Made by a program: the position numbers and the translations under genes
Notes under the pieces: generated by a model
Told to the model about the DNA's origin: nothing
The model's database searches: none
What the model saw: the letters and a program-made list of their open reading frames with translations, nothing else
Shown here: piece by piece, positions 1 through 64,000 of the stretch
Layout: the number at the start of each line of letters is the position of its first letter
Numbering within the stretch: the first letter of the stretch is position 1
IMG/VR virus record: IMGVR_UViG_3300025769_000006
Source of the DNA: a virus
Reading direction: 5' to 3' (one strand)
DNA: 64,000 nt

Positions 1-2
1 AA

Positions 3-221
3 ACAGATACTCCTTGCACTTATGCTATTCAATTTACAATTATAGGTAATCAACTGTGTATGTCTGTCTATATGCGTTCTAATGACATCTGGTACGGTTT
101 CTGTAATGATCAGTATCAATTCTCATCATTGCAAAAAATGATTGCAGAGAGGCTGAATTTACAAATAGGTTGGTATTATCACCACGCGCATAATATGCAC
201 CTATATAACGACAAACTATAA
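3..221 (+). CDS. dCMP (deoxypyrimidine) hydroxymethylase-like protein, ThyA superfamily; C-terminal 72 aa only, 5' end outside window
   Basis: Frame 3 is open from the window edge to TAA 219-221. The translation ..DTPCTYAIQFTIIGNQLCMSVYMRSNDIWYGFCNDQYQF..HNMHLYNDKL has the ThyA-family catalytic Cys. It also has an MRSND-x3-GF-x-ND block that I recall from T4 gp42 (MRSNDVVFGFRNDYAWQ). Comparison was by eye only. Confidence 0.7.
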   Translation, partial: TDTPCTYAIQFTIIGNQLCMSVYMRSNDIWYGFCNDQYQFSSLQKMIAERLNLQIGWYYHHAHNMHLYNDKL

Positions 222-225
222 ATTT

Positions 226-999
226 ATGTATTATATTTATCATATTCCGGGTAAAAAGATAGGCGTTACACGTAATCTTAACACTAGAGTTACCCTTATA
301 CAAGGCTATAAGGAGGGTGAGTATGAAGTTCTTGAACGGTCAGAAGATATAGATTATATATCAGACCGTGAAATAGAACTTCAAAAGTCTTATGGCTATA
401 AAACTGATCTTCACAAATACAATAAACTAAAACCTTTATTAAATAAAATGAAAATAAATTCTACAGAACAAACATCAACTTTTCCTTGTCCATTAAATAA
501 ATTAAAAGGTAGATTAATGGATAATATTGGTTTAAAATGGAAAACAACACACGGAGACTTTAATATAACAAAACAAACTATTAACTGGATAGTAGCAAAT
601 GCTAAAGCATCTATGTTTGATAATGAAAGATGTTTTATTTATAATAAAGCTTTTTATGAATGTTTTTTAAATCCAGATCATAATCCCTCAGGTGATCCTG
701 AAATATCAAGATTTAATTTAATAAGAGAATGGGCTGACAGTAGAGGCATAACTAGCAAAGGTAACTCACATACTCAGTACGTTAAACTAATGGAAGAAGC
801 TGGCGAACTAGCAGAAGCAATATTAAAAAAAGATAGAAAAGAAATATACGACGCAATAGGCGATATGATAGTTGTATTAACAAATCTAGCTACATTAGAA
901 GATATGAAAATTGAAGACTGTATAGATTATGCTTACAATGAGATATCTAAAAGAAAAGGTAAAATGATTAATGGAACATTTGTAAAAAATACATTATAA
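226..999 (+). CDS. GIY-YIG nuclease domain fused to a MazG-like NTP pyrophosphohydrolase domain
   Basis: The N-terminus YIYHIPGKKIGVTRNLNTR..REIELQ fits the GIY / YIG / R / E pattern. The C-terminus KLMEEAGELAEAILKKDRKEIYDAIGDMIVVLTNLA fits the MazG EExxE..D helix pair. Confidence 0.7.
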   Translation: MYYIYHIPGKKIGVTRNLNTRVTLIQGYKEGEYEVLERSEDIDYISDREIELQKSYGYKTDLHKYNKLKPLLNKMKINSTEQTSTFPCPLNKLKGRLMDNIGLKWKTTHGDFNITKQTINWIVANAKASMFDNERCFIYNKAFYECFLNPDHNPSGDPEISRFNLIREWADSRGITSKGNSHTQYVKLMEEAGELAEAILKKDRKEIYDAIGDMIVVLTNLATLEDMKIEDCIDYAYNEISKRKGKMINGTFVKNTL

Positions 1000-1313
1000 T
1001 GAAGATAAACACTAAAGATGAAATAGTATTATCAGTACTAAAAAAAATGGATCAACGTAGTATTATTGGTCAACAAAAATACGGAGCTACAATGATGCAA
1101 GAAATCGAAGGTCAAGAAAAAGATCTTAATCGTTTCTTGGTTGATGTGCAAGAAGAGTTAATGGATGCTTTATTGTATATTGAAGCTGCGAAACGTTGTT
1201 TACAAGATGAGATTGAAGAGTGTATGATTAATAGAATAAACGTTGTAGGTCAAAATGGTAACGATGGTTTACACTATCATGATATAGAAATAAATGAAGC
1301 GGAGACCTTATAA
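999..1313 (+). CDS. hypothetical protein, possible all-alpha NTP-PPase (MazG-like) fold
   Basis: TAATG stop/start overlap with the upstream gene. KYGATMMQE..(30 aa)..DVQEELMDALLYIEAAK is reminiscent of small phage MazG-like proteins; the match is weak. Confidence 0.35.
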   Translation: MKINTKDEIVLSVLKKMDQRSIIGQQKYGATMMQEIEGQEKDLNRFLVDVQEELMDALLYIEAAKRCLQDEIEECMINRINVVGQNGNDGLHYHDIEINEAETL

Positions 1314-1752
1314 ACGAAAGAAAAAACGCGGACCTGTACAGTCAAAAAAAGTGTCGTATGATGGTATTAATTTTGCTTCAGGCCTTGAGCGTTACATGTA
1401 CATGGCTTTAAAGAAAAATAAAATTAAAGCTAAATACGAAGGAGAGACTTTTGTTTTATTAGCAGGTTTTCATTTTGAAAACGAGGTTTATGAAAGATGT
1501 AGTAATGGTAAGGGTGATTATAAAAACAGAGGTTGTAAACGTATATTACCTATTAAATACACTCCTGATTTCATTGGTGATGATTTTATAATAGAAACAA
1601 AAGGTAGAGCTAATGAGTCCTTTCCAATGCGTTGGAAATTATTTAAAAGACTTGTTATGAATCAGTTTCCTAATTACACATTATATAAACCACAAAATCA
1701 AAAAGAATGCGACGAAACAATAAGCATAATCCTTTCGAAGCGAAAAGGATAG
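1294..1752 (+). CDS. PD-(D/E)XK-type nuclease-like protein (DUF1064-like)
   Basis: YTPDFIGDDFIIETKG supplies a D...ExK restriction-endonuclease-like motif. The N-terminus is basic. Confidence 0.5.
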   Translation: MKRRPYKRKKKRGPVQSKKVSYDGINFASGLERYMYMALKKNKIKAKYEGETFVLLAGFHFENEVYERCSNGKGDYKNRGCKRILPIKYTPDFIGDDFIIETKGRANESFPMRWKLFKRLVMNQFPNYTLYKPQNQKECDETISIILSKRKG

Positions 1753-1880
1753 CTAGACAAAAATATGCTGAGCGTCAAATTGAGAAATGGTGTAATTGGA
1801 GTTGGGAGATGCGAGGTAAAATAAAATACAAAGAACTAGTAGAATTACAAAAAGAATATAAAATTAAAGTATATGGATAA
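1707..1880 (+). CDS. small hypothetical protein (57 aa), not in ORF track
   Basis: ATG 1707 to TAA 1878-1880: MRRNNKHNPFEAKRIARQKYAERQIEKWCNWSWEMRGKIKYKELVELQKEYKIKVYG. It fills an otherwise empty gap and overlaps the 3' end of the previous gene out of frame. Confidence 0.25.
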   Translation: MRRNNKHNPFEAKRIARQKYAERQIEKWCNWSWEMRGKIKYKELVELQKEYKIKVYG

Positions 1881-2022
1881 TAATAATAATATTTCTTGGT
1901 CTTTAGAAGTTGGCTTTTACCCAGGCATTCTATTTGGATTAAGAACTTATGATGAAGAAGAAAGAGTTTCATGGGTTTTATATATACCTTTTATTGATTT
2001 ATGTTTAACAATTTATAAGTAA
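1873..2022 (+). CDS. small hypothetical protein (49 aa), not in ORF track
   Basis: ATG 1873 to TAA 2020-2022, with a TAATG overlap onto the nrdB start: MDNNNNISWSLEVGFYPGILFGLRTYDEEERVSWVLYIPFIDLCLTIYK. Confidence 0.3.
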   Translation: MDNNNNISWSLEVGFYPGILFGLRTYDEEERVSWVLYIPFIDLCLTIYK

Positions 2023-2990
2023 TGGGTTTATTTGATGAGCGCGTAGCGTATAAACCATTTGAATACCCTGAATATTATACAGAGGGTTGGTTAAAGCAAG
2101 CACAAGCATTTTGGTTACATACTGAAATCTCAATGCAAAGTGATATTAAAGATTGGAAAGAGAAATTAAATGAAAAAGAGAAAAACTTGGTTGGAAACAT
2201 ACTACTCGGCTTCGCACAAACTGAATGTGCGGTGTCGGATTATTGGACGCAGAAGGTTGTCGGGTGGTTTCCTAAACACGAAATACAACAGATGGCAATG
2301 ATGTTTGGATCTCAAGAAACAGTTCACGCTGTTGCTTATAGTTATTTAAACGAAACACTAGGATTAGAAGATTATGAAGCATTTTTACACGAACCAGCAA
2401 CGGCTGCTAGATTTGATAATTTGGTTGCTTACGACGGTAATAATCCTGTTGGTATTGCGAAAAGCTTGGCTGTATTTTCAGCCTTCGCTGAAGGAGTTAG
2501 TTTGTATAGTGCTTTTGCAGTGCTTTATAGTTTTCAGCTTCGAAATTTACTTAAAGGTATCGGGCAACAAATGAAGTGGTCTGTAAGAGATGAGTCTTTA
2601 CACAGTAAAATGGGCTGTAAACTTTTTCGAGATATGTGCAATGAAAACGATCAATTACTGCATTTATGTCGAGAAGATATAATAAAAGCTGCAGAAAACA
2701 TGGTATCACTTGAAACTAAATACATTAGAAAAATGTTTGAAGCTGGAGATATAGATGGTATAAAAGCAAATGATTTAATACATTTTATAAAAAAGAGAGC
2801 AAATGAAAAACTGGTTGAACTTGGTTACATTGATCTTGGCTCGTACTTCGCGTATGACAAAGATGCAGCGTCTAATCTTGATTGGTTCTATCATCTTACC
2901 GGCGGGGTCACTCATACTGATTTTTTCGCAATACGGCCGACGGATTATTCGAAGGCTAACGAAGGCGAAGACTTTGACGACATTTGGTAA
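2022..2990 (+). CDS. nrdB: ribonucleotide reductase class Ia, beta (R2) subunit
   Basis: Di-iron and radical-site motifs are present: FWLHTEI, SQETVHAVAYSY, AFAEGVSLYSAF, VRDESLHS. The acidic C-terminal R1-binding tail is EGEDFDDIW. Confidence 0.95.
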   Translation: MGLFDERVAYKPFEYPEYYTEGWLKQAQAFWLHTEISMQSDIKDWKEKLNEKEKNLVGNILLGFAQTECAVSDYWTQKVVGWFPKHEIQQMAMMFGSQETVHAVAYSYLNETLGLEDYEAFLHEPATAARFDNLVAYDGNNPVGIAKSLAVFSAFAEGVSLYSAFAVLYSFQLRNLLKGIGQQMKWSVRDESLHSKMGCKLFRDMCNENDQLLHLCREDIIKAAENMVSLETKYIRKMFEAGDIDGIKANDLIHFIKKRANEKLVELGYIDLGSYFAYDKDAASNLDWFYHLTGGVTHTDFFAIRPTDYSKANEGEDFDDIW

Positions 2991-3025
2991 TATAGTAACT
3001 GAACAAGAAATATACGAAGAGCTTT

Positions 3026-3256
3026 ATGAAAGAAAGTAAGTTAATAGAAATGAAAAACAAAATAGATGCTCAAAGTAGAATAATGCAGCATCTATTAAAT
3101 GAATTAAGTAACATAAGGGATCTTGCTATAGGTACTTTAGAAACATTAAAATTAATACCTGGATATGATGATGCAATTGAAAAAATTAAAAAGGATATTA
3201 CTGAGAAATCTAGTAAGACAAAAAAGACTGAGTCCTTGGAAAAGATTAGCAACTAG
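3026..3256 (+). CDS. hypothetical coiled-coil protein
   Basis: ORF track entry located between nrdB and nrdA; no recognisable motif. Confidence 0.45.
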   Translation: MKESKLIEMKNKIDAQSRIMQHLLNELSNIRDLAIGTLETLKLIPGYDDAIEKIKKDITEKSSKTKKTESLEKISN

Positions 3257-3266
3257 ATCTGGTTAT

Positions 3267-3434
3267 ATGGGCAGTGGTTTTTTAATAGCTGCTCAATGGA
3301 CTATAGAGCCTAAACTTTATATAGTTGGCTTTATATTAGTAATGATACAAACAGCTTCAAGAAAACAATGGAATCTTGTAGCATTAAACATGAATGGATT
3401 AATAGCATGGATAAAACACTTAACAATTATATAA
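3267..3434 (+). CDS. small membrane protein (56 aa)
   Basis: In-frame ATG 3267 of ORF 3165..3434 avoids overlap with 3026..3256. MGSGFLIAAQWTIEPKLYIVGFILVMIQ.. has two hydrophobic segments. Its stop abuts the nrdA ATG. Confidence 0.45.
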   Translation: MGSGFLIAAQWTIEPKLYIVGFILVMIQTASRKQWNLVALNMNGLIAWIKHLTII

Positions 3435-5156
3435 ATGTGGAATAATGAATGGAAAAAAGGAGAAGACTATCCAAGGTGGGGAGACACGGATGTTTACAAA
3501 AAAACTATCTCAGGAGGATATTTACTTGCTGGAGAATCTCCTAAGCAAGCGTATGAAAGAGTATCAAAAACGGTCGCAAGAAGGTTATACAAACCGGAAA
3601 TGGCAGAAAGATTCTTTGAATATATTTGGAATGGTTGGCTTTGCCTTGCTAGTCCTGTTCTTAGTAACACTGGGACTGATAGAGGTCTTCCTATAAGTTG
3701 TTTTGGTATAGACGTCGCGGACAGCATACAAGATATAGGGCATAAAAATTTAGAGATGATGCTACTCGCTAAGCACGGCGGTGGAGTTGGCATTGGCATT
3801 AACATGATTAGACCCGCCGGCGCTAAAATAACAGGGAATGGAACATCAGATGGAGTCGTACCCTTCTGCAAAATATATGACTCAACAATTCTTGCAACTA
3901 ATCAAGGATCTGTCAGACGAGGAGCTGCTTCAGTTAACATTAACATTGAGCACGACGATTTTGAAGAATGGCTTGAAATTAGAGAGCCAAAGGGAGACGT
4001 TAACAGACAGTCGCTTAATCTACATCAATGCGCAGTTGTTGGTGACAAGTTTATGCGTAAGCTTGAACAAGGAGATACGGACGCTAGAAATAGATGGAGT
4101 AAATTACTTAGAAAAAGAAAAGCAACTGGAGAACCGTATATATTATTTAAAGGAAACACTAACAAAAGAAATCCAAAAGCATATAAAGAAAACGGTTTAA
4201 AAGTACATATGACAAATATATGTTCTGAGATCACGTTGCACACTGATGAAAACCATAGTTTTGTTTGCTGTTTATCATCATTAAATTTAGCTAAATATGA
4301 AGAATGGAAAGGTACAAATCTTATATACGACGCCACTTGGTTTCTTGATGGCGTTATGGAGGAATTTATTCAAAGAGCAAAAGGACTTAGAGGTTTTGAA
4401 AACGCGGTTCGTAGTGCTACAAAAGGAAGAGCACTCGGGTTGGGTGTACTCGGATGGCACACGTATCTCCAAGAAAACGGAGTACCTTTTGAAGGTCTAC
4501 TTGCTCAGTTTGAAACTAGGAAAATATTTTCGCAAATTAAAATTGAAAGTGAAAGAGCTTCCAGGGATCTTGCTGAAATTTATGGCGAGCCTTTGTGGTG
4601 TGTTGGTACTGGTGTGCGCAATACTCACCTTCGCGCTATTGCTCCCACTGTATCTAATAGTAAGCTTTCGGGCAATGTATCTCCGGGTATTGAGCCGTGG
4701 GCGGCAAACGTATTTACAGAGCAATCTGCTAAAGGAACGTTTATAAGAAAAAATCCTACATTATTAAAACTATTAAGAAAACTTAAAATAAATAACAATG
4801 AAACTTGGGACAAAATTTTGGCAGATGGTGGTAGTGTTCAAGGTTTATCTGAGCTTGACGGGATTGTGGTTGGGCCTCATGATATACCGGCTAAAGAAGT
4901 ATTTAAAACTTTCAAGGAAATAAATCAGTTAGAGTTGGTTAATCAAGCTGGTATACGTCAGCAATATATAGATCAATCTGTTAGTTTAAATCTAGCTTTT
5001 CCTAGTGTTGCTAAACCTAAATGGATTAATCAAGTTCATATGCAGGCTTGGAAAAATGGTATTAAAACCTTATATTACACAAGGACAGAGTCAGTGCTAA
5101 GAGGAGATATAGCACAACAAGCAATGAGCGAAGATTGTTTGGCTTGTGATGGCTAA
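3435..5156 (+). CDS. nrdA: ribonucleotide reductase class Ia, alpha (R1) subunit, no ATP-cone
   Basis: Active-site blocks NLHQCAVV, TNICSEITL and FVCCLSSLNL are present. The C-terminal redox pair is CLACDG. At 573 aa it starts directly in the all-alpha domain. Confidence 0.95.
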   Translation: MWNNEWKKGEDYPRWGDTDVYKKTISGGYLLAGESPKQAYERVSKTVARRLYKPEMAERFFEYIWNGWLCLASPVLSNTGTDRGLPISCFGIDVADSIQDIGHKNLEMMLLAKHGGGVGIGINMIRPAGAKITGNGTSDGVVPFCKIYDSTILATNQGSVRRGAASVNINIEHDDFEEWLEIREPKGDVNRQSLNLHQCAVVGDKFMRKLEQGDTDARNRWSKLLRKRKATGEPYILFKGNTNKRNPKAYKENGLKVHMTNICSEITLHTDENHSFVCCLSSLNLAKYEEWKGTNLIYDATWFLDGVMEEFIQRAKGLRGFENAVRSATKGRALGLGVLGWHTYLQENGVPFEGLLAQFETRKIFSQIKIESERASRDLAEIYGEPLWCVGTGVRNTHLRAIAPTVSNSKLSGNVSPGIEPWAANVFTEQSAKGTFIRKNPTLLKLLRKLKINNNETWDKILADGGSVQGLSELDGIVVGPHDIPAKEVFKTFKEINQLELVNQAGIRQQYIDQSVSLNLAFPSVAKPKWINQVHMQAWKNGIKTLYYTRTESVLRGDIAQQAMSEDCLACDG

Positions 5157-5230
5157 AGGCTAAAAGTTATGACTTTTTTATACATACAATAACTAATGTG
5201 TATAAAAAATTGAATAATCTATACATATTA

Positions 5231-5264
5231 AAAAAGGGGACCTCATTTGAGATCCCCTTTCTTG
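5231..5264. terminator. bidirectional hairpin terminator between convergent operons
   Basis: aaaaaGGGGAcCTCatttGAGaTCCCCtttctt: a GC-rich stem flanked by an A-run and a T-run. Confidence 0.7.
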
Positions 5265-5298
5265 GTTACAGGAACTTTTGGGTATGGTACGCCCATTT

Positions 5299-5535
5299 TT
5301 ATTTTGTTCCTTTTTTTCTACCTTTTCTAGTTTTACCAGCTAAAGCATCATCAATGTCTCCTATTTGATTTCCAACTTCTTTAATAGCATCTGCAACATC
5401 TTTTAACTCTTGAGTAGTTAACTTGTATCTTCTCTTTATTTCTTTTAAAGTTGCTATAGCTTTTTCATCTATGCTTGTTTTACTCCAAAGTAAATTCCAA
5501 ACATCTATCCAGTATTGTTTTGTTAATTTCCACAT
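5299..5535 (-). CDS. hypothetical protein (last gene of late operon)
   Basis: ORF track entry. The previous gene's stop lies 1 nt upstream of its ATG (near-abutting). The C-terminus is basic. Confidence 0.5.
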   Translation of the reverse strand: MWKLTKQYWIDVWNLLWSKTSIDEKAIATLKEIKRRYKLTTQELKDVADAIKEVGNQIGDIDDALAGKTRKGRKKGTK

Positions 5536-5536
5536 A

Positions 5537-5692
5537 TTATTTATTTTTTTTTAGTTTAATCCATTTATCTAGAGTGTAACCTATTGTTACCAATAATAAT
5601 ATTATCTTTAAACCCATTTCAATATTTGTAAAGGTTGTAACACCTAAGGTTGAAGCATTTATAACGTAAAGTTTTATTTGTTGAAAATCCAT
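5537..5692 (-). CDS. small TM protein, holin candidate (51 aa), not in ORF track
   Basis: ATG 5692 to TAA 5537-5539: MDFQQIKLYVINASTLGVTTFTNIEMGLKIILLLVTIGYTLDKWIKLKKNK. It has a hydrophobic core and a charged tail, and sits immediately downstream of the M15 endolysin. Confidence 0.45.
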   Translation of the reverse strand: MDFQQIKLYVINASTLGVTTFTNIEMGLKIILLLVTIGYTLDKWIKLKKNK

Positions 5693-5700
5693 TTTTTATT

Positions 5701-6057
5701 TTAATAATAAGTCCAAATTAAGTTTTGTGATTTGTTTTCGTCTATGTCTACGTGTATAAAACTACTACCTACACCTATTCTTTTAAATCCAACCTCAATA
5801 AAAGCATTTACCATGTCAAATCTATCTTTAGATGTTTTACAGCTTATGTCTGCAGCGATGCCTAGCATATGAGAAGAGTTTTTAACCCCACCAATCTTAA
5901 CATTATGTTCTTTTGTTCTATAACCCGAATTCACGCGCATGGGTCTACCGTATATTTCTCTTGCTTTATCTAACATTTCTAAGAAACATTGATCCATTAT
6001 CTTACCACTACCTGGCAAACCTGGACAATCAAATTCTTCTATTTTAAAGTGTTTCAT
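5701..6057 (-). CDS. peptidase M15 (L-Ala-D-Glu / D-Ala-D-Ala peptidase type) endolysin
   Basis: SGYRTKEHNVKIGGVKNSSHMLGIAADI ... FIHVD gives the H-x6-D ... H zinc triad of the M15 family. Confidence 0.85.
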   Translation of the reverse strand: MKHFKIEEFDCPGLPGSGKIMDQCFLEMLDKAREIYGRPMRVNSGYRTKEHNVKIGGVKNSSHMLGIAADISCKTSKDRFDMVNAFIEVGFKRIGVGSSFIHVDIDENKSQNLIWTYY

Positions 6058-6061
6058 ATTT

Positions 6062-9000
6062 TTATAAATTTATATCTATATCTAAGTTTAAATCTATATT
6101 TAAGTCATTTAATTCTCCACCAAAATCTAAACCAAAAGGATTGTTTATATTGTTGTTATTTTGGTATTGATCTTCGTCTAAATCTAAATTCCATTTACTA
6201 TAACCAAAGAAGAAAGCAATTCTTTGCCATGTTTCATATTGACTATCTAACACGGCTGCTGCATTTTCTGCTTTTATCATTAGCCTATCAAGCGGTATAT
6301 TTAAAGTTGCAGATGTTAAAGTTGTAAGAGCCTCTAAAGCGTAAGGATTTTTTATTGGATCCCAACCCCAATAATCAAAGTATTCTGACTTATAACTATA
6401 AGACTGATAAGCTTTAGCTAATTTTCTAGCCTTAATACCTATAGGTGCAGAAACATTTAAAGCTTCTATAACTAGTTGATATTCTTTTCCTCTACCACGT
6501 CTTGGTCCTTGACTAAGCTCGTAAGCTTTTAGCGAAACATTTTTGACAGCAGCAATATAAGCTCCATACAAACCAGCTCCTCTTATTAAAGTATCTAGCA
6601 TACTATTGGCAGCTCTAGTTTTACTTTGCGTATAATCTACATATCTTTCATCATCATCGTCCCACATTCTAAATAAAGCGTTTTGCAAGAAATTAAATAT
6701 AAAATTTTGAATAGCCGCATAATAAACTATTTTAGAAACATTACCAGTAAAACTACCTCTATTTTTTGCAATATTTAAAGCTGCAGTTTTTATTATTCTA
6801 GCGTATTGTAGTGGTGTGTTTTGAAATGCCAAAAGCAATCTACCTTTAACAGATGCTTGGTTTTGAGAGATTTTAGATGGATCTGCTGACTGTTGACTTA
6901 TTTCAGCTGTTTCGTAAAACTCTAACATAGCTCTTTTTTCGGCTTCTGCTCTATCAACTCCTTTTTTAACTAAATCATTTATTCTATTTCTATAAAAAGT
7001 AGTTCCACCTAATGTTATTGCTAAGCTATCAGCGGCTCTTGTTGGTATAAAACCTTTTTTAAGAGCCCAAAATATTAAACCTTTTGTTTTTTGTGCCCAT
7101 GTTTTATTATTAGGACTATTCAAAACATCTACAAACTCCGCTTCTTGTAAATCACTTAATAAACCAGATCTTCTATCTTTTAAATAAGGAGAGTTCCAAA
7201 GTGTTTTAAAATCTTTAACCATTTGTGGAACATTTAATATAGCTTTACCAGCAGCTAAAGGATTATTAAATGTCATATTAATAAAGTTTGTAGCTGATAT
7301 TGTTTGCAGTAAAGCAGATCTCATGTTGAAAAACATAGTAACACCTACAGAACCATTAAGCCAGTCAACCCAACCTCTAGTTGCTTTATCTAAACCTTTA
7401 GGTTTGTTTGTACCGGTTTGCATTCTACCTAAAACATCTGTTAGAGCATCAACATAAGGAGTACCATAAGCGGCTTGTAATTTAGCCATTGTTTCTTTGT
7501 TAAATATCAAATCAACATTTTGCTTCCATCTTTGTAAATATTTAGCTCTATTTAGTTTAGTTAATATAGATTGAACGTCTGAAAGTATGTTACCATCAAC
7601 CCATTGTTGAGGTGGTTCTATATATCCATTAGGTTGTTTAGCTAATAATGATATTTGTTGAGCTAATTTTCTTAACTTTGGATTTGTTCGAACTACTTCA
7701 GATAAATTAAATATATCTTTAGATTCTAAATCTGGTATTTGATATCCAGCTTTTTTCCATAAATAAACTCTTATAGCTTGATCGTTACTAAAACCAGAAT
7801 AACTAGAATCTTCTCTTAGTAGTTTTTTTGTTTGCTTATCAAATAAGTTTTTCCAATCTCTATGTGCTGAGTTTCTAGCATTTATTAAATCTAAGTTGCC
7901 TTCTGAATAAGGTTTTATTATATTTTCTGTTACCCAATCTACTTGTTGCTCTCCTTTTTTACCTCTACCTGAAGCAACCATAAGCATTAAACCTAAAAAA
8001 TCAGAATCTGCAGGTGGTAAATATATTTTTTTAGAAATATTCTTAGCCATCTGCTCTGCTCTTGCTTTAGAAAAAGTTTCTTCTACAGCAATGCCAGTAT
8101 TTTCTTCAATTATTTGATTAAACGCTGTATTTAAATTATTACTATAATTTTTATTATTTTCTAAAGAAAATTTAGTAACATCTAAAACGCCTTTTGTTAT
8201 TTTACCTTTTTTATTGTTAGCGTTTTTAAATTCAAATTCATTATATCCTTGAGATATTTTATCTATTAAATAATAAGAAACTGCTTTATCGTTCATCTTA
8301 CCTAAGTCAGGAACTTTAAATTTGTTTCTTTTTTGGCTAAACTTAGAAACTTGTCTAGATGCTTGATCCATTATTCTAGCTGTAAAAAACTGCTGATTAG
8401 GATCATTAGAATATGTAAGATAAGAATTTAGCTTAGCATTGTTTCTAGTTCCATTGCTCATGCTAAATTTAACTTTATCAGATTTTCCTTTAGCAAAGTT
8501 GTTTATTACCTTGTTTCTTGTATTTATATTTTGTAAATCGTTGTATAAGTTTACATTTCTTTTAGATATTTCATTTAAGAAAGCATCGTTTCTTAAAGAG
8601 TTTCTAGCTTCTTGAAGAACTAAAACATCTCCAAATAATTCCATTAAAGCTGTTCTTCTATCAAAATAAGCTGTAGCCCAAAGTTTATTGCCTGTTCTAC
8701 TTAATTCAACTGGTAGTAATTTTTTTAATAAAACGTTAGGATTTTTACTATAAGTTCTTATTATTCTAGTTGCTTCATCTACACCAAAATAACTCTGTAA
8801 AAAAGTAACAACATTTATATCTTTTGTTTTCTGCGGCCTACCTTGATCATCTGTGGTTTTTAATCTTGGTGGAACTTTCTTTATAGCATAGGTGGACTCA
8901 CCGGTGACTGGATCAATTGGATTGTTTATGACTTCCCATATAGTTTTCCAGTTGTTAAACATAAATGAATCTAGATCTGTGCTATTTTTAAACGTCATTC

Positions 9001-12000
9001 TTCTTGAGAGAGTTTGAGATAATATAGCTAATTTTTCTTTAAAATTTCTAAAATCTAAAGTTTCTATGTTTGGTGCTGATAATATTTCTCTTCTAATTTC
9101 AGCGGCAATAATTGCAGCTGGGTTTATTTCTTGAGAATATGCTTTATATGTTTTTATAAAACCTCCAGAAGCAACACTATATGTTTTAAAAGATTTTAAT
9201 TCTTTTAACTCTTTTGCTTCCTCGTCTGTTAATCTTTCTTTAGCTTCAAGCTCTAAACCTCTTTTTAAATCTCTTTTTTCTTGCTCTAATTGTTTTTTAA
9301 TAGCTGGATCTGTAACTGACTTTAGCTTTTTATTTACAGCTATAGAAGGATCATCTGCATTTAAAGCAAAATCACCACCAACTGGCACGCCTTCTATTAA
9401 TATAGGATCACCGTCGCTGTTAGAAAATCCAAACGTAGGATCTTTTAACAAAGTTATTAATTCATCTTGATTTTTTTCAAACTCTTCTTTTTGTTCTTGA
9501 ACATTAGTTTCATTTGATGTTTCAATAGAAGTTGCTCTTTCATCTATTTCGTCTGTAAACTTTTGACTAGTAACATTACCTGTTTTAAGGGCTTGTTTCA
9601 TTTTGTTTCTTAATTGACTGTTTATCCAGCCATTAAGATTGTTGTTTTCTAATATAGTTTCACCCTCAGAATTTTTATATCCTTTTTCGTCTAGCTTGTT
9701 TAAAGTGCTATTTATTTCAGAAGAAGAAAATCCTTTTTGTTTAAGTTTTTCTCTTTTCTTTTCTCTAAGCTCTAAAAATTCTTTATTAAAATTTCTAATA
9801 TGTGGTATTAATGCTATAGAAGTTTCAGCAATCATATCTTCAACACTATAATCAGGTAAATTTCCATATAAAACAGATGCCTTATCTAGTATAGGTTTTT
9901 CATACTCATTTAATATATCGTATAAAACGTTATCAACACCTGATGATTTACCCCAAATATTTTTATTATAAAAAGAATTTACTTTTAATTTAAATTCTTC
10001 TGAACTTGTTCTTTTCTTTGGTTTTAAAGAAAACTTTTCATCAAAATTAAAATTATCTTCTATGTCTTGTATTTCATCAAGAGTTGGTTCTCTATCTAAA
10101 ACAGGCTCTTGTGGTGCTTCTTTTTTATTTTTATCAACAAACTCTTGAGACTCTCTTTCTAAAGCTTTTGTGTCTATTTGAGCTCCTTTTTCAGCTACTT
10201 CAATTAAAGCCTTGTTTTTATCTGCTGTAAGTATTCTTGAATTTATACTAGTATTGTAATCTTTTATAAAATTATAAACATCTCTAGCAGAATTAAATTT
10301 TATATTTTTAAAACCTAAAAACTGTAGAACCTGTCTTATTGTATCTGCTATTTTTGTAAAAGTATCTGCTTCATAAGTTACTGCACCAACTGTTATAGCG
10401 TCAGAATAAAGTGTTAAAACCTCTTCCCATTGATTTCCAACAGCTTCTGATACTTTTCTATCATACTCTTGTTTAGTTATAACTCCAGATTTTAAATCAG
10501 CATCAAAACCTTTTATCATGTCGTTGTAAAATGCAATATAACTAGTAAAGTCTTTTAAGAACTCATCTGGTAAAGCTTTTTCAAGAGACTCATTAGAATC
10601 TAGCTTATCTTGTATTTTCATTACTTCAGCTAAAAGAGATTTACCTAATAACACTTGAGCTTCAGGGTTGTTTCTTATAGTCTCATACATTACACCATGT
10701 AAAAACTCATGCTCTTTTACAGTAACTTTACCGTCTTTAGAGGCTTTTTCGTTGTTTATAACTATATATTGCTGATCACCTCTTTGTATTGTAGTTCCAT
10801 ATTTTTGAGCTGTTGAAGTTGCTTTTGCTTTTGTATAGCCTAGTTCTTCAACTAAAAAGTTAACAAGATCTTCAGTTGAATCAAACTCGTTCCATGATAT
10901 ATTTTTAAACTTACCTTTTTTTATAGCTTTTTGTATAATTCCACTTTTTCTTTTTGTTATATCATTATAGTAAGCTGTTTTTATTTTTTCATCTAAAGCA
11001 GCTATTCTAGCGTCTGTTTCTGAGTGAAAAGATGGATCTTCTGTTTTTCTTTGTTGTCTGAGTCTACCAACTTCATTAACGTCTCCTAGTATTTGACTAG
11101 CAGCTTCAGCTGATAAATCTTGAGGCATTCTGTTTATATTGTTATTAAAAGCATTTATTTCTTCTAATACTTGATCAGCCTCTTGTTGAGTGTATATACC
11201 TTGATTTACTTGTTTTGCTAATAAACTTTTTACATCTTCTTTTTTATAAGCTAAGTAGCTTAAGTTGTTAAATCTATCTACAGCTGACATACCTAACATC
11301 TGCCTAGCCGTTTGCTTTGCTAGATTAAGTGTTACACCAGCGCCTGGCATAATTGCGCCTGCAAAGAAAGAAAGAATCGTAGTATCAAGAAAGTCTTGCA
11401 TACTCATTGTGTCCTTAAGTATTTTCTTTCCAGCTATTTCATTTACATTTTTGTTTACAGCAAATACTTCACCTATTTGTTGTACATTTTCTTGAAAAAC
11501 TTCTTTTAAACCTTCCCCACCTAAATTAACAAGTGTTCCAAGTTTTCCACTTCTAAAATAATCTATAAAAGAGTTTTTTCCTTTTTTAGTATATTCTCTT
11601 AGCGCGTTTCCTACAAAGTTTTTTGTAGTTAATTTACCAAATATAGCGTCAGTAGCTTTTGTCTGTGGAGAAATAGGAGCTGTTAAAGCGTATAATATAC
11701 CTGTTTGTATAGAAGCAATAGTAGCAAGTTCCGAGGCTTCTGCATCGTTTATTCCCATTTGTCTAGCTTGAGCTAGTGTTTGTTCATAACCTCTAGAAAA
11801 TCCCATAGTGCCTTGTGCTATAATAGCATCTGCCATAGATCTTTTTATTGGAATAGATTTTAAAAAGCTTCTAGTTTTACCTAGTATTCCCATACCATTA
11901 GTAAAACCACCGACAGCTCTAATACCGTTGCCCATGCCTCTAGTCATAGCTATTTGCACAAATAAATCTCCCAACACGTTAGCTCCAGAATCAAAAGCAC

Positions 12001-13423
12001 CTAAAACGCTAAATGCTCTATCTTTAGTACCTCTTTCTCTAGCCTCTTTTCTTATTTGATCTGCTTTTTCTTGTGTTAAAAAGTTTGTAGCATCTAAAGA
12101 TCTTGTTTTGTCTAATATTCTACCATCTTTTGTTACTAAGTAAATAGTGTTAGTTTCTGCATCTACTATAGAATTACCTATACCATTTACAAAACGACCA
12201 GGACCGGTATAATGTTTCCACTTACCTTCCATGCCTAATTTTTCTAAAGCAATTTCTTCTCTTATAGATTCGGAAACACCTTCAAAATAATCACCTGGTA
12301 ATATACCATAAAAAGACGCACTAAGCTCTTCTATTCTATCACTAAATCCGTTCCAACCATTTCCTCCAACATTTAAAAGAAATTGACCTGCGCTAATATT
12401 TCCATCAGATTTCAAGAGTTTTTGATACTCCATATTATCTCTTTCGTCTGCTTCTTGCATTTTAGCAGATATAATTGGAAACTCTTTTCTAACGTAAGAT
12501 TCGTATTGGTTTAATTTTATATTTTCAGGAGATATTTGAAATTTTTTATTAATAGAATTTGGATCTATACCAGTTTCAGATTGAAACATTAATTTTTGTT
12601 GCTTAATGTCTCTTTGTATTTGTTCGTTTAAATATAAATTAAAATATTTTAGTTTTCTTCTTTCGTAAGCAAGTTCAGGATCATAAGCATTTCCATAAGA
12701 TTTTTTATCCATGTCAAGCTCTAAAAATCTTTTTAAATCTTCGTCATATCCTTTGTTTCTCATAAATCCAGCAAAATCAACTTGATTCATGTTGTCTAGA
12801 TAAACATCTCCATATACGTCATTAACAAAGTTATCTTGAGGATCAAATTCTTCGTATATATACGGTTGATTTAATTTTTGAATATCTATGTAAGTTTGTA
12901 TTTCATCTTTACCTTTACTTTGAAAAGTAGCAATTCTACTTTTTGCTTTATCTCTTTCATATTTAGGTATAGGATTTATAGTAGACAAACCTAGTGGATC
13001 ATCTTTATAACCAGCTTTTATAAGGTCTTCTTCACTTATAAAATTATTATCTACAGCTAATTGTATGTTTTCATCTTCAAATAAACCAAATTGGTTTTGC
13101 TTGAGTAGACTTTCTTTGTCAAATCTATTAATAGATTCTCCTACTTGAGATTTTAGATTTTCATCTACGTTTGGATTAAAATACTCAAAATTATTTATAT
13201 CTAAGCTACCTGGAGATACCGATAAAGTATTTTCCGAAATTAAATCCCCATCTTGACTCGGTGCGAACATGTTGTTTGAAGGCATCGCATTTGCACCCGC
13301 TGCAACACCCTCCACTTTTTTTAATTTTGCACCTGGGTTTTCAGACAAGAAAATTATTTTTTGTTGTTCTGGATAATTAGTCAAATCAACTTCTTCTCCA
13401 TTTGGTAAAATATATATTTCCAT
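6062..13423 (-). CDS. giant (2453 aa) virion-associated multidomain protein with zincin HExxH motif; putative ejection/internal protein
   Basis: A single uninterrupted ORF. HEFLH is encoded at 10697-10711. Gly-rich hydrophobic stretches occur (GNGIRAVGGFTNGMGILG, ILSFFAGAIMPGAGV). Its position matches T7 gp16 after 230-aa and 571-aa proteins. Confidence 0.55.
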   Translation of the reverse strand: MEIYILPNGEEVDLTNYPEQQKIIFLSENPGAKLKKVEGVAAGANAMPSNNMFAPSQDGDLISENTLSVSPGSLDINNFEYFNPNVDENLKSQVGESINRFDKESLLKQNQFGLFEDENIQLAVDNNFISEEDLIKAGYKDDPLGLSTINPIPKYERDKAKSRIATFQSKGKDEIQTYIDIQKLNQPYIYEEFDPQDNFVNDVYGDVYLDNMNQVDFAGFMRNKGYDEDLKRFLELDMDKKSYGNAYDPELAYERRKLKYFNLYLNEQIQRDIKQQKLMFQSETGIDPNSINKKFQISPENIKLNQYESYVRKEFPIISAKMQEADERDNMEYQKLLKSDGNISAGQFLLNVGGNGWNGFSDRIEELSASFYGILPGDYFEGVSESIREEIALEKLGMEGKWKHYTGPGRFVNGIGNSIVDAETNTIYLVTKDGRILDKTRSLDATNFLTQEKADQIRKEARERGTKDRAFSVLGAFDSGANVLGDLFVQIAMTRGMGNGIRAVGGFTNGMGILGKTRSFLKSIPIKRSMADAIIAQGTMGFSRGYEQTLAQARQMGINDAEASELATIASIQTGILYALTAPISPQTKATDAIFGKLTTKNFVGNALREYTKKGKNSFIDYFRSGKLGTLVNLGGEGLKEVFQENVQQIGEVFAVNKNVNEIAGKKILKDTMSMQDFLDTTILSFFAGAIMPGAGVTLNLAKQTARQMLGMSAVDRFNNLSYLAYKKEDVKSLLAKQVNQGIYTQQEADQVLEEINAFNNNINRMPQDLSAEAASQILGDVNEVGRLRQQRKTEDPSFHSETDARIAALDEKIKTAYYNDITKRKSGIIQKAIKKGKFKNISWNEFDSTEDLVNFLVEELGYTKAKATSTAQKYGTTIQRGDQQYIVINNEKASKDGKVTVKEHEFLHGVMYETIRNNPEAQVLLGKSLLAEVMKIQDKLDSNESLEKALPDEFLKDFTSYIAFYNDMIKGFDADLKSGVITKQEYDRKVSEAVGNQWEEVLTLYSDAITVGAVTYEADTFTKIADTIRQVLQFLGFKNIKFNSARDVYNFIKDYNTSINSRILTADKNKALIEVAEKGAQIDTKALERESQEFVDKNKKEAPQEPVLDREPTLDEIQDIEDNFNFDEKFSLKPKKRTSSEEFKLKVNSFYNKNIWGKSSGVDNVLYDILNEYEKPILDKASVLYGNLPDYSVEDMIAETSIALIPHIRNFNKEFLELREKKREKLKQKGFSSSEINSTLNKLDEKGYKNSEGETILENNNLNGWINSQLRNKMKQALKTGNVTSQKFTDEIDERATSIETSNETNVQEQKEEFEKNQDELITLLKDPTFGFSNSDGDPILIEGVPVGGDFALNADDPSIAVNKKLKSVTDPAIKKQLEQEKRDLKRGLELEAKERLTDEEAKELKELKSFKTYSVASGGFIKTYKAYSQEINPAAIIAAEIRREILSAPNIETLDFRNFKEKLAILSQTLSRRMTFKNSTDLDSFMFNNWKTIWEVINNPIDPVTGESTYAIKKVPPRLKTTDDQGRPQKTKDINVVTFLQSYFGVDEATRIIRTYSKNPNVLLKKLLPVELSRTGNKLWATAYFDRRTALMELFGDVLVLQEARNSLRNDAFLNEISKRNVNLYNDLQNINTRNKVINNFAKGKSDKVKFSMSNGTRNNAKLNSYLTYSNDPNQQFFTARIMDQASRQVSKFSQKRNKFKVPDLGKMNDKAVSYYLIDKISQGYNEFEFKNANNKKGKITKGVLDVTKFSLENNKNYSNNLNTAFNQIIEENTGIAVEETFSKARAEQMAKNISKKIYLPPADSDFLGLMLMVASGRGKKGEQQVDWVTENIIKPYSEGNLDLINARNSAHRDWKNLFDKQTKKLLREDSSYSGFSNDQAIRVYLWKKAGYQIPDLESKDIFNLSEVVRTNPKLRKLAQQISLLAKQPNGYIEPPQQWVDGNILSDVQSILTKLNRAKYLQRWKQNVDLIFNKETMAKLQAAYGTPYVDALTDVLGRMQTGTNKPKGLDKATRGWVDWLNGSVGVTMFFNMRSALLQTISATNFINMTFNNPLAAGKAILNVPQMVKDFKTLWNSPYLKDRRSGLLSDLQEAEFVDVLNSPNNKTWAQKTKGLIFWALKKGFIPTRAADSLAITLGGTTFYRNRINDLVKKGVDRAEAEKRAMLEFYETAEISQQSADPSKISQNQASVKGRLLLAFQNTPLQYARIIKTAALNIAKNRGSFTGNVSKIVYYAAIQNFIFNFLQNALFRMWDDDDERYVDYTQSKTRAANSMLDTLIRGAGLYGAYIAAVKNVSLKAYELSQGPRRGRGKEYQLVIEALNVSAPIGIKARKLAKAYQSYSYKSEYFDYWGWDPIKNPYALEALTTLTSATLNIPLDRLMIKAENAAAVLDSQYETWQRIAFFFGYSKWNLDLDEDQYQNNNNINNPFGLDFGGELNDLNIDLNLDIDINL

Positions 13424-13428
13424 TTATT

Positions 13429-15144
13429 TTATTTTAATGCTTTTTCCATTCTTTTAACATACTCAGTGTCTGTCTCACCTTCTTTTTTTGGATTAGAATT
13501 CATCCAATCTATTTTTCTAGCTCTAGTCATTAATATTGTTTCATTTTCTATAGCTTTTCTTTCTGACTGTGTAGTATTATCTAAAGCAAATTTTAATCTA
13601 TCAACAGCTGAATCAAAATTATAATCACCAGCATAAACAGGCTTGCTATTTATTATTTTATAAAGACCATCTTTTGGAGCTAGTTTTTCAAATACTTCTC
13701 TAGGATCCATACCTTTATCTTGATAATAATCTTTATTTGATTTTGAGTTTGCAACTTTCTTATTATGCTCATTGTCTAACCAAAAATCATAAATTTCGTC
13801 TTTAGGCATATATCTACCTTTTGGTCCTTCAATTTTAAACATATTGTCTAATACAACCTTAGTTGGATTATCTCCACCAAGTATTATATTGTTGTAATAT
13901 TGAGCTCTATAACCTATATTAGGTGTTACTTGTTTTTTAGTTTCTGGTTGTATTATACTTTTGCTTCCAGATTTATACCATCTTCCTTGTTCATCTTGAA
14001 CTAAACCTGTTGTTGTTGATTGTATCAACTGGTTAAACAATGCTTCTTTGTATTGTTCTTCTGTAGGTTGAACATTTTGATAATCATTCTCAATGCCTTC
14101 ATTAAGCTTTTTTAAATCTATATTCCAACCATTAGCAGCTTGTTGAACATTAGTATTAACGCCTTTTACTTTAGCTGTTAATATAGATTCTAGATCTTGT
14201 CTTACTAAATCTAAATTTAGATATTGTCTTATTTCTTCTGTTTTTTTAGAACTTTTACTACCTTCGTAATTTATTCTATCTCTAAATATAACTTGATCAC
14301 TCCAGTATTTATCTGCATACTGTCCATTTGCTAGTAAAACACCTAAACCATTACCTGCTTTCGTTCTATCAGCAGGCTTCATCATTTCTAAAGATTCATT
14401 TACAAGTTGAGGTACAGAAGATATAAAAGAAAAATTATCACCTTCATTAACATTTGCATTCCACGCTCTAGCACTTATGTATTTTTCTCTATAATCACCT
14501 TCAACAAGTTTACCATCTTGCATTCTTCTAGGTTCATATCCAGAAACTTTTACCATTATATCATTTTTATCTTGATCATAGACCATTTCAAAGTCAGCAT
14601 TACTATATATACCACCTAAAGCATTTACTAGAAATTGATTATTTGCTATGTCTTCTGGAGTGTCTCCTAATATTGTTATTTTACTACCTATTTTAGTCGC
14701 GTTTTCTTTCCAATACTGACCAGTTGCTACAAAACTTTTTGTTGTTTCGCTTGTTAAGTTTAATAAGTCGTAATAATCTTGTATAGCTTTTTTTGCTGAG
14801 TTTCTTTTTTCTTGATCTCCAAATTGAGTTTTCAAATATATTTGAGCTTGAGTAGCTATATCGATTCTATCGTTTAATGTTTTCATCAACTCGTCTTGTA
14901 TTGCAGATGTTTTTGGAGCTGTAGCTAATTTATTCATTTGCTCTAAATTCCACACATCAGCATCACCTTGTACGCGCTGCATTTTTTCTATTAATCTTTG
15001 CTCTTCAGCTCTTTTTCTTTCTTGTTCTGCTTCTAGTTCTTTTCTACGTTTTTCATCTATAGCGGATTGTTTTTGAAATCCTTCAAGATAAGCAGAAGCT
15101 GGATCTATACCGGTATATAATTGTCTTGGATTTTCGTAACTCAT
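13429..15144 (-). CDS. putative internal virion protein (571 aa)
   Basis: ORF track entry; assigned by synteny only (gp15-like slot). Confidence 0.35.
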   Translation of the reverse strand: MSYENPRQLYTGIDPASAYLEGFQKQSAIDEKRRKELEAEQERKRAEEQRLIEKMQRVQGDADVWNLEQMNKLATAPKTSAIQDELMKTLNDRIDIATQAQIYLKTQFGDQEKRNSAKKAIQDYYDLLNLTSETTKSFVATGQYWKENATKIGSKITILGDTPEDIANNQFLVNALGGIYSNADFEMVYDQDKNDIMVKVSGYEPRRMQDGKLVEGDYREKYISARAWNANVNEGDNFSFISSVPQLVNESLEMMKPADRTKAGNGLGVLLANGQYADKYWSDQVIFRDRINYEGSKSSKKTEEIRQYLNLDLVRQDLESILTAKVKGVNTNVQQAANGWNIDLKKLNEGIENDYQNVQPTEEQYKEALFNQLIQSTTTGLVQDEQGRWYKSGSKSIIQPETKKQVTPNIGYRAQYYNNIILGGDNPTKVVLDNMFKIEGPKGRYMPKDEIYDFWLDNEHNKKVANSKSNKDYYQDKGMDPREVFEKLAPKDGLYKIINSKPVYAGDYNFDSAVDRLKFALDNTTQSERKAIENETILMTRARKIDWMNSNPKKEGETDTEYVKRMEKALK

Positions 15145-15153
15145 ATTATTTTT

Positions 15154-15846
15154 TTATTTTGACATTATACTTCCAACTCCGCCTATGACGTTCGTTATAC
15201 CACCTAAAACAGCACCGTCTCTAGCACCTTGAGCTCTCGCGTAGCTAGATTGAGCTTGTTGTGCTTGTGCGTTAGCAATGTCTAATTGTCCAGCTTTTCT
15301 GTTCAACTGTTGATTTTCTCTTGTTTCTTGTGCTGAGAAGGTAAACTGTTTACCCATAACTTCGGCATTTTGAAGTCTTTGAGCTTCTTGCATTTTAAGC
15401 ATTTGATACTGTTGCTCTCCTTTAGCATATAACTGTTGATTTTTAGCTTCTTGCATTTCTAAACTAGCAGAAATTTGTTTTTTACTTTGCAAAGCGGCTT
15501 GAGCTAAAGCGGTTGCACCACCAGCAGATGCACCCGTTGCCCTTAAGGTATCTAACGTATTGGCCAGTGATATTTCCGCTTGCTCTGCCTGAAATTCAGC
15601 TGCTTGAGTAGCAACGCCCAAATTAGCATATGTATTACTAATGTTACCGCTAGTATCAGTTACATTAGCATAAGGATTTATTATAGGTTGTCTGCTATTT
15701 TCTAAAGCCTCTAGTTCTGCCTCTAGACGTCTTTTTTCTGCCATAGCGTCATTTCTAGCACCTTGTGCTCTTTTCTTAGCCTGGTTAGCTCCTATAGCAC
15801 CTCCGATGCCTTGAACTATACCGCCTATTGCTGCTGCTGCTCCCAT
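15154..15846 (-). CDS. putative internal virion protein, A/Q-rich coiled coil with Gly-zipper ends
   Basis: The N-terminus is MGAAAAIGGIVQGIGGAIGA and the C-terminus is GAVLGGITNVIGGVGSIMSK. The centre is Q/A-rich. Confidence 0.4.
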   Translation of the reverse strand: MGAAAAIGGIVQGIGGAIGANQAKKRAQGARNDAMAEKRRLEAELEALENSRQPIINPYANVTDTSGNISNTYANLGVATQAAEFQAEQAEISLANTLDTLRATGASAGGATALAQAALQSKKQISASLEMQEAKNQQLYAKGEQQYQMLKMQEAQRLQNAEVMGKQFTFSAQETRENQQLNRKAGQLDIANAQAQQAQSSYARAQGARDGAVLGGITNVIGGVGSIMSK

Positions 15847-15849
15847 TTA

Positions 15850-16254
15850 TTATTTGTTTTTATATACTATATAGTGTTTTTTATCTGCAACACTATAGTT
15901 TAATTTTTTTAATTTATTAAGAACTGAATCATAAGGCGTTGTACACCAAACAGCTTCTGCTCCATTTTTTAACGAAGACTCTACTGCCTCGTCTATTAGT
16001 TTCATTAAAACTTCTTCTCTGTCTTTTCTCCTATAAAAAGGATCTGCTATTAAGAAGTCGCAATACCAAACAAGAGAATTTGTAGTATATATAAAAGTAC
16101 ATGCTACTATTTTATTGTCTACAAAAACCGCTAAACAATATTTTTTTTCTTGTGGTAATAATTTTATATTTAAATCTATTTTATTATGGTGTTTAAACCA
16201 TTTGTTTATTTTATTAAAATATAAATTTAAATCTATATTTTTTATTTCTATCAT
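15850..16254 (-). CDS. GNAT-like N-acetyltransferase fold protein
   Basis: FLIADPFYRRKDREEVLMKLIDEAVESSLKNGAEAVW resembles GNAT motif A (V.P.YRgkGiG..L...) but with degenerate glycines. Confidence 0.35.
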   Translation of the reverse strand: MIEIKNIDLNLYFNKINKWFKHHNKIDLNIKLLPQEKKYCLAVFVDNKIVACTFIYTTNSLVWYCDFLIADPFYRRKDREEVLMKLIDEAVESSLKNGAEAVWCTTPYDSVLNKLKKLNYSVADKKHYIVYKNK

Positions 16255-16263
16255 TAAATAATG

Positions 16264-17535
16264 TTAATATGAAGACTCTTTATAATTTGTTGATATAGCG
16301 AACAACTCACTTTTGTCTTGTGCATTACTGCATGTAAAAGTTACTTCTGCAGTATATCCTTTTATTCCTGAAATAGAATTACCAAAAACAATTTCGCCTT
16401 GTGAAAAAGCTGTTGAGTTTACTAAATTAGCAAAATACTTATCTTCTTTTCTTTTAAATTCATTTTTAAATAACTGATCGTCTAGTTCAGTGATTGTTGT
16501 AGGCATAACATACACGGCAACAGGTAAAGCTGAATCACCAGAATTTGTTGATATACTAGTCATAGCCCAATTATTGCCACCTTCGTAATTAATAGTTTGA
16601 AAGTTTTTAATTAATGAAGGTTGAGAATTAAATATAGTTTTAACGCTAGCGTCATATTGTGTTCCGTAAAAATTAGCTCTAGGTAGATTACTTCTATAGT
16701 GTTGATATATACCTCCTTCGCTTGTTGTGTAAAAATTATTTTGCACACTAACCACATTGTTAGGGCTATAGCTATATCTACTAGTCCAACCTTGAACTTG
16801 TTCATCAAAACTAAGTGTTTGAACTGGAGTTCCTGATGCTGCAGATTGCAGCGATAATGTATAGCACTTATTATGTATATCCCAACCTCCAATAGAAAGT
16901 CCACCGCTTAAAGTTGCGAAATTATCTCTAAAATAATCATACATACCATAAGCTGATATTTCTGTTATACCGTCTTGCGATAATCTAAGTACAGCGCCTT
17001 GATTAGAGTCTGTAAAATATTTTCTATAACCATACACCGCAAAGCTTTCAGGGTTTTTTGATATACCAAATTCACCAGCATATGGCGTTATAGCTCCAAT
17101 AACAACATTTGAAGCTGTTTGTATAGGTTGACCTTCTTGCGTATATATAGCGTCTTTATCTATAAGAGCTCTGTTAACTTTATTTTCTTGGAATATAATT
17201 AAATTAGTATCTTCAGCGTAAAGCTTTTGTACAGTACCTTTTTGGGGGTCAACAGTTCTAGTTATTTCTTCACCAGATGGAAATTGATTGGTTTGATTCA
17301 CACCTGTTCTAGAGTTTAATATACCTGAATATATTAAAGAATTACCAAGTTCTTCTTGTAAATTATCTTCAGCTCTTAAATAAGCTCTAGGTGATAAACC
17401 CGTTTGAACGTTATTATAACCACCTCTAATTCTAGCTTCTTCTATGTACCAGTTGTAAATAGGTGAAACATCTCCTTGTATTATTTTTTTCAAAACAAAG
17501 GTATTGTAGTATTTTACTGGTGTTTTTACTGCCAT
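16264..17535 (-). CDS. structural protein (423 aa), tail-associated candidate
   Basis: ORF track entry in the late operon; preceded by a TAATTATAC-TATAGT-ATG box. Confidence 0.4.
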   Translation of the reverse strand: MAVKTPVKYYNTFVLKKIIQGDVSPIYNWYIEEARIRGGYNNVQTGLSPRAYLRAEDNLQEELGNSLIYSGILNSRTGVNQTNQFPSGEEITRTVDPQKGTVQKLYAEDTNLIIFQENKVNRALIDKDAIYTQEGQPIQTASNVVIGAITPYAGEFGISKNPESFAVYGYRKYFTDSNQGAVLRLSQDGITEISAYGMYDYFRDNFATLSGGLSIGGWDIHNKCYTLSLQSAASGTPVQTLSFDEQVQGWTSRYSYSPNNVVSVQNNFYTTSEGGIYQHYRSNLPRANFYGTQYDASVKTIFNSQPSLIKNFQTINYEGGNNWAMTSISTNSGDSALPVAVYVMPTTITELDDQLFKNEFKRKEDKYFANLVNSTAFSQGEIVFGNSISGIKGYTAEVTFTCSNAQDKSELFAISTNYKESSY

Positions 17536-17554
17536 ACTATAGTATAATTACTTG
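17536..17554 (-). promoter_or_regulatory. late-type box CAAGTAATTATAC-TATAGT abutting ATG
   Basis: Same architecture as the 28413 and 25671 boxes. A second AAGTAATTA lies 21 nt further upstream. Confidence 0.35.
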
Positions 17555-17576
17555 TTTATTTTATTAATTACTTAAA

Positions 17577-20500
17577 TTAAGGACCAATAAATTGACCCGC
17601 AGAATCAGACATACCTATTGTTGGATATTTACTAACTTGACCATTAGAGCCAACATACATTGGAGGATCAAGAGTTACAGAGGTTAAAGACGAAGACGTT
17701 GGAGGTTGATTACCAGGATTTCCAAAATAATAAGGTGGCGAAGGCATGTTTGCGTTTGTTGTATTGTTCCATACTAAATTAAAATCACCAGTAGCACCAT
17801 TTGCATTTGCTCTAAAACCCATATTAACCATAGCGCAAGCTGAAAAGTCGTAAGAACCATAAGAACCACCACTAGATCTCATACCTGGTCTTAATCCTGC
17901 AGCCACTGCTAAATCAAAATTTGTTTGTGTCATTCCTCCTGAAGCAGCCGTGAAAGGTTGTAAGCCACCAACTATTATCCATTGATAAGGTCCAGCGGCA
18001 TCACCTGTTGAACCTGGACCATTTGGCGGTGGTGGATAATAGTTATTGCTAAAATTACTAACAGCCGCTGGAACAGAATTACCAGTGCTTATTCCAAAGC
18101 TATTACCTTGACTGTCGGTAAAATTAGTACTATTGTCACCGTATCTAGGATCTGAATTTGGATATAAAGGATATTGAAATGTTGATCGTTTTGTTGCGCC
18201 GTTTGTATTTCTTATTGAACAGTAAGCATATATGTACACAGGTTGATCAGTCCAGTTTTGCATTTGATAATAACCATCTTTTGTTGATGTTCCTTGAATT
18301 GTTGTTCCTGATAAAACAGGTTGGAATTCAGAATCTGAATTACTGTATTTAGCTATTATAACTTGACCAAAGTATGTTGTAACGCCAACGCTATATGTTA
18401 TTTTAGCAGCATAAGCACTGTCTACAGTTGTATTATAAGCTTGTAAACTATCTTTTAAAGACATGTTTATTTCGTAAGAATAGTTGGGTTCATTTAAAGG
18501 ACCTGGATTTTGACCGTTAGAACCTAATTGACCACTTAGATTAAAACCAATCCATTCGTCAGCTCCAGATCCACCAGCTTGACCTTCTTGAAAAGTAGGC
18601 CAATCTGCTGAAGACTGATAAGTAGATACCCAATCACTTACAGAAGGTGTCGTTGCAGTTGTTACCTCAACTGTATTACCAGTTGTAGCGTTTGTTTTTG
18701 TGATGTTAACAACTTGCCAACCAGACTGAAGACTACTAGATAAAAACTCTCTACCTGTAGGATCAGAGTCATTATATGGTGCATTAAACTGTCTAGCTGA
18801 ACCATTTCTTCCTCTAGGTGAATTTCCTGAGGTTACTATAGTTGTGCTCGTAGTAAGAACAGATCCAGTTCTATCTACTATAGGATTTTGAACAATAGGA
18901 ACAACATTTTCTAATTGGACTATGAAAGACTGATCTACTTGTGTTCCGTCGAGTTGAGCTAAAGTTAAAGTAAATTGAAACTTACCTCTAGTTGCTACAT
19001 CATAATTAGGCTCTTGAGAAGATCCAGCATAAAATCTATCGTTTGTTTTAACTATATAACTACCTGTTGAACCACCTGGCTCAATAACAAACCTGCTAGC
19101 TTGTGGAATAGTCGTGTCTAAATTGCCATTAGCATCGTGAGCAAAAACGGTGTAACTAACGAGTGTTGTATTTGCTAAGTTTACTCCATTTGCAACTGGA
19201 AATATATCACTAGTTATAGCTGTTCCAGAGGCCATTGATTCTATAAAAGAAACTGTAAAACTATTTAAACCAGTTATATTGTTACTAGTATTCTGTATAG
19301 ACAGATTCAAATCAGATATTTTATCAGACGTAGAAGACTCATAAAATATTTCTAATGGTGATATATATGGAGCTGTTTCGTAAATAGCTAACCCCATATT
19401 TGGTGGATAAGGATAATTACCTGTAAAGTTTATATCGTCAGGTTGAGTATAAGACTGCTCACCTAATCCAACGGCTTTTTGGGTTGATATTTTAGCTAAA
19501 ACAGGTTTTGTATCAAAACTATATATAGCGTATTTATTTATAAATCCTGGACCTGTATTATCGCTTAAACCAGGATATAAATCATTTATACCTCCGACTA
19601 AATTAACTTGATCAGCGGCGGATTCTGGATCAACTTGCTTATTAAATGTTTCATAAGTAACTGTTGTTGATTCAACACCTGGTATATTTGTAACTCTAGG
19701 CCACATAGAAACATCGCTTGTAAACTGATTTTGATTTGGTCCTACATCTTCTAAATTTCTAGGAATTTTATTAATGTTGTCAGTTATTAAAACAATATTA
19801 GCAACTTCGTTTTGCTCTAAAGTTTCTTCGTCTATTGGATAACCATTTACAATACCTGGAAGAAAAACATTATAATAGTCTTGTTGCTGTTGTTTTACAG
19901 CGGTTTTGTACACAAAAAATCCATTTGGATTAATATCATATGTAGCGTAAACATTTAAACCTGTCTTAGCAGGTAGTCCAGTTGTTGCGCTGCCTGGTGA
20001 ATTGTCAAAAACATAATCTAAACTAACTTCCTCTTTTGTAAAAAACTCTACAGCTCTAACGCCATTAGCGTCACTTATAGGTGTAACACTAGTTATTTCT
20101 GTATAATCTATGTATAAGCCATTTAATTTTTTACCAGGCGCATAATATTGAGAATAAGTAGTTGGCCAATCTGGAAATAAAGGTCTATTTGTACTTGAAG
20201 CAGCCCCAGTACTGTATTTATATCTCCTATCAGATGTGTATAATATTTCTACTTTTACAACTTGAGGCGCAGTTATAGCCGTGTTTAGTGTAACTCTTAA
20301 ATAATTAGAATTATCAGATATTGTATATTCAGTAGATTCTATTAACTTAAAACCATTGTTATAGTCAATATATACATTAAACGTGTTGGATGAGTCAGTA
20401 GCGTCTGCGTATGTAAAATAACTATCAAATGTAGTACCAGCGTTTGTGCTTGTGAATTTAAAATATTGAGTTGAAAGAGGTATAAAAGTTGGATATAAAG

Positions 20501-22622
20501 CACTTGGTGGTTGTGTGGATTCAGTATCTACTTCATAATAATTACCTTTGGCATAAACACCTGGATATCCTGATATACCTATGTCACCTTCTGGTATTTG
20601 TTGTAAGTAATTTAAAACTAAATTATCGCCATGCCACAGCGGTAAGTCATTTGCGAATCCAACATCTTTATAGTCATTAAAATAATTAGAGCCAGGTCTA
20701 GGATCTCCATTTTCATCTAAAACTCCATCAAAATTAGAAAGCACTATGTCTGTTTGTCTACCATACCTATCAGCTAATATTATACCAACTTGATAATTTC
20801 TGTTTTGCTTTATATGGTGTTGAGGATATTCTATAAATTGTTGGGCAGATTTCTGATCAACACCTACGTAATAATCTAAACCATTAGGTGCACTATAACC
20901 TTCTAAATAATTTCCATATATTATTCTATTTCCAGCTGTTTCTTGTGCTAAAGCTTTAACAGGAACTTTATCAAAAACCCTAGTAGATTGCACTGCTGGA
21001 AGAGTTTTTATAGGTATAGTCGACTCGTAAGAGTATTGATATATATTAGTATTGTTTAAACTCGCTATAAAATTAGAATCAACCTTAACTGTCTCTATAA
21101 CTTGATAAGCTTGAGTGTCTGATTGTTTAAATATTATATCTATAGCTTTTATTTTGTAATTGTTGATTATATCTATACAAGGCAACTCTATGTTTAAAAC
21201 AGCATTGTTTATAGAGTTTTGCATAAACTCAACTATGGTTGTTATAAAAGCTTCGTTTTCATCTTCGTTTACAAATTCACCTTCTTGATAAGGTATAAAA
21301 ACATCTTGGCTAAAAGGTGATATTATAGAATATTCGTTGTCATCAAATTTAAATCTATATGCAAATCTTACAAATCTTTCTGTTAAAAAATCTGGATCAC
21401 CGTTCCACCCAGTATAGTTATCATTTCTTAAAACTCTAACAGAGTAACCTCTTATTGTGCTAGCGGTTAATGTTGTATCTATGGTGTTACTTGCTTGAAA
21501 ATCAACAAAGGGCGCGCTACCAGCGGTAATAGCATCACTGGTCCAAAAACCTGCTCTTGCTGTCAAATCAGTAAAACCATCAGGATATGTACTAGTTCCT
21601 TGTCGCATACCGCCTGGTAATATGTTCGTACCTAATAAATTAGTACCAGCAACATAACCAGTTGTTTGGTCGTCCCACAGAAAAGGACTTTTATAAAGAC
21701 TACCTGTTGTTCCTCCGGCTGAAATTATGTTATTCCAGTCTTGAACCGATGGTATTCTATGACCTATTGGTGCTAAACCTCTAGCGTCCATAACGGCCCA
21801 TTTATTATAAAGAAGTCCGTAAGTAACACCGTTTCCATTATAATTAGCATAATAACACCAAGCACCTTTTTGATCTGTATCAGCTTGTTGCCAGTCTATT
21901 AAAGTTCTAGCCTCTGTTATTTCGTCTCCATTTCTGTACTTCTTTACGGCTAAGTTGCTTTGAGATATTTTATAAGTACCAATCTCTACAACTTGTGGGT
22001 CAGCAGCGTCTGACATTGTAGATGGATATAGAGGATCTATTAAATCTACAAATCTTTGCTCTGCTTGAGCTCTTAAATTTAAAAAATGTGGAGGTGTGTA
22101 AGGTGCAAATTTAGCTACAGATATTTGATCTTCGTTAAAATAGTAACTAGGATCAGCTGTTGCTGTGTCTACGTTTATTTTTCTAGGTTGATTTCTATTG
22201 TCTGTGAAAAAAAGTTGGTTTTCTATAAGACTTATACCATGAATTAAGTGTGTTTGCGAAAAATTAAGAAAATAACCGCTAACTATAGTAGTATCTGAGT
22301 TTGAAAGAGTATTTAAAAAACCTATAGTACATATTGCACCTGAGTTTATATTAGGTCTACTTTGTGAATTCCAATTTGTTCTAAAATAATAAAGCCTATT
22401 GTTAGCTTCGTCAGCATAAGTACCTATTATTTTATGTCCAGTTTCAGAAGATCTACCAGTAGTTCCATTACCGATAACAACCTCTAAAGCTCCAACATCA
22501 CTACCTTCTGATCTAGATACAGCTACATTTAAAGCGTCTCTATATTCGTTATTTGGAATTAATCTTTCATCTAAGTCTTTGTTCATTTTAGACTTGATGA
22601 AACTATTCTTAGCTTCTGCCAT
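17577..22622 (-). CDS. 1681-aa tail/nozzle-like structural protein with embedded Fibrobacter-type (FISUMP) domain
   Basis: aa ~215-401 (nt 21420-21980) contain YGLLYNKWAV, LAPIGHRIPSVQDWNNI, NILPGGMR, GFWTSD and GYSVRVLRND. These match the TIGR02145-type pattern recalled from memory. Confidence 0.55.
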   Translation of the reverse strand: MAEAKNSFIKSKMNKDLDERLIPNNEYRDALNVAVSRSEGSDVGALEVVIGNGTTGRSSETGHKIIGTYADEANNRLYYFRTNWNSQSRPNINSGAICTIGFLNTLSNSDTTIVSGYFLNFSQTHLIHGISLIENQLFFTDNRNQPRKINVDTATADPSYYFNEDQISVAKFAPYTPPHFLNLRAQAEQRFVDLIDPLYPSTMSDAADPQVVEIGTYKISQSNLAVKKYRNGDEITEARTLIDWQQADTDQKGAWCYYANYNGNGVTYGLLYNKWAVMDARGLAPIGHRIPSVQDWNNIISAGGTTGSLYKSPFLWDDQTTGYVAGTNLLGTNILPGGMRQGTSTYPDGFTDLTARAGFWTSDAITAGSAPFVDFQASNTIDTTLTASTIRGYSVRVLRNDNYTGWNGDPDFLTERFVRFAYRFKFDDNEYSIISPFSQDVFIPYQEGEFVNEDENEAFITTIVEFMQNSINNAVLNIELPCIDIINNYKIKAIDIIFKQSDTQAYQVIETVKVDSNFIASLNNTNIYQYSYESTIPIKTLPAVQSTRVFDKVPVKALAQETAGNRIIYGNYLEGYSAPNGLDYYVGVDQKSAQQFIEYPQHHIKQNRNYQVGIILADRYGRQTDIVLSNFDGVLDENGDPRPGSNYFNDYKDVGFANDLPLWHGDNLVLNYLQQIPEGDIGISGYPGVYAKGNYYEVDTESTQPPSALYPTFIPLSTQYFKFTSTNAGTTFDSYFTYADATDSSNTFNVYIDYNNGFKLIESTEYTISDNSNYLRVTLNTAITAPQVVKVEILYTSDRRYKYSTGAASSTNRPLFPDWPTTYSQYYAPGKKLNGLYIDYTEITSVTPISDANGVRAVEFFTKEEVSLDYVFDNSPGSATTGLPAKTGLNVYATYDINPNGFFVYKTAVKQQQQDYYNVFLPGIVNGYPIDEETLEQNEVANIVLITDNINKIPRNLEDVGPNQNQFTSDVSMWPRVTNIPGVESTTVTYETFNKQVDPESAADQVNLVGGINDLYPGLSDNTGPGFINKYAIYSFDTKPVLAKISTQKAVGLGEQSYTQPDDINFTGNYPYPPNMGLAIYETAPYISPLEIFYESSTSDKISDLNLSIQNTSNNITGLNSFTVSFIESMASGTAITSDIFPVANGVNLANTTLVSYTVFAHDANGNLDTTIPQASRFVIEPGGSTGSYIVKTNDRFYAGSSQEPNYDVATRGKFQFTLTLAQLDGTQVDQSFIVQLENVVPIVQNPIVDRTGSVLTTSTTIVTSGNSPRGRNGSARQFNAPYNDSDPTGREFLSSSLQSGWQVVNITKTNATTGNTVEVTTATTPSVSDWVSTYQSSADWPTFQEGQAGGSGADEWIGFNLSGQLGSNGQNPGPLNEPNYSYEINMSLKDSLQAYNTTVDSAYAAKITYSVGVTTYFGQVIIAKYSNSDSEFQPVLSGTTIQGTSTKDGYYQMQNWTDQPVYIYAYCSIRNTNGATKRSTFQYPLYPNSDPRYGDNSTNFTDSQGNSFGISTGNSVPAAVSNFSNNYYPPPPNGPGSTGDAAGPYQWIIVGGLQPFTAASGGMTQTNFDLAVAAGLRPGMRSSGGSYGSYDFSACAMVNMGFRANANGATGDFNLVWNNTTNANMPSPPYYFGNPGNQPPTSSSLTSVTLDPPMYVGSNGQVSKYPTIGMSDSAGQFIGP

Positions 22623-22625
22623 GTA

Positions 22626-23894
22626 TTAGTTTTTTATCCATTTAGATTTACCTCTCATAACTTGCGTTATTTCGTCAAGCTTAATATTAGATAATCTTAT
22701 TTTAGCATTTCTCAGTTTAGATATCTTATCTTTTCTTAGTCTTTGCACGACGTATTCTGGTTGGTTTATTCTTCCAGATATTAAAGAATATAATATAGCC
22801 GCATACATAGCGTCTTCAGCAAGCTTGGGAACTCTACTGTCTAAATCGTAAGCTAAACCATCTGATACATACTCAAATACAATTAACTTTCCTACAAGGT
22901 TACTAGAAAATGATAATTTATTTTCTCTTTCATTTATGTTAAACCAACCGTTACCTTGTGCTGCTTGTGGCTCTAAACCATATCTTTGGCCATATCCATA
23001 ACCATCTGTTATGCCCCAACCATACCCATATCCATACCAGTCATTTGCTGTAAAATCACCTCCCATGTTAACAGCACCATCTACTAAATTGTCGTCAGCA
23101 TTGTGCCATCTTTCTTGCGTTATTGAAGTTCCTTCTAGGTCGTTTCCAAAATTATCTTGAGTTGGTATGCCAGAAGAATCCTGCAACTGTGTGTAATATG
23201 GACTAATAGTAATATTGTTGGTTGGATATATAATATGCTTAACACCTAAATCATCTATCCAAGAACATCTAACATAATTGACGTAATCCTGAGGAATAAC
23301 TAATGTTAAATTGTGAGGTATTGTTAATTCAGAAGATTTAATACTTTTTAGTGTATCATAACTAAATTCTTGCATTGCTCTTTTTGCAAAAAATATAATA
23401 TCACTTCTTTTTGCATTTGGAAGCAATTTGTCTTTACCAACATAACCTACTTGAAAATTATTTATTATGTCATTTAGTTTTACATATTGATAACTTCCAT
23501 AATTATCGTCAGTTGCTTGACCATATGCTTTTTCTGCTTCTGTTTGACCATACTTTCCTCCTGTAAGTATTTTCAACTGAACAACAACGTATGCGTTAGC
23601 GCCTGGTGCTGCTATTAGTTTTATTGTTTTATTGTCAGAACTTAACGACATATCTGTCAACCACTCTGTATAAGACCCAGCTAAACCTGTTTGACTTGTA
23701 TAAACTTTAAAATTATTTAAACTATAGTTTGGATTACTAGAATTCCAATCACCTAAATATAAGTCAGTATCAAAAGTTGTAACAAACTCTTGATTTGTTG
23801 TGTTAGTTGAATTTGCTCTAAAACCTTGTGCTCCTTGATAATACTGTTGAGCTGTTTCGTTTATTAATCCGTTATTTGGTGGTAATATAGCCAT
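22626..23894 (-). CDS. structural protein (422 aa)
   Basis: ORF track entry in the late operon. Confidence 0.4.
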   Translation of the reverse strand: MAILPPNNGLINETAQQYYQGAQGFRANSTNTTNQEFVTTFDTDLYLGDWNSSNPNYSLNNFKVYTSQTGLAGSYTEWLTDMSLSSDNKTIKLIAAPGANAYVVVQLKILTGGKYGQTEAEKAYGQATDDNYGSYQYVKLNDIINNFQVGYVGKDKLLPNAKRSDIIFFAKRAMQEFSYDTLKSIKSSELTIPHNLTLVIPQDYVNYVRCSWIDDLGVKHIIYPTNNITISPYYTQLQDSSGIPTQDNFGNDLEGTSITQERWHNADDNLVDGAVNMGGDFTANDWYGYGYGWGITDGYGYGQRYGLEPQAAQGNGWFNINERENKLSFSSNLVGKLIVFEYVSDGLAYDLDSRVPKLAEDAMYAAILYSLISGRINQPEYVVQRLRKDKISKLRNAKIRLSNIKLDEITQVMRGKSKWIKN

Positions 23895-23900
23895 GTTCTA

Positions 23901-24845
23901 TTAAGTTCTTTCGTTTTGTTCTTCTTTTTGTATTTCCGCAGAAGCAGCTTGTATAATCATAGGATCTTTTATTACAACTCCAGCATATTTTAATATTTGT
24001 AATATAACGCTTGTTTGCTCTGTTGGATCTAATTCAAAATCAACAGAAGTAGATGGATCCCATACATAGTAGCCTGCTGTAGAGTCAAAATTCCAAACAA
24101 CATCAGCTGGTTTTCTTATATAAGTTGCTTGAACACTACTACTTACTGTTTGAGGATATATTATTATTTGGCTGTTTTCATAAACAAAAACAGGAAAATA
24201 TTCTGAAGGTTTAGTTATTGGTGATAAATTCATTAAAGCTAACTCGTTTCTTTCAACCATTTCTACAGCCTTATCTTCTTTATACAAAACCGTGCCTAGT
24301 TTGTAAAAATCAATAGGATATAAAACTATTCTAATAGTATTACCTGCGGCCAACGCGCCCGCTGTTAACTGTAAAGCTCCACCGGTTATTGTATAATTAG
24401 AATAAGCAACTCCAGGTGAACCTGTAGGTTGTTCCAGTGTTACAACTACGTTACTTGTTTCTACTTGGGCTTGAGTTATTGTTGTTAAAGGATATGATGT
24501 TGCATTTAGTATAGTTGCAAAAGTTTGGGAACCTGTTGAAACCCCTGAAGAGTTTGGTGGGGTAAAATATCCTGGTGATGTACCTACAGGCGCGGTATAT
24601 CCGCATGAACCTATAGTTTTAAATTTATCTAATTTTTCTTGAACTGTTTTGTAGCGATCACCATATTCACTGTCATTTTGAGGAACACGCATTTGCTGAT
24701 TTATAGTATCAAAATAACCATCAACTATATCTAATTGAACTTGAGTTGCAAGTTTATTAAATTCATTTGGTGTTAAATAACCTCTTTGCTCTTTGTTAAT
24801 GATTAACAAGACTGTTTTATAAACTTGATCTACGTTTATCGCCAT
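23901..24845 (-). CDS. structural protein (314 aa)
   Basis: ORF track entry in the late operon. Confidence 0.4.
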   Translation of the reverse strand: MAINVDQVYKTVLLIINKEQRGYLTPNEFNKLATQVQLDIVDGYFDTINQQMRVPQNDSEYGDRYKTVQEKLDKFKTIGSCGYTAPVGTSPGYFTPPNSSGVSTGSQTFATILNATSYPLTTITQAQVETSNVVVTLEQPTGSPGVAYSNYTITGGALQLTAGALAAGNTIRIVLYPIDFYKLGTVLYKEDKAVEMVERNELALMNLSPITKPSEYFPVFVYENSQIIIYPQTVSSSVQATYIRKPADVVWNFDSTAGYYVWDPSTSVDFELDPTEQTSVILQILKYAGVVIKDPMIIQAASAEIQKEEQNERT

Positions 24846-24873
24846 TTTTATTTTTTTATTATAATATACTAAA

Positions 24874-24892
24874 GCGCCACGATTAGTGGCAC
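24874..24892 (-). terminator. weak hairpin
   Basis: GCGCCACgattaGTGGCaC, lying between genes 24915..25670 and 23901..24845. Confidence 0.3.
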
Positions 24893-24900
24893 TCCAATAT

Positions 24901-24914
24901 ATTAGTATTACATG
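24901..24914 (-). promoter_or_regulatory. late-type box CATGTAATACTAAT
   Basis: Located in the intergenic region upstream of 24845. Confidence 0.25.
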
Positions 24915-25670
24915 TTATTTAAGTTTTTTCTCTATAGACTTAAATATTTCTACTCCTTCATCTGTTTTGAAAAAAGCAGCCATTGCAGAGTAAGGATTTT
25001 CATCAAAAGGAACATTCATTAGTTTCTTTCCATTAGAAGCCCAGGTAAAATATCTTTGATCTTGAGATAGGTCTATTATATTTGCTTCTACAGCTTTAAC
25101 AGCAAAGTTTCTTAATTGAACGTTTTCATCGTTAACTAATTCAATAAATAAATCTGGATTTGATCTAGCAAATATTAATAAATCTCTTTTAAGTTCTTTA
25201 GAACTCATCTTTGTAACTTTAGATCCTATTTCAACTCTCATTATAGCTTCTGCCATATCAATGTCAATATTTCTAGCTGCATTGAGAGCATCAACTTGAA
25301 GATTTAATAAATCTAATTCATCAACAGCAACTTCAACAGGATCAAATTCAAAAAAACTTTTACCTTTTAAAGGGTGATAAAGTGAAAGAAGCTTTTGTAA
25401 ATTTTGTTTTTCTTTTGGCACCATTAAAACACCGTCTTTAAAAATAATATGACCTAAAGTAGCTTCACCTTTTTGTTCGTCTACGAAACAAGAGTCTTGA
25501 TTTGTAGCGTATCTAATCTCTCTTTGTTTTCCGCTTTCTTGATCAAAGTACAGTAAAGCGTGTTTTTTTGTGTGTTTAGAAGGTATTGTATAAGTTAATG
25601 GTTCCATTCCATTTTTTAATATATATCTTCTATCTTTTATTTCCCAATTTTTTTTATTTTCTTTTTTCAT
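24915..25670 (-). CDS. structural protein (251 aa)
   Basis: ORF track entry. It has the same 17-nt leader as the scaffold gene. Confidence 0.4.
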   Translation of the reverse strand: MKKENKKNWEIKDRRYILKNGMEPLTYTIPSKHTKKHALLYFDQESGKQREIRYATNQDSCFVDEQKGEATLGHIIFKDGVLMVPKEKQNLQKLLSLYHPLKGKSFFEFDPVEVAVDELDLLNLQVDALNAARNIDIDMAEAIMRVEIGSKVTKMSSKELKRDLLIFARSNPDLFIELVNDENVQLRNFAVKAVEANIIDLSQDQRYFTWASNGKKLMNVPFDENPYSAMAAFFKTDEGVEIFKSIEKKLK

Positions 25671-25687
25671 AATATAATATAATTAAA
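25671..25687 (-). promoter_or_regulatory. late-type box TTTAATTATATTATATT abutting ATG
   Basis: Identical over 17/17 nt to 28413-28429. Confidence 0.35.
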
Positions 25688-25703
25688 TAGTTAAGAGTAA
25701 GAG

Positions 25704-25730
25704 TTACCCCTGAAGATTTATCAGGGGTAA
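25704..25730 (-). terminator. strong hairpin immediately downstream of the capsid gene
   Basis: TTACCCCTGAagatttaTCAGGGGTAA: a 10-bp perfect stem with no clear U-tract. Confidence 0.5.
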
Positions 25731-25744
25731 AACTTACAGGATTT

Positions 25745-27187
25745 TTACAATCCTTTAAATAATACAAAGTTGTTAGCAGCTTGTGTTACTAAACATCTTT
25801 CAGATAGGAAGTTTACTTCCATAGCATCTAAATCAGATGTAAAAGCTCCACCAGCAGAACCAGTCAACCATGACTTCATACGTCTATCATCTCCTTGAGA
25901 AGCTCTGTATCGTACGTGCAAGAATGGACGACGGATATTTGTTCCTAAGATTTGATCATAAACTGTAGATGTTCCAGCAGGAATTAAAACACCTTCAATT
26001 GAAGATGGTCCTGTAAGAGCACCACGAGTTGAAGCATCATTTAAGTATTTCCAGTCTGTTTTATAGAAATCATAAGATCCTCTACGGAAACCGCTAAATC
26101 CAAGATTTAAAGCCATATCTTCAGAGTTTTCAAATAATCCATAAGCAGTACCGCCTTGAGCACCTCCAGAGATTGCAGATAGCATGTCATCGAAATCCAA
26201 AGCAGTTTGTCTTTGTAAAAATAACATGTTTTCTTCAATAGCACCTTGAGTATCTAGGTTTTTAAGAATAGCGTCAAAAGAATCAATTCCAGCAGCAGCA
26301 GTAAAACCAGTGTTTACGTTACCTCTTTCTTCGATTGCAGCAAAAAGACCTTGAGTACCAGCTATGCCAGTAATAGCAGATCCTGTGGCTACTTTTTCAC
26401 CTTCAACTAATGACATTTCTAGGTAATCTTCAAAACGTAGTCTTGTTTCAGACTCAGCTTTTAAGTACCATAAATATCCAGATGTTCCATCTTCAGTAGC
26501 AACTTCAACCCATCCAATTTGAGCCATATCAGAACCATTTACAACGTATTTGTTTCTGATTATGATTGGTGAATTATTATATTGAGTAAACTGAGGATCA
26601 ACACTAATATATCCATCTGTTTGGTTAGCAGCGTTGTAGTTAGGTGTAACAGATCCTTTTCCATATTCAGAACCATATACAAATACTTTTACAGTACCAG
26701 TTAGTCCTGCAGCAGCTAAAGTAGCAGCAGTGTATGGTAAAGCTGTAATCTGTCCAACACCAGCTCCACCAGGAACAGTAGTGCTAACATAACATTTTGC
26801 TTCGTTTCCAAAGTTATCTAAAACTACAACTGTTGCGCCAACAGAAATAACGTTGATTACATCAGCAGGAGTTCCAGTAAAATTGATAACATTGCTAGCT
26901 CCATAAGCAGGAGTTAAGTCTTCATAAGCAATATGTAGTCTGTTTTGCTCAGACCATATAACTTGATCAGATGTCATTGGCATTTCAGCGCCAACCATTC
27001 TTAAAAAGCCAGATAACGTACGGTTTCCGTAACGCTCTACTTCTTGTTCATATACTTCAGGTAGATATTGTTGTGCAAAATCTACGAAGTTAGCGCCTGT
27101 TGAATCAGTCCACTGTAAGTAGTTACTGTTAAGCACTTCTTGTTTTTGAGATGGGATTAAGCTCCCAAATTGAGGTTGTAAACTCAT
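25745..27187 (-). CDS. putative major capsid protein (480 aa)
   Basis: Follows the scaffold-like gene, is followed by a strong hairpin, and has a size typical of a capsid protein. No motif-level proof. Confidence 0.6.
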   Translation of the reverse strand: MSLQPQFGSLIPSQKQEVLNSNYLQWTDSTGANFVDFAQQYLPEVYEQEVERYGNRTLSGFLRMVGAEMPMTSDQVIWSEQNRLHIAYEDLTPAYGASNVINFTGTPADVINVISVGATVVVLDNFGNEAKCYVSTTVPGGAGVGQITALPYTAATLAAAGLTGTVKVFVYGSEYGKGSVTPNYNAANQTDGYISVDPQFTQYNNSPIIIRNKYVVNGSDMAQIGWVEVATEDGTSGYLWYLKAESETRLRFEDYLEMSLVEGEKVATGSAITGIAGTQGLFAAIEERGNVNTGFTAAAGIDSFDAILKNLDTQGAIEENMLFLQRQTALDFDDMLSAISGGAQGGTAYGLFENSEDMALNLGFSGFRRGSYDFYKTDWKYLNDASTRGALTGPSSIEGVLIPAGTSTVYDQILGTNIRRPFLHVRYRASQGDDRRMKSWLTGSAGGAFTSDLDAMEVNFLSERCLVTQAANNFVLFKGL

Positions 27188-27203
27188 AATTTTTTAAAGT
27201 TTT

Positions 27204-28412
27204 TTAGTTAAATTTTTTTCTTCTTATTTTAAGTTTTGAAGAATCAGCACCACTTATAGCTTTAACTTTTAATCCGTTAACAAAAACATTTCCATTAGTA
27301 CCTTCTTGTCTTGGTTCTGTAGTTATGTTTTTTGACTTAGCAACGACATCTTTTACAGCATCGGCTTTGCCTTGTTCATAAAAGTGTTTAGCTATTGTAT
27401 CTGCGTTTCTAGCAGCATACATGGCTTTGTGGTAACCCTTTGGATTAATTAGTTCATTATTTTCATTTAAGAACGTCTTAACAAAATCTGTAATGTCTAA
27501 TTGGTTTTTAACAACATCATTAGGATTTTTAATTCCGTATCTAAAGTTTTTATCTCCTAAGTTAAAATCGAAACCTTCGAAATTTTCATTAAAAGTATCT
27601 TTAGTTACTTTTTCAAAAGCTTGACGCTGTTGAGTTACTTTTTGTTGATCTTCATTGTATCTATTAAAAAAGTCCATTGCTTTTTGTTGGTCTTCATTAA
27701 CTGATGATTTCAACTTGATTTCATCATAGTATTTATTTTTCAAACCTTCTAAAAAGCTTTTGGCTTTTCCAATTTCTTCTTTATATGCTAGTTTCTTTTT
27801 TCTAACATCTTTTTCGTCATCTAGTTCTTCATCATATGAAAAATTATCTTCTAATAAAAAATTAACTTCTTCATATTCTAAGTGTGGACGAGTATTTCTG
27901 TAATATTCTCTGAGTAAAGTGTTGTTGTCTATATTGTCATAATTAGCGTTTAATCTAACATAATCCTCTATAGTAGCCCCTGGCATTTCTTCCATAAAAG
28001 AAACTAATTTTTCAATGTTTTCAGGTAGTTTTTTTCCTAACACCTTTTCATCTCTTATTGCTTCTTTTACTTCTTGTTCAACTTTTTTTGTTTCTTCTTC
28101 TACTTTCTGCACTTCTTTAATAGGACTTTCAATGGGCTTTTCGTCTCCTTGTCCCACTTCTTGCAGTCCCACCTCGGGTCTTTCTTCGCGTAGCACGCTG
28201 CTCTCTGTTTCTGATTTTTGAACGGCATTTTCTTCTTGTTTTACTTTACTCAAATCAACCTTTACTGGTTCTTCTTTTTTAGCAACAGCTGCAAAATCTA
28301 TTTTTATTGTTTCTTCTGGAGCTGATAATTTTTTAGGTGTTTTTCTTTTTTGTTTTAACTTAAAGTCACCTTCCTGTTTAACAGGTTCATTTGTTTTTGT
28401 TTCTTCTGACAT
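27204..28412 (-). CDS. putative scaffolding protein
   Basis: A 402-aa, very E/K-rich, predicted-helical protein lying between the portal and capsid genes. Confidence 0.55.
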   Translation of the reverse strand: MSEETKTNEPVKQEGDFKLKQKRKTPKKLSAPEETIKIDFAAVAKKEEPVKVDLSKVKQEENAVQKSETESSVLREERPEVGLQEVGQGDEKPIESPIKEVQKVEEETKKVEQEVKEAIRDEKVLGKKLPENIEKLVSFMEEMPGATIEDYVRLNANYDNIDNNTLLREYYRNTRPHLEYEEVNFLLEDNFSYDEELDDEKDVRKKKLAYKEEIGKAKSFLEGLKNKYYDEIKLKSSVNEDQQKAMDFFNRYNEDQQKVTQQRQAFEKVTKDTFNENFEGFDFNLGDKNFRYGIKNPNDVVKNQLDITDFVKTFLNENNELINPKGYHKAMYAARNADTIAKHFYEQGKADAVKDVVAKSKNITTEPRQEGTNGNVFVNGLKVKAISGADSSKLKIRRKKFN

Positions 28413-28429
28413 AATATAATATAATTAAA
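28413..28429 (-). promoter_or_regulatory. late-type box TTTAATTATATTATATT abutting ATG
   Basis: Identical over 17/17 nt to 25671-25687. Confidence 0.35.
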
Positions 28430-28445
28430 AAAATTGATAATTGTT

Positions 28446-30860
28446 TTATCTAGGATCAAATTGCTCTAATCCAAAACCTCCTAAATTGTCAAATCCTGCT
28501 GATTCAAAATCTTGAGGTAGTGTGTTGTTTTGTCTTTGATTTATTAGCTTTGACTCTTGAGTTCCTTGCATCTTTATTCTATTGTCTTTTCTATCTTCTA
28601 TCTCTTGTTCTTTAGTTGTTTCAGCTCTAGATTTTATTTGTGCAAGCTGCATGTTGTAACTAAACTCTTCAGCCATTAAACCTTTTTTTATTTCTGCTTC
28701 TTGAAGCATTTTTTGCATTTCAAGTTGCATTTTAGAAGTTTCTATTTGTATAGTTGTTTCGGCTAAAGCTTGTTGTTTTTGCATTTCTGCAGTTATAGCA
28801 GCTTCTGAAGCTTGAGCGTTAGCCTGCGCTTGAGCCTGAATATTAGCTTGTTGATTTGCTTGATCTTGTCTAGCTTTTGCTTTTCTTTTTTGTTTTAACA
28901 GAGCGTTTGCTAGTTTTATATTTTTTACTTGTCTAATGTCTATGGCATCATCTAAATCTATTCCACCTGACTGTAAAGCTATTTGTATGTTTTGCTCTAA
29001 TTGAGCTTTAGCTTCTTCGTCTGGTTCTAATTCTAAGAATATTCCAAAATCTTGTAGATTTTTTTCTTGCAACTCCTCTAGTGTACCAGTATTGTACGAT
29101 GATATAGAATCTATTAAAGCAGCTCTAGTTAACGGATATTCTAAAGCATCAGCTATTCTTAGCGCTATGTTTTCACAAGTTCTTAAAGTTAGATATAAAC
29201 CACCTTGCATAACATGTCTTAGCGCTGTGTTTGAGTTTGCTGCAGCTAATTTCTGTAAACCTACAAGCGCATCTTTACTAGGCGTGCTAGCATCAGACGC
29301 TTCATTCAGACCTGTTACGTCGCGTATCATTTGTAAATAATACTGATATGTTTGTATTAAACTTTGTATTTTAGCACCACCATTACTAGTTTGAAGTTCT
29401 TGAATAGGAACTTTACCTCTATTCAAATCACCATCTTGTGTCATAGATCTTCCAACTATAGAACCAGTTTGAAAATACATATTTAAAGCTTCAGAAGCGT
29501 TGTAGTTTGTGCCATTACCAAGATCAACCTCAGCTAAACCATCTACATCAACAAAAACCCCGTCTGGTACCATTCTAGATAGTACTTGTTGTAGTTTTAA
29601 ATGAGTAAGTTGTATTATGTCCGCAAAACCTGTTATTCTACTAACTGTAGACTCTATCATTCCTTTATACATTCTAGGAGCGCATATAGAATAATTCATG
29701 TTAACTTTAGTTAGATTTGAATTTGGTCGCGTCATGTTTTCAGACATTTTCCACTCTAACATCATTTCATGTCCTAATATTTTAGCGCCAGTATATAAAA
29801 CCTCTATACTTCTACCCACTCTTTCAAAGTTATCGTTTGGTTGTGGATTAAAAGTATCTGGCTTTTCTAATGCTTTTTCAAGACCTTGATCAGTTTGTTT
29901 TATTTTAAATATTTGATTACTGTAAGTTTTGTATTCAAAATATAAAACTTGAACTTGATTATACGAATCTTGTTGCGCATAAAAGTTTCTAGTATAATTA
30001 GCGTCTCCAGGAAATTTTTCAATTTTTTCTAATTCAGCATCTGATAAACCAGGAAATTGCTTTTTTAATTCAACTAAACTTATTGATTTAACTTCTCCAG
30101 CGTAATATATATCATCAAAATTTGGATCTTCTGTATAAGAATAAACTAAATTAGCAGGATCTACGTAGTTAACTGTAACGCCATTAGCCAAATTAAAATC
30201 AGTTTTTACAGCTCCTATTCCTATTATAGTTAAATCTTGTATTAATCTCTTTTTTATTAAATCATATTTATTATAAGCTAAAACATTTTCAATAGCCTCT
30301 TCTTCGGCTATTTCTATTGACTGTTTGTAGCTTAATTGCATGTGTAAGTCCAACTCCTGTTGAGTTTCAGGCAAATTGTCTGTGTCATTAGTGTTAAAGA
30401 AATTCATGCCTGTGGCTTGATTTGTAGCTTCAATTATTTCTTTAGCATACATATCACGCATTATAGCGTCTGCATATTTTGTTCTTTTCTTTAATGACTC
30501 TGGATCTTGAGCAAAAGCTTTAATATCAAATATTTTTTGCGACATTCCATTTACTATAATATCAACAAATTTTGGTATTATTGGAACAGGTTTCCAGTCT
30601 AAGTTTAAGTAAGATAAATCGCCATTGACAGCTAATTCATCTTTATATTTTTGAACAGGTTGTTCGCCTCTTGCGTAGAGTCTTAATCTGTGAAAGTTTA
30701 ACCAACTATTTTGATATCTATTACCTAAACCCCCTCTATCTCCAGAAAACCACTCTCCTTCAATAGCTCTACCCACGGCGTAACCATAATCATAACTTTG
30801 CTTTTCTTCATCAGATACAACCTGACTAGGAAACGAACCTGCGTAATTAGTGTAAATCAT
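28446..30860 (-). CDS. putative portal protein (804 aa)
   Basis: Immediately downstream of, and abutting, the large terminase gene. It has a Q/A-rich C-terminal coiled coil. Size and synteny fit a portal. Confidence 0.6.
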   Translation of the reverse strand: MIYTNYAGSFPSQVVSDEEKQSYDYGYAVGRAIEGEWFSGDRGGLGNRYQNSWLNFHRLRLYARGEQPVQKYKDELAVNGDLSYLNLDWKPVPIIPKFVDIIVNGMSQKIFDIKAFAQDPESLKKRTKYADAIMRDMYAKEIIEATNQATGMNFFNTNDTDNLPETQQELDLHMQLSYKQSIEIAEEEAIENVLAYNKYDLIKKRLIQDLTIIGIGAVKTDFNLANGVTVNYVDPANLVYSYTEDPNFDDIYYAGEVKSISLVELKKQFPGLSDAELEKIEKFPGDANYTRNFYAQQDSYNQVQVLYFEYKTYSNQIFKIKQTDQGLEKALEKPDTFNPQPNDNFERVGRSIEVLYTGAKILGHEMMLEWKMSENMTRPNSNLTKVNMNYSICAPRMYKGMIESTVSRITGFADIIQLTHLKLQQVLSRMVPDGVFVDVDGLAEVDLGNGTNYNASEALNMYFQTGSIVGRSMTQDGDLNRGKVPIQELQTSNGGAKIQSLIQTYQYYLQMIRDVTGLNEASDASTPSKDALVGLQKLAAANSNTALRHVMQGGLYLTLRTCENIALRIADALEYPLTRAALIDSISSYNTGTLEELQEKNLQDFGIFLELEPDEEAKAQLEQNIQIALQSGGIDLDDAIDIRQVKNIKLANALLKQKRKAKARQDQANQQANIQAQAQANAQASEAAITAEMQKQQALAETTIQIETSKMQLEMQKMLQEAEIKKGLMAEEFSYNMQLAQIKSRAETTKEQEIEDRKDNRIKMQGTQESKLINQRQNNTLPQDFESAGFDNLGGFGLEQFDPR

Positions 30861-33071
30861 TTATCTTATTATTTTTGAACTAAATCCTTTATTATCGTAT
30901 TTTTTAAAACCTAAATTTTTAACTTCTACTTTTCTTTTAAATACAGGTGTATATAGGTTTTTGTTGCAGGCCATTATAGCTAAACCTGAACTTATGGAAG
31001 CATCATGCTTTGTTCTATTATTTATATCAAATCTCGACCAATCTTCTAATGTTTTTTGAAAATACATATCACCATATTTTTCCCCTAAATTACCAACATA
31101 AGTTTCTATATAAGATTCTATAGCTGCGGCGTGGGCTTGTTTTATGTCTTGGCTAGAATTAGGTATACCACCTATTTCTCTTTCTGTAACTGACAACTTC
31201 ATATATACTTTATCCGGTCTATTCATAGAGTAACCTCTATAACCTCTTCTTTTGAAATGGTATAATAATCTTGGTTTATTATTTTCAGCTAATATTGGCA
31301 TACCATAAAATATACAAGCCATAAGTACATCTTCAAAAAATATTTCAGCTGTTTGAGGTCTAGCTATATATTCTAAAAAAAACATACTATTTGGTGCATC
31401 TTCCATTGAAAATTTAGTTAAACCGTGTAGTGAACCGTTTGAACCTCTAGAATCTACCGTACCTGATATATCATATGGGTCACAGCCAAAAGCACCAATA
31501 TGCTCATTTCCTGGATATTTAATACCGTTTTTATTTATTACTACGTTTTGTAATCTTACAGGAGGTACCCAAGATATGTTAAATCTTCCATTTTTATTAG
31601 GAACAAATAAAACTTTACTGTCTTTAATTCCATTTTGCCATTGAAAAGATCCTTTGGTAATAAGCAATTCGTTTTTAACGTCTTGATTAAAATCTATTTG
31701 CTCATATATTTTTGTTAAATTAAATAAAGACTGTTTTGCCTCATCTCTAAAGGCGTGTTGTTCAGTTCTTGGAAACTGTCTATAAAATTCGTTTAAAGCA
31801 TCTTGATCTTTTTTTAATCCATCAACTTCATTTTGCCAATACTCTAATACACCTATTTTTATTTTTTTTCCGTGCGGACCTTGCGTATCTTTATTTGGAG
31901 TTTCGAAGACAGGTAAGCCATAAGAATCAATGTAGCCTTCGTAGTTCCATTCCATAGGTATGAACAAAGAATATAATCCTGAGCGAGTCTCTCCATTGGC
32001 GTTTCTTTCTCTGACATCTGAATCATTATATAGTTTTTTAAAATTACTACCACCTTTATCTAAAGCATTAGATGTTGATCCCATCATGCATTTACCTATA
32101 ATTCTTCCACCTAATCTTAAACAAGTTTTTGTAACTCTCCAGTTATTTAATATGTTATTAGGTTTTTCCCACTTACCACTTTCATCGTGGACAAGTAGTT
32201 TTAATTTTTCACCATCATAAGAGTTATCACCAGTATTTTTCCAATCTATTGTTGTGTCAAGCCCGTCAAGTTCTTGAACTTTTTGGTTTGTTTCAAGTTT
32301 TCTTCTTGTGTATTTTGTTGCTGGTACTCTATAGGCAAGCTCTGTTTTTGGCCTGTCCATACCGTCCTGGATGGGTTTGAAAAAGAACGGGTAGTTGACT
32401 GATATTGGTACGACTTTGTCTGTGAACATTTTCTTAGCATCGGGACCAGATTTGGACAAGATACCATACCGTGCATCTGACGTAATTGTTGCCATATTAA
32501 CGGTTTCTGCTGAAGACATAAAAGAAAATCCGGAGCGTCTGTTTTTAAGATAACACATTCCATAACATCGTGAGTCTGCTTTACAAGCTTCCCAGAAAAT
32601 GTAGAATAATCTATTTGATTCCCTAAAGTCTGGCTGCCCAACGTCAATTTTGCTCCACTGCAAGTACATAAAGTGAGTACCAGTAATGTAAGTAGCCACG
32701 CTCTTATTATAGAACCAAAAGCCTTGTTCTCTTTTATTAAATTCATTATCAATGTAATCATACCATTTTTCTTTAAAATCTAAAGGATATTGCTCCCAAT
32801 CAAAAACTGATTTTATTTTTTTTAATTCTTTTGGATATTCAGTATATTCCCACGTGTTAGAATCAAAAGAATAAACATTGTTTGATTTAGGTAAAGCAAT
32901 TTTTAGATTTTGTATTTCATATATTTCTCCAACAGTACCGTCTTTACTTATAACTACGACATCGTGTTCATCATTATAACCATACTCCCATTTTTTATAC
33001 CTATTCATTCTTTTGAGAACTTTAGGTTTAATATGGTCTTTTAAAACTTTATACAAACTTTGCTCGTGCAT
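30861..33071 (-). CDS. terL: terminase large subunit
   Basis: Walker-A-like LKNRRSGFSF and Walker B LKLLVHDESGKW. The C-terminal nuclease-like region has an acidic GAFGCDPYD. Length is 736 aa. Confidence 0.8.
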   Translation of the reverse strand: MHEQSLYKVLKDHIKPKVLKRMNRYKKWEYGYNDEHDVVVISKDGTVGEIYEIQNLKIALPKSNNVYSFDSNTWEYTEYPKELKKIKSVFDWEQYPLDFKEKWYDYIDNEFNKREQGFWFYNKSVATYITGTHFMYLQWSKIDVGQPDFRESNRLFYIFWEACKADSRCYGMCYLKNRRSGFSFMSSAETVNMATITSDARYGILSKSGPDAKKMFTDKVVPISVNYPFFFKPIQDGMDRPKTELAYRVPATKYTRRKLETNQKVQELDGLDTTIDWKNTGDNSYDGEKLKLLVHDESGKWEKPNNILNNWRVTKTCLRLGGRIIGKCMMGSTSNALDKGGSNFKKLYNDSDVRERNANGETRSGLYSLFIPMEWNYEGYIDSYGLPVFETPNKDTQGPHGKKIKIGVLEYWQNEVDGLKKDQDALNEFYRQFPRTEQHAFRDEAKQSLFNLTKIYEQIDFNQDVKNELLITKGSFQWQNGIKDSKVLFVPNKNGRFNISWVPPVRLQNVVINKNGIKYPGNEHIGAFGCDPYDISGTVDSRGSNGSLHGLTKFSMEDAPNSMFFLEYIARPQTAEIFFEDVLMACIFYGMPILAENNKPRLLYHFKRRGYRGYSMNRPDKVYMKLSVTEREIGGIPNSSQDIKQAHAAAIESYIETYVGNLGEKYGDMYFQKTLEDWSRFDINNRTKHDASISSGLAIMACNKNLYTPVFKRKVEVKNLGFKKYDNKGFSSKIIR

Positions 33072-33346
33072 TACTTAGCTCTTCCTTCTGCAAAACCACT
33101 AAAAGATTTTTCTTCTTTTATTTCTTTTGGTTTTTCGTTTAACAAGTTTTCTTCTTCTTCAATGCGACTTAAAATTTCAAAAGCATCAAATATAGCTAAT
33201 TTTTTAGTTGCAGCCGCGTTTTTTAAACGATCAGCAGATATATCATCATCTGAATCAACAATAGCTTCTTTAGCTACTTTTATTAATTCTTCAACTGCTT
33301 TTTGACCAGCTTGGATTATATTCTTCTTCGTCTCCTTTGTATTCAT
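33071..33346 (-). CDS. acidic hypothetical protein upstream of terL
   Basis: ORF track entry. Its stop overlaps the terL ATG, and its 5' end overlaps the previous gene by 56 nt. Confidence 0.4.
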   Translation of the reverse strand: MNTKETKKNIIQAGQKAVEELIKVAKEAIVDSDDDISADRLKNAAATKKLAIFDAFEILSRIEEEENLLNEKPKEIKEEKSFSGFAEGRAK

Positions 33347-33896
33347 ATTTAATTACAATATCATTTGATTTCATGCAGTATAGTCTTTTATTTTCAACTA
33401 AAAACTCCCATTCACCGTCCGGTTTATAACCAACAAGGTCTCCTTCGTTTATTTCTAGCGATTCTAAGGACTTATTTCCGTATTTTAATATACCAATAAG
33501 CTTTCGCTCTTTATCAGTTACTAGATGGTTATTATTTTTTATTGGTTGTATAAAACATCTTTCACCAAAAGAGTTGTAACCACTTTTATTTTTGTATAAA
33601 TAAATTTGGTCTATTGAGCAGAAATATAAATCATCTTTAAAGTAAGATCTTGATTTTTTCTTTTTGCCTTTCATGTCGTAAAATGTTCTAAAAACATTTT
33701 GATGAACAATAACTGTGTCACCTTTTTTTATTGGCGTTTTAAAAGCTTTAGGTGTTTCTATTACTTCTGCAAACCTGTTCACAAACTTCCAACTTTCAAT
33801 TTTACTATTTAATATTAACTTTTTTTTGTCAATATTAATTTCATTATTGTAAGTTTCACCTATAGGTTTTACAATAAAATCATACAGACTTTTCAT
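33291..33896 (-). CDS. hypothetical protein with two GroES-like (Cpn10-pattern) halves
   Basis: FIVKPIGE..AEVIETP..IKKGDTVIV..DLYFCSIDQIYLY, then CFIQPIKN..IGILKYG..INEGDLVGY..RLYCMKSNDIVIKY. By-eye pattern only. Confidence 0.3.
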   Translation of the reverse strand: MKSLYDFIVKPIGETYNNEINIDKKKLILNSKIESWKFVNRFAEVIETPKAFKTPIKKGDTVIVHQNVFRTFYDMKGKKKKSRSYFKDDLYFCSIDQIYLYKNKSGYNSFGERCFIQPIKNNNHLVTDKERKLIGILKYGNKSLESLEINEGDLVGYKPDGEWEFLVENKRLYCMKSNDIVIKYEYKGDEEEYNPSWSKSS

Positions 33897-34123
33897 TAGT
33901 ATTCTAAATCATACTCAACTGATATAGCCATGTTAGAATTAAATTTCTTCCATGGCAATACCTCGTTGTTCTTTTTTATGTGTATGTTGTAAGAATTATC
34001 AAATTCATCTAATAATATATGTGATATCTCGTGACCACCATAAACTATTTGACCAACAGAATAATGCATTGCGTCATTTTTATAATCAGAACCAATGCTT
34101 ATTTTTCTTATATTACTCGTCAT
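33896..34123 (-). CDS. hypothetical protein
   Basis: ORF track entry; start/stop coupled to neighbouring genes. Confidence 0.4.
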   Translation of the reverse strand: MTSNIRKISIGSDYKNDAMHYSVGQIVYGGHEISHILLDEFDNSYNIHIKKNNEVLPWKKFNSNMAISVEYDLEY

Positions 34124-34364
34124 TTTCTTTTTCTATTGGTGTTATAACGCCTGTCGATAAATCTATATTAATAGAACCATATTCATTTTCTAGTTCTTTT
34201 TTAGTAGATTCAATTTCATCACTGAGTATTTTTACTCTAGAATGTAAATTCATTTTTTGAACATCTAAAATACCTAAACTTTTAAGCATTTCACCTATAT
34301 CAGATTGCTGCTTATTTAGTAATTCTAATTGTTCTTTTTTGAGTTTTTTAACTTTTTTAGCCAT
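34113..34364 (-). CDS. hypothetical coiled-coil protein
   Basis: ORF track entry. Confidence 0.4.
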   Translation of the reverse strand: MAKKVKKLKKEQLELLNKQQSDIGEMLKSLGILDVQKMNLHSRVKILSDEIESTKKELENEYGSINIDLSTGVITPIEKENDE

Positions 34365-34383
34365 AATTTGATTTAATTTAATT

Positions 34384-34407
34384 TAAAAATGTATAGATTT
34401 TCTATAC
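34384..34407 (-). terminator. rho-independent terminator after the 103-aa protein gene
   Basis: GTATAGAtttTCTATAC, a 7-bp stem, followed on the minus strand by a U-run (plus-strand aaaaa at 34385-34389). Confidence 0.5.
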
Positions 34408-34408
34408 T

Positions 34409-34720
34409 TTATTTTCCTGCTACAAGATCGGTTGCCGTAGTAGCGTTAGACAAGACGTAATCAACAACCACAGGAAACCACTCTCCTTGCGGTACATTTT
34501 TAAACGTAATTGCTTGAGCTAAACCAGGTAAACCAGAACCACTAGATCCAACAGATCCAGCGGGAATTACTTGAAGGTCTTTATTAGTTCCAGTGCTCGT
34601 TCCTACATATATAATTGATCCATTTAATGAATTTGCCGCGGTTAAAGAAGCTGCAGCAACTGGTGTTACAGTTTTTATGTCGTTAGTTATAAAATCAGGT
34701 TGATTTCCGTATTGTCCCAT
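34409..34720 (-). CDS. small Gly/Ser/Ala-rich structural protein (103 aa)
   Basis: ORF track entry with its own terminator; possibly an abundant decoration or fibre protein. Confidence 0.4.
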   Translation of the reverse strand: MGQYGNQPDFITNDIKTVTPVAAASLTAANSLNGSIIYVGTSTGTNKDLQVIPAGSVGSSGSGLPGLAQAITFKNVPQGEWFPVVVDYVLSNATTATDLVAGK

Positions 34721-34723
34721 TAT

Positions 34724-35125
34724 TTAATCTTTTTTGTTTGTTATTTTTTTTGCTTTTTCCCAAGTTCTACCCACAAAGTAAGCTCCATAGACTGTAACAA
34801 GAAGAGTTTGAAATATTGGGATATACTCTTCTGCTATTTTAAATTCACCTATATTACCATGAAAAAAAGCACAAGCTGTAAATATTACTGTTAGGTATAT
34901 TAAGACCATAGGGCGTATATTTTTAGATAGTTTACTATCTGACGCCATGTCTGCTTGCCACCTTGCTGTAACTTGCTCTTGTGCTTCTTTGTCGGCTTTT
35001 TCTAATATTTCTGTAATAAGGCGCTGAGCTTCAAGCTTTTCCTCTTTAGTTGTTGTAAGATTATCTAAAACCTCGCCAACTTCTTTTATGACGGAACCTG
35101 TAAGCCATTGCCAAATTTTTTTCAT
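34724..35125 (-). CDS. membrane protein, second holin-like candidate
   Basis: Soluble coiled N-terminal half, then RPMVLIYLTVIFTACAFF and FQTLLVTVYGAYFVG TM segments. Loosely resembles the 3TM-holin family layout. Confidence 0.3.
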   Translation of the reverse strand: MKKIWQWLTGSVIKEVGEVLDNLTTTKEEKLEAQRLITEILEKADKEAQEQVTARWQADMASDSKLSKNIRPMVLIYLTVIFTACAFFHGNIGEFKIAEEYIPIFQTLLVTVYGAYFVGRTWEKAKKITNKKD

Positions 35126-35520
35126 TATATTTCTTTTCTTTTATAATAGTATGTAAAATTATAATCTCCTTTAAAAACAACTTTTAATTTGTTTTCTTCT
35201 ACTAACTCATATGTTGTTTCAAAATAAGCGCTTTCGTTTTGATTATACCAATATAAAATAATTCCTTTTAATTTACCGTTTTCTTTACCGGTATATCTTA
35301 TTGGTAAATATTTATATGATTTTGTTTTACAATTGTAATAATCTAAGGTTTCAACTTCTTTGTATTGCCAAAAAACTAGTTTTTTTTGAGCTTTATTAAA
35401 ATATATTCTAAGATTTATTTCTGATTTTTCAGTAACCCAATGACCTTTGAATTTATTATAATCTTGAGCTTTTACACTAAAAAAACAAAATAATAATAAA
35501 ATTAATAATATTTTTTTCAT
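35125..35520 (-). CDS. secreted protein with signal peptide
   Basis: MKKILLILLLFCFFSVKAQ is a signal peptide. Confidence 0.5.
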   Translation of the reverse strand: MKKILLILLLFCFFSVKAQDYNKFKGHWVTEKSEINLRIYFNKAQKKLVFWQYKEVETLDYYNCKTKSYKYLPIRYTGKENGKLKGIILYWYNQNESAYFETTYELVEENKLKVVFKGDYNFTYYYKRKEI

Positions 35521-35545
35521 ATAATTATATTTAATAGTTATATTT

Positions 35546-35558
35546 ATATAATTACATG
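35546..35558 (-). promoter_or_regulatory. late-type box CATGTAATTATAT
   Basis: Lies 25 nt upstream of ATG 35520. Confidence 0.3.
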
Positions 35559-35570
35559 TTTTATAATTAT

Positions 35571-37097
35571 TTACGCAAAAGAACCAAAATCATCAGATTC
35601 AAAAAGTTTATTCATTTTTAACTCATCAAATCTAGTTTTTCCAGGATTTTTTTTATTATTAGAGGCAACTGTGTTTAAAGCATCTATTAAACTATCTTGA
35701 TCAAACGTTCTATAAAACTCAGTTTGCTCTAAGTTATTTTCTTTTATTCTTTTTTCTAGCTTTTCTTTGTCAAACTGCTCTCCAGGTTCCATATTCAAAG
35801 CTCTTCTAAATTGATGAAAATTATTGTAAAGCTCTCCATATTGGGTAAAATAATCTTTTAGTTGTGTTGTTGGACCTGCTTTTAATCTTAGTTTAGATCT
35901 TAAATAAGGGTCCATAGCGTGATCTCTACCTGACTTATGTAATATTTCATGCTCACCAACATTAACACCACTTAGTAATGCTCTATTGTATTCATCTTCA
36001 CCTCCGTAATTATCGTAAGAAAGATCTCTACCTACGCCTGGTATAAGCTGTTCATTTATTATAATATCACCAGTAGAAGAAATTGAACCACCTCCACCAA
36101 ATCCACTTCTAGGGTTTAAAAGGTTTCTTAAATCACTATTTAAAACATCAGATTTAGCTTGACCGTAGTTACCCGTAGACATTACCTTTGGTTGTATTCC
36201 TAAATTGCTAACCATTCTATTTATAGATATATCCATGTCCATTTCACTAGCTAATTCACCTGCTTTTTCTACATTTTCGCCAAACATTTGAGAGTTTAAA
36301 TCGTCACCATATCTAACATTTTTTCTGTTAAAATCAACAGGTAATGAACCTAGTTTTTGAGCTTGCTGTGGATATCTTTCTCTAGTTACTGGGTGATTAG
36401 CCCAATCTAAAGCTTGTTGCGCAGATTGTATTAAATATTGATTAGCAGGATCTTCCATGTCTAAACCACTATTTTCTAATTTATTTTGAAAATATTTTTC
36501 TTTTTCCTCTTGGCTCATTCCGTATAAAGATAATTCAATGTTTGGATCTTCGACATTAAATCTTTGATCCGTATAACCAATAGCGTATTCCATATCTGGA
36601 GACCAACTTTGATCTTGTAAATTAGAAAGTTCATAACCAGTACTTACATATGGATTTCTTGGTTTACTTCTGTCAGAAACATAATCTTTATCTTTAGTTT
36701 CATCTTTTTTAAGACCATAGTAAGCTTGGGTAGGTGTTAAACCAAATTGACCACTAAACGCATAAGATTCTAATTCTTCATTACTAGCATTTGGGTTTTT
36801 CTTTTTTAACTCATCTAGTATGTAGTTTCTATAATCTTCAGTCATTCTCTGCCTTTCGCTGTATCTTTTTTTTGCTTCTTCAGCTTCTGGCTTTAAACTT
36901 AATTTTTTACCTTCAACATCCCTTAAATCTTCTTTTAGAATAAACTTAGGCTTATTAACTCTAGTATTATCTACTTGAACGTTTGGTCTTCTTTTGTCTG
37001 TTGGATTGATTGGGTGTTGAGTACCATCATGAAACTTTATAGGGCTGTTGTTTACACCACCTTTTAAATTCTTAAAATAACCTTTTTTTAATCCCAT
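35571..37097 (-). CDS. SPIK-box protein with HExxH motif (508 aa)
   Basis: NNSPIKF lies near the N-terminus. HEILH is encoded at 35937-35951. Confidence 0.45.
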   Translation of the reverse strand: MGLKKGYFKNLKGGVNNSPIKFHDGTQHPINPTDKRRPNVQVDNTRVNKPKFILKEDLRDVEGKKLSLKPEAEEAKKRYSERQRMTEDYRNYILDELKKKNPNASNEELESYAFSGQFGLTPTQAYYGLKKDETKDKDYVSDRSKPRNPYVSTGYELSNLQDQSWSPDMEYAIGYTDQRFNVEDPNIELSLYGMSQEEKEKYFQNKLENSGLDMEDPANQYLIQSAQQALDWANHPVTRERYPQQAQKLGSLPVDFNRKNVRYGDDLNSQMFGENVEKAGELASEMDMDISINRMVSNLGIQPKVMSTGNYGQAKSDVLNSDLRNLLNPRSGFGGGGSISSTGDIIINEQLIPGVGRDLSYDNYGGEDEYNRALLSGVNVGEHEILHKSGRDHAMDPYLRSKLRLKAGPTTQLKDYFTQYGELYNNFHQFRRALNMEPGEQFDKEKLEKRIKENNLEQTEFYRTFDQDSLIDALNTVASNNKKNPGKTRFDELKMNKLFESDDFGSFA

Positions 37098-37099
37098 AA

Positions 37100-37567
37100 C
37101 TAAGCATTTTTAGTTTTATCGTAAGCTTCTTTTTCCCAAGGTAAATTTTTAGCTCCTTCGTTCATTTGAGATCTAGGATATTTTTTACCTTCCCAATAAA
37201 CATTATCATCATCATAAGCAAGTCGACGATCTTTTATTTGCTTAATATGAATCATTTCATGATCTATAACGTCTTGTTTTTGCTTTAGGTCTGTTATGTC
37301 TTTGTTTATAAGTATAGTACCATTATTAGTAGCCATACCTAAAGTATCATCACCCATATCGACATGCATTATAGGTGTATTGTATTCTTCTTTAATATAT
37401 GGAGACCCTTTCATTTTAAAACCCATTTTTAAAGGAGAAGTTCTTTTCTTTTTAGCTGCTTTTAATGAAGCGTCATTTCCAGTTCCAGAGCCAGATCTTT
37501 TTCTTGCTTTATTCCAGTTTTCGCTGTGCATTAAAGAACTCCAACAGTGTTTTATAGGTGAACCCAT
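37100..37567 (-). CDS. small SPIK-box protein with HExxH zinc-metalloprotease motif (155 aa)
   Basis: MGSPIKHCW, TSPLKM and GSPYIK are present. HEMIH is encoded at 37247-37261. Confidence 0.5.
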   Translation of the reverse strand: MGSPIKHCWSSLMHSENWNKARKRSGSGTGNDASLKAAKKKRTSPLKMGFKMKGSPYIKEEYNTPIMHVDMGDDTLGMATNNGTILINKDITDLKQKQDVIDHEMIHIKQIKDRRLAYDDDNVYWEGKKYPRSQMNEGAKNLPWEKEAYDKTKNA

Positions 37568-37571
37568 ATAT

Positions 37572-37613
37572 TGTTTTTTTATAAATAAACCCCGCGACTA
37601 TTAAGCCGCGAGG
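37572..37613 (-). terminator. rho-independent terminator after 37638..38051
   Basis: On the minus strand: CCTCGCGgcttaatagtCGCGGGG followed by a T-rich run. Confidence 0.55.
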
Positions 37614-37637
37614 ATATATTTAATTGTTGATTAATTT

Positions 37638-38051
37638 TTATACGTCGTCAACAGTTCCAACGGACCAAGTTGACCAGTACATTTGCTTTGGTGTAGCAGC
37701 TTGATCTTTTCCTAATTGAGCTGTAGATACAACTCCACCTGGATTAGCAGTCATAGCTGAAAAGATAGCTTTGTCTGGAGCGTAAGCACCGTCTGTAATA
37801 GTTGGTACTCCAGCACTTCCATCTTTTGTTGTTGTAACTGTAGCTGTTAAAACTCTTGCAGAGATACCTGCAGAAGCGGCATCTACTCCAAAACCACCAG
37901 CAGCAGCAGTTAAAACTGCAGTTACAACACCTGTTGAAGCATTGTAAGATACATCTCCAATGTGGTCAACATTGATTAATTTTGTACCTTGAGTTAGTAA
38001 AGCAGCTGCATCAGCAGTGTTTACCACGTTAAATTTAATGAATTTTGCCAT
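37638..38051 (-). CDS. Ala/Thr/Gly-rich small structural protein (137 aa)
   Basis: ORF track entry with a CAAAA-repeat leader and its own terminator, suggesting high expression. Confidence 0.45.
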   Translation of the reverse strand: MAKFIKFNVVNTADAAALLTQGTKLINVDHIGDVSYNASTGVVTAVLTAAAGGFGVDAASAGISARVLTATVTTTKDGSAGVPTITDGAYAPDKAIFSAMTANPGGVVSTAQLGKDQAATPKQMYWSTWSVGTVDDV

Positions 38052-38111
38052 TTTGTTTTGTTTTGTTTTTGTTAATGATTTGTTTGACTTGGGTTTTACA
38101 GTTCCCTACTG

Positions 38112-38570
38112 TTATCCTTTTAATCCAAATTCAAGTCCTTTGTCAACTTTCATTTTTAAAGCGTGAATCTTTTTAAGCATGATAGGATCTCCTTTCATCA
38201 TAGCTGGATCATTAGCATCACCCATTGCGTTATAAGCTCCAGACATGTCTTTAATGTCGTCTGAATCAGCTAAGTTTTTTATAGGCATTGTTTTGCCGTC
38301 TACTTCCATTGTTGTTGCATCTGGATTTTTCTTTAATGTTTCAGCTTTTATAAAGCCTAAGTTTTTAGGAGCGTGATCCATTTTGGCAGCTGGTTCTCCG
38401 TACATTTTAGCGACGCAATGTTTTTTAGCCGGATGACTATGCTTGTCATGCTCACTGTTTTCTAAATAATGTAGTCTAGCGTTTGCAGTAAGATCTTTGT
38501 TATAAGCTTCTCTAGCATCATATTTTTGCCCCGAAGAATATCTCGGGTGATTTCCTGAATAATTTCCCAT
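38112..38570 (-). CDS. hypothetical basic protein (152 aa)
   Basis: ORF track entry with a CAAAA-rich leader. Confidence 0.45.
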   Translation of the reverse strand: MGNYSGNHPRYSSGQKYDAREAYNKDLTANARLHYLENSEHDKHSHPAKKHCVAKMYGEPAAKMDHAPKNLGFIKAETLKKNPDATTMEVDGKTMPIKNLADSDDIKDMSGAYNAMGDANDPAMMKGDPIMLKKIHALKMKVDKGLEFGLKG

Positions 38571-38595
38571 TTTGTTTATGTTTTGTTTTGTATTG

Positions 38596-38940
38596 TTATT
38601 GTTTGAGTTTTTCTACTGCGTTTTTTGCAATACCAAATAACCCACCAGTTGCAGCGTCTGCAAGTTTAAATTTATTTTTATTTACAAATTTTTTAGCAGT
38701 GCTAGCAAAATCGCTTACTTTTTCTCCAAAAGTTTTTGGTATTGTATTATCATATTTCCAGTCTAATTTGTCGTAAACATCTCTTCTACCTTTACTTCCT
38801 GGAGGATTGTTTGTTAACATTTGACTTTTAATAGCGTCTACACCTCTTTTTTGTAGATCGCTTGATGATACTTGTATTGAAGACCCATCGTCTTGCAATA
38901 TATTTTTTTTGTCGTGATTATTTTTAATTGGTGATGGCAT
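38596..38940 (-). CDS. SPIK-box basic protein (114 aa from internal start)
   Basis: In-frame ATG 38940 gives MPSPIKNN.. and removes the 89-nt overlap with the upstream gene. Confidence 0.45.
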   Translation of the reverse strand: MPSPIKNNHDKKNILQDDGSSIQVSSSDLQKRGVDAIKSQMLTNNPPGSKGRRDVYDKLDWKYDNTIPKTFGEKVSDFASTAKKFVNKNKFKLADAATGGLFGIAKNAVEKLKQ

Positions 38941-38950
38941 AATTTTTATT

Positions 38951-39256
38951 TTAACATTTCCAGCGTCTACGCGCTGCTTTACCTCTTTCGCCCGTCCAAC
39001 CTTTGGATCTAGCGCAGAATGATTTTCTTCTTTTAGCATCTTTGCTGCCAGGTTTTACTTTACCTGTCACAGCTGTTTTAAGTTTACTACCAGGGTTTTT
39101 CTTTCTATATTCTTTAACGCCTTTTTCTGTCATACCAGCGCCTTCTTTAGTAGTTCTAAAATTTCTACCTTTACCCTTAGTAGTTTTTCTTGGCTCGTTT
39201 TTATGTAACGGTGATTCTATTGATGATGATTCTTTTATTCTTTTTAACCAAGTCAT
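38951..39256 (-). CDS. basic protein with SPLHK box (101 aa from internal start)
   Basis: In-frame ATG 39256 lies 1 nt after the upstream stop. The C-terminus is RRKSFCARSKGW. Confidence 0.4.
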   Translation of the reverse strand: MTWLKRIKESSSIESPLHKNEPRKTTKGKGRNFRTTKEGAGMTEKGVKEYRKKNPGSKLKTAVTGKVKPGSKDAKRRKSFCARSKGWTGERGKAARRRWKC

Positions 39257-39257
39257 A

Positions 39258-39629
39258 TTATTCTCCGCATTTTTTTGATGGATCATCAACTCTTCTCCAG
39301 TCTTCTTTTTCAAACCAGTCACGTAATGTAGCTCCTTTTTTACGAGCGCCTTTTACATTAGTCTTTGATGATCTTTTATATTTACCTTTAGCACCAGCGG
39401 CTTTTTTAGAGTTAACTAGCTTTTGTCTTTGCTCTTTACTCATGCTTCTTATTTTAGAAGCTGGTAAACAAGTTTTAGTTGTACCGCCACCTTTTTGTTT
39501 TTTCTTTTTAACTGGCGAGTTTTTTTTACAACTGCCTTTACTATACGGATCTTTACCTTCTACTGCAGAATAACCAGACCAACATCTTTTTAAGACAGGT
39601 GAATTAAAAGGTTGCTTATATCCTTGCAT
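39258..39629 (-). CDS. basic protein with SPVLKRCWS and SPVK boxes
   Basis: ORF track entry; NSPVLKRCWSGY parallels SPIKHCWSS of 37100..37567. Confidence 0.45.
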   Translation of the reverse strand: MQGYKQPFNSPVLKRCWSGYSAVEGKDPYSKGSCKKNSPVKKKKQKGGGTTKTCLPASKIRSMSKEQRQKLVNSKKAAGAKGKYKRSSKTNVKGARKKGATLRDWFEKEDWRRVDDPSKKCGE

Positions 39630-39784
39630 TATTTTTTCTTTTTACCACCAAATTTACTAGGACCTCCAGCTTTTGTGCAACGCACTCCCCAGCCAGAAGC
39701 ATAAGCGCTTGGCCATACTTTAAATTTTCTTTTAGCAGCAGATTTACAAGCTGAACTTATTTTCTTTATTGGTGAAATTGGCAT
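39629..39784 (-). CDS. SPIK-box microprotein (51 aa), not in ORF track
   Basis: ATG 39784 to TAA 39629-39631: MPISPIKKISSACKSAAKRKFKVWPSAYASGWGVRCTKAGGPSKFGGKKKK. There are TAATG overlaps at both ends. Confidence 0.5.
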   Translation of the reverse strand: MPISPIKKISSACKSAAKRKFKVWPSAYASGWGVRCTKAGGPSKFGGKKKK

Positions 39785-39990
39785 TATCCTAGTTTTGCTC
39801 TTTTAGTAATTGGCATACCAGCTCCACACTCACATGGTGCTTTTGAAACTTCAAGTCCATATATACCACTGCTTGATCCTTTACCCATTGGGAAACCTGT
39901 TTTGTCTAGAGGTCCGTCCCATATAGCGTTTTCACCAATTTGGCCGTCTAATTTTGGGTTACTTTTTATTTTTTCAATATCGTGATTCAT
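39784..39990 (-). CDS. hypothetical protein (68 aa)
   Basis: ORF track entry. Confidence 0.4.
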   Translation of the reverse strand: MNHDIEKIKSNPKLDGQIGENAIWDGPLDKTGFPMGKGSSSGIYGLEVSKAPCECGAGMPITKRAKLG

Positions 39991-39995
39991 AATTT

Positions 39996-41096
39996 TTAGT
40001 TTTTACCTTTAAATATATTAATAGATCTTAAGAAATTACCAACACCAGTACCTTGACCTGTTTGTCTGTCTTGCCAGTTATCTCTTCTTCTTGTTATTCT
40101 AGCTGCCTTGTTTAGTTGCCCTTTGTCTTTAGCATCTTTAATTCTACTTTCGAAAGTTTGTTTATCTCTTTTAAAAGTTCCCCAAAAAGGGTCTTTGTAT
40201 GGGTTTGTTACTTTAATATCTAAATTTTTATCTAAAAAAGAATAACCGCTATTATTATTGTCATTTCCACCTGTGTTTATATTTACATTTGTTCCAGGAG
40301 ATGTTGATGAAGTTCCTTTAGGGTTAGAATAACTACCACTAGTATTGCCACCAGTGTTTCTTGTTGGTAAACCCGGTAAAGATAAACTTGATCCAGTCTT
40401 ACCAGTATCTCTCATATAATTAGTTTTACCACTCATATCTGATTCACCAAGAGACATAGTGTTTTTTAATTGATCAACTGCACTATAAACTTTAGATGGA
40501 TCAATATTAGTTTTTAGAGCTACTGGGCTAGGTCTATTCACAGATGCCGTTCGCTCTGCTAGATCACCATAAATATTACTAGCAGCATTTATAGCTCCCA
40601 TTGAAAAAGTATTACCTTGAGGTTGTTGTGCCATAGCATTATTAGCCATTCCAAATTGGGGATTGTTGTTTGTGTTATTTGTATTCATAGTTTCATTTGA
40701 AATTACTGGTTGACCTGCTGTTCCGTATGTTTGTAATTGTTGTTGTTGGTCTTGATATCTTTTTTTATTTTGAAATTTTAAATAATCCATACCTTGTTTG
40801 TCTCTGTCAGAAACATATCTATCATCATATCTTAAATTATCAGGCAATTGCCAACTTTCATAAGCACCAACAATATTATCACCCATGCCATTAGCCCAAA
40901 CTTGTTTTTCAACAGGTTTTTCCATATCGCCAGTTCCTTTACCTATGGCTTTTAAATAAGATTCTTTTTGCCACCATGGAGTACCATCATTGAAACCACC
41001 TGGCTCAAAAGAAGCTTTTGTTCTAGCCTCGTTTGTGTCAACGTAGTTTTGTAGGTTCTCATTTCTGGAGTAAAGTCTGTTAGATTTAAAACTCAT
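39996..41096 (-). CDS. N/Q/G/S/T-rich low-complexity virion protein
   Basis: In-frame ATG 41096 (MSFKSNRLYS) avoids overlap with 41098..41544. Long N/Q/T/G tracts are present. Confidence 0.45.
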   Translation of the reverse strand: MSFKSNRLYSRNENLQNYVDTNEARTKASFEPGGFNDGTPWWQKESYLKAIGKGTGDMEKPVEKQVWANGMGDNIVGAYESWQLPDNLRYDDRYVSDRDKQGMDYLKFQNKKRYQDQQQQLQTYGTAGQPVISNETMNTNNTNNNPQFGMANNAMAQQPQGNTFSMGAINAASNIYGDLAERTASVNRPSPVALKTNIDPSKVYSAVDQLKNTMSLGESDMSGKTNYMRDTGKTGSSLSLPGLPTRNTGGNTSGSYSNPKGTSSTSPGTNVNINTGGNDNNNSGYSFLDKNLDIKVTNPYKDPFWGTFKRDKQTFESRIKDAKDKGQLNKAARITRRRDNWQDRQTGQGTGVGNFLRSINIFKGKN

Positions 41097-41097
41097 T

Positions 41098-41544
41098 TTA
41101 TCTATTTTTATCTTTATTAACATCGTATATAGACCTTGTTAAAACTTTATCTATATAACTGTTACCTTTTATGATGTTGTTTCTTCTTTTGCTAGTAGGT
41201 ATATCTTCTTCCCCTAACATTATTTTATATATCCTAATTATAAGTTGTTTAAATTTAAAAGAAACTTTATATATATTATATTTTTGTGTTGTTCTGTTTC
41301 TATGCCTCCAAACAACTATCCAGTTTTCTTTTATTAATTTATTCCACCTTCTGTTGTTCCAACTGTAAGAATATGTACCTTTTATAAAATCTTTTTTTGT
41401 AAAATAATTTACGGCGTCTAGATATATTAAAAGTTCTAATTCAGCGTCAGTTAAGCCGTTGTTTTTGCAAGCCCATTTGCGTATTATACGGTAATGTTTT
41501 AACAGATTCAATTCTTTAATATCTTCTGCGTCTAGCTTTCTCAT
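41098..41544 (-). CDS. hypothetical protein (148 aa)
   Basis: ORF track entry. Confidence 0.4.
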   Translation of the reverse strand: MRKLDAEDIKELNLLKHYRIIRKWACKNNGLTDAELELLIYLDAVNYFTKKDFIKGTYSYSWNNRRWNKLIKENWIVVWRHRNRTTQKYNIYKVSFKFKQLIIRIYKIMLGEEDIPTSKRRNNIIKGNSYIDKVLTRSIYDVNKDKNR

Positions 41545-41801
41545 ACAACAACGACCACGTCTTGTGACTTTATAACGTGATATATATTTTTTTCAAACTC
41601 TATTTTATGACCAGCGTGTCTATCAAAAAATATTTCATCATTTTCTTTAACACCATCAACTTCATTTCCAACTGATATTACTAGTGCTCTTCTGTATCTT
41701 AAATCATTTTTTTGATTTTCAGAAAGAAGTAAACCACCTTTTGTTTCTGTAGTTCCTTCTTTTTTGACTAATATTATTAAGTTTCTACCTATTGCTTTCA
41801 T
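41541..41801 (-). CDS. groES: co-chaperonin GroES-like (Cpn10)
   Basis: At 86 aa: LIILVKKEGTTETKGGLLLSE (mobile-loop pattern) ..ALVISVGNEV..NDEIFF..IYHVIKSQDVVVVV. Confidence 0.75.
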   Translation of the reverse strand: MKAIGRNLIILVKKEGTTETKGGLLLSENQKNDLRYRRALVISVGNEVDGVKENDEIFFDRHAGHKIEFEKNIYHVIKSQDVVVVV

Positions 41802-43341
41802 TTATTCTAACGTTATTTATTACACAATTAGTAGAAAGTATAGTAGTTGCTACAGAAGCCGCATTTTTTAATGCACTTTTAGTAACTAATAGTGGATCTA
41901 TAATTCCACTTTTAATCATATTAACCATTTTTCCTGTAACCACGTCGTAACCTTGACCCTTTTTATAAGGATAATCTAAGTTATCAACACCTGCATTAGA
42001 AAGAATAGTTCTATAAGGTGCGGTTATAGCACTTAACAACAGTCGTTCGCCTAATGAATAAGCTTTAACTTTTTGAGAAGCGTTTAGAAGCGCAATACCA
42101 CCACCTGGAACAATACCTTCTTTAACAGCGGCTTTTGTAGCACAGATAGCGTCTTCCACTCTATCCATTTTTTCTTTAAGTTCTATTTCAGAATTAGCTC
42201 CAACTTTTACTACAGATATCCTAGATGAAAGCATTGCTAATCTTTTTTCTAAACTTATTACTTGATCAGGTATTTTACAAGTTATAAGCTTTTTTTCTAT
42301 ATCTTTGATTATCTCAGCACATTCATGGCTTTGCTCTTTAAACTGTAATATAGTATCTGTTTGGCTGGTTATAGACTTAAAACATGTACCTAGATGATCT
42401 ATTTCTATTAAATCCATATCATCACCTAAATCTTCGTTTATTAACGTCGCTCCTGTTAGCAAAGAAAGATCATCAAACATTTGTTTTCTATTTACACCTA
42501 ACACAGGTGCATCTATAACATTAACTTTTATATTTCCTTTTGTTTTATTCATTGCTAATGCTGATAAAACCTCAGGACTTAAATCTGCTATTATTAAAAG
42601 TGATTTATTGTTTTTTATAACATATTCTAAAACACTTTGTATCTGTCTTATGTTTTCAACATTATTTTCTACTAATAAAACAAGAGGGTTGTTTAACTCT
42701 GCAGTCTTTTTAATTTTATTAGTAACAAAATGAGGACTTGTTAGACCTTTAAAATATTGAGAACCTTCTATTGTTTCTATTTCTGTTTTACCAGAATCAG
42801 ATTGTTCCATTATAACTACACCTGTATTTTTTACATTTTCAAATGCTTTACCTATTAACTCTCCTAACTCTTTATCATTGTTTGTTGATATAGTAGCTAT
42901 TTGTTTTATCATTTCATCTTTAACAGGTAAAGATATTTTATTTAAATAATCAACAACTCTATTAACAGATTTATTTATATCTTCTTTTAGCTCTCTTACA
43001 CTAAGTTCTGATTTAACTTTATTTGCTTCATAAAGTATTGAGTGAGCTAAAACAGTAGCTGTGGTAGTGCCATCACCCGCTTCTTTAACAGTTTTTTTTG
43101 CGGCTTGTTTTAACAAGTTGCAACCTAAATTTTCTACCGGATCTATTAACACTACGCTTTCAGCAACTGTTACACCATCTTTTGTTATTGTTGGATTTCC
43201 ATATTGATCTTCTAGCAAAACACAGCTACCACCAGCGCCGAGCGTTGAACTAACCGCGTTTGCTAACTTGTCAATACCATTAAAAACTTTATTCCTAGCA
43301 TCGTCTCCAAAACTAAGATTTTTAACTATCTTGTCTGACAT
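41785..43341 (-). CDS. groEL: group I chaperonin GroEL-like
   Basis: ITKDGVTVA, EAGDGTTTATVLA (ATP site) and VPGGGIALL are present. At 518 aa it has no GGM tail. Confidence 0.9.
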   Translation of the reverse strand: MSDKIVKNLSFGDDARNKVFNGIDKLANAVSSTLGAGGSCVLLEDQYGNPTITKDGVTVAESVVLIDPVENLGCNLLKQAAKKTVKEAGDGTTTATVLAHSILYEANKVKSELSVRELKEDINKSVNRVVDYLNKISLPVKDEMIKQIATISTNNDKELGELIGKAFENVKNTGVVIMEQSDSGKTEIETIEGSQYFKGLTSPHFVTNKIKKTAELNNPLVLLVENNVENIRQIQSVLEYVIKNNKSLLIIADLSPEVLSALAMNKTKGNIKVNVIDAPVLGVNRKQMFDDLSLLTGATLINEDLGDDMDLIEIDHLGTCFKSITSQTDTILQFKEQSHECAEIIKDIEKKLITCKIPDQVISLEKRLAMLSSRISVVKVGANSEIELKEKMDRVEDAICATKAAVKEGIVPGGGIALLNASQKVKAYSLGERLLLSAITAPYRTILSNAGVDNLDYPYKKGQGYDVVTGKMVNMIKSGIIDPLLVTKSALKNAASVATTILSTNCVINNVRINESNR

Positions 43342-43366
43342 TTTATTTAATTAAATTATATTTATT

Positions 43367-43687
43367 TTATTTAAAAGTTTTAATTACTTTTGGTCCTTTT
43401 AAAAACTCTATTTTTTTTGAATAATGATCAACAGATCCATCTATAGCAGCTTCAGCTCCTTCTATAGTTTCTCTTCTAGTTACATCATGCCACTTTTCAC
43501 AGCAAGTGTCTTTTTCTGGATTACAATCACATTCAACATCTTTGTATTCTGTTTGATAAAATCCATTTGGTAGTTGAACAATTCTCCAGTTTTTCTTTTT
43601 AGCTAAATGCTTCCAAAGTTTTATTTGGTTTTCGGATGCTTGTGGTTGACTACTCCACGTATTAGTCTTGTAATAAAAATACGTCAT
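43367..43687 (-). CDS. hypothetical Cys-containing protein (106 aa)
   Basis: ORF track entry. Confidence 0.4.
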   Translation of the reverse strand: MTYFYYKTNTWSSQPQASENQIKLWKHLAKKKNWRIVQLPNGFYQTEYKDVECDCNPEKDTCCEKWHDVTRRETIEGAEAAIDGSVDHYSKKIEFLKGPKVIKTFK

Positions 43688-43743
43688 TGGTATTGGTTTT
43701 AATTATTATTTGGTTGTTACTCTTTCCCGAGTAGGGTATATCT

Positions 43744-43756
43744 ATATTATTACTTG
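43744..43756 (-). promoter_or_regulatory. late-type box CAAGTAATAATAT
   Basis: Located in the intergenic region upstream of 43687. Confidence 0.3.
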
Positions 43757-43769
43757 TTTTTAGTAATTT

Positions 43770-44315
43770 TTACTTATCTGGGTTGAATCTATATGTTGCG
43801 TCTCCTATTGCTATTTCTAGTTGATTGGTTTTCCCGTTAAATGTTATAGACTTTATGTTATCTAAATGACTGTTTCCATTAGTACCGTTTTTTCCGTCAG
43901 CTCCTGCTGGCCCTTGTGGCCCTGTGGCACCTGTTGCACCTGTTGCACCTGTTGCACCAGTATCTCCTTTTGGTCCTTGAGGTCCAGTGCTACCCGTATC
44001 TCCTTTTTCACCTTTAGAAGCAGCGCTTGAAGAGTCTTTACCAAAAGCGTCTTTTACAAACGCATGCAACTCTTCTAGATCTTGCCTCATGTTTTCTATT
44101 TCTTTTAAAAGATATATTGATTTAGAATAATTATCGTGATCATTTAAAAGTTCTGTTATATCTGACACTGCTGATATTTCTGAGGCTACTTCAGATGGAA
44201 CAACAATTTCTCCATTAGAATCTTTATAAGCTCTAGCAGTATCTCCGCTTTTATAAAGTTTTTTAGTTCTTATATTATCGTTTATATTAGCCATATTACG
44301 TAATATTATATTCAA
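43770..44315 (-). CDS. collagen-like (G-X-Y) repeat protein, tail-fibre component
   Basis: [46 protein letters not shown] is encoded at ~43874-44011. Confidence 0.65.
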
Positions 44316-46902
44316 TTATTATAGTTATAGCAATACCGCCCATTGTTTTACTCGCGGTACCGAAAGCATCTGTTGTTTGATACAAAATACCTATTAAATC
44401 TCCGGCGCTAAAAGTGAAATCACTATTACCAAAATCACGATATGCAGTCATACTAGTTGTCGCGGAATTAGCCACAGTAGCAGCATATACTGTTCCAGAC
44501 AAAGTACCATTTATTTCTTTCTTAAAATTAACACCTGTTGCAGTTGGAGTACTACCTCCAGAGTGTCTTAAATACACTTTTTTAATTCTGCCATCGTAAG
44601 CAGCAGTCATTCTATTATAATATTCAGCAGTAGCCGCTGTACTTGTTGAATTATATGGAATGTAATAATAATTAGTAGATTCTAATTTTTCAACAGCTAT
44701 AGTAGCAACAGTTTGTTTAAGATAACCTTTATAGGCATCTGTAGTTGCTGATGCTTTTATACTTCCATTAACTTCTAGCTTTTCGCTTGGAGATTGATCA
44801 CCTATACCTACATTACCACTTGTTGCTATAGACATTACGGTTCCAACGCCCACAATAAAGTTTAATTGCTTTGTTGCATTAGTCAAGCCCTTAGACTGTA
44901 TTACATTAGCAGTGTTACCAGCTAACAAGGATAAACTTCCTTGAGATCCACTGGTTGTTCTTTCTACCCAAACACCTGCGTTACTACCACCAGCAACATG
45001 TAATTTATAGTTAGGCGTGTTTGTTCCAATACCAACAGTACCACTTTGTCTTACTATTAAAGCGTTTGATCTTGATGATGTGCTAGTTCCATTACCTACT
45101 GAAAACAAACAATCATAACCAAAATCATTAAATTTACCAACTGTAAATTGATTAGAAGATAAAGCTGAAGTAGCGTTTGTTGGTGTTACTGTTCCTTCTC
45201 CAAATGCAAACTGATTATCTCCATTACTAGCTGTTGCTCCAGAGCCATAAGCAATACCAAATTCACTAAAGTTTTGAGATTCTTTACCACCAGTAAAACT
45301 CCAATTAGCACCAGAAGCTTGATTGTTTTGGCCAACTAGCAAAGACCAATTAGCACTGCCTGGACAAGTGTTGTTTCCGCCTCCTACTACCATTCCTTCG
45401 TTGCTAGCTAAATCATTTGTAGCGCCGCCAACTAAATTAGCAGCTCCATTAACTGTATGCTCAAAACCTCCAACTAAGTTTTCAGTTCCAGCAATATCGT
45501 GTAATCTTCCAAACCCTGCGCTATGACCTCCAGTAATATCAACATCGGCGCCAAAAGCAAAAGCATTTGGAGCGCCAGCTAAAGTAGTAGGGCCGCCACC
45601 CGCAAAACTAGAAGCACCTGAAGCTGTAGTTTGATTTCCTATTGCAAAACTTTCTTCACCTGAAGCCGTTGTTTCAAATCCAAATGCAGCTGATTCACCA
45701 CCACTAGCTGTACTACCTCCACCAGAAGCAAATGAATTACCACCAGAAGCAGTTGTTAATGCGCCAATAGAAAAAGATGCTCCGCCGCTAGCTAAAGTGT
45801 CATAACCAAAAGCGGCTGAGATATCACCAGTGGCTTCAGTTAAATGACCTGCTGCAAAAGATCTTTGTCCAGAAGGTGTATTTCCATCATTAGCAGCAAA
45901 AGCATAATCATTAGTACCTATAGTGTGATTTTCTCCACAATAAAAACTTTTTGTAGATGTAGCTGTAGCAACTGTGGCACCTTTATTTACAATGCTAAAA
46001 TATCTATTAGCATGGTCATAGTAAAGACCATTTTCTCCATATGTAACTGTATCATCTGTAAATATAATTCTAGAATATCCTCCACCTGTACCGTCTGTAA
46101 AAATATTAATATCAGAAGCCGGCGGATTCCCAGAAAGTTCAGATGATGCTTTGCTTTGAACTCTTAGCACTTCAGAATCTGGAGCCGTAAAAGAAGCAGT
46201 TATACCTCCTTTCATTAGATGCAAAAGCTGTTTAGGGCTGGAGGTATTAATTCCAACCCTATTGTTTGGCTCATCTACATAAACAGTATTTGAAGCTATT
46301 GTGTTTCCATCACCAATCCATATTCTACCGGTTGGCAGGTTAGGCACGTCGTTTGATCTCAATATTGCTGAAACAACAATGTTACCATCTGATGACGTAC
46401 TAACTCTACCTACTTGGCCTACGTTTTGTATTAAATTAGTAGATCCAGTTGGTTTAGTTAAAGTAAGTCCTCCACCTGGCTTTACGTATATAGTATCGTT
46501 TTCTGTAGGTGTTGCACCGTCTATTGGTGAAGTTATTAAGTTTTTAAGTTTACCATTTACAGTTGCAGTACCTTCTCCGTTGTTGGCCAGGTCTTGAGTG
46601 AGTAAACCAACACAAGGCATTTTAGCTGAGTTGCTGGCATTAGCCAAAGCAACCTCTAGTCTATCACTAGCGCCAACGCTACCTACTATATATACTGGGT
46701 CACCTTTAGATAAAGCCGATCCGTGTACATTTTTAACAAGTATTTCAGTTCTTTCCGCCGAACCAGAGTTCAATGTTGATTGGTCTACAAAGCTAAGCTG
46801 CCCTGCCCCGTCTGTTGTTATTATCTGATTTGCGGTACCATCTGCGCTAGGCAGTGTGTACTCGTCATTAACCGTTACATTGTTTAAAAATCTTATTGAC
46901 AT
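44296..46902 (-). CDS. tail fibre/spike protein with Hep_Hag-like (trimeric adhesin head) repeats
   Basis: Repeated units: [82 protein letters not shown]. Confidence 0.6.
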
Positions 46903-46923
46903 TTAATTTAATTTAATTTATTA

Positions 46924-49215
46924 TTATCCTACATATGTAAGTAATACTTCGTAAGCTGAATCAGCAGGTGTTCCTACAAAAGCTATATCTAAATCAGCAG
47001 AAGATCTTGTGACGTCTGCGTATACTGTTTGACCAGCAGCAGTTATAACTTCACACTTAACATCTAAAGCTACTGCACCAGATCCAAAGACAGAAGCATT
47101 TGATACATCTAATGTAAATGTTCTTATACCACCAGCATCAGCTTTTGAGACGTAAGCTAATGCGCTATTCAACACTATTCTTTTTCCTAAAGCACCAGTA
47201 TCTGTTGGTGTCACCCAAGTACCGTCACCTCGTAAGAAAGTTGTAGCAGAACCACCAGCCGGAACGTGACCTATATTGCTACCACCGTCGTATGCCATTG
47301 ATTGTACTAAAACATTACCTGTAGTTGGGTTAACGACTATTGGAGTTCCTGAAGAAGTACCCGGCGTTGTTTCATCAACACTAGTTACAGCACCTGTTGT
47401 ATCTGTCCATGGAACGTTAACAACAAGCTTGTCACTACTGTTAATTTGAATAGGATATGTTCTACTAGCTGTTGTTGAAGCTGTATTAGCCGCAACCGTT
47501 TGAGCAGTATAAGAAATAAGATCAGCTCTAAATATTGTTCCGTTCAGGTTAACACCTTGATCTGCTGTATAAGTTGTGTTTGTGTCTGTCCAAGGAACAT
47601 TTACAAGCATTTGGTCAGAAGCATTTAGCTGAACTTTGTATGACCTTCCAGCTGTACTTGATGCGGTATTTCCTGCTACAGTTTGAGTTGTGTCAGTTCC
47701 TAGTTTTACTAAACCTAAAACACTTGAAGTTGCCGTGCTATATTGAGTATTTGTTGGTGTTACCCACGTTCCATCACCACGTAAGAATGTAGTTGAAGCG
47801 CCACCACTTGGGACAATACCCAATGTAGAACCACCACCGTATATATCAGCAGAAACAAAACCATTTGATGTAACGCTAAAATGTGCTGAGTTAAAACCAG
47901 CAACACCTTTATCTGTTGCGCCGTCTGTAGCACCTTCACCAGCAACATTAGCGTCTTGTATAACTACAGTATAATCACTAATTGCTGGATTTGAATTTGC
48001 TGCAATATCAGTATTAGCATAAATCATATCACCAGGTTCTAGCGTTTCTGTAAAGAAAGCAGTACCTGCGACTGTTACAGCAAAGAAATCACCTAAATCT
48101 AAAGCGATGTTACTTGCTCCATCTAATGAACCATTTCCAGCGCCTAAGTCTGTAGTTAAACCTGTGTTTGCGTTATAACCACCTTTGAATAAACCTACGC
48201 CTGCTATTAAGCCTTGTACTTGACCTAAGTTTACAGCATCGTTGTTAGCGGTACCATTAGCCAAGTTGTTTATTTGGCCACTAGTCATATTTAAAGTTCC
48301 ATTGACTGTTGCGTCTACACTAACCGTAAGATCACCTGCTATTGTAACGTCATCTACTAAATCAAATTCTATTGTATCGTTTGTAGAACCAGTCACTTTT
48401 ACAGTTGTACTAGTTCCTTGCATGTTAACTATATCAGTACTACTATCACTTCCAGTTAAAACAATGTCAGGATTATTACCGTTAGTTGTGGGTAATGTAT
48501 AAGTTGTATTGCTTCCAGCCGGTACTAAATCAAGAATATCTTGTATTTCATATTCTTTTACAATATTATCTGTAAGATCTTCAGCTATAAATTTATCTCC
48601 TGCAACTAAAGTTGTTCCATCTGTTGCTGAGTCAATAATGTTATTAGCGCCGGAATAATCAACAGCAACATCATTGGTGTTAACTTGTATACCAGCTCCA
48701 GCACCTATATTAAACGTAATAGTTTCATTAGATGCTTGATTTAAAGTAAAAGCGCCTCCATCAGCCAAACCACTTCCAGCGGTTAATGTAATTGTAGCAT
48801 CACTAGGAGTAGCGGGTGCAGATCCAGCTGTAACAGAAATAACATGGCCTTGTGCGTTTGTTTGTATAGAAGAAGGATAAGCATATGTACCTGCTGTTCC
48901 GTAATCGTCATGATCAATAGTTATTGTATCACCTGACATACTTCCTGTCAAAGCAGTTCCTCCGTTTATTGTTAATGTATCTCCATCACTTATAACAGAA
49001 GAACCAGTGTTACTAGCTGCTGTAAAACTATAAGAAGCTCCAATGTCTATCCAGCCAGCCGCCGTGTATAATCTTACTACATCGGATGCGGTGTTATAAT
49101 ATACTCTACCTTCGTATAAACCAGAACTAGGATCTGATGCTATATTTTCTAATCTCAGTTTTTGTGATTGAGCACCTGAGCTATACTCTACGTTGTTTAC
49201 AAATAAAATTGCCAT
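46924..49215 (-). CDS. tail fibre protein with internal duplications
   Basis: TTFLRGDGTWVTPT occurs twice and L(V/L)VNVPWTDT occurs twice. Confidence 0.6.
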   Translation of the reverse strand: MAILFVNNVEYSSGAQSQKLRLENIASDPSSGLYEGRVYYNTASDVVRLYTAAGWIDIGASYSFTAASNTGSSVISDGDTLTINGGTALTGSMSGDTITIDHDDYGTAGTYAYPSSIQTNAQGHVISVTAGSAPATPSDATITLTAGSGLADGGAFTLNQASNETITFNIGAGAGIQVNTNDVAVDYSGANNIIDSATDGTTLVAGDKFIAEDLTDNIVKEYEIQDILDLVPAGSNTTYTLPTTNGNNPDIVLTGSDSSTDIVNMQGTSTTVKVTGSTNDTIEFDLVDDVTIAGDLTVSVDATVNGTLNMTSGQINNLANGTANNDAVNLGQVQGLIAGVGLFKGGYNANTGLTTDLGAGNGSLDGASNIALDLGDFFAVTVAGTAFFTETLEPGDMIYANTDIAANSNPAISDYTVVIQDANVAGEGATDGATDKGVAGFNSAHFSVTSNGFVSADIYGGGSTLGIVPSGGASTTFLRGDGTWVTPTNTQYSTATSSVLGLVKLGTDTTQTVAGNTASSTAGRSYKVQLNASDQMLVNVPWTDTNTTYTADQGVNLNGTIFRADLISYTAQTVAANTASTTASRTYPIQINSSDKLVVNVPWTDTTGAVTSVDETTPGTSSGTPIVVNPTTGNVLVQSMAYDGGSNIGHVPAGGSATTFLRGDGTWVTPTDTGALGKRIVLNSALAYVSKADAGGIRTFTLDVSNASVFGSGAVALDVKCEVITAAGQTVYADVTRSSADLDIAFVGTPADSAYEVLLTYVG

Positions 49216-49221
49216 GTTATG

Positions 49222-49911
49222 TTAGTTTAAAAATGCTTTGCCTGCAAATGCGGCTCCAAATGTTATTGTTAAGTTGTTATTATCTATATATTCTATTTGA
49301 CCTCCTAATACAGAGGTGTCTCCCGTGTCTACAACTGTTGCAGAAGGGAATTTTCCTAAATTATGTTGTATTGTCCAAGTTGCTGATGGCGATCCTTGGG
49401 TAAAATTAAATGTTTTATCTCCTGTATTAGAAGATATTGTAAAAGCAGCAAAATCGTAATTTTTGTTTAAAACTACGTTACCATTACCGCCAATGTTTGT
49501 TAATACTAAATCGTAAACATTACTACCTGTTAAGGTGTAAGAGTCAATTGTATAATGCCCAAATTCATCTATTTTATTTTGTTCGCTTATTAGTATATTG
49601 TTGCTTACTAAATATTGAACAAACGCGGCTGTCTCTTGGCCGGATACATCAGTTCCAGAAATACTTAAAGTAGTAAAACTGCTTAAAGAATCTCCATTAT
49701 TTGGACCTGAAAATTCTCCTGTCTGTGTAGGACCAGCTGAAAATTTAAAAACCATTTGCCCTGATACAGATATCTTCCCTTTTATATTAAGGTATTTAGC
49801 TACTGCTTCAGCGGTAAATTGTTTAGTAAGTCTATTAGAAGACTCAGTACCTATCCACGCATCTTTATCATCGATGTTGTTGTCATAGGTATAGGTGCTT
49901 ATCCTTGCCAT
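49222..49911 (-). CDS. structural protein (229 aa)
   Basis: ORF track entry. Confidence 0.4.
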   Translation of the reverse strand: MARISTYTYDNNIDDKDAWIGTESSNRLTKQFTAEAVAKYLNIKGKISVSGQMVFKFSAGPTQTGEFSGPNNGDSLSSFTTLSISGTDVSGQETAAFVQYLVSNNILISEQNKIDEFGHYTIDSYTLTGSNVYDLVLTNIGGNGNVVLNKNYDFAAFTISSNTGDKTFNFTQGSPSATWTIQHNLGKFPSATVVDTGDTSVLGGQIEYIDNNNLTITFGAAFAGKAFLN

Positions 49912-49914
49912 TTA

Positions 49915-50397
49915 TTATTCAAATGTTTTTATTTCTACAAAAAACTGATATTCATTAGAAGCTGCGTTGTTTACATCAAAAGACCAAAAACCTATTGTTT
50001 GATTTGTTTTTGGCGCTGCAAAAATAGTTCTTAGTGTCTGAACCGCAGGTGGATCCCATGTGACGCGTGGTGTTACTAGTATTTGAGTTTTATTAGAATT
50101 GTACAGCACATTAGGTGATTGAGTGCTTAAATATGATAAACCTGTTACATCCATTCCAACTGTAGGTGTAAATCCTAAGTCATTATATAAAACAACCATT
50201 GTCGGAGCATTGACACCTGTTTGAGTGATTAATGCAGAAAAAGATTTATAACCTTTGCTTATTAACCTTGAAACATCTGATATTGAAAAGTTTGAAGTTA
50301 TAGGTTTTTCTTCAGTATCAGGTCTAGCGGTTTTAGTTCCTACTAACAAGTCTGAGTTTTTTGGTGTGTTTGTTGGATATGCACTTAAATTTGCCAT
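49915..50397 (-). CDS. structural protein (160 aa)
   Basis: ORF track entry. Confidence 0.4.
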   Translation of the reverse strand: MANLSAYPTNTPKNSDLLVGTKTARPDTEEKPITSNFSISDVSRLISKGYKSFSALITQTGVNAPTMVVLYNDLGFTPTVGMDVTGLSYLSTQSPNVLYNSNKTQILVTPRVTWDPPAVQTLRTIFAAPKTNQTIGFWSFDVNNAASNEYQFFVEIKTFE

Positions 50398-50400
50398 TTT

Positions 50401-50637
50401 TTATGATTTTCTTGTTCCTTTACCGTAATTACCTCTATTTTGTTTTACACTAACAAATCTCTGCTTAGTATGGTCGTAATCTTTGTCTAATAACCAGTTT
50501 TTACCATGATTTTTTTCTGCTTTTCTTCTTTTTCTTTGATTTTCAGCTTTTTTACGCTTTCTGTCGTCTGTTTTTGCGTACTCAAGATCTCTCTTGGCCT
50601 TGTCTCTTCTTGCTTTTGCGCTTAATTTTTGAGCCAT
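50401..50637 (-). CDS. highly basic K/R-rich protein, first gene of late operon
   Basis: ORF track entry. Confidence 0.45.
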   Translation of the reverse strand: MAQKLSAKARRDKAKRDLEYAKTDDRKRKKAENQRKRRKAEKNHGKNWLLDKDYDHTKQRFVSVKQNRGNYGKGTRKS

Positions 50638-50660
50638 TGTAGTTTGTTTTCGTATATTAT

Positions 50661-50673
50661 ATATACTTACATG
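50661..50673 (-). promoter_or_regulatory. late-type box CATGTAAGTATAT
   Basis: Lies 23 nt upstream of ATG 50637 and is a member of the CAWGTAAT family. Confidence 0.3.
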
Positions 50674-50702
50674 GTTTTTAGTGTTTTTACCTGTAAATTG
50701 AC

Positions 50703-50745
50703 TGACAATAGGTACTTACTTATATACTTAGGTACCCTTATGTCA
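50703..50745. promoter_or_regulatory. nested hairpin with conserved 15-nt loop TTACTTATATACTTA
   Basis: TGACA..GGTAC-loop-GTACC..TGTCA, in the divergent control region. Confidence 0.5.
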
Positions 50746-50793
50746 CATAAAATAAAAAAATGTCACAAATAGAGGGCTATGGTGTTACTACTA

Positions 50794-50818
50794 GTTTTTC
50801 AAAAAGTTTTTCGAAAAG
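50794..50818. repeat. tandem palindromic 12-mers GTTTTTCAAAAA / GTTTTTCGAAAA
   Basis: Read directly from the sequence in the divergent intergenic region. Confidence 0.6.
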
Positions 50819-50966
50819 CAAAATCGTTTCATTTTACCGGGTCCGCCCAATTTCTAGGGTTTTAGGTTTAACGTTTCAAGCCATTGTTTGATTTTCCACC
50901 AGCTTTTTAGCTTTTTTTTCAGCACCTACTCACGGACTTGCGAGTGATTTACATTATAGAACCACT

Positions 50967-51000
50967 CACGGAGTTACTCGTGTGCTTAACAGATAATATA
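50967..51000 (+). promoter_or_regulatory. class-E promoter CACGGA-N18-AGATAATATA
   Basis: CACGGAGTTACTCGTGTGCTTAACAGATAATATA, ending 39 nt before ATG 51040. An extra CACGGACTTG half-site lies at 50931-50940. Confidence 0.6.
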
Positions 51001-51039
51001 TTCGAAGTTTAAAACTAATATTAATTAAATTAAATTCCT

Positions 51040-51279
51040 ATGTCAAAAGTAAATCAAATTACTACAAAAAGATTTGTAATCAGAAAATCCTTAATTGGTA
51101 CAAACACAGTGATTACATTCACTAACAAGAACAAAGAAGTATGTAAGTACAATCATGACTTAGTCTACAATCAACTAAAAGAAAAGTTCGACGCTATGCC
51201 ATGCTTCAACAAGTACAACAGTTATACAAACTCTAACAATCTACCAAAGTTTGTAAGAGACCTTGAGAAAATAGTATAA
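51040..51279 (+). CDS. early protein, paralog family A (79 aa)
   Basis: ORF track entry; highly similar to 51782..52021. Confidence 0.7.
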   Translation: MSKVNQITTKRFVIRKSLIGTNTVITFTNKNKEVCKYNHDLVYNQLKEKFDAMPCFNKYNSYTNSNNLPKFVRDLEKIV

Positions 51280-51339
51280 CACTAATGACCTAAGCAAGTC
51301 ACTAAACTGCTTTATTTTTTAATTGTTTTATTATCTACT

Positions 51340-51373
51340 CACGGACTTGCTAGCGTATAATTTGGATAATATA
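51340..51373 (+). promoter_or_regulatory. class-E promoter (GGATAATATA variant)
   Basis: CACGGACTTGCTAGCGTATAATTTGGATAATATA. Confidence 0.5.
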
Positions 51374-51404
51374 ACCAAATAATAATAATTTAAAATTTAA
51401 AACT

Positions 51405-51575
51405 ATGTTTATAATAAACAAAAACCAAATTAAATTAACAACTAATTTATTAACAAACAAACACATCAACATCCAATTTTTAAACAACAAATTAATAATT
51501 AAATCAAATCCATCAAACACAAACATCCAAAAATTACTCGACCGCAATTACATTACTTATAAATTAACTAAATAA
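51405..51575 (+). CDS. small N/K/I-rich ORF (56 aa), not in ORF track; possibly a decayed paralog
   Basis: ATG 51405 to TAA 51573-51575. Preceded by a class-E motif. Confidence 0.3.
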   Translation: MFIINKNQIKLTTNLLTNKHINIQFLNNKLIIKSNPSNTNIQKLLDRNYITYKLTK

Positions 51576-51711
51576 AACTAAACCCCCAAATCTACTTTAA
51601 CCTACTAATACATACTAAGCATAACAAGCCTGATTTTGAAATAGGATCGGAAGAGTAGACTCCGTCCTACACCATACTTATGTATTCTTTTTTTGCTGCA
51701 TGCCGCACTCG

Positions 51712-51745
51712 CACGGACTTGCGCGTTAAGTTGTCAGATAATATA
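51712..51745 (+). promoter_or_regulatory. class-E promoter
   Basis: CACGGACTTGCGCGTTAAGTTGTCAGATAATATA. Confidence 0.6.
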
Positions 51746-51781
51746 ACTGTAAGCAACGAAGCTTATATTAAACTTTATACT

Positions 51782-52021
51782 ATGCAAAAAGCACAAAAAC
51801 TCACAACAAAGCGATTTGTTATTCGCAAGTCATTAATTGGTAAAAATGTAGTAATTACTTTTACTAACAAAAACAAGGAAAAATGCACTTATAATCATGA
51901 CCTTGTTTACGAGCAACTCAAAGAGCGATTTGAAGCTATGCCTTGCTTCGCTAAATATAGCTCTTATACTAATTCTAATAACTTACCTAAATTTGTAAGA
52001 GACTTAGATAAAATAGTCTAA
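51782..52021 (+). CDS. early protein, paralog family A (79 aa)
   Basis: In-frame ATG 51782 of ORF 51680..52021, which lies downstream of the promoter. MQKAQKLTTKRFVIRKSLIGKNVVITFTNKNKE.. parallels 51040..51279. Confidence 0.7.
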   Translation: MQKAQKLTTKRFVIRKSLIGKNVVITFTNKNKEKCTYNHDLVYEQLKERFEAMPCFAKYSSYTNSNNLPKFVRDLDKIV

Positions 52022-52027
52022 TACTTC

Positions 52028-52085
52028 ATACTGACATTAGCTAGTTACTTATATACTTAATTAGCTTTTGTCAGTATTTTTTTAA
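52028..52085 (+). terminator. rho-independent terminator with the conserved 15-nt loop
   Basis: ATACTGACA..AGCTA-gTTACTTATATACTTAat-TAGCT..TGTCAGTAT followed by TTTTTTT. Confidence 0.65.
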
Positions 52086-52101
52086 CCGATGCAAATTCTC
52101 G

Positions 52102-52135
52102 CACGGACTTGTGTCAAAAAACTACAGATAATATA
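52102..52135 (+). promoter_or_regulatory. class-E promoter
   Basis: CACGGACTTGTGTCAAAAAACTACAGATAATATA. Confidence 0.6.
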
Positions 52136-52228
52136 TCCGAGATTATTATTATACTGTACTCATATAGATACAGTGCATTATACCTCAGCACTATTTTTAT
52201 TTACTAAACAAAGTAACACCTTTAAACT

Positions 52229-52357
52229 ATGCAAAGAATAGAGATTATAGCGGCAATAGACGAGTTAAACCAATACTTAAATGGTAATGTATTTACTAGT
52301 AGTATAGTAGAGACATTAGAAAACTTAGCAGAAAAACTTAAAAATCAAACTATATGA
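52229..52357 (+). CDS. microprotein (42 aa), not in ORF track
   Basis: MQRIEIIAAIDELNQYLNGNVFTSSIVETLENLAEKLKNQTI, with an ATGA overlap onto the next gene. Confidence 0.4.
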   Translation: MQRIEIIAAIDELNQYLNGNVFTSSIVETLENLAEKLKNQTI

Positions 52358-52605
52358 GTAAAATGACTATGAAGGATCTATGCGAGTATTCTTCAAAACA
52401 AAGAAAACTTCGTGCCGCGGAGCATAGACGCGAGCACCACCACGACGGTTTATGCAGTGGACTTACTCAGTCGGAGTATAATAGAATGACTGTAAGACAA
52501 AAGACTAGTTTCTCAAAAGCTAGAAAGTTCACTCATAACCGTATGTGGAAAAGCACACACACTAAATTTGACTTAAAACAACTAAAACTAATAAGTAAAT
52601 CTTAA
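52354..52605 (+). CDS. basic hypothetical protein
   Basis: ORF track entry. Confidence 0.5.
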   Translation: MSKMTMKDLCEYSSKQRKLRAAEHRREHHHDGLCSGLTQSEYNRMTVRQKTSFSKARKFTHNRMWKSTHTKFDLKQLKLISKS

Positions 52606-52607
52606 TT

Positions 52608-52778
52608 ATGAAAAGAAAATTTATTCACTATGTAATTGCTAGACTTACAGATATTGCTATAAAAGCATTTATAGTATCGCTAGCGACAATAGCTATAGGA
52701 GGTATAGCGTTCTTTATCTTCATGATGATAACAGGACAAGTAGATTATGGTAACACCTCGTTTGGAATCTACGGATAA
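52608..52778 (+). CDS. small TM protein (56 aa), not in ORF track
   Basis: MKRKFIHYVIARLTDIAIKAFIVSLATIAIGGIAFFIFMMITGQVDYGNTSFGIYG. Confidence 0.45.
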   Translation: MKRKFIHYVIARLTDIAIKAFIVSLATIAIGGIAFFIFMMITGQVDYGNTSFGIYG

Positions 52779-52781
52779 CTA

Positions 52782-52815
52782 CACTGACTTATATATATAC
52801 AGTGCAGATAATATA
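52782..52815 (+). promoter_or_regulatory. class-E promoter (CACTGA variant)
   Basis: CACTGACTTATATATATACAGTGCAGATAATATA, with the same 24-nt register. Confidence 0.5.
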
Positions 52816-52845
52816 TTAAAATGTTCAACTAAATAATAAATAACT

Positions 52846-53103
52846 ATGCAAGTAAAAACTATTAAATTCTTAAACAAGTCAACTATTCTACTTAACAAAG
52901 TAAAATACAAAGGTTATCCTGTTGGCGAGCTACCTAAAAAGTTTGCTTTTATCTACAACGAAGAAGAAGACAAAGAAGGTATTAAAGAATGGTTCAACTA
53001 CAAAGGTTTAACCTATGTACAAGTAAAAGAGTCTATTTGGAGTCAAATAGCAAAAGACAACGAGCAAATGAATATAGAAATGCTATTTAAAACTATGAAT
53101 TAA
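52846..53103 (+). CDS. hypothetical protein
   Basis: ORF track entry. Confidence 0.5.
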   Translation: MQVKTIKFLNKSTILLNKVKYKGYPVGELPKKFAFIYNEEEDKEGIKEWFNYKGLTYVQVKESIWSQIAKDNEQMNIEMLFKTMN

Positions 53104-53104
53104 T

Positions 53105-53251
53105 ATGAGTATAACTAAAATCTTAGATACACTAGCACAAGAGTGGTACGGCGAGTTTGGCTTTGCCACTTGCAGCTTACAAGAACAAGACGCAATAGTA
53201 AAATATGCTTATGAGCAAAGCGTTCACAGAATAAATAATACTAATAAATAA
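53105..53251 (+). CDS. microprotein (48 aa), not in ORF track
   Basis: MSITKILDTLAQEWYGEFGFATCSLQEQDAIVKYAYEQSVHRINNTNK. Confidence 0.35.
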   Translation: MSITKILDTLAQEWYGEFGFATCSLQEQDAIVKYAYEQSVHRINNTNK

Positions 53252-53258
53252 TATAACT

Positions 53259-53690
53259 ATGACAAACTATCAAAAAGAGCAATTTCTGCTTGAAGAACAG
53301 TTCGTAAAGCGTTTGCTTATCGACTACGGAATCAGAGAAGTAACAACACAGAGGCAGGCTAAAAATGAAACTCGTGAGTTTGAGTTTCCTGTACCTGCAT
53401 ATACTAAACAAAGACTTAAGTGGCATGCTAAACGAAGCGACATAAAAGATTTACCAAGACTACGCATCGCTTGTTTCAAATCAGGTTATGTACGCAAGCA
53501 AAACGGTGCAGACAGAGCGTATCAACTAAATCCTGTTTACGAGCAAAATTATAGATGCGTATGGCAAAGAGACAACGGTGAACTATATGTTTCATCAGGT
53601 GTAAATAAAGCTCGCGCGCTTATATATTCTCCAATAACTAGACTAAACTTTATGCTACAATATTATCTTAGAAACTATGCAAACAATTAA
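53259..53690 (+). CDS. hypothetical protein (143 aa)
   Basis: ORF track entry. Confidence 0.5.
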   Translation: MTNYQKEQFLLEEQFVKRLLIDYGIREVTTQRQAKNETREFEFPVPAYTKQRLKWHAKRSDIKDLPRLRIACFKSGYVRKQNGADRAYQLNPVYEQNYRCVWQRDNGELYVSSGVNKARALIYSPITRLNFMLQYYLRNYANN

Positions 53691-53700
53691 AACTAAAAAT

Positions 53701-53835
53701 ATGAGAACACTTAAATTAACAGAAAACGATTGCACGTTTGTACACTATGTACTACGCATGTATGCTCAACAAACACCTGGATTAGATCAAGAAGACAAAG
53801 AAGAAATATACGAAGTTGCAGCTAAATTTAAATAA
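53701..53835 (+). CDS. microprotein (44 aa), not in ORF track
   Basis: MRTLKLTENDCTFVHYVLRMYAQQTPGLDQEDKEEIYEVAAKFK. Confidence 0.35.
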   Translation: MRTLKLTENDCTFVHYVLRMYAQQTPGLDQEDKEEIYEVAAKFK

Positions 53836-53836
53836 T

Positions 53837-53989
53837 ATGAGTAAAGAAAAATATAGAATAATATACAGAAACACTTATTACGGTGATGAAGAGATAGATA
53901 CAGCAGAAACTAAAGTAGAAGCTATTTGTTTAACTGGTGAATACAGAAAAGCTTTTCGCTCAGGTAATGTATACTTTAAAAGAATATGA
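53837..53989 (+). CDS. microprotein (50 aa), not in ORF track
   Basis: MSKEKYRIIYRNTYYGDEEIDTAETKVEAICLTGEYRKAFRSGNVYFKRI, with an ATGA overlap onto the next gene. Confidence 0.35.
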   Translation: MSKEKYRIIYRNTYYGDEEIDTAETKVEAICLTGEYRKAFRSGNVYFKRI

Positions 53990-54210
53990 CTATTAATATA
54001 GAATATAACGACCACAATTACGAAGTTTACTTTGATGTAATACTTGGGTCTCACGGTGATTATTTTAATCCACCTGAACCACCTGAAATACATATACACT
54101 CTGTTGTAGATGAAGATGGTAATGAAGTTCAAGATTATAGCGTAATAAACTATGCTGACGAAGAAATATATTATAAGTTAAGTGATGGCTATTTTGACTA
54201 CACGGACTAA
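53986..54210 (+). CDS. acidic hypothetical protein
   Basis: ORF track entry. Its C-terminal codons (..DYTD) form the upstream box of the next promoter. Confidence 0.5.
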   Translation: MTINIEYNDHNYEVYFDVILGSHGDYFNPPEPPEIHIHSVVDEDGNEVQDYSVINYADEEIYYKLSDGYFDYTD

Positions 54211-54234
54211 ATATAAATCACTACAGATAATATA
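54201..54234 (+). promoter_or_regulatory. class-E promoter
   Basis: CACGGACTAAATATAAATCACTACAGATAATATA. Confidence 0.6.
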
Positions 54235-54257
54235 TGTGAATAACAAAAAAACAAACT

Positions 54258-54452
54258 ATGTATTGTAAATGTAAACCAAATACTAAAATACCCGAAGCTC
54301 GAGTAGCTTTAGGTTATAAGACATGTGTTGATTGTTCTACTGCTGAGCAATATAGTTATGTACCAATAATCAACCATAAAACTGGCAATACTATTCAAAT
54401 AGTAAGTCAATCACTCTCCGCCGCGGTGCATAGGTCGTGGCGGCGTAAATAG
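54258..54452 (+). CDS. C4 zinc-finger protein, DksA/TraR-like
   Basis: CKC..(17 aa incl. IPEARVALGYKT)..CVDC is a spacing and context reminiscent of phage TraR. Confidence 0.45.
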   Translation: MYCKCKPNTKIPEARVALGYKTCVDCSTAEQYSYVPIINHKTGNTIQIVSQSLSAAVHRSWRRK

Positions 54453-54584
54453 ATAATCTAGAAGCTTAAGACATAGCTAGATATCTACAGCTAGACGAGT
54501 AGCTTAATTAGGTGTGTATGTGGCGACGACTATCGACGGATATATGTGATCATACGGAAGTGTATTACACACACATAAGTGAAT

Positions 54585-54682
54585 AGCTAGCGGCAACTAG
54601 GTATGGATGCAACAGGAGTTATTAAATTAACCAGAGTTCATTACTACTGACGAGTATGAGGGTTCGATTCCCTCGCTAGTTA
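54585..54682 (+). tRNA. tRNA-like element 1 (98 nt; acceptor and T-arm canonical, remainder not foldable as a cloverleaf; anticodon unassigned)
   Basis: AGCTAGC 54585-91 pairs 7/7 (one G-T) with GCTAGTT 54675-81. The T-arm is GAGGG-TTCGATT-CCCTC at 54658-74, the discriminator is A, and no CCA is encoded. Confidence 0.35.
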
Positions 54683-54772
54683 CAAAGCAGCAGGCCGGTA
54701 TGCTGCTCCCTTACAGGAAACATGTGCTATAAAGCACCAAGCCTTTTAGGTTGAAAACAAGTAAGGGAATAT

Positions 54773-54879
54773 GGGCGTGAAATGGTTAGACTACAAAATA
54801 GGTGGGCGAATGCCGTAAAGATACCGCGAGGAGCGGTACCTAAATTGTAGTAACGCAGGTTCGATTCCTGCCACGTCCA
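54773..54879 (+). tRNA. tRNA-like element 2 (107 nt; tmRNA-TLD-like: acceptor + T-arm + long helix, no D-stem)
   Basis: GGGCGTG 54773-79 pairs 7/7 (one G-T) with CACGTCC 54872-78. The T-arm is GCAGG-TTCGATT-CCTGC at 54855-71. There is a 12-position helix 54791-802 / 54839-850 and two inner hairpins. Confidence 0.4.
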
Positions 54880-54899
54880 CTAATTTTAAATAAACAACT

Positions 54900-55061
54900 A
54901 TGAAATACCTTTATGAACAACTAGACGAATTGTTAAACACTATTAAGTATGCAGAAGCATCGGGAAATGAAGACGCAGATTACTTAAAAAACGATTACTT
55001 TATAGACGTTTTAGAAGCATGTAGAGAAATTGTAGAATACACATCAGAAGAAAAAGAATAA
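54900..55061 (+). CDS. microprotein (53 aa), not in ORF track
   Basis: MKYLYEQLDELLNTIKYAEASGNEDADYLKNDYFIDVLEACREIVEYTSEEKE. Confidence 0.4.
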   Translation: MKYLYEQLDELLNTIKYAEASGNEDADYLKNDYFIDVLEACREIVEYTSEEKE

Positions 55062-55064
55062 ATT

Positions 55065-55259
55065 ATGCCAAACATGAGTTACTGCCGGTTTGAAAACACG
55101 GTAATGGATATGAGAGATTGTATAAACGCTATAGAAGATGGCGAGTGCGATTCACTAAGCAGCTACGAAGTAAGAGCTCTTAAACAATTTAAGGAAATGG
55201 GCGAAGAAATTAGTCGCCTTGATATAGACATTGATTTAATACTTGAAAGATATGTATAG
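55065..55259 (+). CDS. hypothetical protein (MSYCRFENT family)
   Basis: ORF track entry. Confidence 0.5.
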   Translation: MPNMSYCRFENTVMDMRDCINAIEDGECDSLSSYEVRALKQFKEMGEEISRLDIDIDLILERYV

Positions 55260-55356
55260 CAACTGCTGCGGAGCTGAACCTAGTTATTTAAGCGATAGCT
55301 TATGTGGTCAATGTCTTGAACATGCAGACTTTGACGACTACACGGAGGAAATATAA
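55252..55356 (+). CDS. Cys-rich microprotein (34 aa), not in ORF track
   Basis: MYSNCCGAEPSYLSDSLCGQCLEHADFDDYTEEI. Its last codons form the upstream box of the next promoter. Confidence 0.35.
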   Translation: MYSNCCGAEPSYLSDSLCGQCLEHADFDDYTEEI

Positions 55357-55374
55357 ATACTAATAGATAATATA
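55341..55374 (+). promoter_or_regulatory. class-E promoter
   Basis: CACGGAGGAAATATAAATACTAATAGATAATATA. Confidence 0.6.
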
Positions 55375-55387
55375 ATAAATTAAAAAC

Positions 55388-55639
55388 ATGAAAAGACTAA
55401 CAGTTTATCAAAGACTAAAACCTGAAATCAAAGAAGCTTTGCATTCAGAAGGAAACAAAAAGTACCAAACGTCTGTAGATTATTTAGTTGAAAAGCTAAG
55501 TGAAGCTACATTTTACAGTGATCTATCTATTAGCACGATTAGTTCACTTTACACTTTTACACACTTAGAGCTCGTTAAAACATCTGTATGGGATTTTAAG
55601 TATGGCGAAAACATATTAATATCTAAAGATTATGAGTGA
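55388..55639 (+). CDS. hypothetical protein
   Basis: ORF track entry. Confidence 0.5.
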   Translation: MKRLTVYQRLKPEIKEALHSEGNKKYQTSVDYLVEKLSEATFYSDLSISTISSLYTFTHLELVKTSVWDFKYGENILISKDYE

Positions 55640-55868
55640 TACAATTAAAAAGCAAAATACCATGTGTATTTTTGTGCTAGACTTTTTAGATGGTAAAGCA
55701 TATAAATATGACATTAGCGCGTTATGTAATGACGGAAACTGGTCAAGTCCGGGTAATTGGAACCCCGACAGTGAAAGCTGTGAAGCTTTTCTGATCGGCG
55801 CAGGTCATAGTATAGGAAATATAGAATGGATGGTAACTAATAATAATGAAATAGAATATGGCAACTAA
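55632..55868 (+). CDS. hypothetical protein
   Basis: ORF track entry. Confidence 0.5.
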   Translation: MSDTIKKQNTMCIFVLDFLDGKAYKYDISALCNDGNWSSPGNWNPDSESCEAFLIGAGHSIGNIEWMVTNNNEIEYGN

Positions 55869-56313
55869 AATTTTAACACAAGAACTAATTAAACAAACCT
55901 TAGAAGACAAAGGTTATCCAATGACACACGATGAAGGCATGACTTACGAGTTTATGCTTAAAAAAGTATGCGAATACTACGATGCAGAGATCGGCGAAGA
56001 CTGGAATGATAATGCAGATTTCTTTATATATTCAGAAACAACAGCTGATGGTTATGAAGTATATATTGCTACAAATAATTCAAGTAGTCCTAGTATAAAC
56101 GAAGATGTTTACTACTATGACAGCGATCTACACGAAAGATTAGAAGACGCATTAATTGATGGCGCTAGAATTTATGTAGATTATTTGCAAGATAATTATG
56201 TACACGAAGCAGCTGAATCTGCTTATGACTATTTATACGAAAGACTAATTGAAGAAACAGAAAACGAATTAATAGACGAAGGTTATGAGTACGAAAATCA
56301 AGAAGAAGAATAA
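55858..56313 (+). CDS. strongly acidic protein (151 aa), DNA-mimic / anti-restriction candidate
   Basis: D/E/Y-rich throughout and ends ..DEGYEYENQEEE. Confidence 0.35.
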   Translation: MATKILTQELIKQTLEDKGYPMTHDEGMTYEFMLKKVCEYYDAEIGEDWNDNADFFIYSETTADGYEVYIATNNSSSPSINEDVYYYDSDLHERLEDALIDGARIYVDYLQDNYVHEAAESAYDYLYERLIEETENELIDEGYEYENQEEE

Positions 56314-56318
56314 TTATT

Positions 56319-56474
56319 ATGGATAAAATAGAAAAATACGTAAGAGATAAATACCCTAAAAAGTTTAAAAATAAACCGGTATTAGTTAAAGAAACAAGTG
56401 GTATATACTTTGTATCAACACACAAAGATGAATCGCCTATAATATTAAGTAAAAAAACACTGGATAAATTATGA
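56319..56474 (+). CDS. microprotein (51 aa), not in ORF track
   Basis: MDKIEKYVRDKYPKKFKNKPVLVKETSGIYFVSTHKDESPIILSKKTLDKL, with an ATGA overlap. Confidence 0.4.
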   Translation: MDKIEKYVRDKYPKKFKNKPVLVKETSGIYFVSTHKDESPIILSKKTLDKL

Positions 56475-56665
56475 AAGTTAAACAATTTATAGAAAACAAA
56501 AACAAAATGCTTGATCGAGGTATTGTAGCAACGCCTGGAGACAGAGATAGATTAGAGTTGTTTGCTAACGCGAACAATGGAAGCAACGACTTTTTATTAA
56601 TGCAAATGGCTATTAACTTTGGTTATAAGATGGCTTTAGAAGATGTAGAGGAGGTATTATTATGA
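56471..56665 (+). CDS. hypothetical protein
   Basis: ORF track entry. Confidence 0.5.
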   Translation: MKVKQFIENKNKMLDRGIVATPGDRDRLELFANANNGSNDFLLMQMAINFGYKMALEDVEEVLL

Positions 56666-56931
56666 AAATAAAAGTAAAACCAATGTATGGTAATTCCAAC
56701 AGATCAATTCCTAATCAGTATCAGATTATAACGCCTAAAGGTGTATATTTTCAAAGTTACAACAGTATAATAGCTTACAAGCCTTATTATGGTAAAATAG
56801 AATTAGATGAATATTATTGGGATTATTCAAGAACAACAGGTAAATATCGCAATATGTTTCTCAATGAATTCATAGATGAAACAAGAGAAAAAATTAAATC
56901 AGGTAAATATAAATTAACAAACTTAAACTAA
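56662..56931 (+). CDS. hypothetical protein
   Basis: ORF track entry. Confidence 0.5.
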   Translation: MKIKVKPMYGNSNRSIPNQYQIITPKGVYFQSYNSIIAYKPYYGKIELDEYYWDYSRTTGKYRNMFLNEFIDETREKIKSGKYKLTNLN

Positions 56932-57014
56932 GTGAAAAATAATATAGATAAAAGTCAAATATTTTCTATTTTATTTTTAATGCTCTTATGCTACTTATGT
57001 TTTATAGTTAAAAA

Positions 57015-57566
57015 ATGGTCAATGGGTTTATTATGACAGACAATAGCACACTAAACAAATTGTTTAAAGAACATATAGAAGATATAAACAAGTTTATATA
57101 TTCTAAAGTAAAAGATATACATTTAACTAAAGATCTATCTCAAGAAACTTTAATAAAACTTACAAAAGCTTTACGTAAAAAAAACTATGAAGATCAGGGT
57201 AAATTTAAATCTTTTGCATTATGTGTGGCTAATAATATTATAGTAGATTATTATAGAAAAAAGAAACGTAGACCTAAAATGAAAAGATCTGAAACTTATG
57301 ATATATTTTCTAAAATAAAATATGAAGAATTAAATAAAGAAGAATATATTATAAAAGAACAGATGTTAAAAGAAGTTAAACAACTGCTTAATAAAATACC
57401 TAAAAAACTTAGACAAGTATTAATATTAAGGTTTTATAGTAAAATGACTTTTAGGCAAATAGCTAAAGAAACAAACACAAAAATTAATACTGTTCAAGGT
57501 AGATTTAGATACGGAATGGATAGACTAAAACAATTACACGGACTTAACGAGTTATTAAATAGATAA
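57015..57566 (+). CDS. sigma-70 family RNA polymerase sigma factor, ECF-like (regions 2 and 4)
   Basis: Region 2: FKSFALCVANNIIVDYYRKKKR. Region 4: LPKKLRQVLILRFYSKMTFRQIAKETNTKINTVQGRFRYGMDRLKQL. Confidence 0.75.
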   Translation: MVNGFIMTDNSTLNKLFKEHIEDINKFIYSKVKDIHLTKDLSQETLIKLTKALRKKNYEDQGKFKSFALCVANNIIVDYYRKKKRRPKMKRSETYDIFSKIKYEELNKEEYIIKEQMLKEVKQLLNKIPKKLRQVLILRFYSKMTFRQIAKETNTKINTVQGRFRYGMDRLKQLHGLNELLNR

Positions 57567-57570
57567 TATA
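57537..57570 (+). promoter_or_regulatory. class-E promoter embedded in the 3' end of the sigma gene
   Basis: CACGGACTTAACGAGTTATTAAATAGATAATATA. The last A of the motif is the A of ATG 57570. Confidence 0.5.
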
Positions 57571-57851
57571 TGACAGAAGAACAAATGAATAGATTAGCTG
57601 ATATTATTGTAGATAAAATAATAGAGCGACAACAACAATATGACAAGGAATTTAAAGAAGAATTAAAAGAGTTAGCTCAACAAAATCCAGATCTAGAATT
57701 TGGAACAATAACTCAAAAAGAATTAATAGAAGAAGAATTAAATAATCTTTATCAAGATCTAAAAGAGTTAGAAGAAAAAGAAGATTATGCAGCAGCTTCA
57801 AGATTATTAATAATCATAGAAAAATATAAAAAGAAATACAACATTAAGTAA
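57570..57851 (+). CDS. acidic coiled-coil protein
   Basis: ORF track entry. Confidence 0.5.
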   Translation: MTEEQMNRLADIIVDKIIERQQQYDKEFKEELKELAQQNPDLEFGTITQKELIEEELNNLYQDLKELEEKEDYAAASRLLIIIEKYKKKYNIK

Positions 57852-57871
57852 TGTGTATAGCATAACCACAT

Positions 57872-58069
57872 ATGTATATGATTAGATTTATAAAATTCAC
57901 AATAGTCTGGATCAGTCAAAATCTTGCAATACCTTTTTGGGTTGTAGGTCATGTTCACTTATCAATATCAGACTATAAAGATATACACGAGATAATAGCT
58001 AGTATAGGTATGAATATAATAGTCTTTACTGGTTTTATTATAGATTTTAAACAACAAGATAAACTATGA
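57872..58069 (+). CDS. small membrane protein
   Basis: Two hydrophobic segments: FTIVWISQNLAIPFWVVG and MNIIVFTGFIIDF. Confidence 0.45.
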   Translation: MYMIRFIKFTIVWISQNLAIPFWVVGHVHLSISDYKDIHEIIASIGMNIIVFTGFIIDFKQQDKL

Positions 58070-58554
58070 ACATATTTTATTTACATAGAGACCCAGTTAA
58101 AGCTGCGCGAATACAATACAATAAGCACGTGGTTAAAATGATCTTAGAATCAGCCCAAATGCTTTGTACGGCGCATCATTGTTATGGGGATGCGGAACAA
58201 AAATATAACGTACCTTATAAGCAAGCACATTTAAACCACCCTTCAACAATATGGGCCAGAAGGTCAAGAACAACTTATATGTGGTTATATGACCATATGA
58301 TTGCGCTTGGTAAAGAGTATACAAAAAGATATGGTAAAGAACATCTTACGATTGCTAAGTGTAGAGATTTTTTGTCTACACCACCTAGACATATACAAGG
58401 TAATGAATGGACTGAACCACCACAGTGTATGCCAGATGAATACAAAGTTGAAGGTAATAGTGTTGAGGCATATTGGAATTATTATGAAGGCGAAAAACAT
58501 AGTGTAGCAAATACAAATGAACAAAAAATATATAGATCATGCTTAAACTTTTAA
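58066..58554 (+). CDS. conserved hypothetical protein (N-terminus FYLHRDP..HVVKMILESAQML)
   Basis: ORF track entry. I recognise the N-terminal pattern as recurrent in phages and large DNA viruses, but cannot name its function. Confidence 0.5.
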   Translation: MNIFYLHRDPVKAARIQYNKHVVKMILESAQMLCTAHHCYGDAEQKYNVPYKQAHLNHPSTIWARRSRTTYMWLYDHMIALGKEYTKRYGKEHLTIAKCRDFLSTPPRHIQGNEWTEPPQCMPDEYKVEGNSVEAYWNYYEGEKHSVANTNEQKIYRSCLNF

Positions 58555-58877
58555 CAACAATAGTAGTAACAGCTACAATATACCATGCTGATCCTGCTCA
58601 ATGTAATGCTGATTATCTTACAACAGCTTCTCTTAAAACTATAAACGAAAAAAATCCTCAAGGTCATAGATGGATAGCTGTTTCAAGAGATTTAGAAAAA
58701 CACGGTTTTGTTTTTGGAACAAAGGTTTGTGTTGAGAATGCAGGTAATTTTGATGGAGTATGGACTGTTGAAGATCGAATGAACAAAAGATGGAAAAACC
58801 GCATAGATTTTCTTGTGAACAAAGATGTAAAAGGCGGTAAATGGAATAAAGTTAAATTAACAATAATATATGAGTAG
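58539..58877 (+). CDS. 3D-domain (double-psi beta-barrel, MltA/RlpA-like) protein with N-terminal signal anchor
   Basis: TATIYHADP..TASL..IAVSRDL..GTKVCVENAGNFDGVWTVEDRMNKRWKNRIDFL fits the 3D-domain pattern. Confidence 0.55.
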   Translation: MLKLLTTIVVTATIYHADPAQCNADYLTTASLKTINEKNPQGHRWIAVSRDLEKHGFVFGTKVCVENAGNFDGVWTVEDRMNKRWKNRIDFLVNKDVKGGKWNKVKLTIIYE

Positions 58878-58995
58878 ATATAAAATATACAAGCATTTAA
58901 TGCTTACGGATGTTTTTGGTGTTAAAACCAAAATTAAAAATTTTGTAAAACCTAGGCAGACAAAAGCCTATAATAATAAGAAAGTAAGAGGCTAA
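58870..58995 (+). CDS. basic microprotein (41 aa), not in ORF track
   Basis: MSRYKIYKHLMLTDVFGVKTKIKNFVKPRQTKAYNNKKVRG, with a TAATG overlap onto the next gene. Confidence 0.3.
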   Translation: MSRYKIYKHLMLTDVFGVKTKIKNFVKPRQTKAYNNKKVRG

Positions 58996-59639
58996 TGTCA
59001 CGTGAAAGAAATATAAAATGGTTAAATGATAGGCATGTTATATACAGGAAAGATCCTGTTAACGATGCGCCAACTATAGAAACCAAGCATTATAAATACT
59101 ATGAAGATGGTACGCACGAGTGTTATCACTTGTTTAATAGCAAGGCTAAGATTACTACGTACAAATCTTTAAAGTGGCATTTTTATGTTTTGTATTTTCT
59201 TAACCAAGACAGACCTGAAGGTTTGCTGCCAACTAGTATTTACGAGTTTATAGCAGATAAAGAAAATGGCTTTGTAACATTTTTTATTAGTGATAAAAAG
59301 CTAAACGAAATGATTGAAGACGTGTTCAATGATGGCGGTGAACCACCTTTAAATAAGAAACGTAAGATAATATTTAAAGACTATAGCGGTTTATCTTTTG
59401 ATCAAAAAATGAGTATTGTAGGTAAATTAATTGGAAGATCAAAACGTGTAAATGAAGAAGCTATATATGAATGTATGCTAGATTTAATTTATTATGGTAA
59501 AAAAATAACTTGGAGTAAAGTTGCAGTTTTGTTAAACTGTTCAGAAAGAACTGTAATAAGAAATATTAATAACGAATTAAAAAAAGAAAAAGAAATATTA
59601 AATGAAGAAATACAACATACAGAATTATATAAGATATAA
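58995..59639 (+). CDS. putative DNA-binding protein (C-terminal HTH)
   Basis: WSKVAVLLNCSERTVIRNINNELKKEKE is HTH-like. Confidence 0.4.
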   Translation: MSRERNIKWLNDRHVIYRKDPVNDAPTIETKHYKYYEDGTHECYHLFNSKAKITTYKSLKWHFYVLYFLNQDRPEGLLPTSIYEFIADKENGFVTFFISDKKLNEMIEDVFNDGGEPPLNKKRKIIFKDYSGLSFDQKMSIVGKLIGRSKRVNEEAIYECMLDLIYYGKKITWSKVAVLLNCSERTVIRNINNELKKEKEILNEEIQHTELYKI

Positions 59640-60354
59640 GGAAGATATTAAATCTTCAATGCCACCTCAAAAATTTTACGATTACTACACGAGAGATGAA
59701 TTAGTTGTTAAATTTATACCTCTTGTTGAAGCCATGGCTAGAAAACAATCAACATCACAACAAGCTGTTGGTGTTTTAACAATAATGGATCTATTTCAAA
59801 TTGGCAGTTTAGCTTTAGTAAAGGCAGTTGATAAATTAGACTGGGAAAGATTAATTGATTCAGAAGATATTGAAAAAACATTAAAAAGCTTTTTTAGTAA
59901 AAGAATAAAAGGTGCTATTAGAAGAAAAATAGATTCATTAAGAGGTAATATAAGAATACCAGAACATAAAATTAATGAAATACGTAAAAACCCTAAAGAC
60001 AAAAAAATGGTTGCTATGTTTTTTAATTCTATGTTTTTAAGTATAGACGCACAGCCTGTTAACGACGAAGAAAATATGATAAATCAAATAGCAGACAAGT
60101 CAGAACCATATAACATACAAATACTTAACATGTATTTAAAGAGTTTAATGAAAAAACATTTAACAGGCATTGAGTATGAGGTTTTAAGATTGTCTTATGG
60201 ACTAGATTGTGAAAAACATTCTGCTAACTATATAGCAGGTAAATTAGGCATAAGAGGTGTTAGCGCATATGTGCGTGTTTCAGAATTAAAAAAACAAGCT
60301 GTACAAAAATTAATAGACAGCGTTGATCACTCGCAAGTGCTTGACTTTCTGTAA
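59602..60354 (+). CDS. sigma-70 family sigma factor-like protein
   Basis: Region-2-like FIPLVEAMARKQ..LFQIGSLALVKAVDKLD. Region 4: YEVLRLSYGLDCEKHSANYIAGKLGIRGVSAYVRVSELKKQAVQKL. An alternative start at 59659 would remove the 38-nt overlap. Confidence 0.65.
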   Translation: MKKYNIQNYIRYKEDIKSSMPPQKFYDYYTRDELVVKFIPLVEAMARKQSTSQQAVGVLTIMDLFQIGSLALVKAVDKLDWERLIDSEDIEKTLKSFFSKRIKGAIRRKIDSLRGNIRIPEHKINEIRKNPKDKKMVAMFFNSMFLSIDAQPVNDEENMINQIADKSEPYNIQILNMYLKSLMKKHLTGIEYEVLRLSYGLDCEKHSANYIAGKLGIRGVSAYVRVSELKKQAVQKLIDSVDHSQVLDFL

Positions 60355-60364
60355 GTTACGACTA

Positions 60365-60398
60365 CACGGAATTAAAACAAAACGTAAAAGATAATATA
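60365..60398 (+). promoter_or_regulatory. class-E promoter
   Basis: CACGGAATTAAAACAAAACGTAAAAGATAATATA, ending 41 nt before ATG 60440. Confidence 0.6.
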
Positions 60399-60439
60399 AA
60401 CATGTAATTATAATAATAAGCAATTTAAATAAAAAACGA

Positions 60440-60988
60440 ATGAACATAAACGAAAAATTAGCTACAATCCAAACAAAGTTTAAATCAAAGAAAAGTAGAT
60501 TTAACTCCTTCGGCAAATATTACTTCAGATCAGCCGAAGATATTCTCGAAGCAACAAAACCCTTTTTATTAGAATTAGGAGTATCAGTAACAATTGATGA
60601 ACAATTGATAGATGTAAGTAATATACCTATAATTTGCTCAACAGCTACAATAAGTGACGGTAAAGAATCAATACACGCGTCAGCTTTAGTTGGAGTTGAT
60701 TTAAACCAAAAAGGTATGCAAACACCTCAACAGTTTGGCTCTGCTTCTAGCTACGGTAAAAAATACGCATTGGGTAATTTATTTTTAATAGATGACACAC
60801 AGGATTCAGACGCATCAAATACCCACGGTAAAACACAAAAAGCTAAAACTAAAAACACTATAACCTCTAAAAAAGATCCAGCATACGAAAAAGCGGTTCA
60901 ATACCTAGCATCAGGTGGTAAATTAGAAGCTATTAAGTCAAAATATAATCTTTCTAAAGAAATAGAAGGAGCGTTAAATACTTTATAA
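60440..60988 (+). CDS. ERF-family single-strand annealing protein
   Basis: FNSFGKYYFRSAEDILEATKPFLLELGVSV ... SASSYGKKYALGNLFLIDD fits the ERF pattern. Confidence 0.65.
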   Translation: MNINEKLATIQTKFKSKKSRFNSFGKYYFRSAEDILEATKPFLLELGVSVTIDEQLIDVSNIPIICSTATISDGKESIHASALVGVDLNQKGMQTPQQFGSASSYGKKYALGNLFLIDDTQDSDASNTHGKTQKAKTKNTITSKKDPAYEKAVQYLASGGKLEAIKSKYNLSKEIEGALNTL

Positions 60989-61719
60989 TGACAGAAAAAC
61001 AAGTTATAAAAAAACTAAAAGATGATAAACATTATTACGGGGATTTTGGTAAAAAATATCTCAGTAATTCTGATATAAGCAAGCTTTTAACAAACCCACT
61101 TAGTCTTAGAGAAGAACAAAAACAAATACCAGCTTTTTTAATAGGTGGTTATTTTCATACTGCTATATTAGAACCAGATAAACTTAAAAAGTTTAAAATA
61201 ATAGATGCTACAACAAGAAACACTAAGTTGTATAAAGAAATATCTGGTGGCGAAATGTGTTTGTTAAAAAGCGAAGTTGACAAACTAGAACTAATGATAG
61301 ATAAAATGCTAAGCAACAAAGCTTGCGTTGATCTTATAAGAGGTATAAATATTGAATATGAAAAACCTGGCATAACAGAGTTAGAAGGTTTAAAATGGAA
61401 AGGCAAAGCTGATATTGTTAATCACGATGAAAGATTAATAGTAGATTTAAAAACAACAGCTGATCTTCACAAATTTAGATATTCAGCTTCTAAATATAAT
61501 TACGACAGTCAAGCTTATATTTATCAACATCTATTTGGATATGAATTAATATTTATAGCAATAGATAAAACCACGCATCAAATAGGTATTTTTGATTGCT
61601 CACCTGATTTTTTATTGCGTGGTAGAGACAAAGTACAAAGAGCAGTTGAACAATATAAATTATTTTATGAATCAGAGGATTTTGATCCTCAACAATATTT
61701 TATTAATCAAACTTTATAA
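60988..61719 (+). CDS. PD-(D/E)XK exonuclease (RecE-like, DUF3799-type)
   Basis: GGYFHTAILEPDK and KGKADIVNHDERLIVDLKTT (D..D-x-K) are present. Confidence 0.65.
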   Translation: MTEKQVIKKLKDDKHYYGDFGKKYLSNSDISKLLTNPLSLREEQKQIPAFLIGGYFHTAILEPDKLKKFKIIDATTRNTKLYKEISGGEMCLLKSEVDKLELMIDKMLSNKACVDLIRGINIEYEKPGITELEGLKWKGKADIVNHDERLIVDLKTTADLHKFRYSASKYNYDSQAYIYQHLFGYELIFIAIDKTTHQIGIFDCSPDFLLRGRDKVQRAVEQYKLFYESEDFDPQQYFINQTL

Positions 61720-61721
61720 TT

Positions 61722-62033
61722 ATGGCAAGTATAATTAAAGCAAGTATCAATTTAAGCAATATTGATAAATCAAAAGTTATTGAAGGTAAAAAAGGTAAAT
61801 ATCTTCCTATAGTAATAACTTTAAATGATGACGTAGATCAATTTGGAAACCAAGGACCAATTGTTATAAGTCAAACAAAAGAAGAAAGAGAAAGTAAAGC
61901 AGCTAAAACTTATTTAGGTAATGTTCAAGTAGTTTGGACAAATGGAGAAAATGTTGCCGCTGCACCTAGAGCAGATCAACCTAAAGCCGCTGAATTTGTA
62001 GCTGAAGCAGGCGATGATGATCTACCGTTTTAA
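61722..62033 (+). CDS. small ssDNA-binding-like protein with canonical SSB acidic tip
   Basis: Ends in EAGDDDLPF. Its position is between the recombinase/exonuclease and the primase-helicase. Confidence 0.5.
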   Translation: MASIIKASINLSNIDKSKVIEGKKGKYLPIVITLNDDVDQFGNQGPIVISQTKEERESKAAKTYLGNVQVVWTNGENVAAAPRADQPKAAEFVAEAGDDDLPF

Positions 62034-62042
62034 TTAAATTAA

Positions 62043-63770
62043 ATGCAAGTAGAAGATAAAGAGATTAATGGATTTTTGATTGATGAGTTCAATCAACATG
62101 GTCTAGAAGTTGGTAAAACACAAGGCGTATGTCCTGATTCTACCAAATGTAGACAACCCAAGAACCACAAGAAAAAATGTGCTTCATATGATTGGGAACG
62201 TGGTCTCGGTACTTGCCACAACTGTAATAAATCATTTCAATTACACACTTATCAGCGTAAAGGTAAAGCTGAAAAAGAATACGTAAAACCACCAGGTCCT
62301 CCTAATTCTAAAGAATATCCTGAGTTTTTAAGTGATAAAGTAATTGAATGGTTTAAAGCAAGAGGCATAGGAACTCAAACTTTAATTGATTTAGAAATTA
62401 GCGAAGGTCCTGAGTATATGCCACAAACCGGTAAAACCGAGAATGTAATAAAGTTTAATTATTTTATGGGCGGTGAATTAACTAATATTAAATACCGCGA
62501 TGGAAGAAAAAACTTTAAATTATATAAGGGTGCTGAAAAAGTGTTCTACAATATAGACAGCATAGTAGGCTATGAGTATTGCGTTATAGTTGAAGGTGAA
62601 ATGGACGTGCTAGCCTTACATGAAGCAGGTATTGAAAATGCAATATCTGTTCCTAATGGTGCTACACTTAATACTAACAATTTAGATTATTTAGACAATT
62701 GTATAGATTATTTCGAAGACAAAGAAAAAGTTATTTTAGCAGTAGATTCAGACGAAGCTGGTCAAGCATTACAAGCTGAATTAATTAGAAGGCTAGGATC
62801 TGAGGTTTGTTATTTAGCTACATTTGATGATTGTAAAGATGCTAATGAATATTTAATAAAGTATGGAACAGAAAAACTGGCAGAGCGTATTGGCAGGTCA
62901 AAACCGGTACCACTTGAAAATGTCACGACATTTAGGGACATTGAAGACGAAGTCACGGACTTTGTTCGTAACGGGTTTAAACCTGGATATCAAATTGGTC
63001 TTCAGAATTTTGATGACATCTTTTCAACTTATACTGGTCAATTTATTACTGTTACTGGTATTCCGTCTAGCGGGAAGTCAGATTTCGTCGATCAAATGGT
63101 TGTTGGATATAACCAAAACTATGGCTGGAAAACGGCGTTCGCTAGTCCGGAAAATGTACCGACATACCTTCACGCACACAAGTTAATGCGAAAAGTTTGG
63201 CAAGGTATGCCTTCGTCTTCAGATATCGGCGGTAGCAAATGGAATCAAGTTGCAGATCACTGTAATACAAATTTTTTTCACATTGATATGGAGCGTTATA
63301 CTTTAGAATCTGTATTAAAGAAAGGTGCTGAGCTAGTTAAACGTAAAGGTATTAAATGTTTAGTTATTGATCCTTTTAATAAAGTTAGAGACGTTGACTG
63401 TAAAACTGAAGATGTTAATCGTTATACAATGGAATACTTAACTAAAATAGAAACATTCGCAAAGAAGTTTGATGTATTAGTATTTATTGTAGCTCATCCA
63501 ACTAAAATGTACAAAGACAAAGAAGGTAAAATTGAAGAGCCAACAATGTATAACATTAAAGGTGGTGGTGAATGGTATGATGCTAGTTATCATGGACTGT
63601 TGATACACAGAGACTATGAAGCTAAAACAGTTAAAGCTAAAGTTCTTAAAGTTAAGTTTCAAAACCTCGGTGAAAACGGAGCTGAAGCGCATTTTAAATG
63701 GGAACCAAAGTCTGGTTGTTTTATTCCTCATCAAACAATTAGTTTAGATGACCCAATGCCTTGGGAGTAA
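62043..63770 (+). CDS. bifunctional DNA primase/helicase (T7 gp4-like)
   Basis: Zn ribbon CPDSTKC..CHNCNK. TOPRIM: CVIVEGEMDVLAL, AVDSDEAGQ. Walker A: TGIPSSGKS. Walker B: CLVIDPF. Confidence 0.85.
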   Translation: MQVEDKEINGFLIDEFNQHGLEVGKTQGVCPDSTKCRQPKNHKKKCASYDWERGLGTCHNCNKSFQLHTYQRKGKAEKEYVKPPGPPNSKEYPEFLSDKVIEWFKARGIGTQTLIDLEISEGPEYMPQTGKTENVIKFNYFMGGELTNIKYRDGRKNFKLYKGAEKVFYNIDSIVGYEYCVIVEGEMDVLALHEAGIENAISVPNGATLNTNNLDYLDNCIDYFEDKEKVILAVDSDEAGQALQAELIRRLGSEVCYLATFDDCKDANEYLIKYGTEKLAERIGRSKPVPLENVTTFRDIEDEVTDFVRNGFKPGYQIGLQNFDDIFSTYTGQFITVTGIPSSGKSDFVDQMVVGYNQNYGWKTAFASPENVPTYLHAHKLMRKVWQGMPSSSDIGGSKWNQVADHCNTNFFHIDMERYTLESVLKKGAELVKRKGIKCLVIDPFNKVRDVDCKTEDVNRYTMEYLTKIETFAKKFDVLVFIVAHPTKMYKDKEGKIEEPTMYNIKGGGEWYDASYHGLLIHRDYEAKTVKAKVLKVKFQNLGENGAEAHFKWEPKSGCFIPHQTISLDDPMPWE

Positions 63771-64000
63771 ATGGCTTGGGGCAAAAAAGTAAACATGGGA
63801 ATTTATACTCCAGATAAATCAGAATTTGAAGCTTATCATTGGTGTATAAATAATAACATCTACATATCACCGTTTGCTAAAAATGAAGCGGCTTGGTATA
63901 TAGATATTGTAATTAATGGAAAAACAAATAGATCGCCGAGTGTGTATAGCAAACACACTATATGGAATACGATCTATGAATATTATAAATATTATTATGA
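63771..64000 (+). CDS. hypothetical protein, 3' end outside window
   Basis: The ATG at 63771 immediately follows the primase-helicase stop, and the frame is open to the window edge. Confidence 0.45.
   Translation, partial: MAWGKKVNMGIYTPDKSEFEAYHWCINNNIYISPFAKNEAAWYIDIVINGKTNRSPSVYSKHTIWNTIYEYYKYYY

Follow-up and report, generated by a model that had tools for sequence, protein, structure and literature searches.

About 2% of phage genomes contain a complete gene for tmRNA, the bacterial ribosome-rescue RNA (PMC9004378). A reduced form without a coding sequence (CDS) is recorded, in PMC4131195 and PMC11915505, for jakobid mitochondria, two plastids and a single phage, mycobacteriophage DS6A. 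The organellar RNAs have lost the mRNA-like region and are reduced to the tRNA-like domain (TLD) (Jacob et al. 2004, as cited in PMC11915505). DS6A, a temperate siphovirus of actinobacteria, is the one phage that PMC11915505 cites as an example; its TLD-only tmRNA is entry 11587 of the tmRNA Website (Mao et al. 2009; Hudson et al. 2014). We located the corresponding gene at positions 28478-28560 of JN698994; it is 83 nt long and scores 43.2 bits against the Rfam tmRNA model RF00023, which is below the gathering score. A molecule consisting only of a TLD was found to inhibit the endogenous tmRNA in E. coli, perhaps via titration of SmpB (Mao et al. 2009, as related in PMC4131195 and PMC11915505). 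Tag-less tmRNA mimics of phages have thus far rested on DS6A alone, known from database papers, and the results presented below place beside it a large and strongly conserved family of candidate genes of this type. Frames of the tRNA type have also been used artificially: Ponchon and Dardel reportedly engineered tRNA scaffolds for the expression of recombinant RNA, in which a structured RNA replaces one of the arms.

The DNA analyzed here (the window, a 64,000-nt stretch from IMG/VR record IMGVR_UViG_3300025769_000006) essentially represents a single phage genome, about 60 kb in size. Encoded in it are a portal protein, a large terminase, virion proteins, a primase-helicase, a ribonucleotide reductase, a GroEL-type chaperonin and an ORF of 2453 aa. 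The best match of the terminase was to the uncultured 'Podoviridae sp.' MW202828.1 (63% at the amino acid level), followed by Flavobacterium 'elemo' podoviruses and phages of Cellulophaga, Tenacibaculum and Maribacter. The source is a marine flavobacterial-type, podovirus-like phage. From the terminase similarity, its host very likely belongs to the Flavobacteriaceae.

A region of 447 nt without ORFs is present at positions 54453-54899 of the plus strand. It is the longest gap between plus-strand ORFs of at least 40 aa in the region 49912-64000, the runners-up being 229, 220 and 200 nt long. The G+C content of this island is 0.42, compared to 0.31 for the plus-strand arm, and a 200-nt profile reaches 0.43 at the island and 0.27-0.33 in its flanks. 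The tetranucleotide CTAG occurs six times (at 54458, 54477, 54491, 54587, 54597 and 54676) where about 1.6 copies are predicted from base composition, its density in the entire window being 3.7 per kb; three copies of AGCTAG start at 54475, 54489 and 54585. Four of the six CTAGs form strands of two helices, belonging to the elements named 5′ hairpin scaffold and element 1 below. The entire island has a predicted minimum free energy of -130.1 kcal/mol (z = -4.36), a value equaled by 0 of 100 shuffled sequences, and it contains the T-loop motif GGTTCGATTCC twice, at 54661 and 54858, while 0 copies are expected according to 100 shuffles. The length of the ORF-free stretch, its higher G+C, its richness in CTAG, its strong structure and its two T-loop modules had all been pointed out in a preliminary description of the locus, and each of these observations held up.

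In agreement with the view, also expressed there, that the island is more than a plain pair of tRNA genes, ARAGORN called 0 tRNA and 0 tmRNA genes in the 64-kb window, and Rfam returned no match in the window at gathering score. Since neither scanner returned ordinary tRNAs, the island is not accounted for by two such genes. It also follows that genes of the kind described below are missed by standard scanners. Together with the comparison of related loci given below, the data strongly indicate that several genes for small structured RNAs, some tRNA-like and others not, are clustered in the island as separable modules. The composite, partly tRNA-like nature proposed for it previously is thereby borne out, while the processing proposed at the same time is suggested by signals in the sequence.

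The second T-loop element, located at 54773..54882 on the plus strand (110 nt), is the best defined of these RNAs. It aligned to model positions 1-374 of RF00023 with a score of 37.7 bits (E = 1.9e-13, permissive threshold; the Rfam gathering score is 47 bits), about 304 positions of the model being replaced by 40 nt. Folded alone, the element adopts the aligned architecture (-42.1 kcal/mol, z = -4.3). It has a 7-bp acceptor (54773-79/54872-78, GGGCGUG/CACGUCC) containing G3.U70, and the 5′ strand of the acceptor is followed by an analogue of the D-loop (54780-89, AAAUGGUUAG, aligned to the D-loop of RF00023) that has the GG but no D stem. A P2-like helix (54790-96/54845-51) encloses an interior module of two hairpins (54799-54842), which is variable among relatives. 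Next come the T arm (54855-71, GCAGG-UUCGAUU-CCUGC), the discriminator A73 (54879) and a CUA trailer (54880-82) in place of CCA. The acceptor with G3.U70 and discriminator A73 are alanine identity features. The base of P2, which is the SmpB-binding region of tmRNA, consists of a G.A followed by an A-U pair in the window, where the Rfam consensus and a second allele (see below) have a tandem G.A/A.G; for lack of this tandem, binding of SmpB is less certain for the window allele. Pseudoknots, a resume codon and a tag ORF are absent from the element, and ARAGORN, applied to the window and to 80 related loci, called no tmRNA and no tag.

In some relatives the same slot is occupied by a second allele of 81-82 nt, with the acceptor GGGGGUG...CACCUCC and the T stem GACAG/CUGUC. 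Four of these alleles, from the loci L125, L102, L090 and L138, scored 53.1-64.7 bits against RF00023, above the gathering score of 47 bits. Because alleles from the same slot pass the gathering score, the predicted RNA of the window is to be regarded as a divergent allele of what by the standards of Rfam is a tmRNA gene. Together these results strongly indicate that the second T-loop element corresponds to the TLD of tmRNA without the mRNA-like part, a kind of RNA that is known though rare.

With full-length tmRNA the element shares the G3.U70 acceptor, the stemless D-loop, a P2-like helix and the T arm, but it lacks PK1, the resume codon, the tag ORF and PK2-4. The likeness to the DS6A RNA is closer. 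Both are phage-encoded and contain little beyond the TLD, both have G3.U70, a T arm and no tag ORF, with a short P2 hairpin in DS6A, and both align to RF00023 with the middle deleted and a score under the gathering threshold (43.2 bits for DS6A and 37.7 bits here); the ...CCACUA end is common to the two as well. In contrast to the single temperate phage, however, the RNA described here belongs to a large family of podovirus-like contigs of about 60 kb with relationships to flavobacterial phages, 312 of which carry the linked gene, and it is distinguished by linkage to a zinc-finger gene, by a hypervariable interior of about 20-104 nt and by companion RNA scaffolds. The jakobid mitochondrial and plastid RNAs are likewise reduced to the TLD, but these products of organelle reduction have a dedicated imported SmpB and are non-viral and non-modular, without cassette exchange. 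What is new here is the size of the family, the fixed zinc-finger linkage, the cassette-like interior and two further RNA scaffolds that had not been described. A search of the literature found no paper on this RNA family.

A search with the exact 3′ half of the TLD matched 63 contigs of IMG/VR, and the length of many of these is 59-69 kb. Nearly all of these have the 5′ half as in the window and an interior that is wholly different. In 51 of these 63 RNA-anchored loci the island is directly preceded by a gene encoding a zinc-finger protein of 62-70 aa. A protein-based search with the zinc-finger protein of the window yielded relatives in 312 viral contigs, and 80 of these loci were analyzed. 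In the RNA-anchored loci, the distance between the zinc-finger gene and the 3′ end of the TLD varies from 94 nt, when the TLD is alone, to about 670 nt. A covariance model, R1, built from 25 seed sequences, detected the TLD in 60 of the 80 protein-anchored loci and gave exactly one match in the window (74.3 bits). Using a separate, strict pattern scanner on the 71 evaluable loci, defined as those with at least 600 nt downstream, we found the TLD in 58, the hairpin scaffold (scored by the motif of its 5′ strand) in 34, the element-1 core in 18 and the three-way junction in 7. The TLD is the constant member of the island family, and the 5′ hairpin scaffold, element 1 and the three-way junction are its optional companions. 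In total 87 distinct TLD variants of 68-152 nt were obtained. Their interiors are structured and range from about 20 to 104 nt, that of the shortest variants (68-72 nt) being a hairpin of about 20 nt.

Covariation was analyzed with these variants, which represent 22 scaffold types. In the acceptor and T stem, 4 of the 12 pairs change on both sides, amounting to 31 cells with double-sided changes, a number that 0 of 500 shuffles reached. Acceptor pair 4 covaries between C-G, G-C and A-U, and three T-stem pairs covary as well. In contrast to the varying pairs, G1-C and G2-C are fixed, and pair 3 is G.U in 20 of the 22 scaffold types and A-U in 2. The A3-U70 variants, found in loci L059 and L100, may be unchargeable. 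P2 was analyzed with the anchored set of 25 seed sequences and a chimera control. All five of its pairs show double-sided changes in this set, with a covariation score of 0.467, whereas shuffles give 0.085 and slid controls do not exceed 0.048, and the P2 strands can form at least 5 consecutive base pairs in 80% of the 87 real variants versus 28% of the chimeras. As the variant scanner demanded canonical pairing, figures of 100% pairing are partly so by construction; the double-sided changes are unaffected by that. The comparison thus shows the predicted alanine identity elements of the TLD to be under strong purifying selection.

The zinc-finger gene of the window is located at 54258..54452 on the plus strand and encodes 64 aa, with a CxC...CxxC arrangement of cysteines (C3, C5, C23 and C26) and a basic C-terminus (...VHRSWRRK). 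The preliminary description had labeled it TraR/DksA-like. This label was not upheld: TraR/DksA proteins have their C4 finger at the C-terminus, whereas the cysteines here are N-terminal, and the zf-dskA_traR family was not matched in Pfam. Indeed, Pfam gave no match for the window protein (E<=0.01) or for 18 homologues (E<=1), and PHROGs contained no family for it. An AF2 model (pLDDT 68.5) shows a zinc ribbon and a beta-hairpin; Foldseek found nothing at E<=0.001 in the PDB with this model, and tblastn against cultured phages gave no informative match. More generally, no counterpart of island, TLD or upstream gene was found among GenBank phages at the DNA or protein level, and the DNA searches with island and TLD returned only generic T-arm matches to tRNAs. 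MW202828.1, the closest GenBank relative, has an unannotated coding sequence at the equivalent position and no T-loop motif in the 60 kb examined.

The first companion, the 5′ hairpin scaffold (54489..54593, plus strand), is a conserved frame with a variable tip. Its closing helix GCUAG/CUAGC (54490-94/54587-91) covaries to GCAGG/CCUGC in L141 and L059, its internal loop ACGAGUA/GAAUAG is conserved and resembles a loop-E/bulged-G motif, and a further helix, GCUUA/UAAGU (54502-06/54576-80), precedes the variable tip module (54511-54573). The tip includes the GTGTGTA/TACACAC helix reported previously, which exists, but with TACACAC at 54567-73 and not at 54565-71. Taken by itself, the thermodynamic signal of this scaffold is weak (z = -0.94); the frame is kept with differing tips in many loci.

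Element 1, whose core occupies 54594..54685 on the plus strand, is a second tRNA-like RNA and has no anticodon arm. An acceptor-like stem AACUAG/CUAGUU (54595-600/54676-81) is combined with a GG-containing loop (GGUAUGG), a hypervariable long arm (54607-41), a mini-hairpin UACU-GACG-AGUA (54645-56) and a T arm (54658-74) followed by A-CAA. We found 22-23 distinct variants that have this frame in common and differ in their arms. The mini-hairpin covaries between U-A, C-G and U.G (UACU/AGUA, UACC/GGUA and UACU/GGUA). An alternative 5′ strand, AGCUAGC at 54586-92, could pair with the 3′ acceptor strand. The acceptor-like stem, the GG loop, the T arm and an extra hairpin at the place of the class II variable arm are reminiscent of class II tRNAs and of YrlA, a bacterial tRNA mimic of the Y-RNA-like type, but element 1 lacks a D stem and an anticodon loop and its long arm is hypervariable. 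Neither ARAGORN nor Rfam called it a tRNA, and Rfam gave no tRNA or YrlA match to it even at E<=10. Two other readings of element 1 were discarded. The segment CUGACGAG has no GAAA core and is not a hammerhead, corresponding instead to the covarying mini-hairpin, and a long-range GUAGC/GCUAC pairing was unsupported by the comparison of variants.

Between element 1 and the TLD are a 7-bp hairpin (AGCAGCA-GGCCGGUA-UGCUGCU, 54686..54707, plus strand) and a three-way-junction RNA (54708..54767, plus strand), the former accompanying the latter. Both had been recognized in the preliminary description and were recovered at the same positions, including the closing helix CCCUUAC/GUAAGGG (54708-14/54761-67) of the junction, which encloses the hairpins GUGCU-AUAA-AGCAC and AGCCU-UUU-AGGUU. 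In the 7-bp hairpin the loop CCGGU(A/G)U is kept while the sequence of the stem differs among relatives. The junction is located directly 5′ of the TLD in all 9 variants, and the RNAalifold consensus of these 9 agrees with the helices seen before. One of its pairs covaries between C-G and U-A (5 to 4), and its loops are near-invariant; it had no Rfam match. The tmRNA-type identity of the neighboring T-loop element had been overlooked in the preliminary description.

About one quarter of the 80 relatives contain an ordinary tRNA-Met(CAT) or tRNA-Gln gene downstream, mostly directly 3′ of the TLD (63-70 bits in the Rfam search). All of these tRNA genes end with a discriminator followed by CUA and have A/U-rich leaders, as does the TLD. 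Because of the shared CUA trailer and A/U leader, we infer that the TLD is matured by the tRNA machinery. RNase P and a 3′ endonuclease would excise the RNAs of the island in the same way as the tRNA-Met and tRNA-Gln of the relatives, and the CCA end would be completed on the excised TLD. Host AlaRS would then charge the TLD with alanine, and the alanyl-TLD would bind host SmpB and EF-Tu. Lacking a template, it would compete with host tmRNA, so that trans-translation and tagging would be blocked or diverted during infection. We favor this scheme with moderate confidence. The SmpB partner would be that of the host, as no phage SmpB was found: an approximate E. coli SmpB sequence used as query detected none in the window. 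Ten larger ORFs included no tRNA- or translation-related enzymes. That so large and strongly conserved a family exists in uncultured podovirus-like phages, the cultured relatives of which infect Flavobacteriaceae, suggests that phages recurrently interfere with ribosome rescue or exploit it.

The interior of the TLD behaves very differently from its frame. Among 32 pairs of loci with zinc-finger genes at least 95% identical at the nucleotide level, 62% have unrelated TLD interiors. The scaffolds of these same pairs are 98% identical, and the median identity of their interiors is 0.47, equal to that of distant pairs. The replacement of the interior therefore proceeds by cassette exchange and not by drift. 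An invariant frame with an interior exchanged faster than neighboring genes gain substitutions has not been described for tmRNA or tRNA mimics. The modules are also portable. The TLD module of the window (UAGGUGGGCGAAUGCC...GGUACCUAAAU) recurs inside the 5′ hairpin scaffold of L089, L151, L119 and L072, and conversely the tip of the 5′ hairpin of the window (GUGG...GACUAUCGACGG...ACGGAAGUGUAUUA) recurs inside the TLDs of L028 and L143. This hairpin-tip module was observed in 14 contexts, in some of them nested within another portable module; a 15-mer scan for one module gave mostly chance matches, the whole module being present in 14 contexts only. Identity of modules across contexts is 86-98%, with compensatory changes such as GGGC/GCC versus GAGC/GCU. 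No Rfam family was matched by any module. These observations strongly indicate that the companion RNAs draw on a pool of modules common to the TLD interior.

A model in which the TLD is purely an SmpB decoy does not explain this fast swapping of interiors or the presence of the same modules on other scaffolds. The main rival explanation, which is compatible with competition for SmpB and does not exclude it, holds that the tRNA-like frames supply processing and nuclease resistance and that the interchangeable modules are the functional parts, for instance decoys or aptamers in an arms race. The unrelated interiors of near-identical loci, the recurrence of the window modules in other scaffolds and their compensatory changes all argue for it. 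A mere scaffold, however, needs neither the conserved G3.U70 and A73 nor a near-invariant acceptor and D-loop, and the modules match no Rfam family; moreover, since some TLDs (68-72 nt) hold only a hairpin of about 20 nt, a long cargo is dispensable. We consider this explanation rather unlikely. The arrangement resembles the engineered tRNA scaffolds, where a tRNA-like frame gives processing and stability to an arbitrary structured RNA inserted into it, but those are synthetic, whereas here the frame is natural and of the tmRNA type and the inserts are exchanged among several scaffolds. Somewhat more readily, yet still tentatively, we entertain a combinatorial system of RNA cassettes, in which host-processed tRNA-like and tmRNA-like scaffolds would display exchanged, nested modules as active agents (decoys, sponges or sensors), the frame might deliver the modules to SmpB, EF-Tu or the ribosome, and the zinc-finger protein would be a partner. 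The RNAs are testable objects for two questions, how phages manipulate trans-translation and whether natural 'tRNA scaffolds' deploy variable functional RNAs.

The same structural evidence that underlies competition with host tmRNA would equally suit a helper in ribosome rescue that leaves no tag. Alanyl-TLD and SmpB would in that case free ribosomes stalled on cleaved mRNAs, and phage proteins would remain unmarked for degradation. Jakobid mitochondria provide a precedent in that they keep CDS-less tmRNAs together with SmpB, which are thought to aid on incomplete mRNAs (PMC11915505). However, a ribosome offered neither a resume codon nor a stop codon has no known way of terminating once transpeptidation has taken place, and the sole TLD-only experiment described in PMC4131195 and PMC11915505 gave inhibition instead of rescue (Mao et al. 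2009). We therefore regard such a helper as unlikely, and competition with host tmRNA remains our preferred reading.

The island is probably expressed together with the zinc-finger gene. A promoter-like motif of 33 nt, CACGGA-N2-AAATATAAAT-N6-AGATAATAT, is located at 54201..54233 on the plus strand and opens a unit in which the zinc-finger gene is followed by the island and three small ORFs. A second copy is present at 55341-55373; two exact copies in the window compare with 0 expected. There are 9 copies of the AGATAATATA box, 8 of which lie on the plus-strand arm. From these data we infer that the 33-nt motif acts as a promoter; the designation of the unit as early, given previously, likewise derives from sequence signals. 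The best explanation is that the island is polycistronic and would be co-transcribed with the zinc-finger gene from the phage promoter-like motif. Its position directly behind that gene in relatives might also be taken to mean that the structures act only in cis, either stabilizing or terminating the zinc-finger mRNA or serving as recombination sites, and the conserved scaffold halves that flank swapped interiors are conceivable recombination anchors. We hold this to be very improbable: the plus strand of the island contains no terminator-like site, and maturation in the manner of a tRNA is indicated by the alanine identity elements, by a leader and a trailer of the tRNA type and by the neighboring real tRNA genes.

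That the island is composed of two ordinary tRNAs with introns or long variable arms, or of a host ssrA fragment serving as attachment site, is barely credible in spite of the two canonical T-loop motifs and of an ARAGORN call of the L114 TLD as a tRNA-Gln with insert, as ARAGORN called 0 in the window, RF00005 gave no match there even at E<=10, and neither T-loop element has a conserved 7-nt anticodon loop, their arms being hypervariable and completely different between relatives. A copy of host ssrA or an attP was also rejected on the basis of genome searches, the exact 3′ half of the TLD being present in only 6 metagenome-assembled-genome fragments among 185,579 species genomes. Furthermore, the element is not a 3′ fragment of ssrA, since both acceptor strands are present and paired.

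The first 36 nt of the island (54453..54488, plus strand) form a non-conserved leader rich in palindromic hexamers, with TCTAGA, AAGCTT, CTTAAG and GATATC and two of the six CTAGs; no similar sequence was present in any related locus examined, and the islands of relatives begin directly with CTAGACGAG. The copy of a class-E downstream box noted earlier at the start of the island is present, as AGATAATCTA at 54451-60, but it is not conserved; as it overlaps the stop codon of the upstream gene and is absent from relatives, it is probably incidental. On the 3′ side, the first ORF (54900..55061, plus strand, 53 aa) is poorly conserved, and the next conserved gene begins at 55065.

Two variants of the tmRNA tRNA-like domain (TLD), at the loci L059 and L100, carry A3-U70 in place of the G3.U70 pair (GGACGUG/CACGUCC). 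This replacement would be expected to cause loss of alanine identity, and these two TLDs may therefore be natural non-chargeable versions. The interior of the domain varies as well. In one interior module, present in L026, L043 and L047, the 10-mer GACAGUAUCU is repeated on both helix strands and thereby generates a symmetric internal loop, which could constitute a protein-binding or dimerisation site.

Among the genome contigs searched, the only "bacterial genome" matches to the TLD were L074-L079. All of these are small contigs of metagenome-assembled genomes (MAGs), one assigned to "Aliivibrio sp." and two to Bacteroidetes, and one of the matches is located on a 56-kb contig. Most likely, they are phage contigs that were binned into MAGs. 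The TLD-only gene of Mycobacterium phage DS6A (L238) is located at positions 28478-28560, between gp33 and gp34, and carries no annotation in GenBank (JN698994). DS6A also encodes an RtcB-like RNA ligase (gp76, JN698994 49300-50502).

Other relatives have different island contents. The islands of L147 and L153 (~1690-2180) are longer than 480 nt and contain a differing long, G+C-rich and apparently structured sequence followed by tRNA-Met. No TLD is present in these two islands, and tRNA was the only match obtained for them with Rfam. In L105 and L109, the region downstream of the zinc-finger gene contains a differing element with a T-loop (...GAGAGTTCGATTCTCTTACTAATAAC), which conforms to neither the TLD nor the second tRNA-like RNA of the window island (element 1).

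The window island itself begins with a 36-nt stretch (54453-54488, plus strand) that is dense in palindromic hexamers (TCTAGA, AAGCTT, CTTAAG, GATATC); no counterpart was found among the fetched loci, and the stretch is unique to this genome. Two copies of a 33-nt promoter-like motif are present on the plus strand, at 54201-54233 and 55341-55373. Both overlap the 3' end of an ORF whose product terminates in ...DYT(D/E), so that part of the motif is coding sequence. Nine copies of the AGATAATATA box are present, including eight on the plus arm between 50991 and 60398.

On the minus strand, a GroEL-type chaperonin gene is located at 41785-43341 (Pfam Cpn60_TCP1, E = 8e-56); in the closest GenBank relative, MW202828.1, groEL and a 10-kDa co-chaperonin are both annotated. 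A 2453-aa ORF (6062-13423, minus strand) is located at the head of the minus-strand structural arm, and MW202828.1 contains an 11.6-kb ORF at the equivalent position.

Follow-up and report, generated by a model that had tools for sequence, protein, structure and literature searches.

A TLD-only tmRNA with exchangeable structured cores in a clade of marine phages

TLD-only tmRNAs and their described relatives

Phage RNAs that keep only the tRNA-like domain (TLD) of tmRNA have until now rested on one example, that of mycobacteriophage DS6A, which Hudson, Lau and Williams listed as "TLD only" (PMC4131195). A molecule similar to the DS6A TLD is reported to inhibit tmRNA strongly, whether chargeable or not, perhaps through titration of SmpB (Mao et al. 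2009, as cited in PMC4131195). A second group of comparable molecules, the CDS-less tmRNAs of plastids and mitochondria, was added in the 2025 update of the tmRNA database (PMC11915505). Those of jakobid mitochondria and Mallomonadaceae plastids likewise consist of little beyond the TLD, and the fact that they are retained beside SmpB points to a lasting ability of the bare TLD to take part in ribosome rescue (PMC11915505). These organellar RNAs, however, are products of genome reduction and the sole tmRNA present, whereas an RNA supplied by a phage would work in a host with a complete tmRNA, either alongside that molecule or in opposition to it.

The subject of this report is a 107-nt RNA element at positions 54773–54879 (plus strand) of a 64,000-nt stretch of marine phage DNA, referred to here as the window. 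Its closest known relative is the TLD-only tmRNA of DS6A, whose gene was located at 28478–28560 of NC_023744, where it is unannotated. Both RNAs are phage-encoded and combine G3·U70 and A73 with a D-loop analogue, a T arm, a short P2 hairpin in place of an interior of about 300 nt, no tag, and the 3′ sequence ACUA (PMC4131195, PMC11915505). Both also match the Rfam tmRNA model from end to end and under its gathering score, at 43.2 bits for DS6A (E 6.6e-14) and 37.7 bits for the element. The two differ in host, which is an actinomycetote for DS6A and probably a member of the Bacteroidota here, and their phage lineages are unrelated. Moreover, DS6A is a single 79-nt example in which 20 nt replace the interior, whereas about 70 variants occur here, in a clade of 457 detectable relatives, with interiors of 0 to about 90 nt and exchangeable modules. 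What is new is the size of the family and the hypervariable, structured, modular nature of its cores. In the literature consulted, TLD-only tmRNAs of flavobacterial or marine phages were not found described.

Canonical tmRNA (RF00023), of which phage copies occur in Bxz1-type mycobacteriophages and in the viral contigs L030, L035 and L052, is alike in the sequence and structure of its TLD but has pseudoknots, a resume codon and a tag frame, all of which the element lacks. Foreign RNA is also known to be carried by tRNA-like frames in stable RNAs C and D of the T4 tRNA cluster, in the tRNA-miRNA hybrids of gammaherpesviruses and in bacterial YrlA. To our knowledge, none of these has a tmRNA-type D-loop or alanine identity. 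They resemble the element as cases of viral or bacterial tRNA mimicry by a non-decoding RNA (for YrlA, PMC4201824); YrlA RNA ends in a Ro-binding stem, whereas the element ends in an acceptor stem.

Anatomy of the element and its homology to tmRNA

The element lies in a 447-nt gap devoid of any ORF of at least 40 aa and bounded by small plus-strand ORFs at 54258–54452 and 54900–55061. Read from its 5′ end, and all on the plus strand, it consists of GGGCGUG, AAAUGGUUAG, ACUACAA, a 48-nt core, UUGUAGU, AAC, the T arm GCAGG-UUCGAUU-CCUGC, CACGUCC and A, followed by CUA. The 5′ strand of the acceptor stem, GGGCGUG (54773–54779), pairs with CACGTCC at 54872–54878, a helix that is 100% paired in the model-based alignment discussed below. 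G3 of the G3·U70 wobble is nucleotide 54775 and U70 is 54876, while the discriminator A (A73) follows the 3′ strand at 54879, so that strand and discriminator together occupy 54872–54879. The D-loop analogue AAAUGGUUAG (AAATGGTTAG as DNA; 54780–54789) is unpaired, with no D stem; its GG is near-invariant, and it aligns to the tmRNA consensus GAucuGGaUUCGAC. The T arm (54855–54871) is supported by both the Rfam alignment and the fold. A preliminary description, made from the letters alone, had proposed this acceptor stem, T arm and discriminator, a G·T at 3-70 and an unpaired D-loop analogue with GG and no stem, and all are present where it had placed them.

Inside this frame, the 5′ strand of a P2-like helix, ACUACAA (54790–54796), pairs with TTGTAGT at 54845–54851 (UUGUAGU in the RNA), a 3′ strand identified by fold and covariation. 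Between the two strands lies the exchangeable core (54797–54844), which folds as a three-way junction composed of AGG, U, the hairpin GGGC-GAAU-GCC, GUAAAGA, the hairpin UACCGC-GAGGA-GCGGUA and CCU, and which recurs as a module outside TLDs. Downstream of P2 comes a conserved AAC linker (54852–54854), whose counterpart in tmRNA is GGAC, and the 3′ trailer CUA (54880–54882), in which CCA is not encoded, is identical in nearly all relatives and in DS6A.

The minimum free energy (MFE) fold of the element reaches -42.1 kcal/mol (z = -3.8), a value equalled by none of 200 shuffles. Both hairpins that the preliminary description had placed at the junction, GGC-GAAT-GCC and (T)ACCGC-GAGGA-GCGG(TA), are in this fold, where the core forms two simple hairpins (the prediction method is blind to pseudoknots). 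The helix of 12 positions that had been proposed around them stands in its pairing but not as a single helix, since it consists of two stacked helices, P2 and the basal helix of the inserted module (TAGG with CCTA), with an AA/AA internal loop between them. The MFE fold contains neither a D stem nor an anticodon arm. For this reason, and because ARAGORN finds no tRNA, identity as a canonical tRNA or tRNA-Ala was rejected.

ARAGORN and tmRNA covariance models had been named beforehand as suitable checks, and they gave different answers. ARAGORN called neither a tRNA nor a tmRNA in the window, whereas the Rfam tmRNA model aligned to the element from end to end, over model positions 1–374 (E 3.8e-13 with 1.6 kb searched), with 304 interior model positions replaced by 40 nt. 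This score lies below the tmRNA gathering score of 47 bits, and nothing in the window reached a gathering score. Among the families of the tRNA clan, tmRNA scored best for the element, and no other Rfam family matches it convincingly. A 79-nt sibling at the same genomic position (L260) does exceed the gathering score, at 64.7 bits. It belongs to a GGGGGUG subfamily that occupies the same locus in sibling phages and has the layout GGGGGUGAUAUGGUUUUGAC-(P2)-GGAAG-ACAGUUCGAUUCUGU-CCACCUCC-A. In addition, the full-length tmRNAs that ARAGORN called in L030, L035 and L052 match the element exactly in acceptor stem and T-loop and differ from it in the T stem by one compensated pair. The tags of these full-length molecules include ANKNQFALAA (L030) and GNYNLALAA (L035), in unrelated viral contigs. 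No similarity was found between the cores of the family and the interiors of full-length tmRNAs, and the notion that the cores are remnants of such interiors was rejected on that ground. As a side observation, standard annotation tools overlook the TLD elements.

Measured against the features of tmRNA, the element has the 7-bp acceptor with G3·U70 and A73, the D-loop analogue without a D stem, the T arm, and P2 in place of the anticodon stem. It has no mRNA-like domain with a conserved tag frame, no pseudoknots PK1–PK4, no Rfam score at the gathering level and no ARAGORN call. Side-by-side Rfam alignments with DS6A, however, revealed what characterizes a TLD-only or CDS-less tmRNA: a complete tmRNA-homologous TLD, an interior cut to a short stem-loop, and no tag frame. 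The end-to-end Rfam match, together with the covariation of all three helices in relatives, means that the element is more than a chance likeness. Judged by sequence comparison, it is a miniature tmRNA TLD by homology, beyond mere resemblance. The TLD layout put forward in the preliminary description is thus upheld by the Rfam alignment, by the score of the sibling, by the acceptor and T-loop identity with three full-length tmRNAs and by the architecture of DS6A. The element is a TLD-only tmRNA without a tag, of a kind previously known in phages from a single example.

The family, its distribution and its covariation

Exact-pattern scans of IMG/VR yielded 69 distinct elements of 65–149 nt, and a further scan with a CGTGAAATGGTTAG pattern added at least one more member. 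The 69 have in common a near-invariant frame, GGGCGUG-AAAUGGUUAG...AAC-GCAGGUUCGAUUCCUGC-CACGUCC-A-CUA, around interiors that are wholly different and range across the family from 0 to about 90 nt. The search pattern prescribed the 3′ strand of the acceptor, the T-loop and the 3′ half of the T stem, so that the lack of variation in these parts is to some extent built in. It left the 5′ half free, and the D-loop analogue, which it did not specify, nevertheless proved to be conserved among relatives. Copies bearing the window's own core are 95–98% identical to the element, in genomes whose flanking sequences are only 63–83% identical.

With tblastx, nearly all element loci were placed in a single phage clade, in synteny with kb 50–59 of the window; in relatives, the TLD adjoins tRNA-Met. 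Ascertainment bias was countered with a conserved gene at 59602–60354, the alignment of which (A3) led to 457 clade relatives, the best 80 of which were kept. A single-protein query retrieved no relatives, so that an alignment query was needed. A covariance model of the frame (R1) was run on these best 80 of 457 and gave matches of at least about 35 bits in 35 of the 51 loci that had at least 7 kb of upstream DNA. Every match was on the gene strand, and the median position was 4.7 kb upstream of the marker gene.

The genes of the window phage include those for GroEL, ribonucleotide reductase, a primase-helicase, a sigma factor, an ERF recombinase and a crAss-type muzzle domain, and a virion protein is 41–48% identical to proteins of Flavobacterium, Cellulophaga and Maribacter podophages. 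The clade consists of uncultured phages that are distant kin of isolated phages of Flavobacteriia, with a host that is probably a member of the Bacteroidota. BLAST of the element region against GenBank phages gave no match, a search of phage isolates with the 3′ frame gave no full-length near-identical match, and tblastn with the upstream ORF gave no match. The TLD is absent from the nearest GenBank relative, MW202828, and from Maribacter phage Panino; the "tmRNA" annotated in Panino overlaps two tRNAs and is probably an artefact.

An encoded CCA is absent from all family members, from the DS6A TLD, and from tRNA-Met as encoded in L023, L031 and other related contigs, where the trailers are CTA or CAA. 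CCA is therefore presumably added post-transcriptionally, and the ending ACTA in place of ACCA, noted earlier as a caveat, ceases to be a difficulty.

Covariation within the family was assessed in two alignments. The first (A2) was anchored on the frame, to which it added 7 nt from either strand of P2 and a placeholder loop. Compensatory changes occurred in all seven P2 pairs, with 4–6 pair types each, and 69.5% of cells were paired in register compared with about 40% when the partner strand was slid. The second (A4) was derived from the model, is less biased, and comprised 61 distinct sequences; here 95.7% of cells were paired, versus 41–52% with the partner slid. Preservation of the helices by covariation in relatives had been set in advance as the test of a genuine structured RNA, and compensatory changes were found in A4 in five of the seven acceptor pairs, seven of seven P2 pairs and four of five T-stem pairs. 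Around 50 different sequences occur at the P2 helix across the family.

Within the acceptor stem, pair 3:70 is G·U in 54 of the 61 sequences, G-C in 4 and A-U in 3, while its neighbour 4:69 is C-G in 47, G-C in 7, A-U in 5 and U-A in 2. Variants of the stem include GGGCGUG/CACGUCC, GGGAGUG/CACUUCC, GGGGGUG/CACCUCC, GGGUGUG/CACAUCC and GGGCGCG/CGCGUCC. G3·U70 is the identity pair by which alanyl-tRNA synthetase (AlaRS) recognizes tRNA-Ala and tmRNA. That the wobble persists at precisely 3:70, while the rest of the helix covaries by Watson-Crick pairs, is what would be expected from selection for AlaRS recognition, and this pattern indicates that both the structure and the alanine wobble are under selection. 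Alanylation would nevertheless not be universal in the family, to judge from the roughly 10% of members with A3-U70 or G3-C70 and from sister frames that have U73 instead of A73.

Core modules, proposed role and alternatives

The cores consist of discrete modules, either hairpins or junctions, which reappear in other genomes of the clade with 87–100% identity, amid neighbouring genes that are about 70% identical. Elsewhere in the clade they may be free-standing, nested in one another, or set within a different frame. The window's three-way junction, for example, was found outside any TLD in five contigs (L065, L031, L269, L092 and L205). Its hairpins show compensatory variants, GGC/GCC, AGC/GCU and GGU/ACC in the first, and UACCGC/GCGGUA, GACCGC/GCGGUC and UACCA/UGGUA in the second. 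The noncoding cluster that contains the element provides further examples on the same strand. A free-standing structured module at 54512–54575 is the same module that serves as TLD core in clade phages L042 and L049. A second anticodon-less tRNA-like RNA (54595–54682; frame AACUAGG...GCUAGUU-A), 90 nt upstream of the element, is not a TLD; model R1 matches only its T arm, it lacks alanine identity, and it likewise carries varying cores in the clade. The idea that CUGACGAG in the upstream element is part of a hammerhead was discarded, as GAAA and stem II are absent. In an unrelated group of phages, a class II tRNA-like frame plays the corresponding part.

Some TLDs, by comparison, are almost without cargo, with a bare hairpin in 65–70 nt, and some second copies comprise a 40-nt acceptor and T arm with no P2 but with G3·U70 retained. 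The cores of relatives span 10 to about 90 nt or are absent, which means that the TLD does not need the 48-nt core. Since modules occur free-standing and TLDs occur nearly empty, frame and modules can each persist alone, and the P2 loop has the look of a permissive site at which modules can dock.

On balance, and with no great confidence, we lean towards the view that this phage gene encodes a TLD-only tmRNA that acts on host trans-translation, as an alanine-accepting decoy or competitor that would engage host SmpB and stalled ribosomes without tagging. The RNA retains the basics for such a part, namely the acceptor with G3·U70 and A73, the D-loop analogue, the T arm and the start of P2, and has neither the pseudoknots nor the tag message. 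It would be transcribed with early genes, excised by RNase P and 3′ processing, and given its CCA by the host. Co-transcription is suggested by the lack of signals nearby, sigma-70 promoter motifs, Bacteroidota -7 motifs and terminators not being enriched around the element. Host AlaRS would then charge the RNA with alanine, and the charged RNA could take the place of tmRNA on host SmpB (and EF-Tu). With no message to resume on, it might titrate SmpB off host tmRNA, or it might enter the stalled ribosome without a degradation tag being placed on the nascent protein; by either route the phage would control the host pathway. The 48-nt core would be a structured module in its own right, accommodated by a P2 loop that tolerates insertions.

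These two routes do not fare equally well. For pure titration of SmpB, charging should be dispensable (PMC4131195), and pure titration consequently fits poorly with the strong retention of the G·U pair. As far as sequence conservation can tell, the retained pair favours a role that requires charging, such as ribosome entry with EF-Tu. The affinity of the window's subfamily for SmpB is uncertain, as the GAC/GGAC junction of tmRNA is altered here to UAG(AC)/AAC. SmpB itself was not found in the window by phmmer over six-frame ORFs (with an approximate E. coli SmpB query), nor by Pfam in 46 of the approximately 70 window ORFs, which include most of the SmpB-sized ones. Pfam and PHROGs likewise gave no translation factor among the window ORFs scanned. 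A point against the decoy role is that the non-alanine tRNA-like neighbour and the shuffled modules suggest some other purpose of the frame, for example processing or stability.

Two of the alternatives are very improbable. A true two-function mini-tmRNA would add the tag AVKIPRGAVPKL, from the Ala-initiated frame of 12 codons noticed in the preliminary description, and such a frame does exist in the element, running from GCC at 54812 to TTG TAG TAA. Across the 69 members, however, different core types have neither a G[CG]N-started frame nor a start position or peptide in common, and AVKIPRGAVPKL recurs solely in near-identical copies of the window's own core. No frame that starts with G[CG]N and ends in a stop occurs in the cores of 12 of the 69, and the hydrophobic ..LAA ending occurs in none, a single chance case ending in "..AA". 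Frames of at least 3 aa are slightly in excess, at 53 compared with 42 ± 3.6 in shuffled cores, although the sequences are not independent. The double stop is structural in origin, since TAG lies in the 3′ strand of P2 and TAA consists of the last U of P2 and the conserved AAC linker. Moreover, the frame passes through two stable hairpins and the P2 helix, pseudoknots and an upstream frame-setting sequence are absent, and 48 nt, in a loop that P2 closes, seem too few to be threaded through the mRNA channel, by inference from published tmRNA-ribosome structures. The frame is a coincidence, as the preliminary description had itself allowed, and tagging by this RNA is close to refuted. Just as hard to credit is the idea that a tmRNA or tRNA-Ala gene is decaying here, or that the element is part of an attachment site at which the phage would integrate into host ssrA. 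It is true that tmRNA genes are common integration sites and that the interior is missing from the gene, but the frame is far more conserved than the flanking genes and all of its helices covary, a pattern that contradicts both versions. An attP fragment in particular was rejected because the 5′ and 3′ halves are both present, no integrase was found by Pfam or PHROGs among the window ORFs scanned, and no matching host ssrA was found: the ssrA 3′ end, pursued in bacterial genomes as a route to the host, matched only Chloroflexi tmRNAs and phage-like contigs of metagenome-assembled genomes (MAGs).

The other alternatives make different use of the frame. An alanine-accepting minihelix might work outside trans-translation, as a sink or regulator of AlaRS, as an alanine donor for a tRNA-dependent aminoacyl transferase, or as a decoy for defence enzymes that attack acceptor ends. 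G3·U70 and A73 are the best-kept feature of the family, and even the 40-nt second copies retain the wobble. The class II-like frames, too, derive from tRNAs that their synthetases recognize independently of the anticodon. Against this stands the likeness to tmRNA specifically and not to tRNA-Ala, with no D stem, a P2 helix, tmRNA as the top family of the tRNA clan and a sibling over its threshold; furthermore, Pfam revealed no aminoacyl transferase or related enzyme among 46 window ORFs. We regard the minihelix as rather improbable. The chief rival to the decoy role, in our view unlikely, makes the frame a tRNA-like chassis that carries RNA cargo and would provide processing by RNase P and RNase Z, CCA, nuclease resistance or delivery to a tRNA-binding partner, while the activity would reside in cores such as protein-binding decoys or anti-defence RNAs. 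The reuse of hypervariable yet discrete modules at high identity amid diverged genes is what such a chassis would lead one to expect, as are their free-standing, nested and reframed occurrences, the covariation of the window's core as a three-way junction in five non-TLD contexts, the second, non-alanine frame with its own varying cores, and the class II frame of unrelated phages. It is less easily reconciled with TLDs that have next to no cargo, in which the frame is evidently retained for itself. Neither a tmRNA-specific D-loop analogue nor G3·U70 would be required of a processing handle, and the modules function, or at least persist, free of any frame.

A broader and tentative reading, which we consider unlikely, is that of a combinatorial RNA cassette system, in which a few tRNA-like frames and one non-tRNA frame would present interchangeable structured modules. 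Its frames would be the Ala-type tmRNA TLD, the second non-alanine frame and, in the other phage group, the class II tRNA-like frame, with modules shuffled between frames and genomes. If so, cargo may be shielded by the TLD frame, or carried by it to SmpB or the ribosome, and the diversity of modules would mirror an arms race with host factors, such as RNA-sensing or RNA-cleaving defence systems.

Compared with the lone precedent of DS6A, the TLD-only tmRNA is here a prevalent gene, strongly conserved across a large marine phage clade. This prevalence, with the element in about two-thirds of the 51 checkable loci of a clade of 457 detectable relatives, argues that manipulation of host ribosome rescue is a recurrent phage strategy. 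The roughly 70 natural variants reveal which positions of a TLD matter. Among these, the retained G3·U70 suggests that charging with alanine is needed, which bears on the question of whether a TLD alone rescues ribosomes or only blocks their rescue. The plug-in modules, finally, are a separate and undescribed phenomenon that could reveal new small functional RNAs.

Genome context of the tRNA-like RNAs

The window end is joined to the window start at 9445-10117 of L006, one of the sequences compared, and the 64-kb window therefore represents roughly one circularly permuted genome. In another compared sequence, L225 (IMGVR_UViG_3300046425_000186), the marker protein is 100% identical to that of the window, which probably derives from the L225 genome or from one almost identical to it. 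Genes on the minus strand encode a GroEL-like chaperonin (41785-43341) and a protein whose C-terminal domain is of the crAss-type muzzle family (16264-17535), and the phage's own sigma-70-family factor is encoded on the plus strand (57015-57566). Two window-phage proteins, 2453 aa and 1681 aa long, received no or almost no family assignment.

Frames and exchangeable cores near the main element

A second tRNA-like RNA lacking an anticodon lies on the plus strand at 54595-54682, 90 nt upstream of the main tRNA-like domain (TLD), and its frame reads AACUAGG-UAUGG-[core]-CUACUGACGAGUAU-GAGGG UUCGAUU CCCUC-GCUAGUU-A. The same frame, enclosing different cores, is present in eight compared sequences (L004, L027, L063, L048, L028, L066, L080 and L039), among which its T stem covaries. 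Because its 3:70 pair is C-G, this second RNA is not of the alanine type. Directly upstream (54487-54594, plus strand), a non-tRNA frame, GCUAGACGAGUAGCUUAAUUAGG...ACAUAAGUGAAUAGCUAGC, surrounds a structured module at 54512-54575. This module serves as the TLD core in L042 and L049, and in L065 and L031 the non-tRNA frame surrounds the module that is found as the TLD core in the window.

Sister TLD-like frames take the forms AGGCGUG...CACGCCU-U (G3-C70, U73) and AGGCGUG...CACGUCU-U. They are found as second copies in genomes of the clade sharing the window's marker gene (L070 2376-2466, L093 105-198 and L233 1768-1861), and also in L222 (9759-9833). These RNAs are probably not substrates for alanylation. 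Sibling phages additionally carry 40-nt elements, such as GGGCGUAAUGGUUAACACAAGUUCGAUUCUUGUACGUCCA, that have an acceptor stem, D-loop analogue and T arm and nothing else (L239 4987-5026, L240 4355-4394, L251 4290-4329 and L253 4642-4681), each located ~1.4-1.7 kb downstream of the sibling's main TLD. The alanine-identity wobble G3·U70 is retained in the L239 element, and the pair is A3-U70 in the other three.

tRNA-like frames in other genomes

The TLD-only tmRNA published for mycobacteriophage DS6A (PMC4131195, PMC11915505) lies between gp33 and gp34 (L218 28478-28560) and is not annotated in its RefSeq record, NC_023744; gp76 of this phage is an RtcB-type 'tRNA splicing ligase'. The 'tmRNA' that has been published and annotated for Maribacter phage Panino (L307 5558-5890, equivalent to PP540027 27557-27889) overlaps tRNA-Asp and tRNA-Thr, corresponds to an ARAGORN 'tmRNA*' call and looks like an artefact; no TLD was found when the Panino genome was searched with R1, the covariance model of the TLD frame.

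L106, a large bacterial 2.6-Mb contig from an Anaerovoracaceae MAG, carries on its minus strand a mini tmRNA-like element of 147 nt that ends at 5026 and shares its acceptor stem with the window TLD. This element possibly resides within a prophage, and may constitute a separate, independent instance of a TLD-only tmRNA in the Bacillota.

A different group of phages, represented by unrelated viral contigs (L001, L002, L010, L012 and L014), harbors a class II (Leu/Ser-like) tRNA frame, AGUCAGG-UGGCGGAAUUGGUAGACGC-[variable 20-80-nt core]-ACAGGUUCGAAUCCUGU-CCUGACU-A, eight copies of which lie within 3 kb of L002 (7183-10209) adjoining 16 ordinary tRNA genes. The occurrence of this frame in unrelated contigs suggests that tRNA-like frames with exchanged interiors are a broader phage phenomenon.
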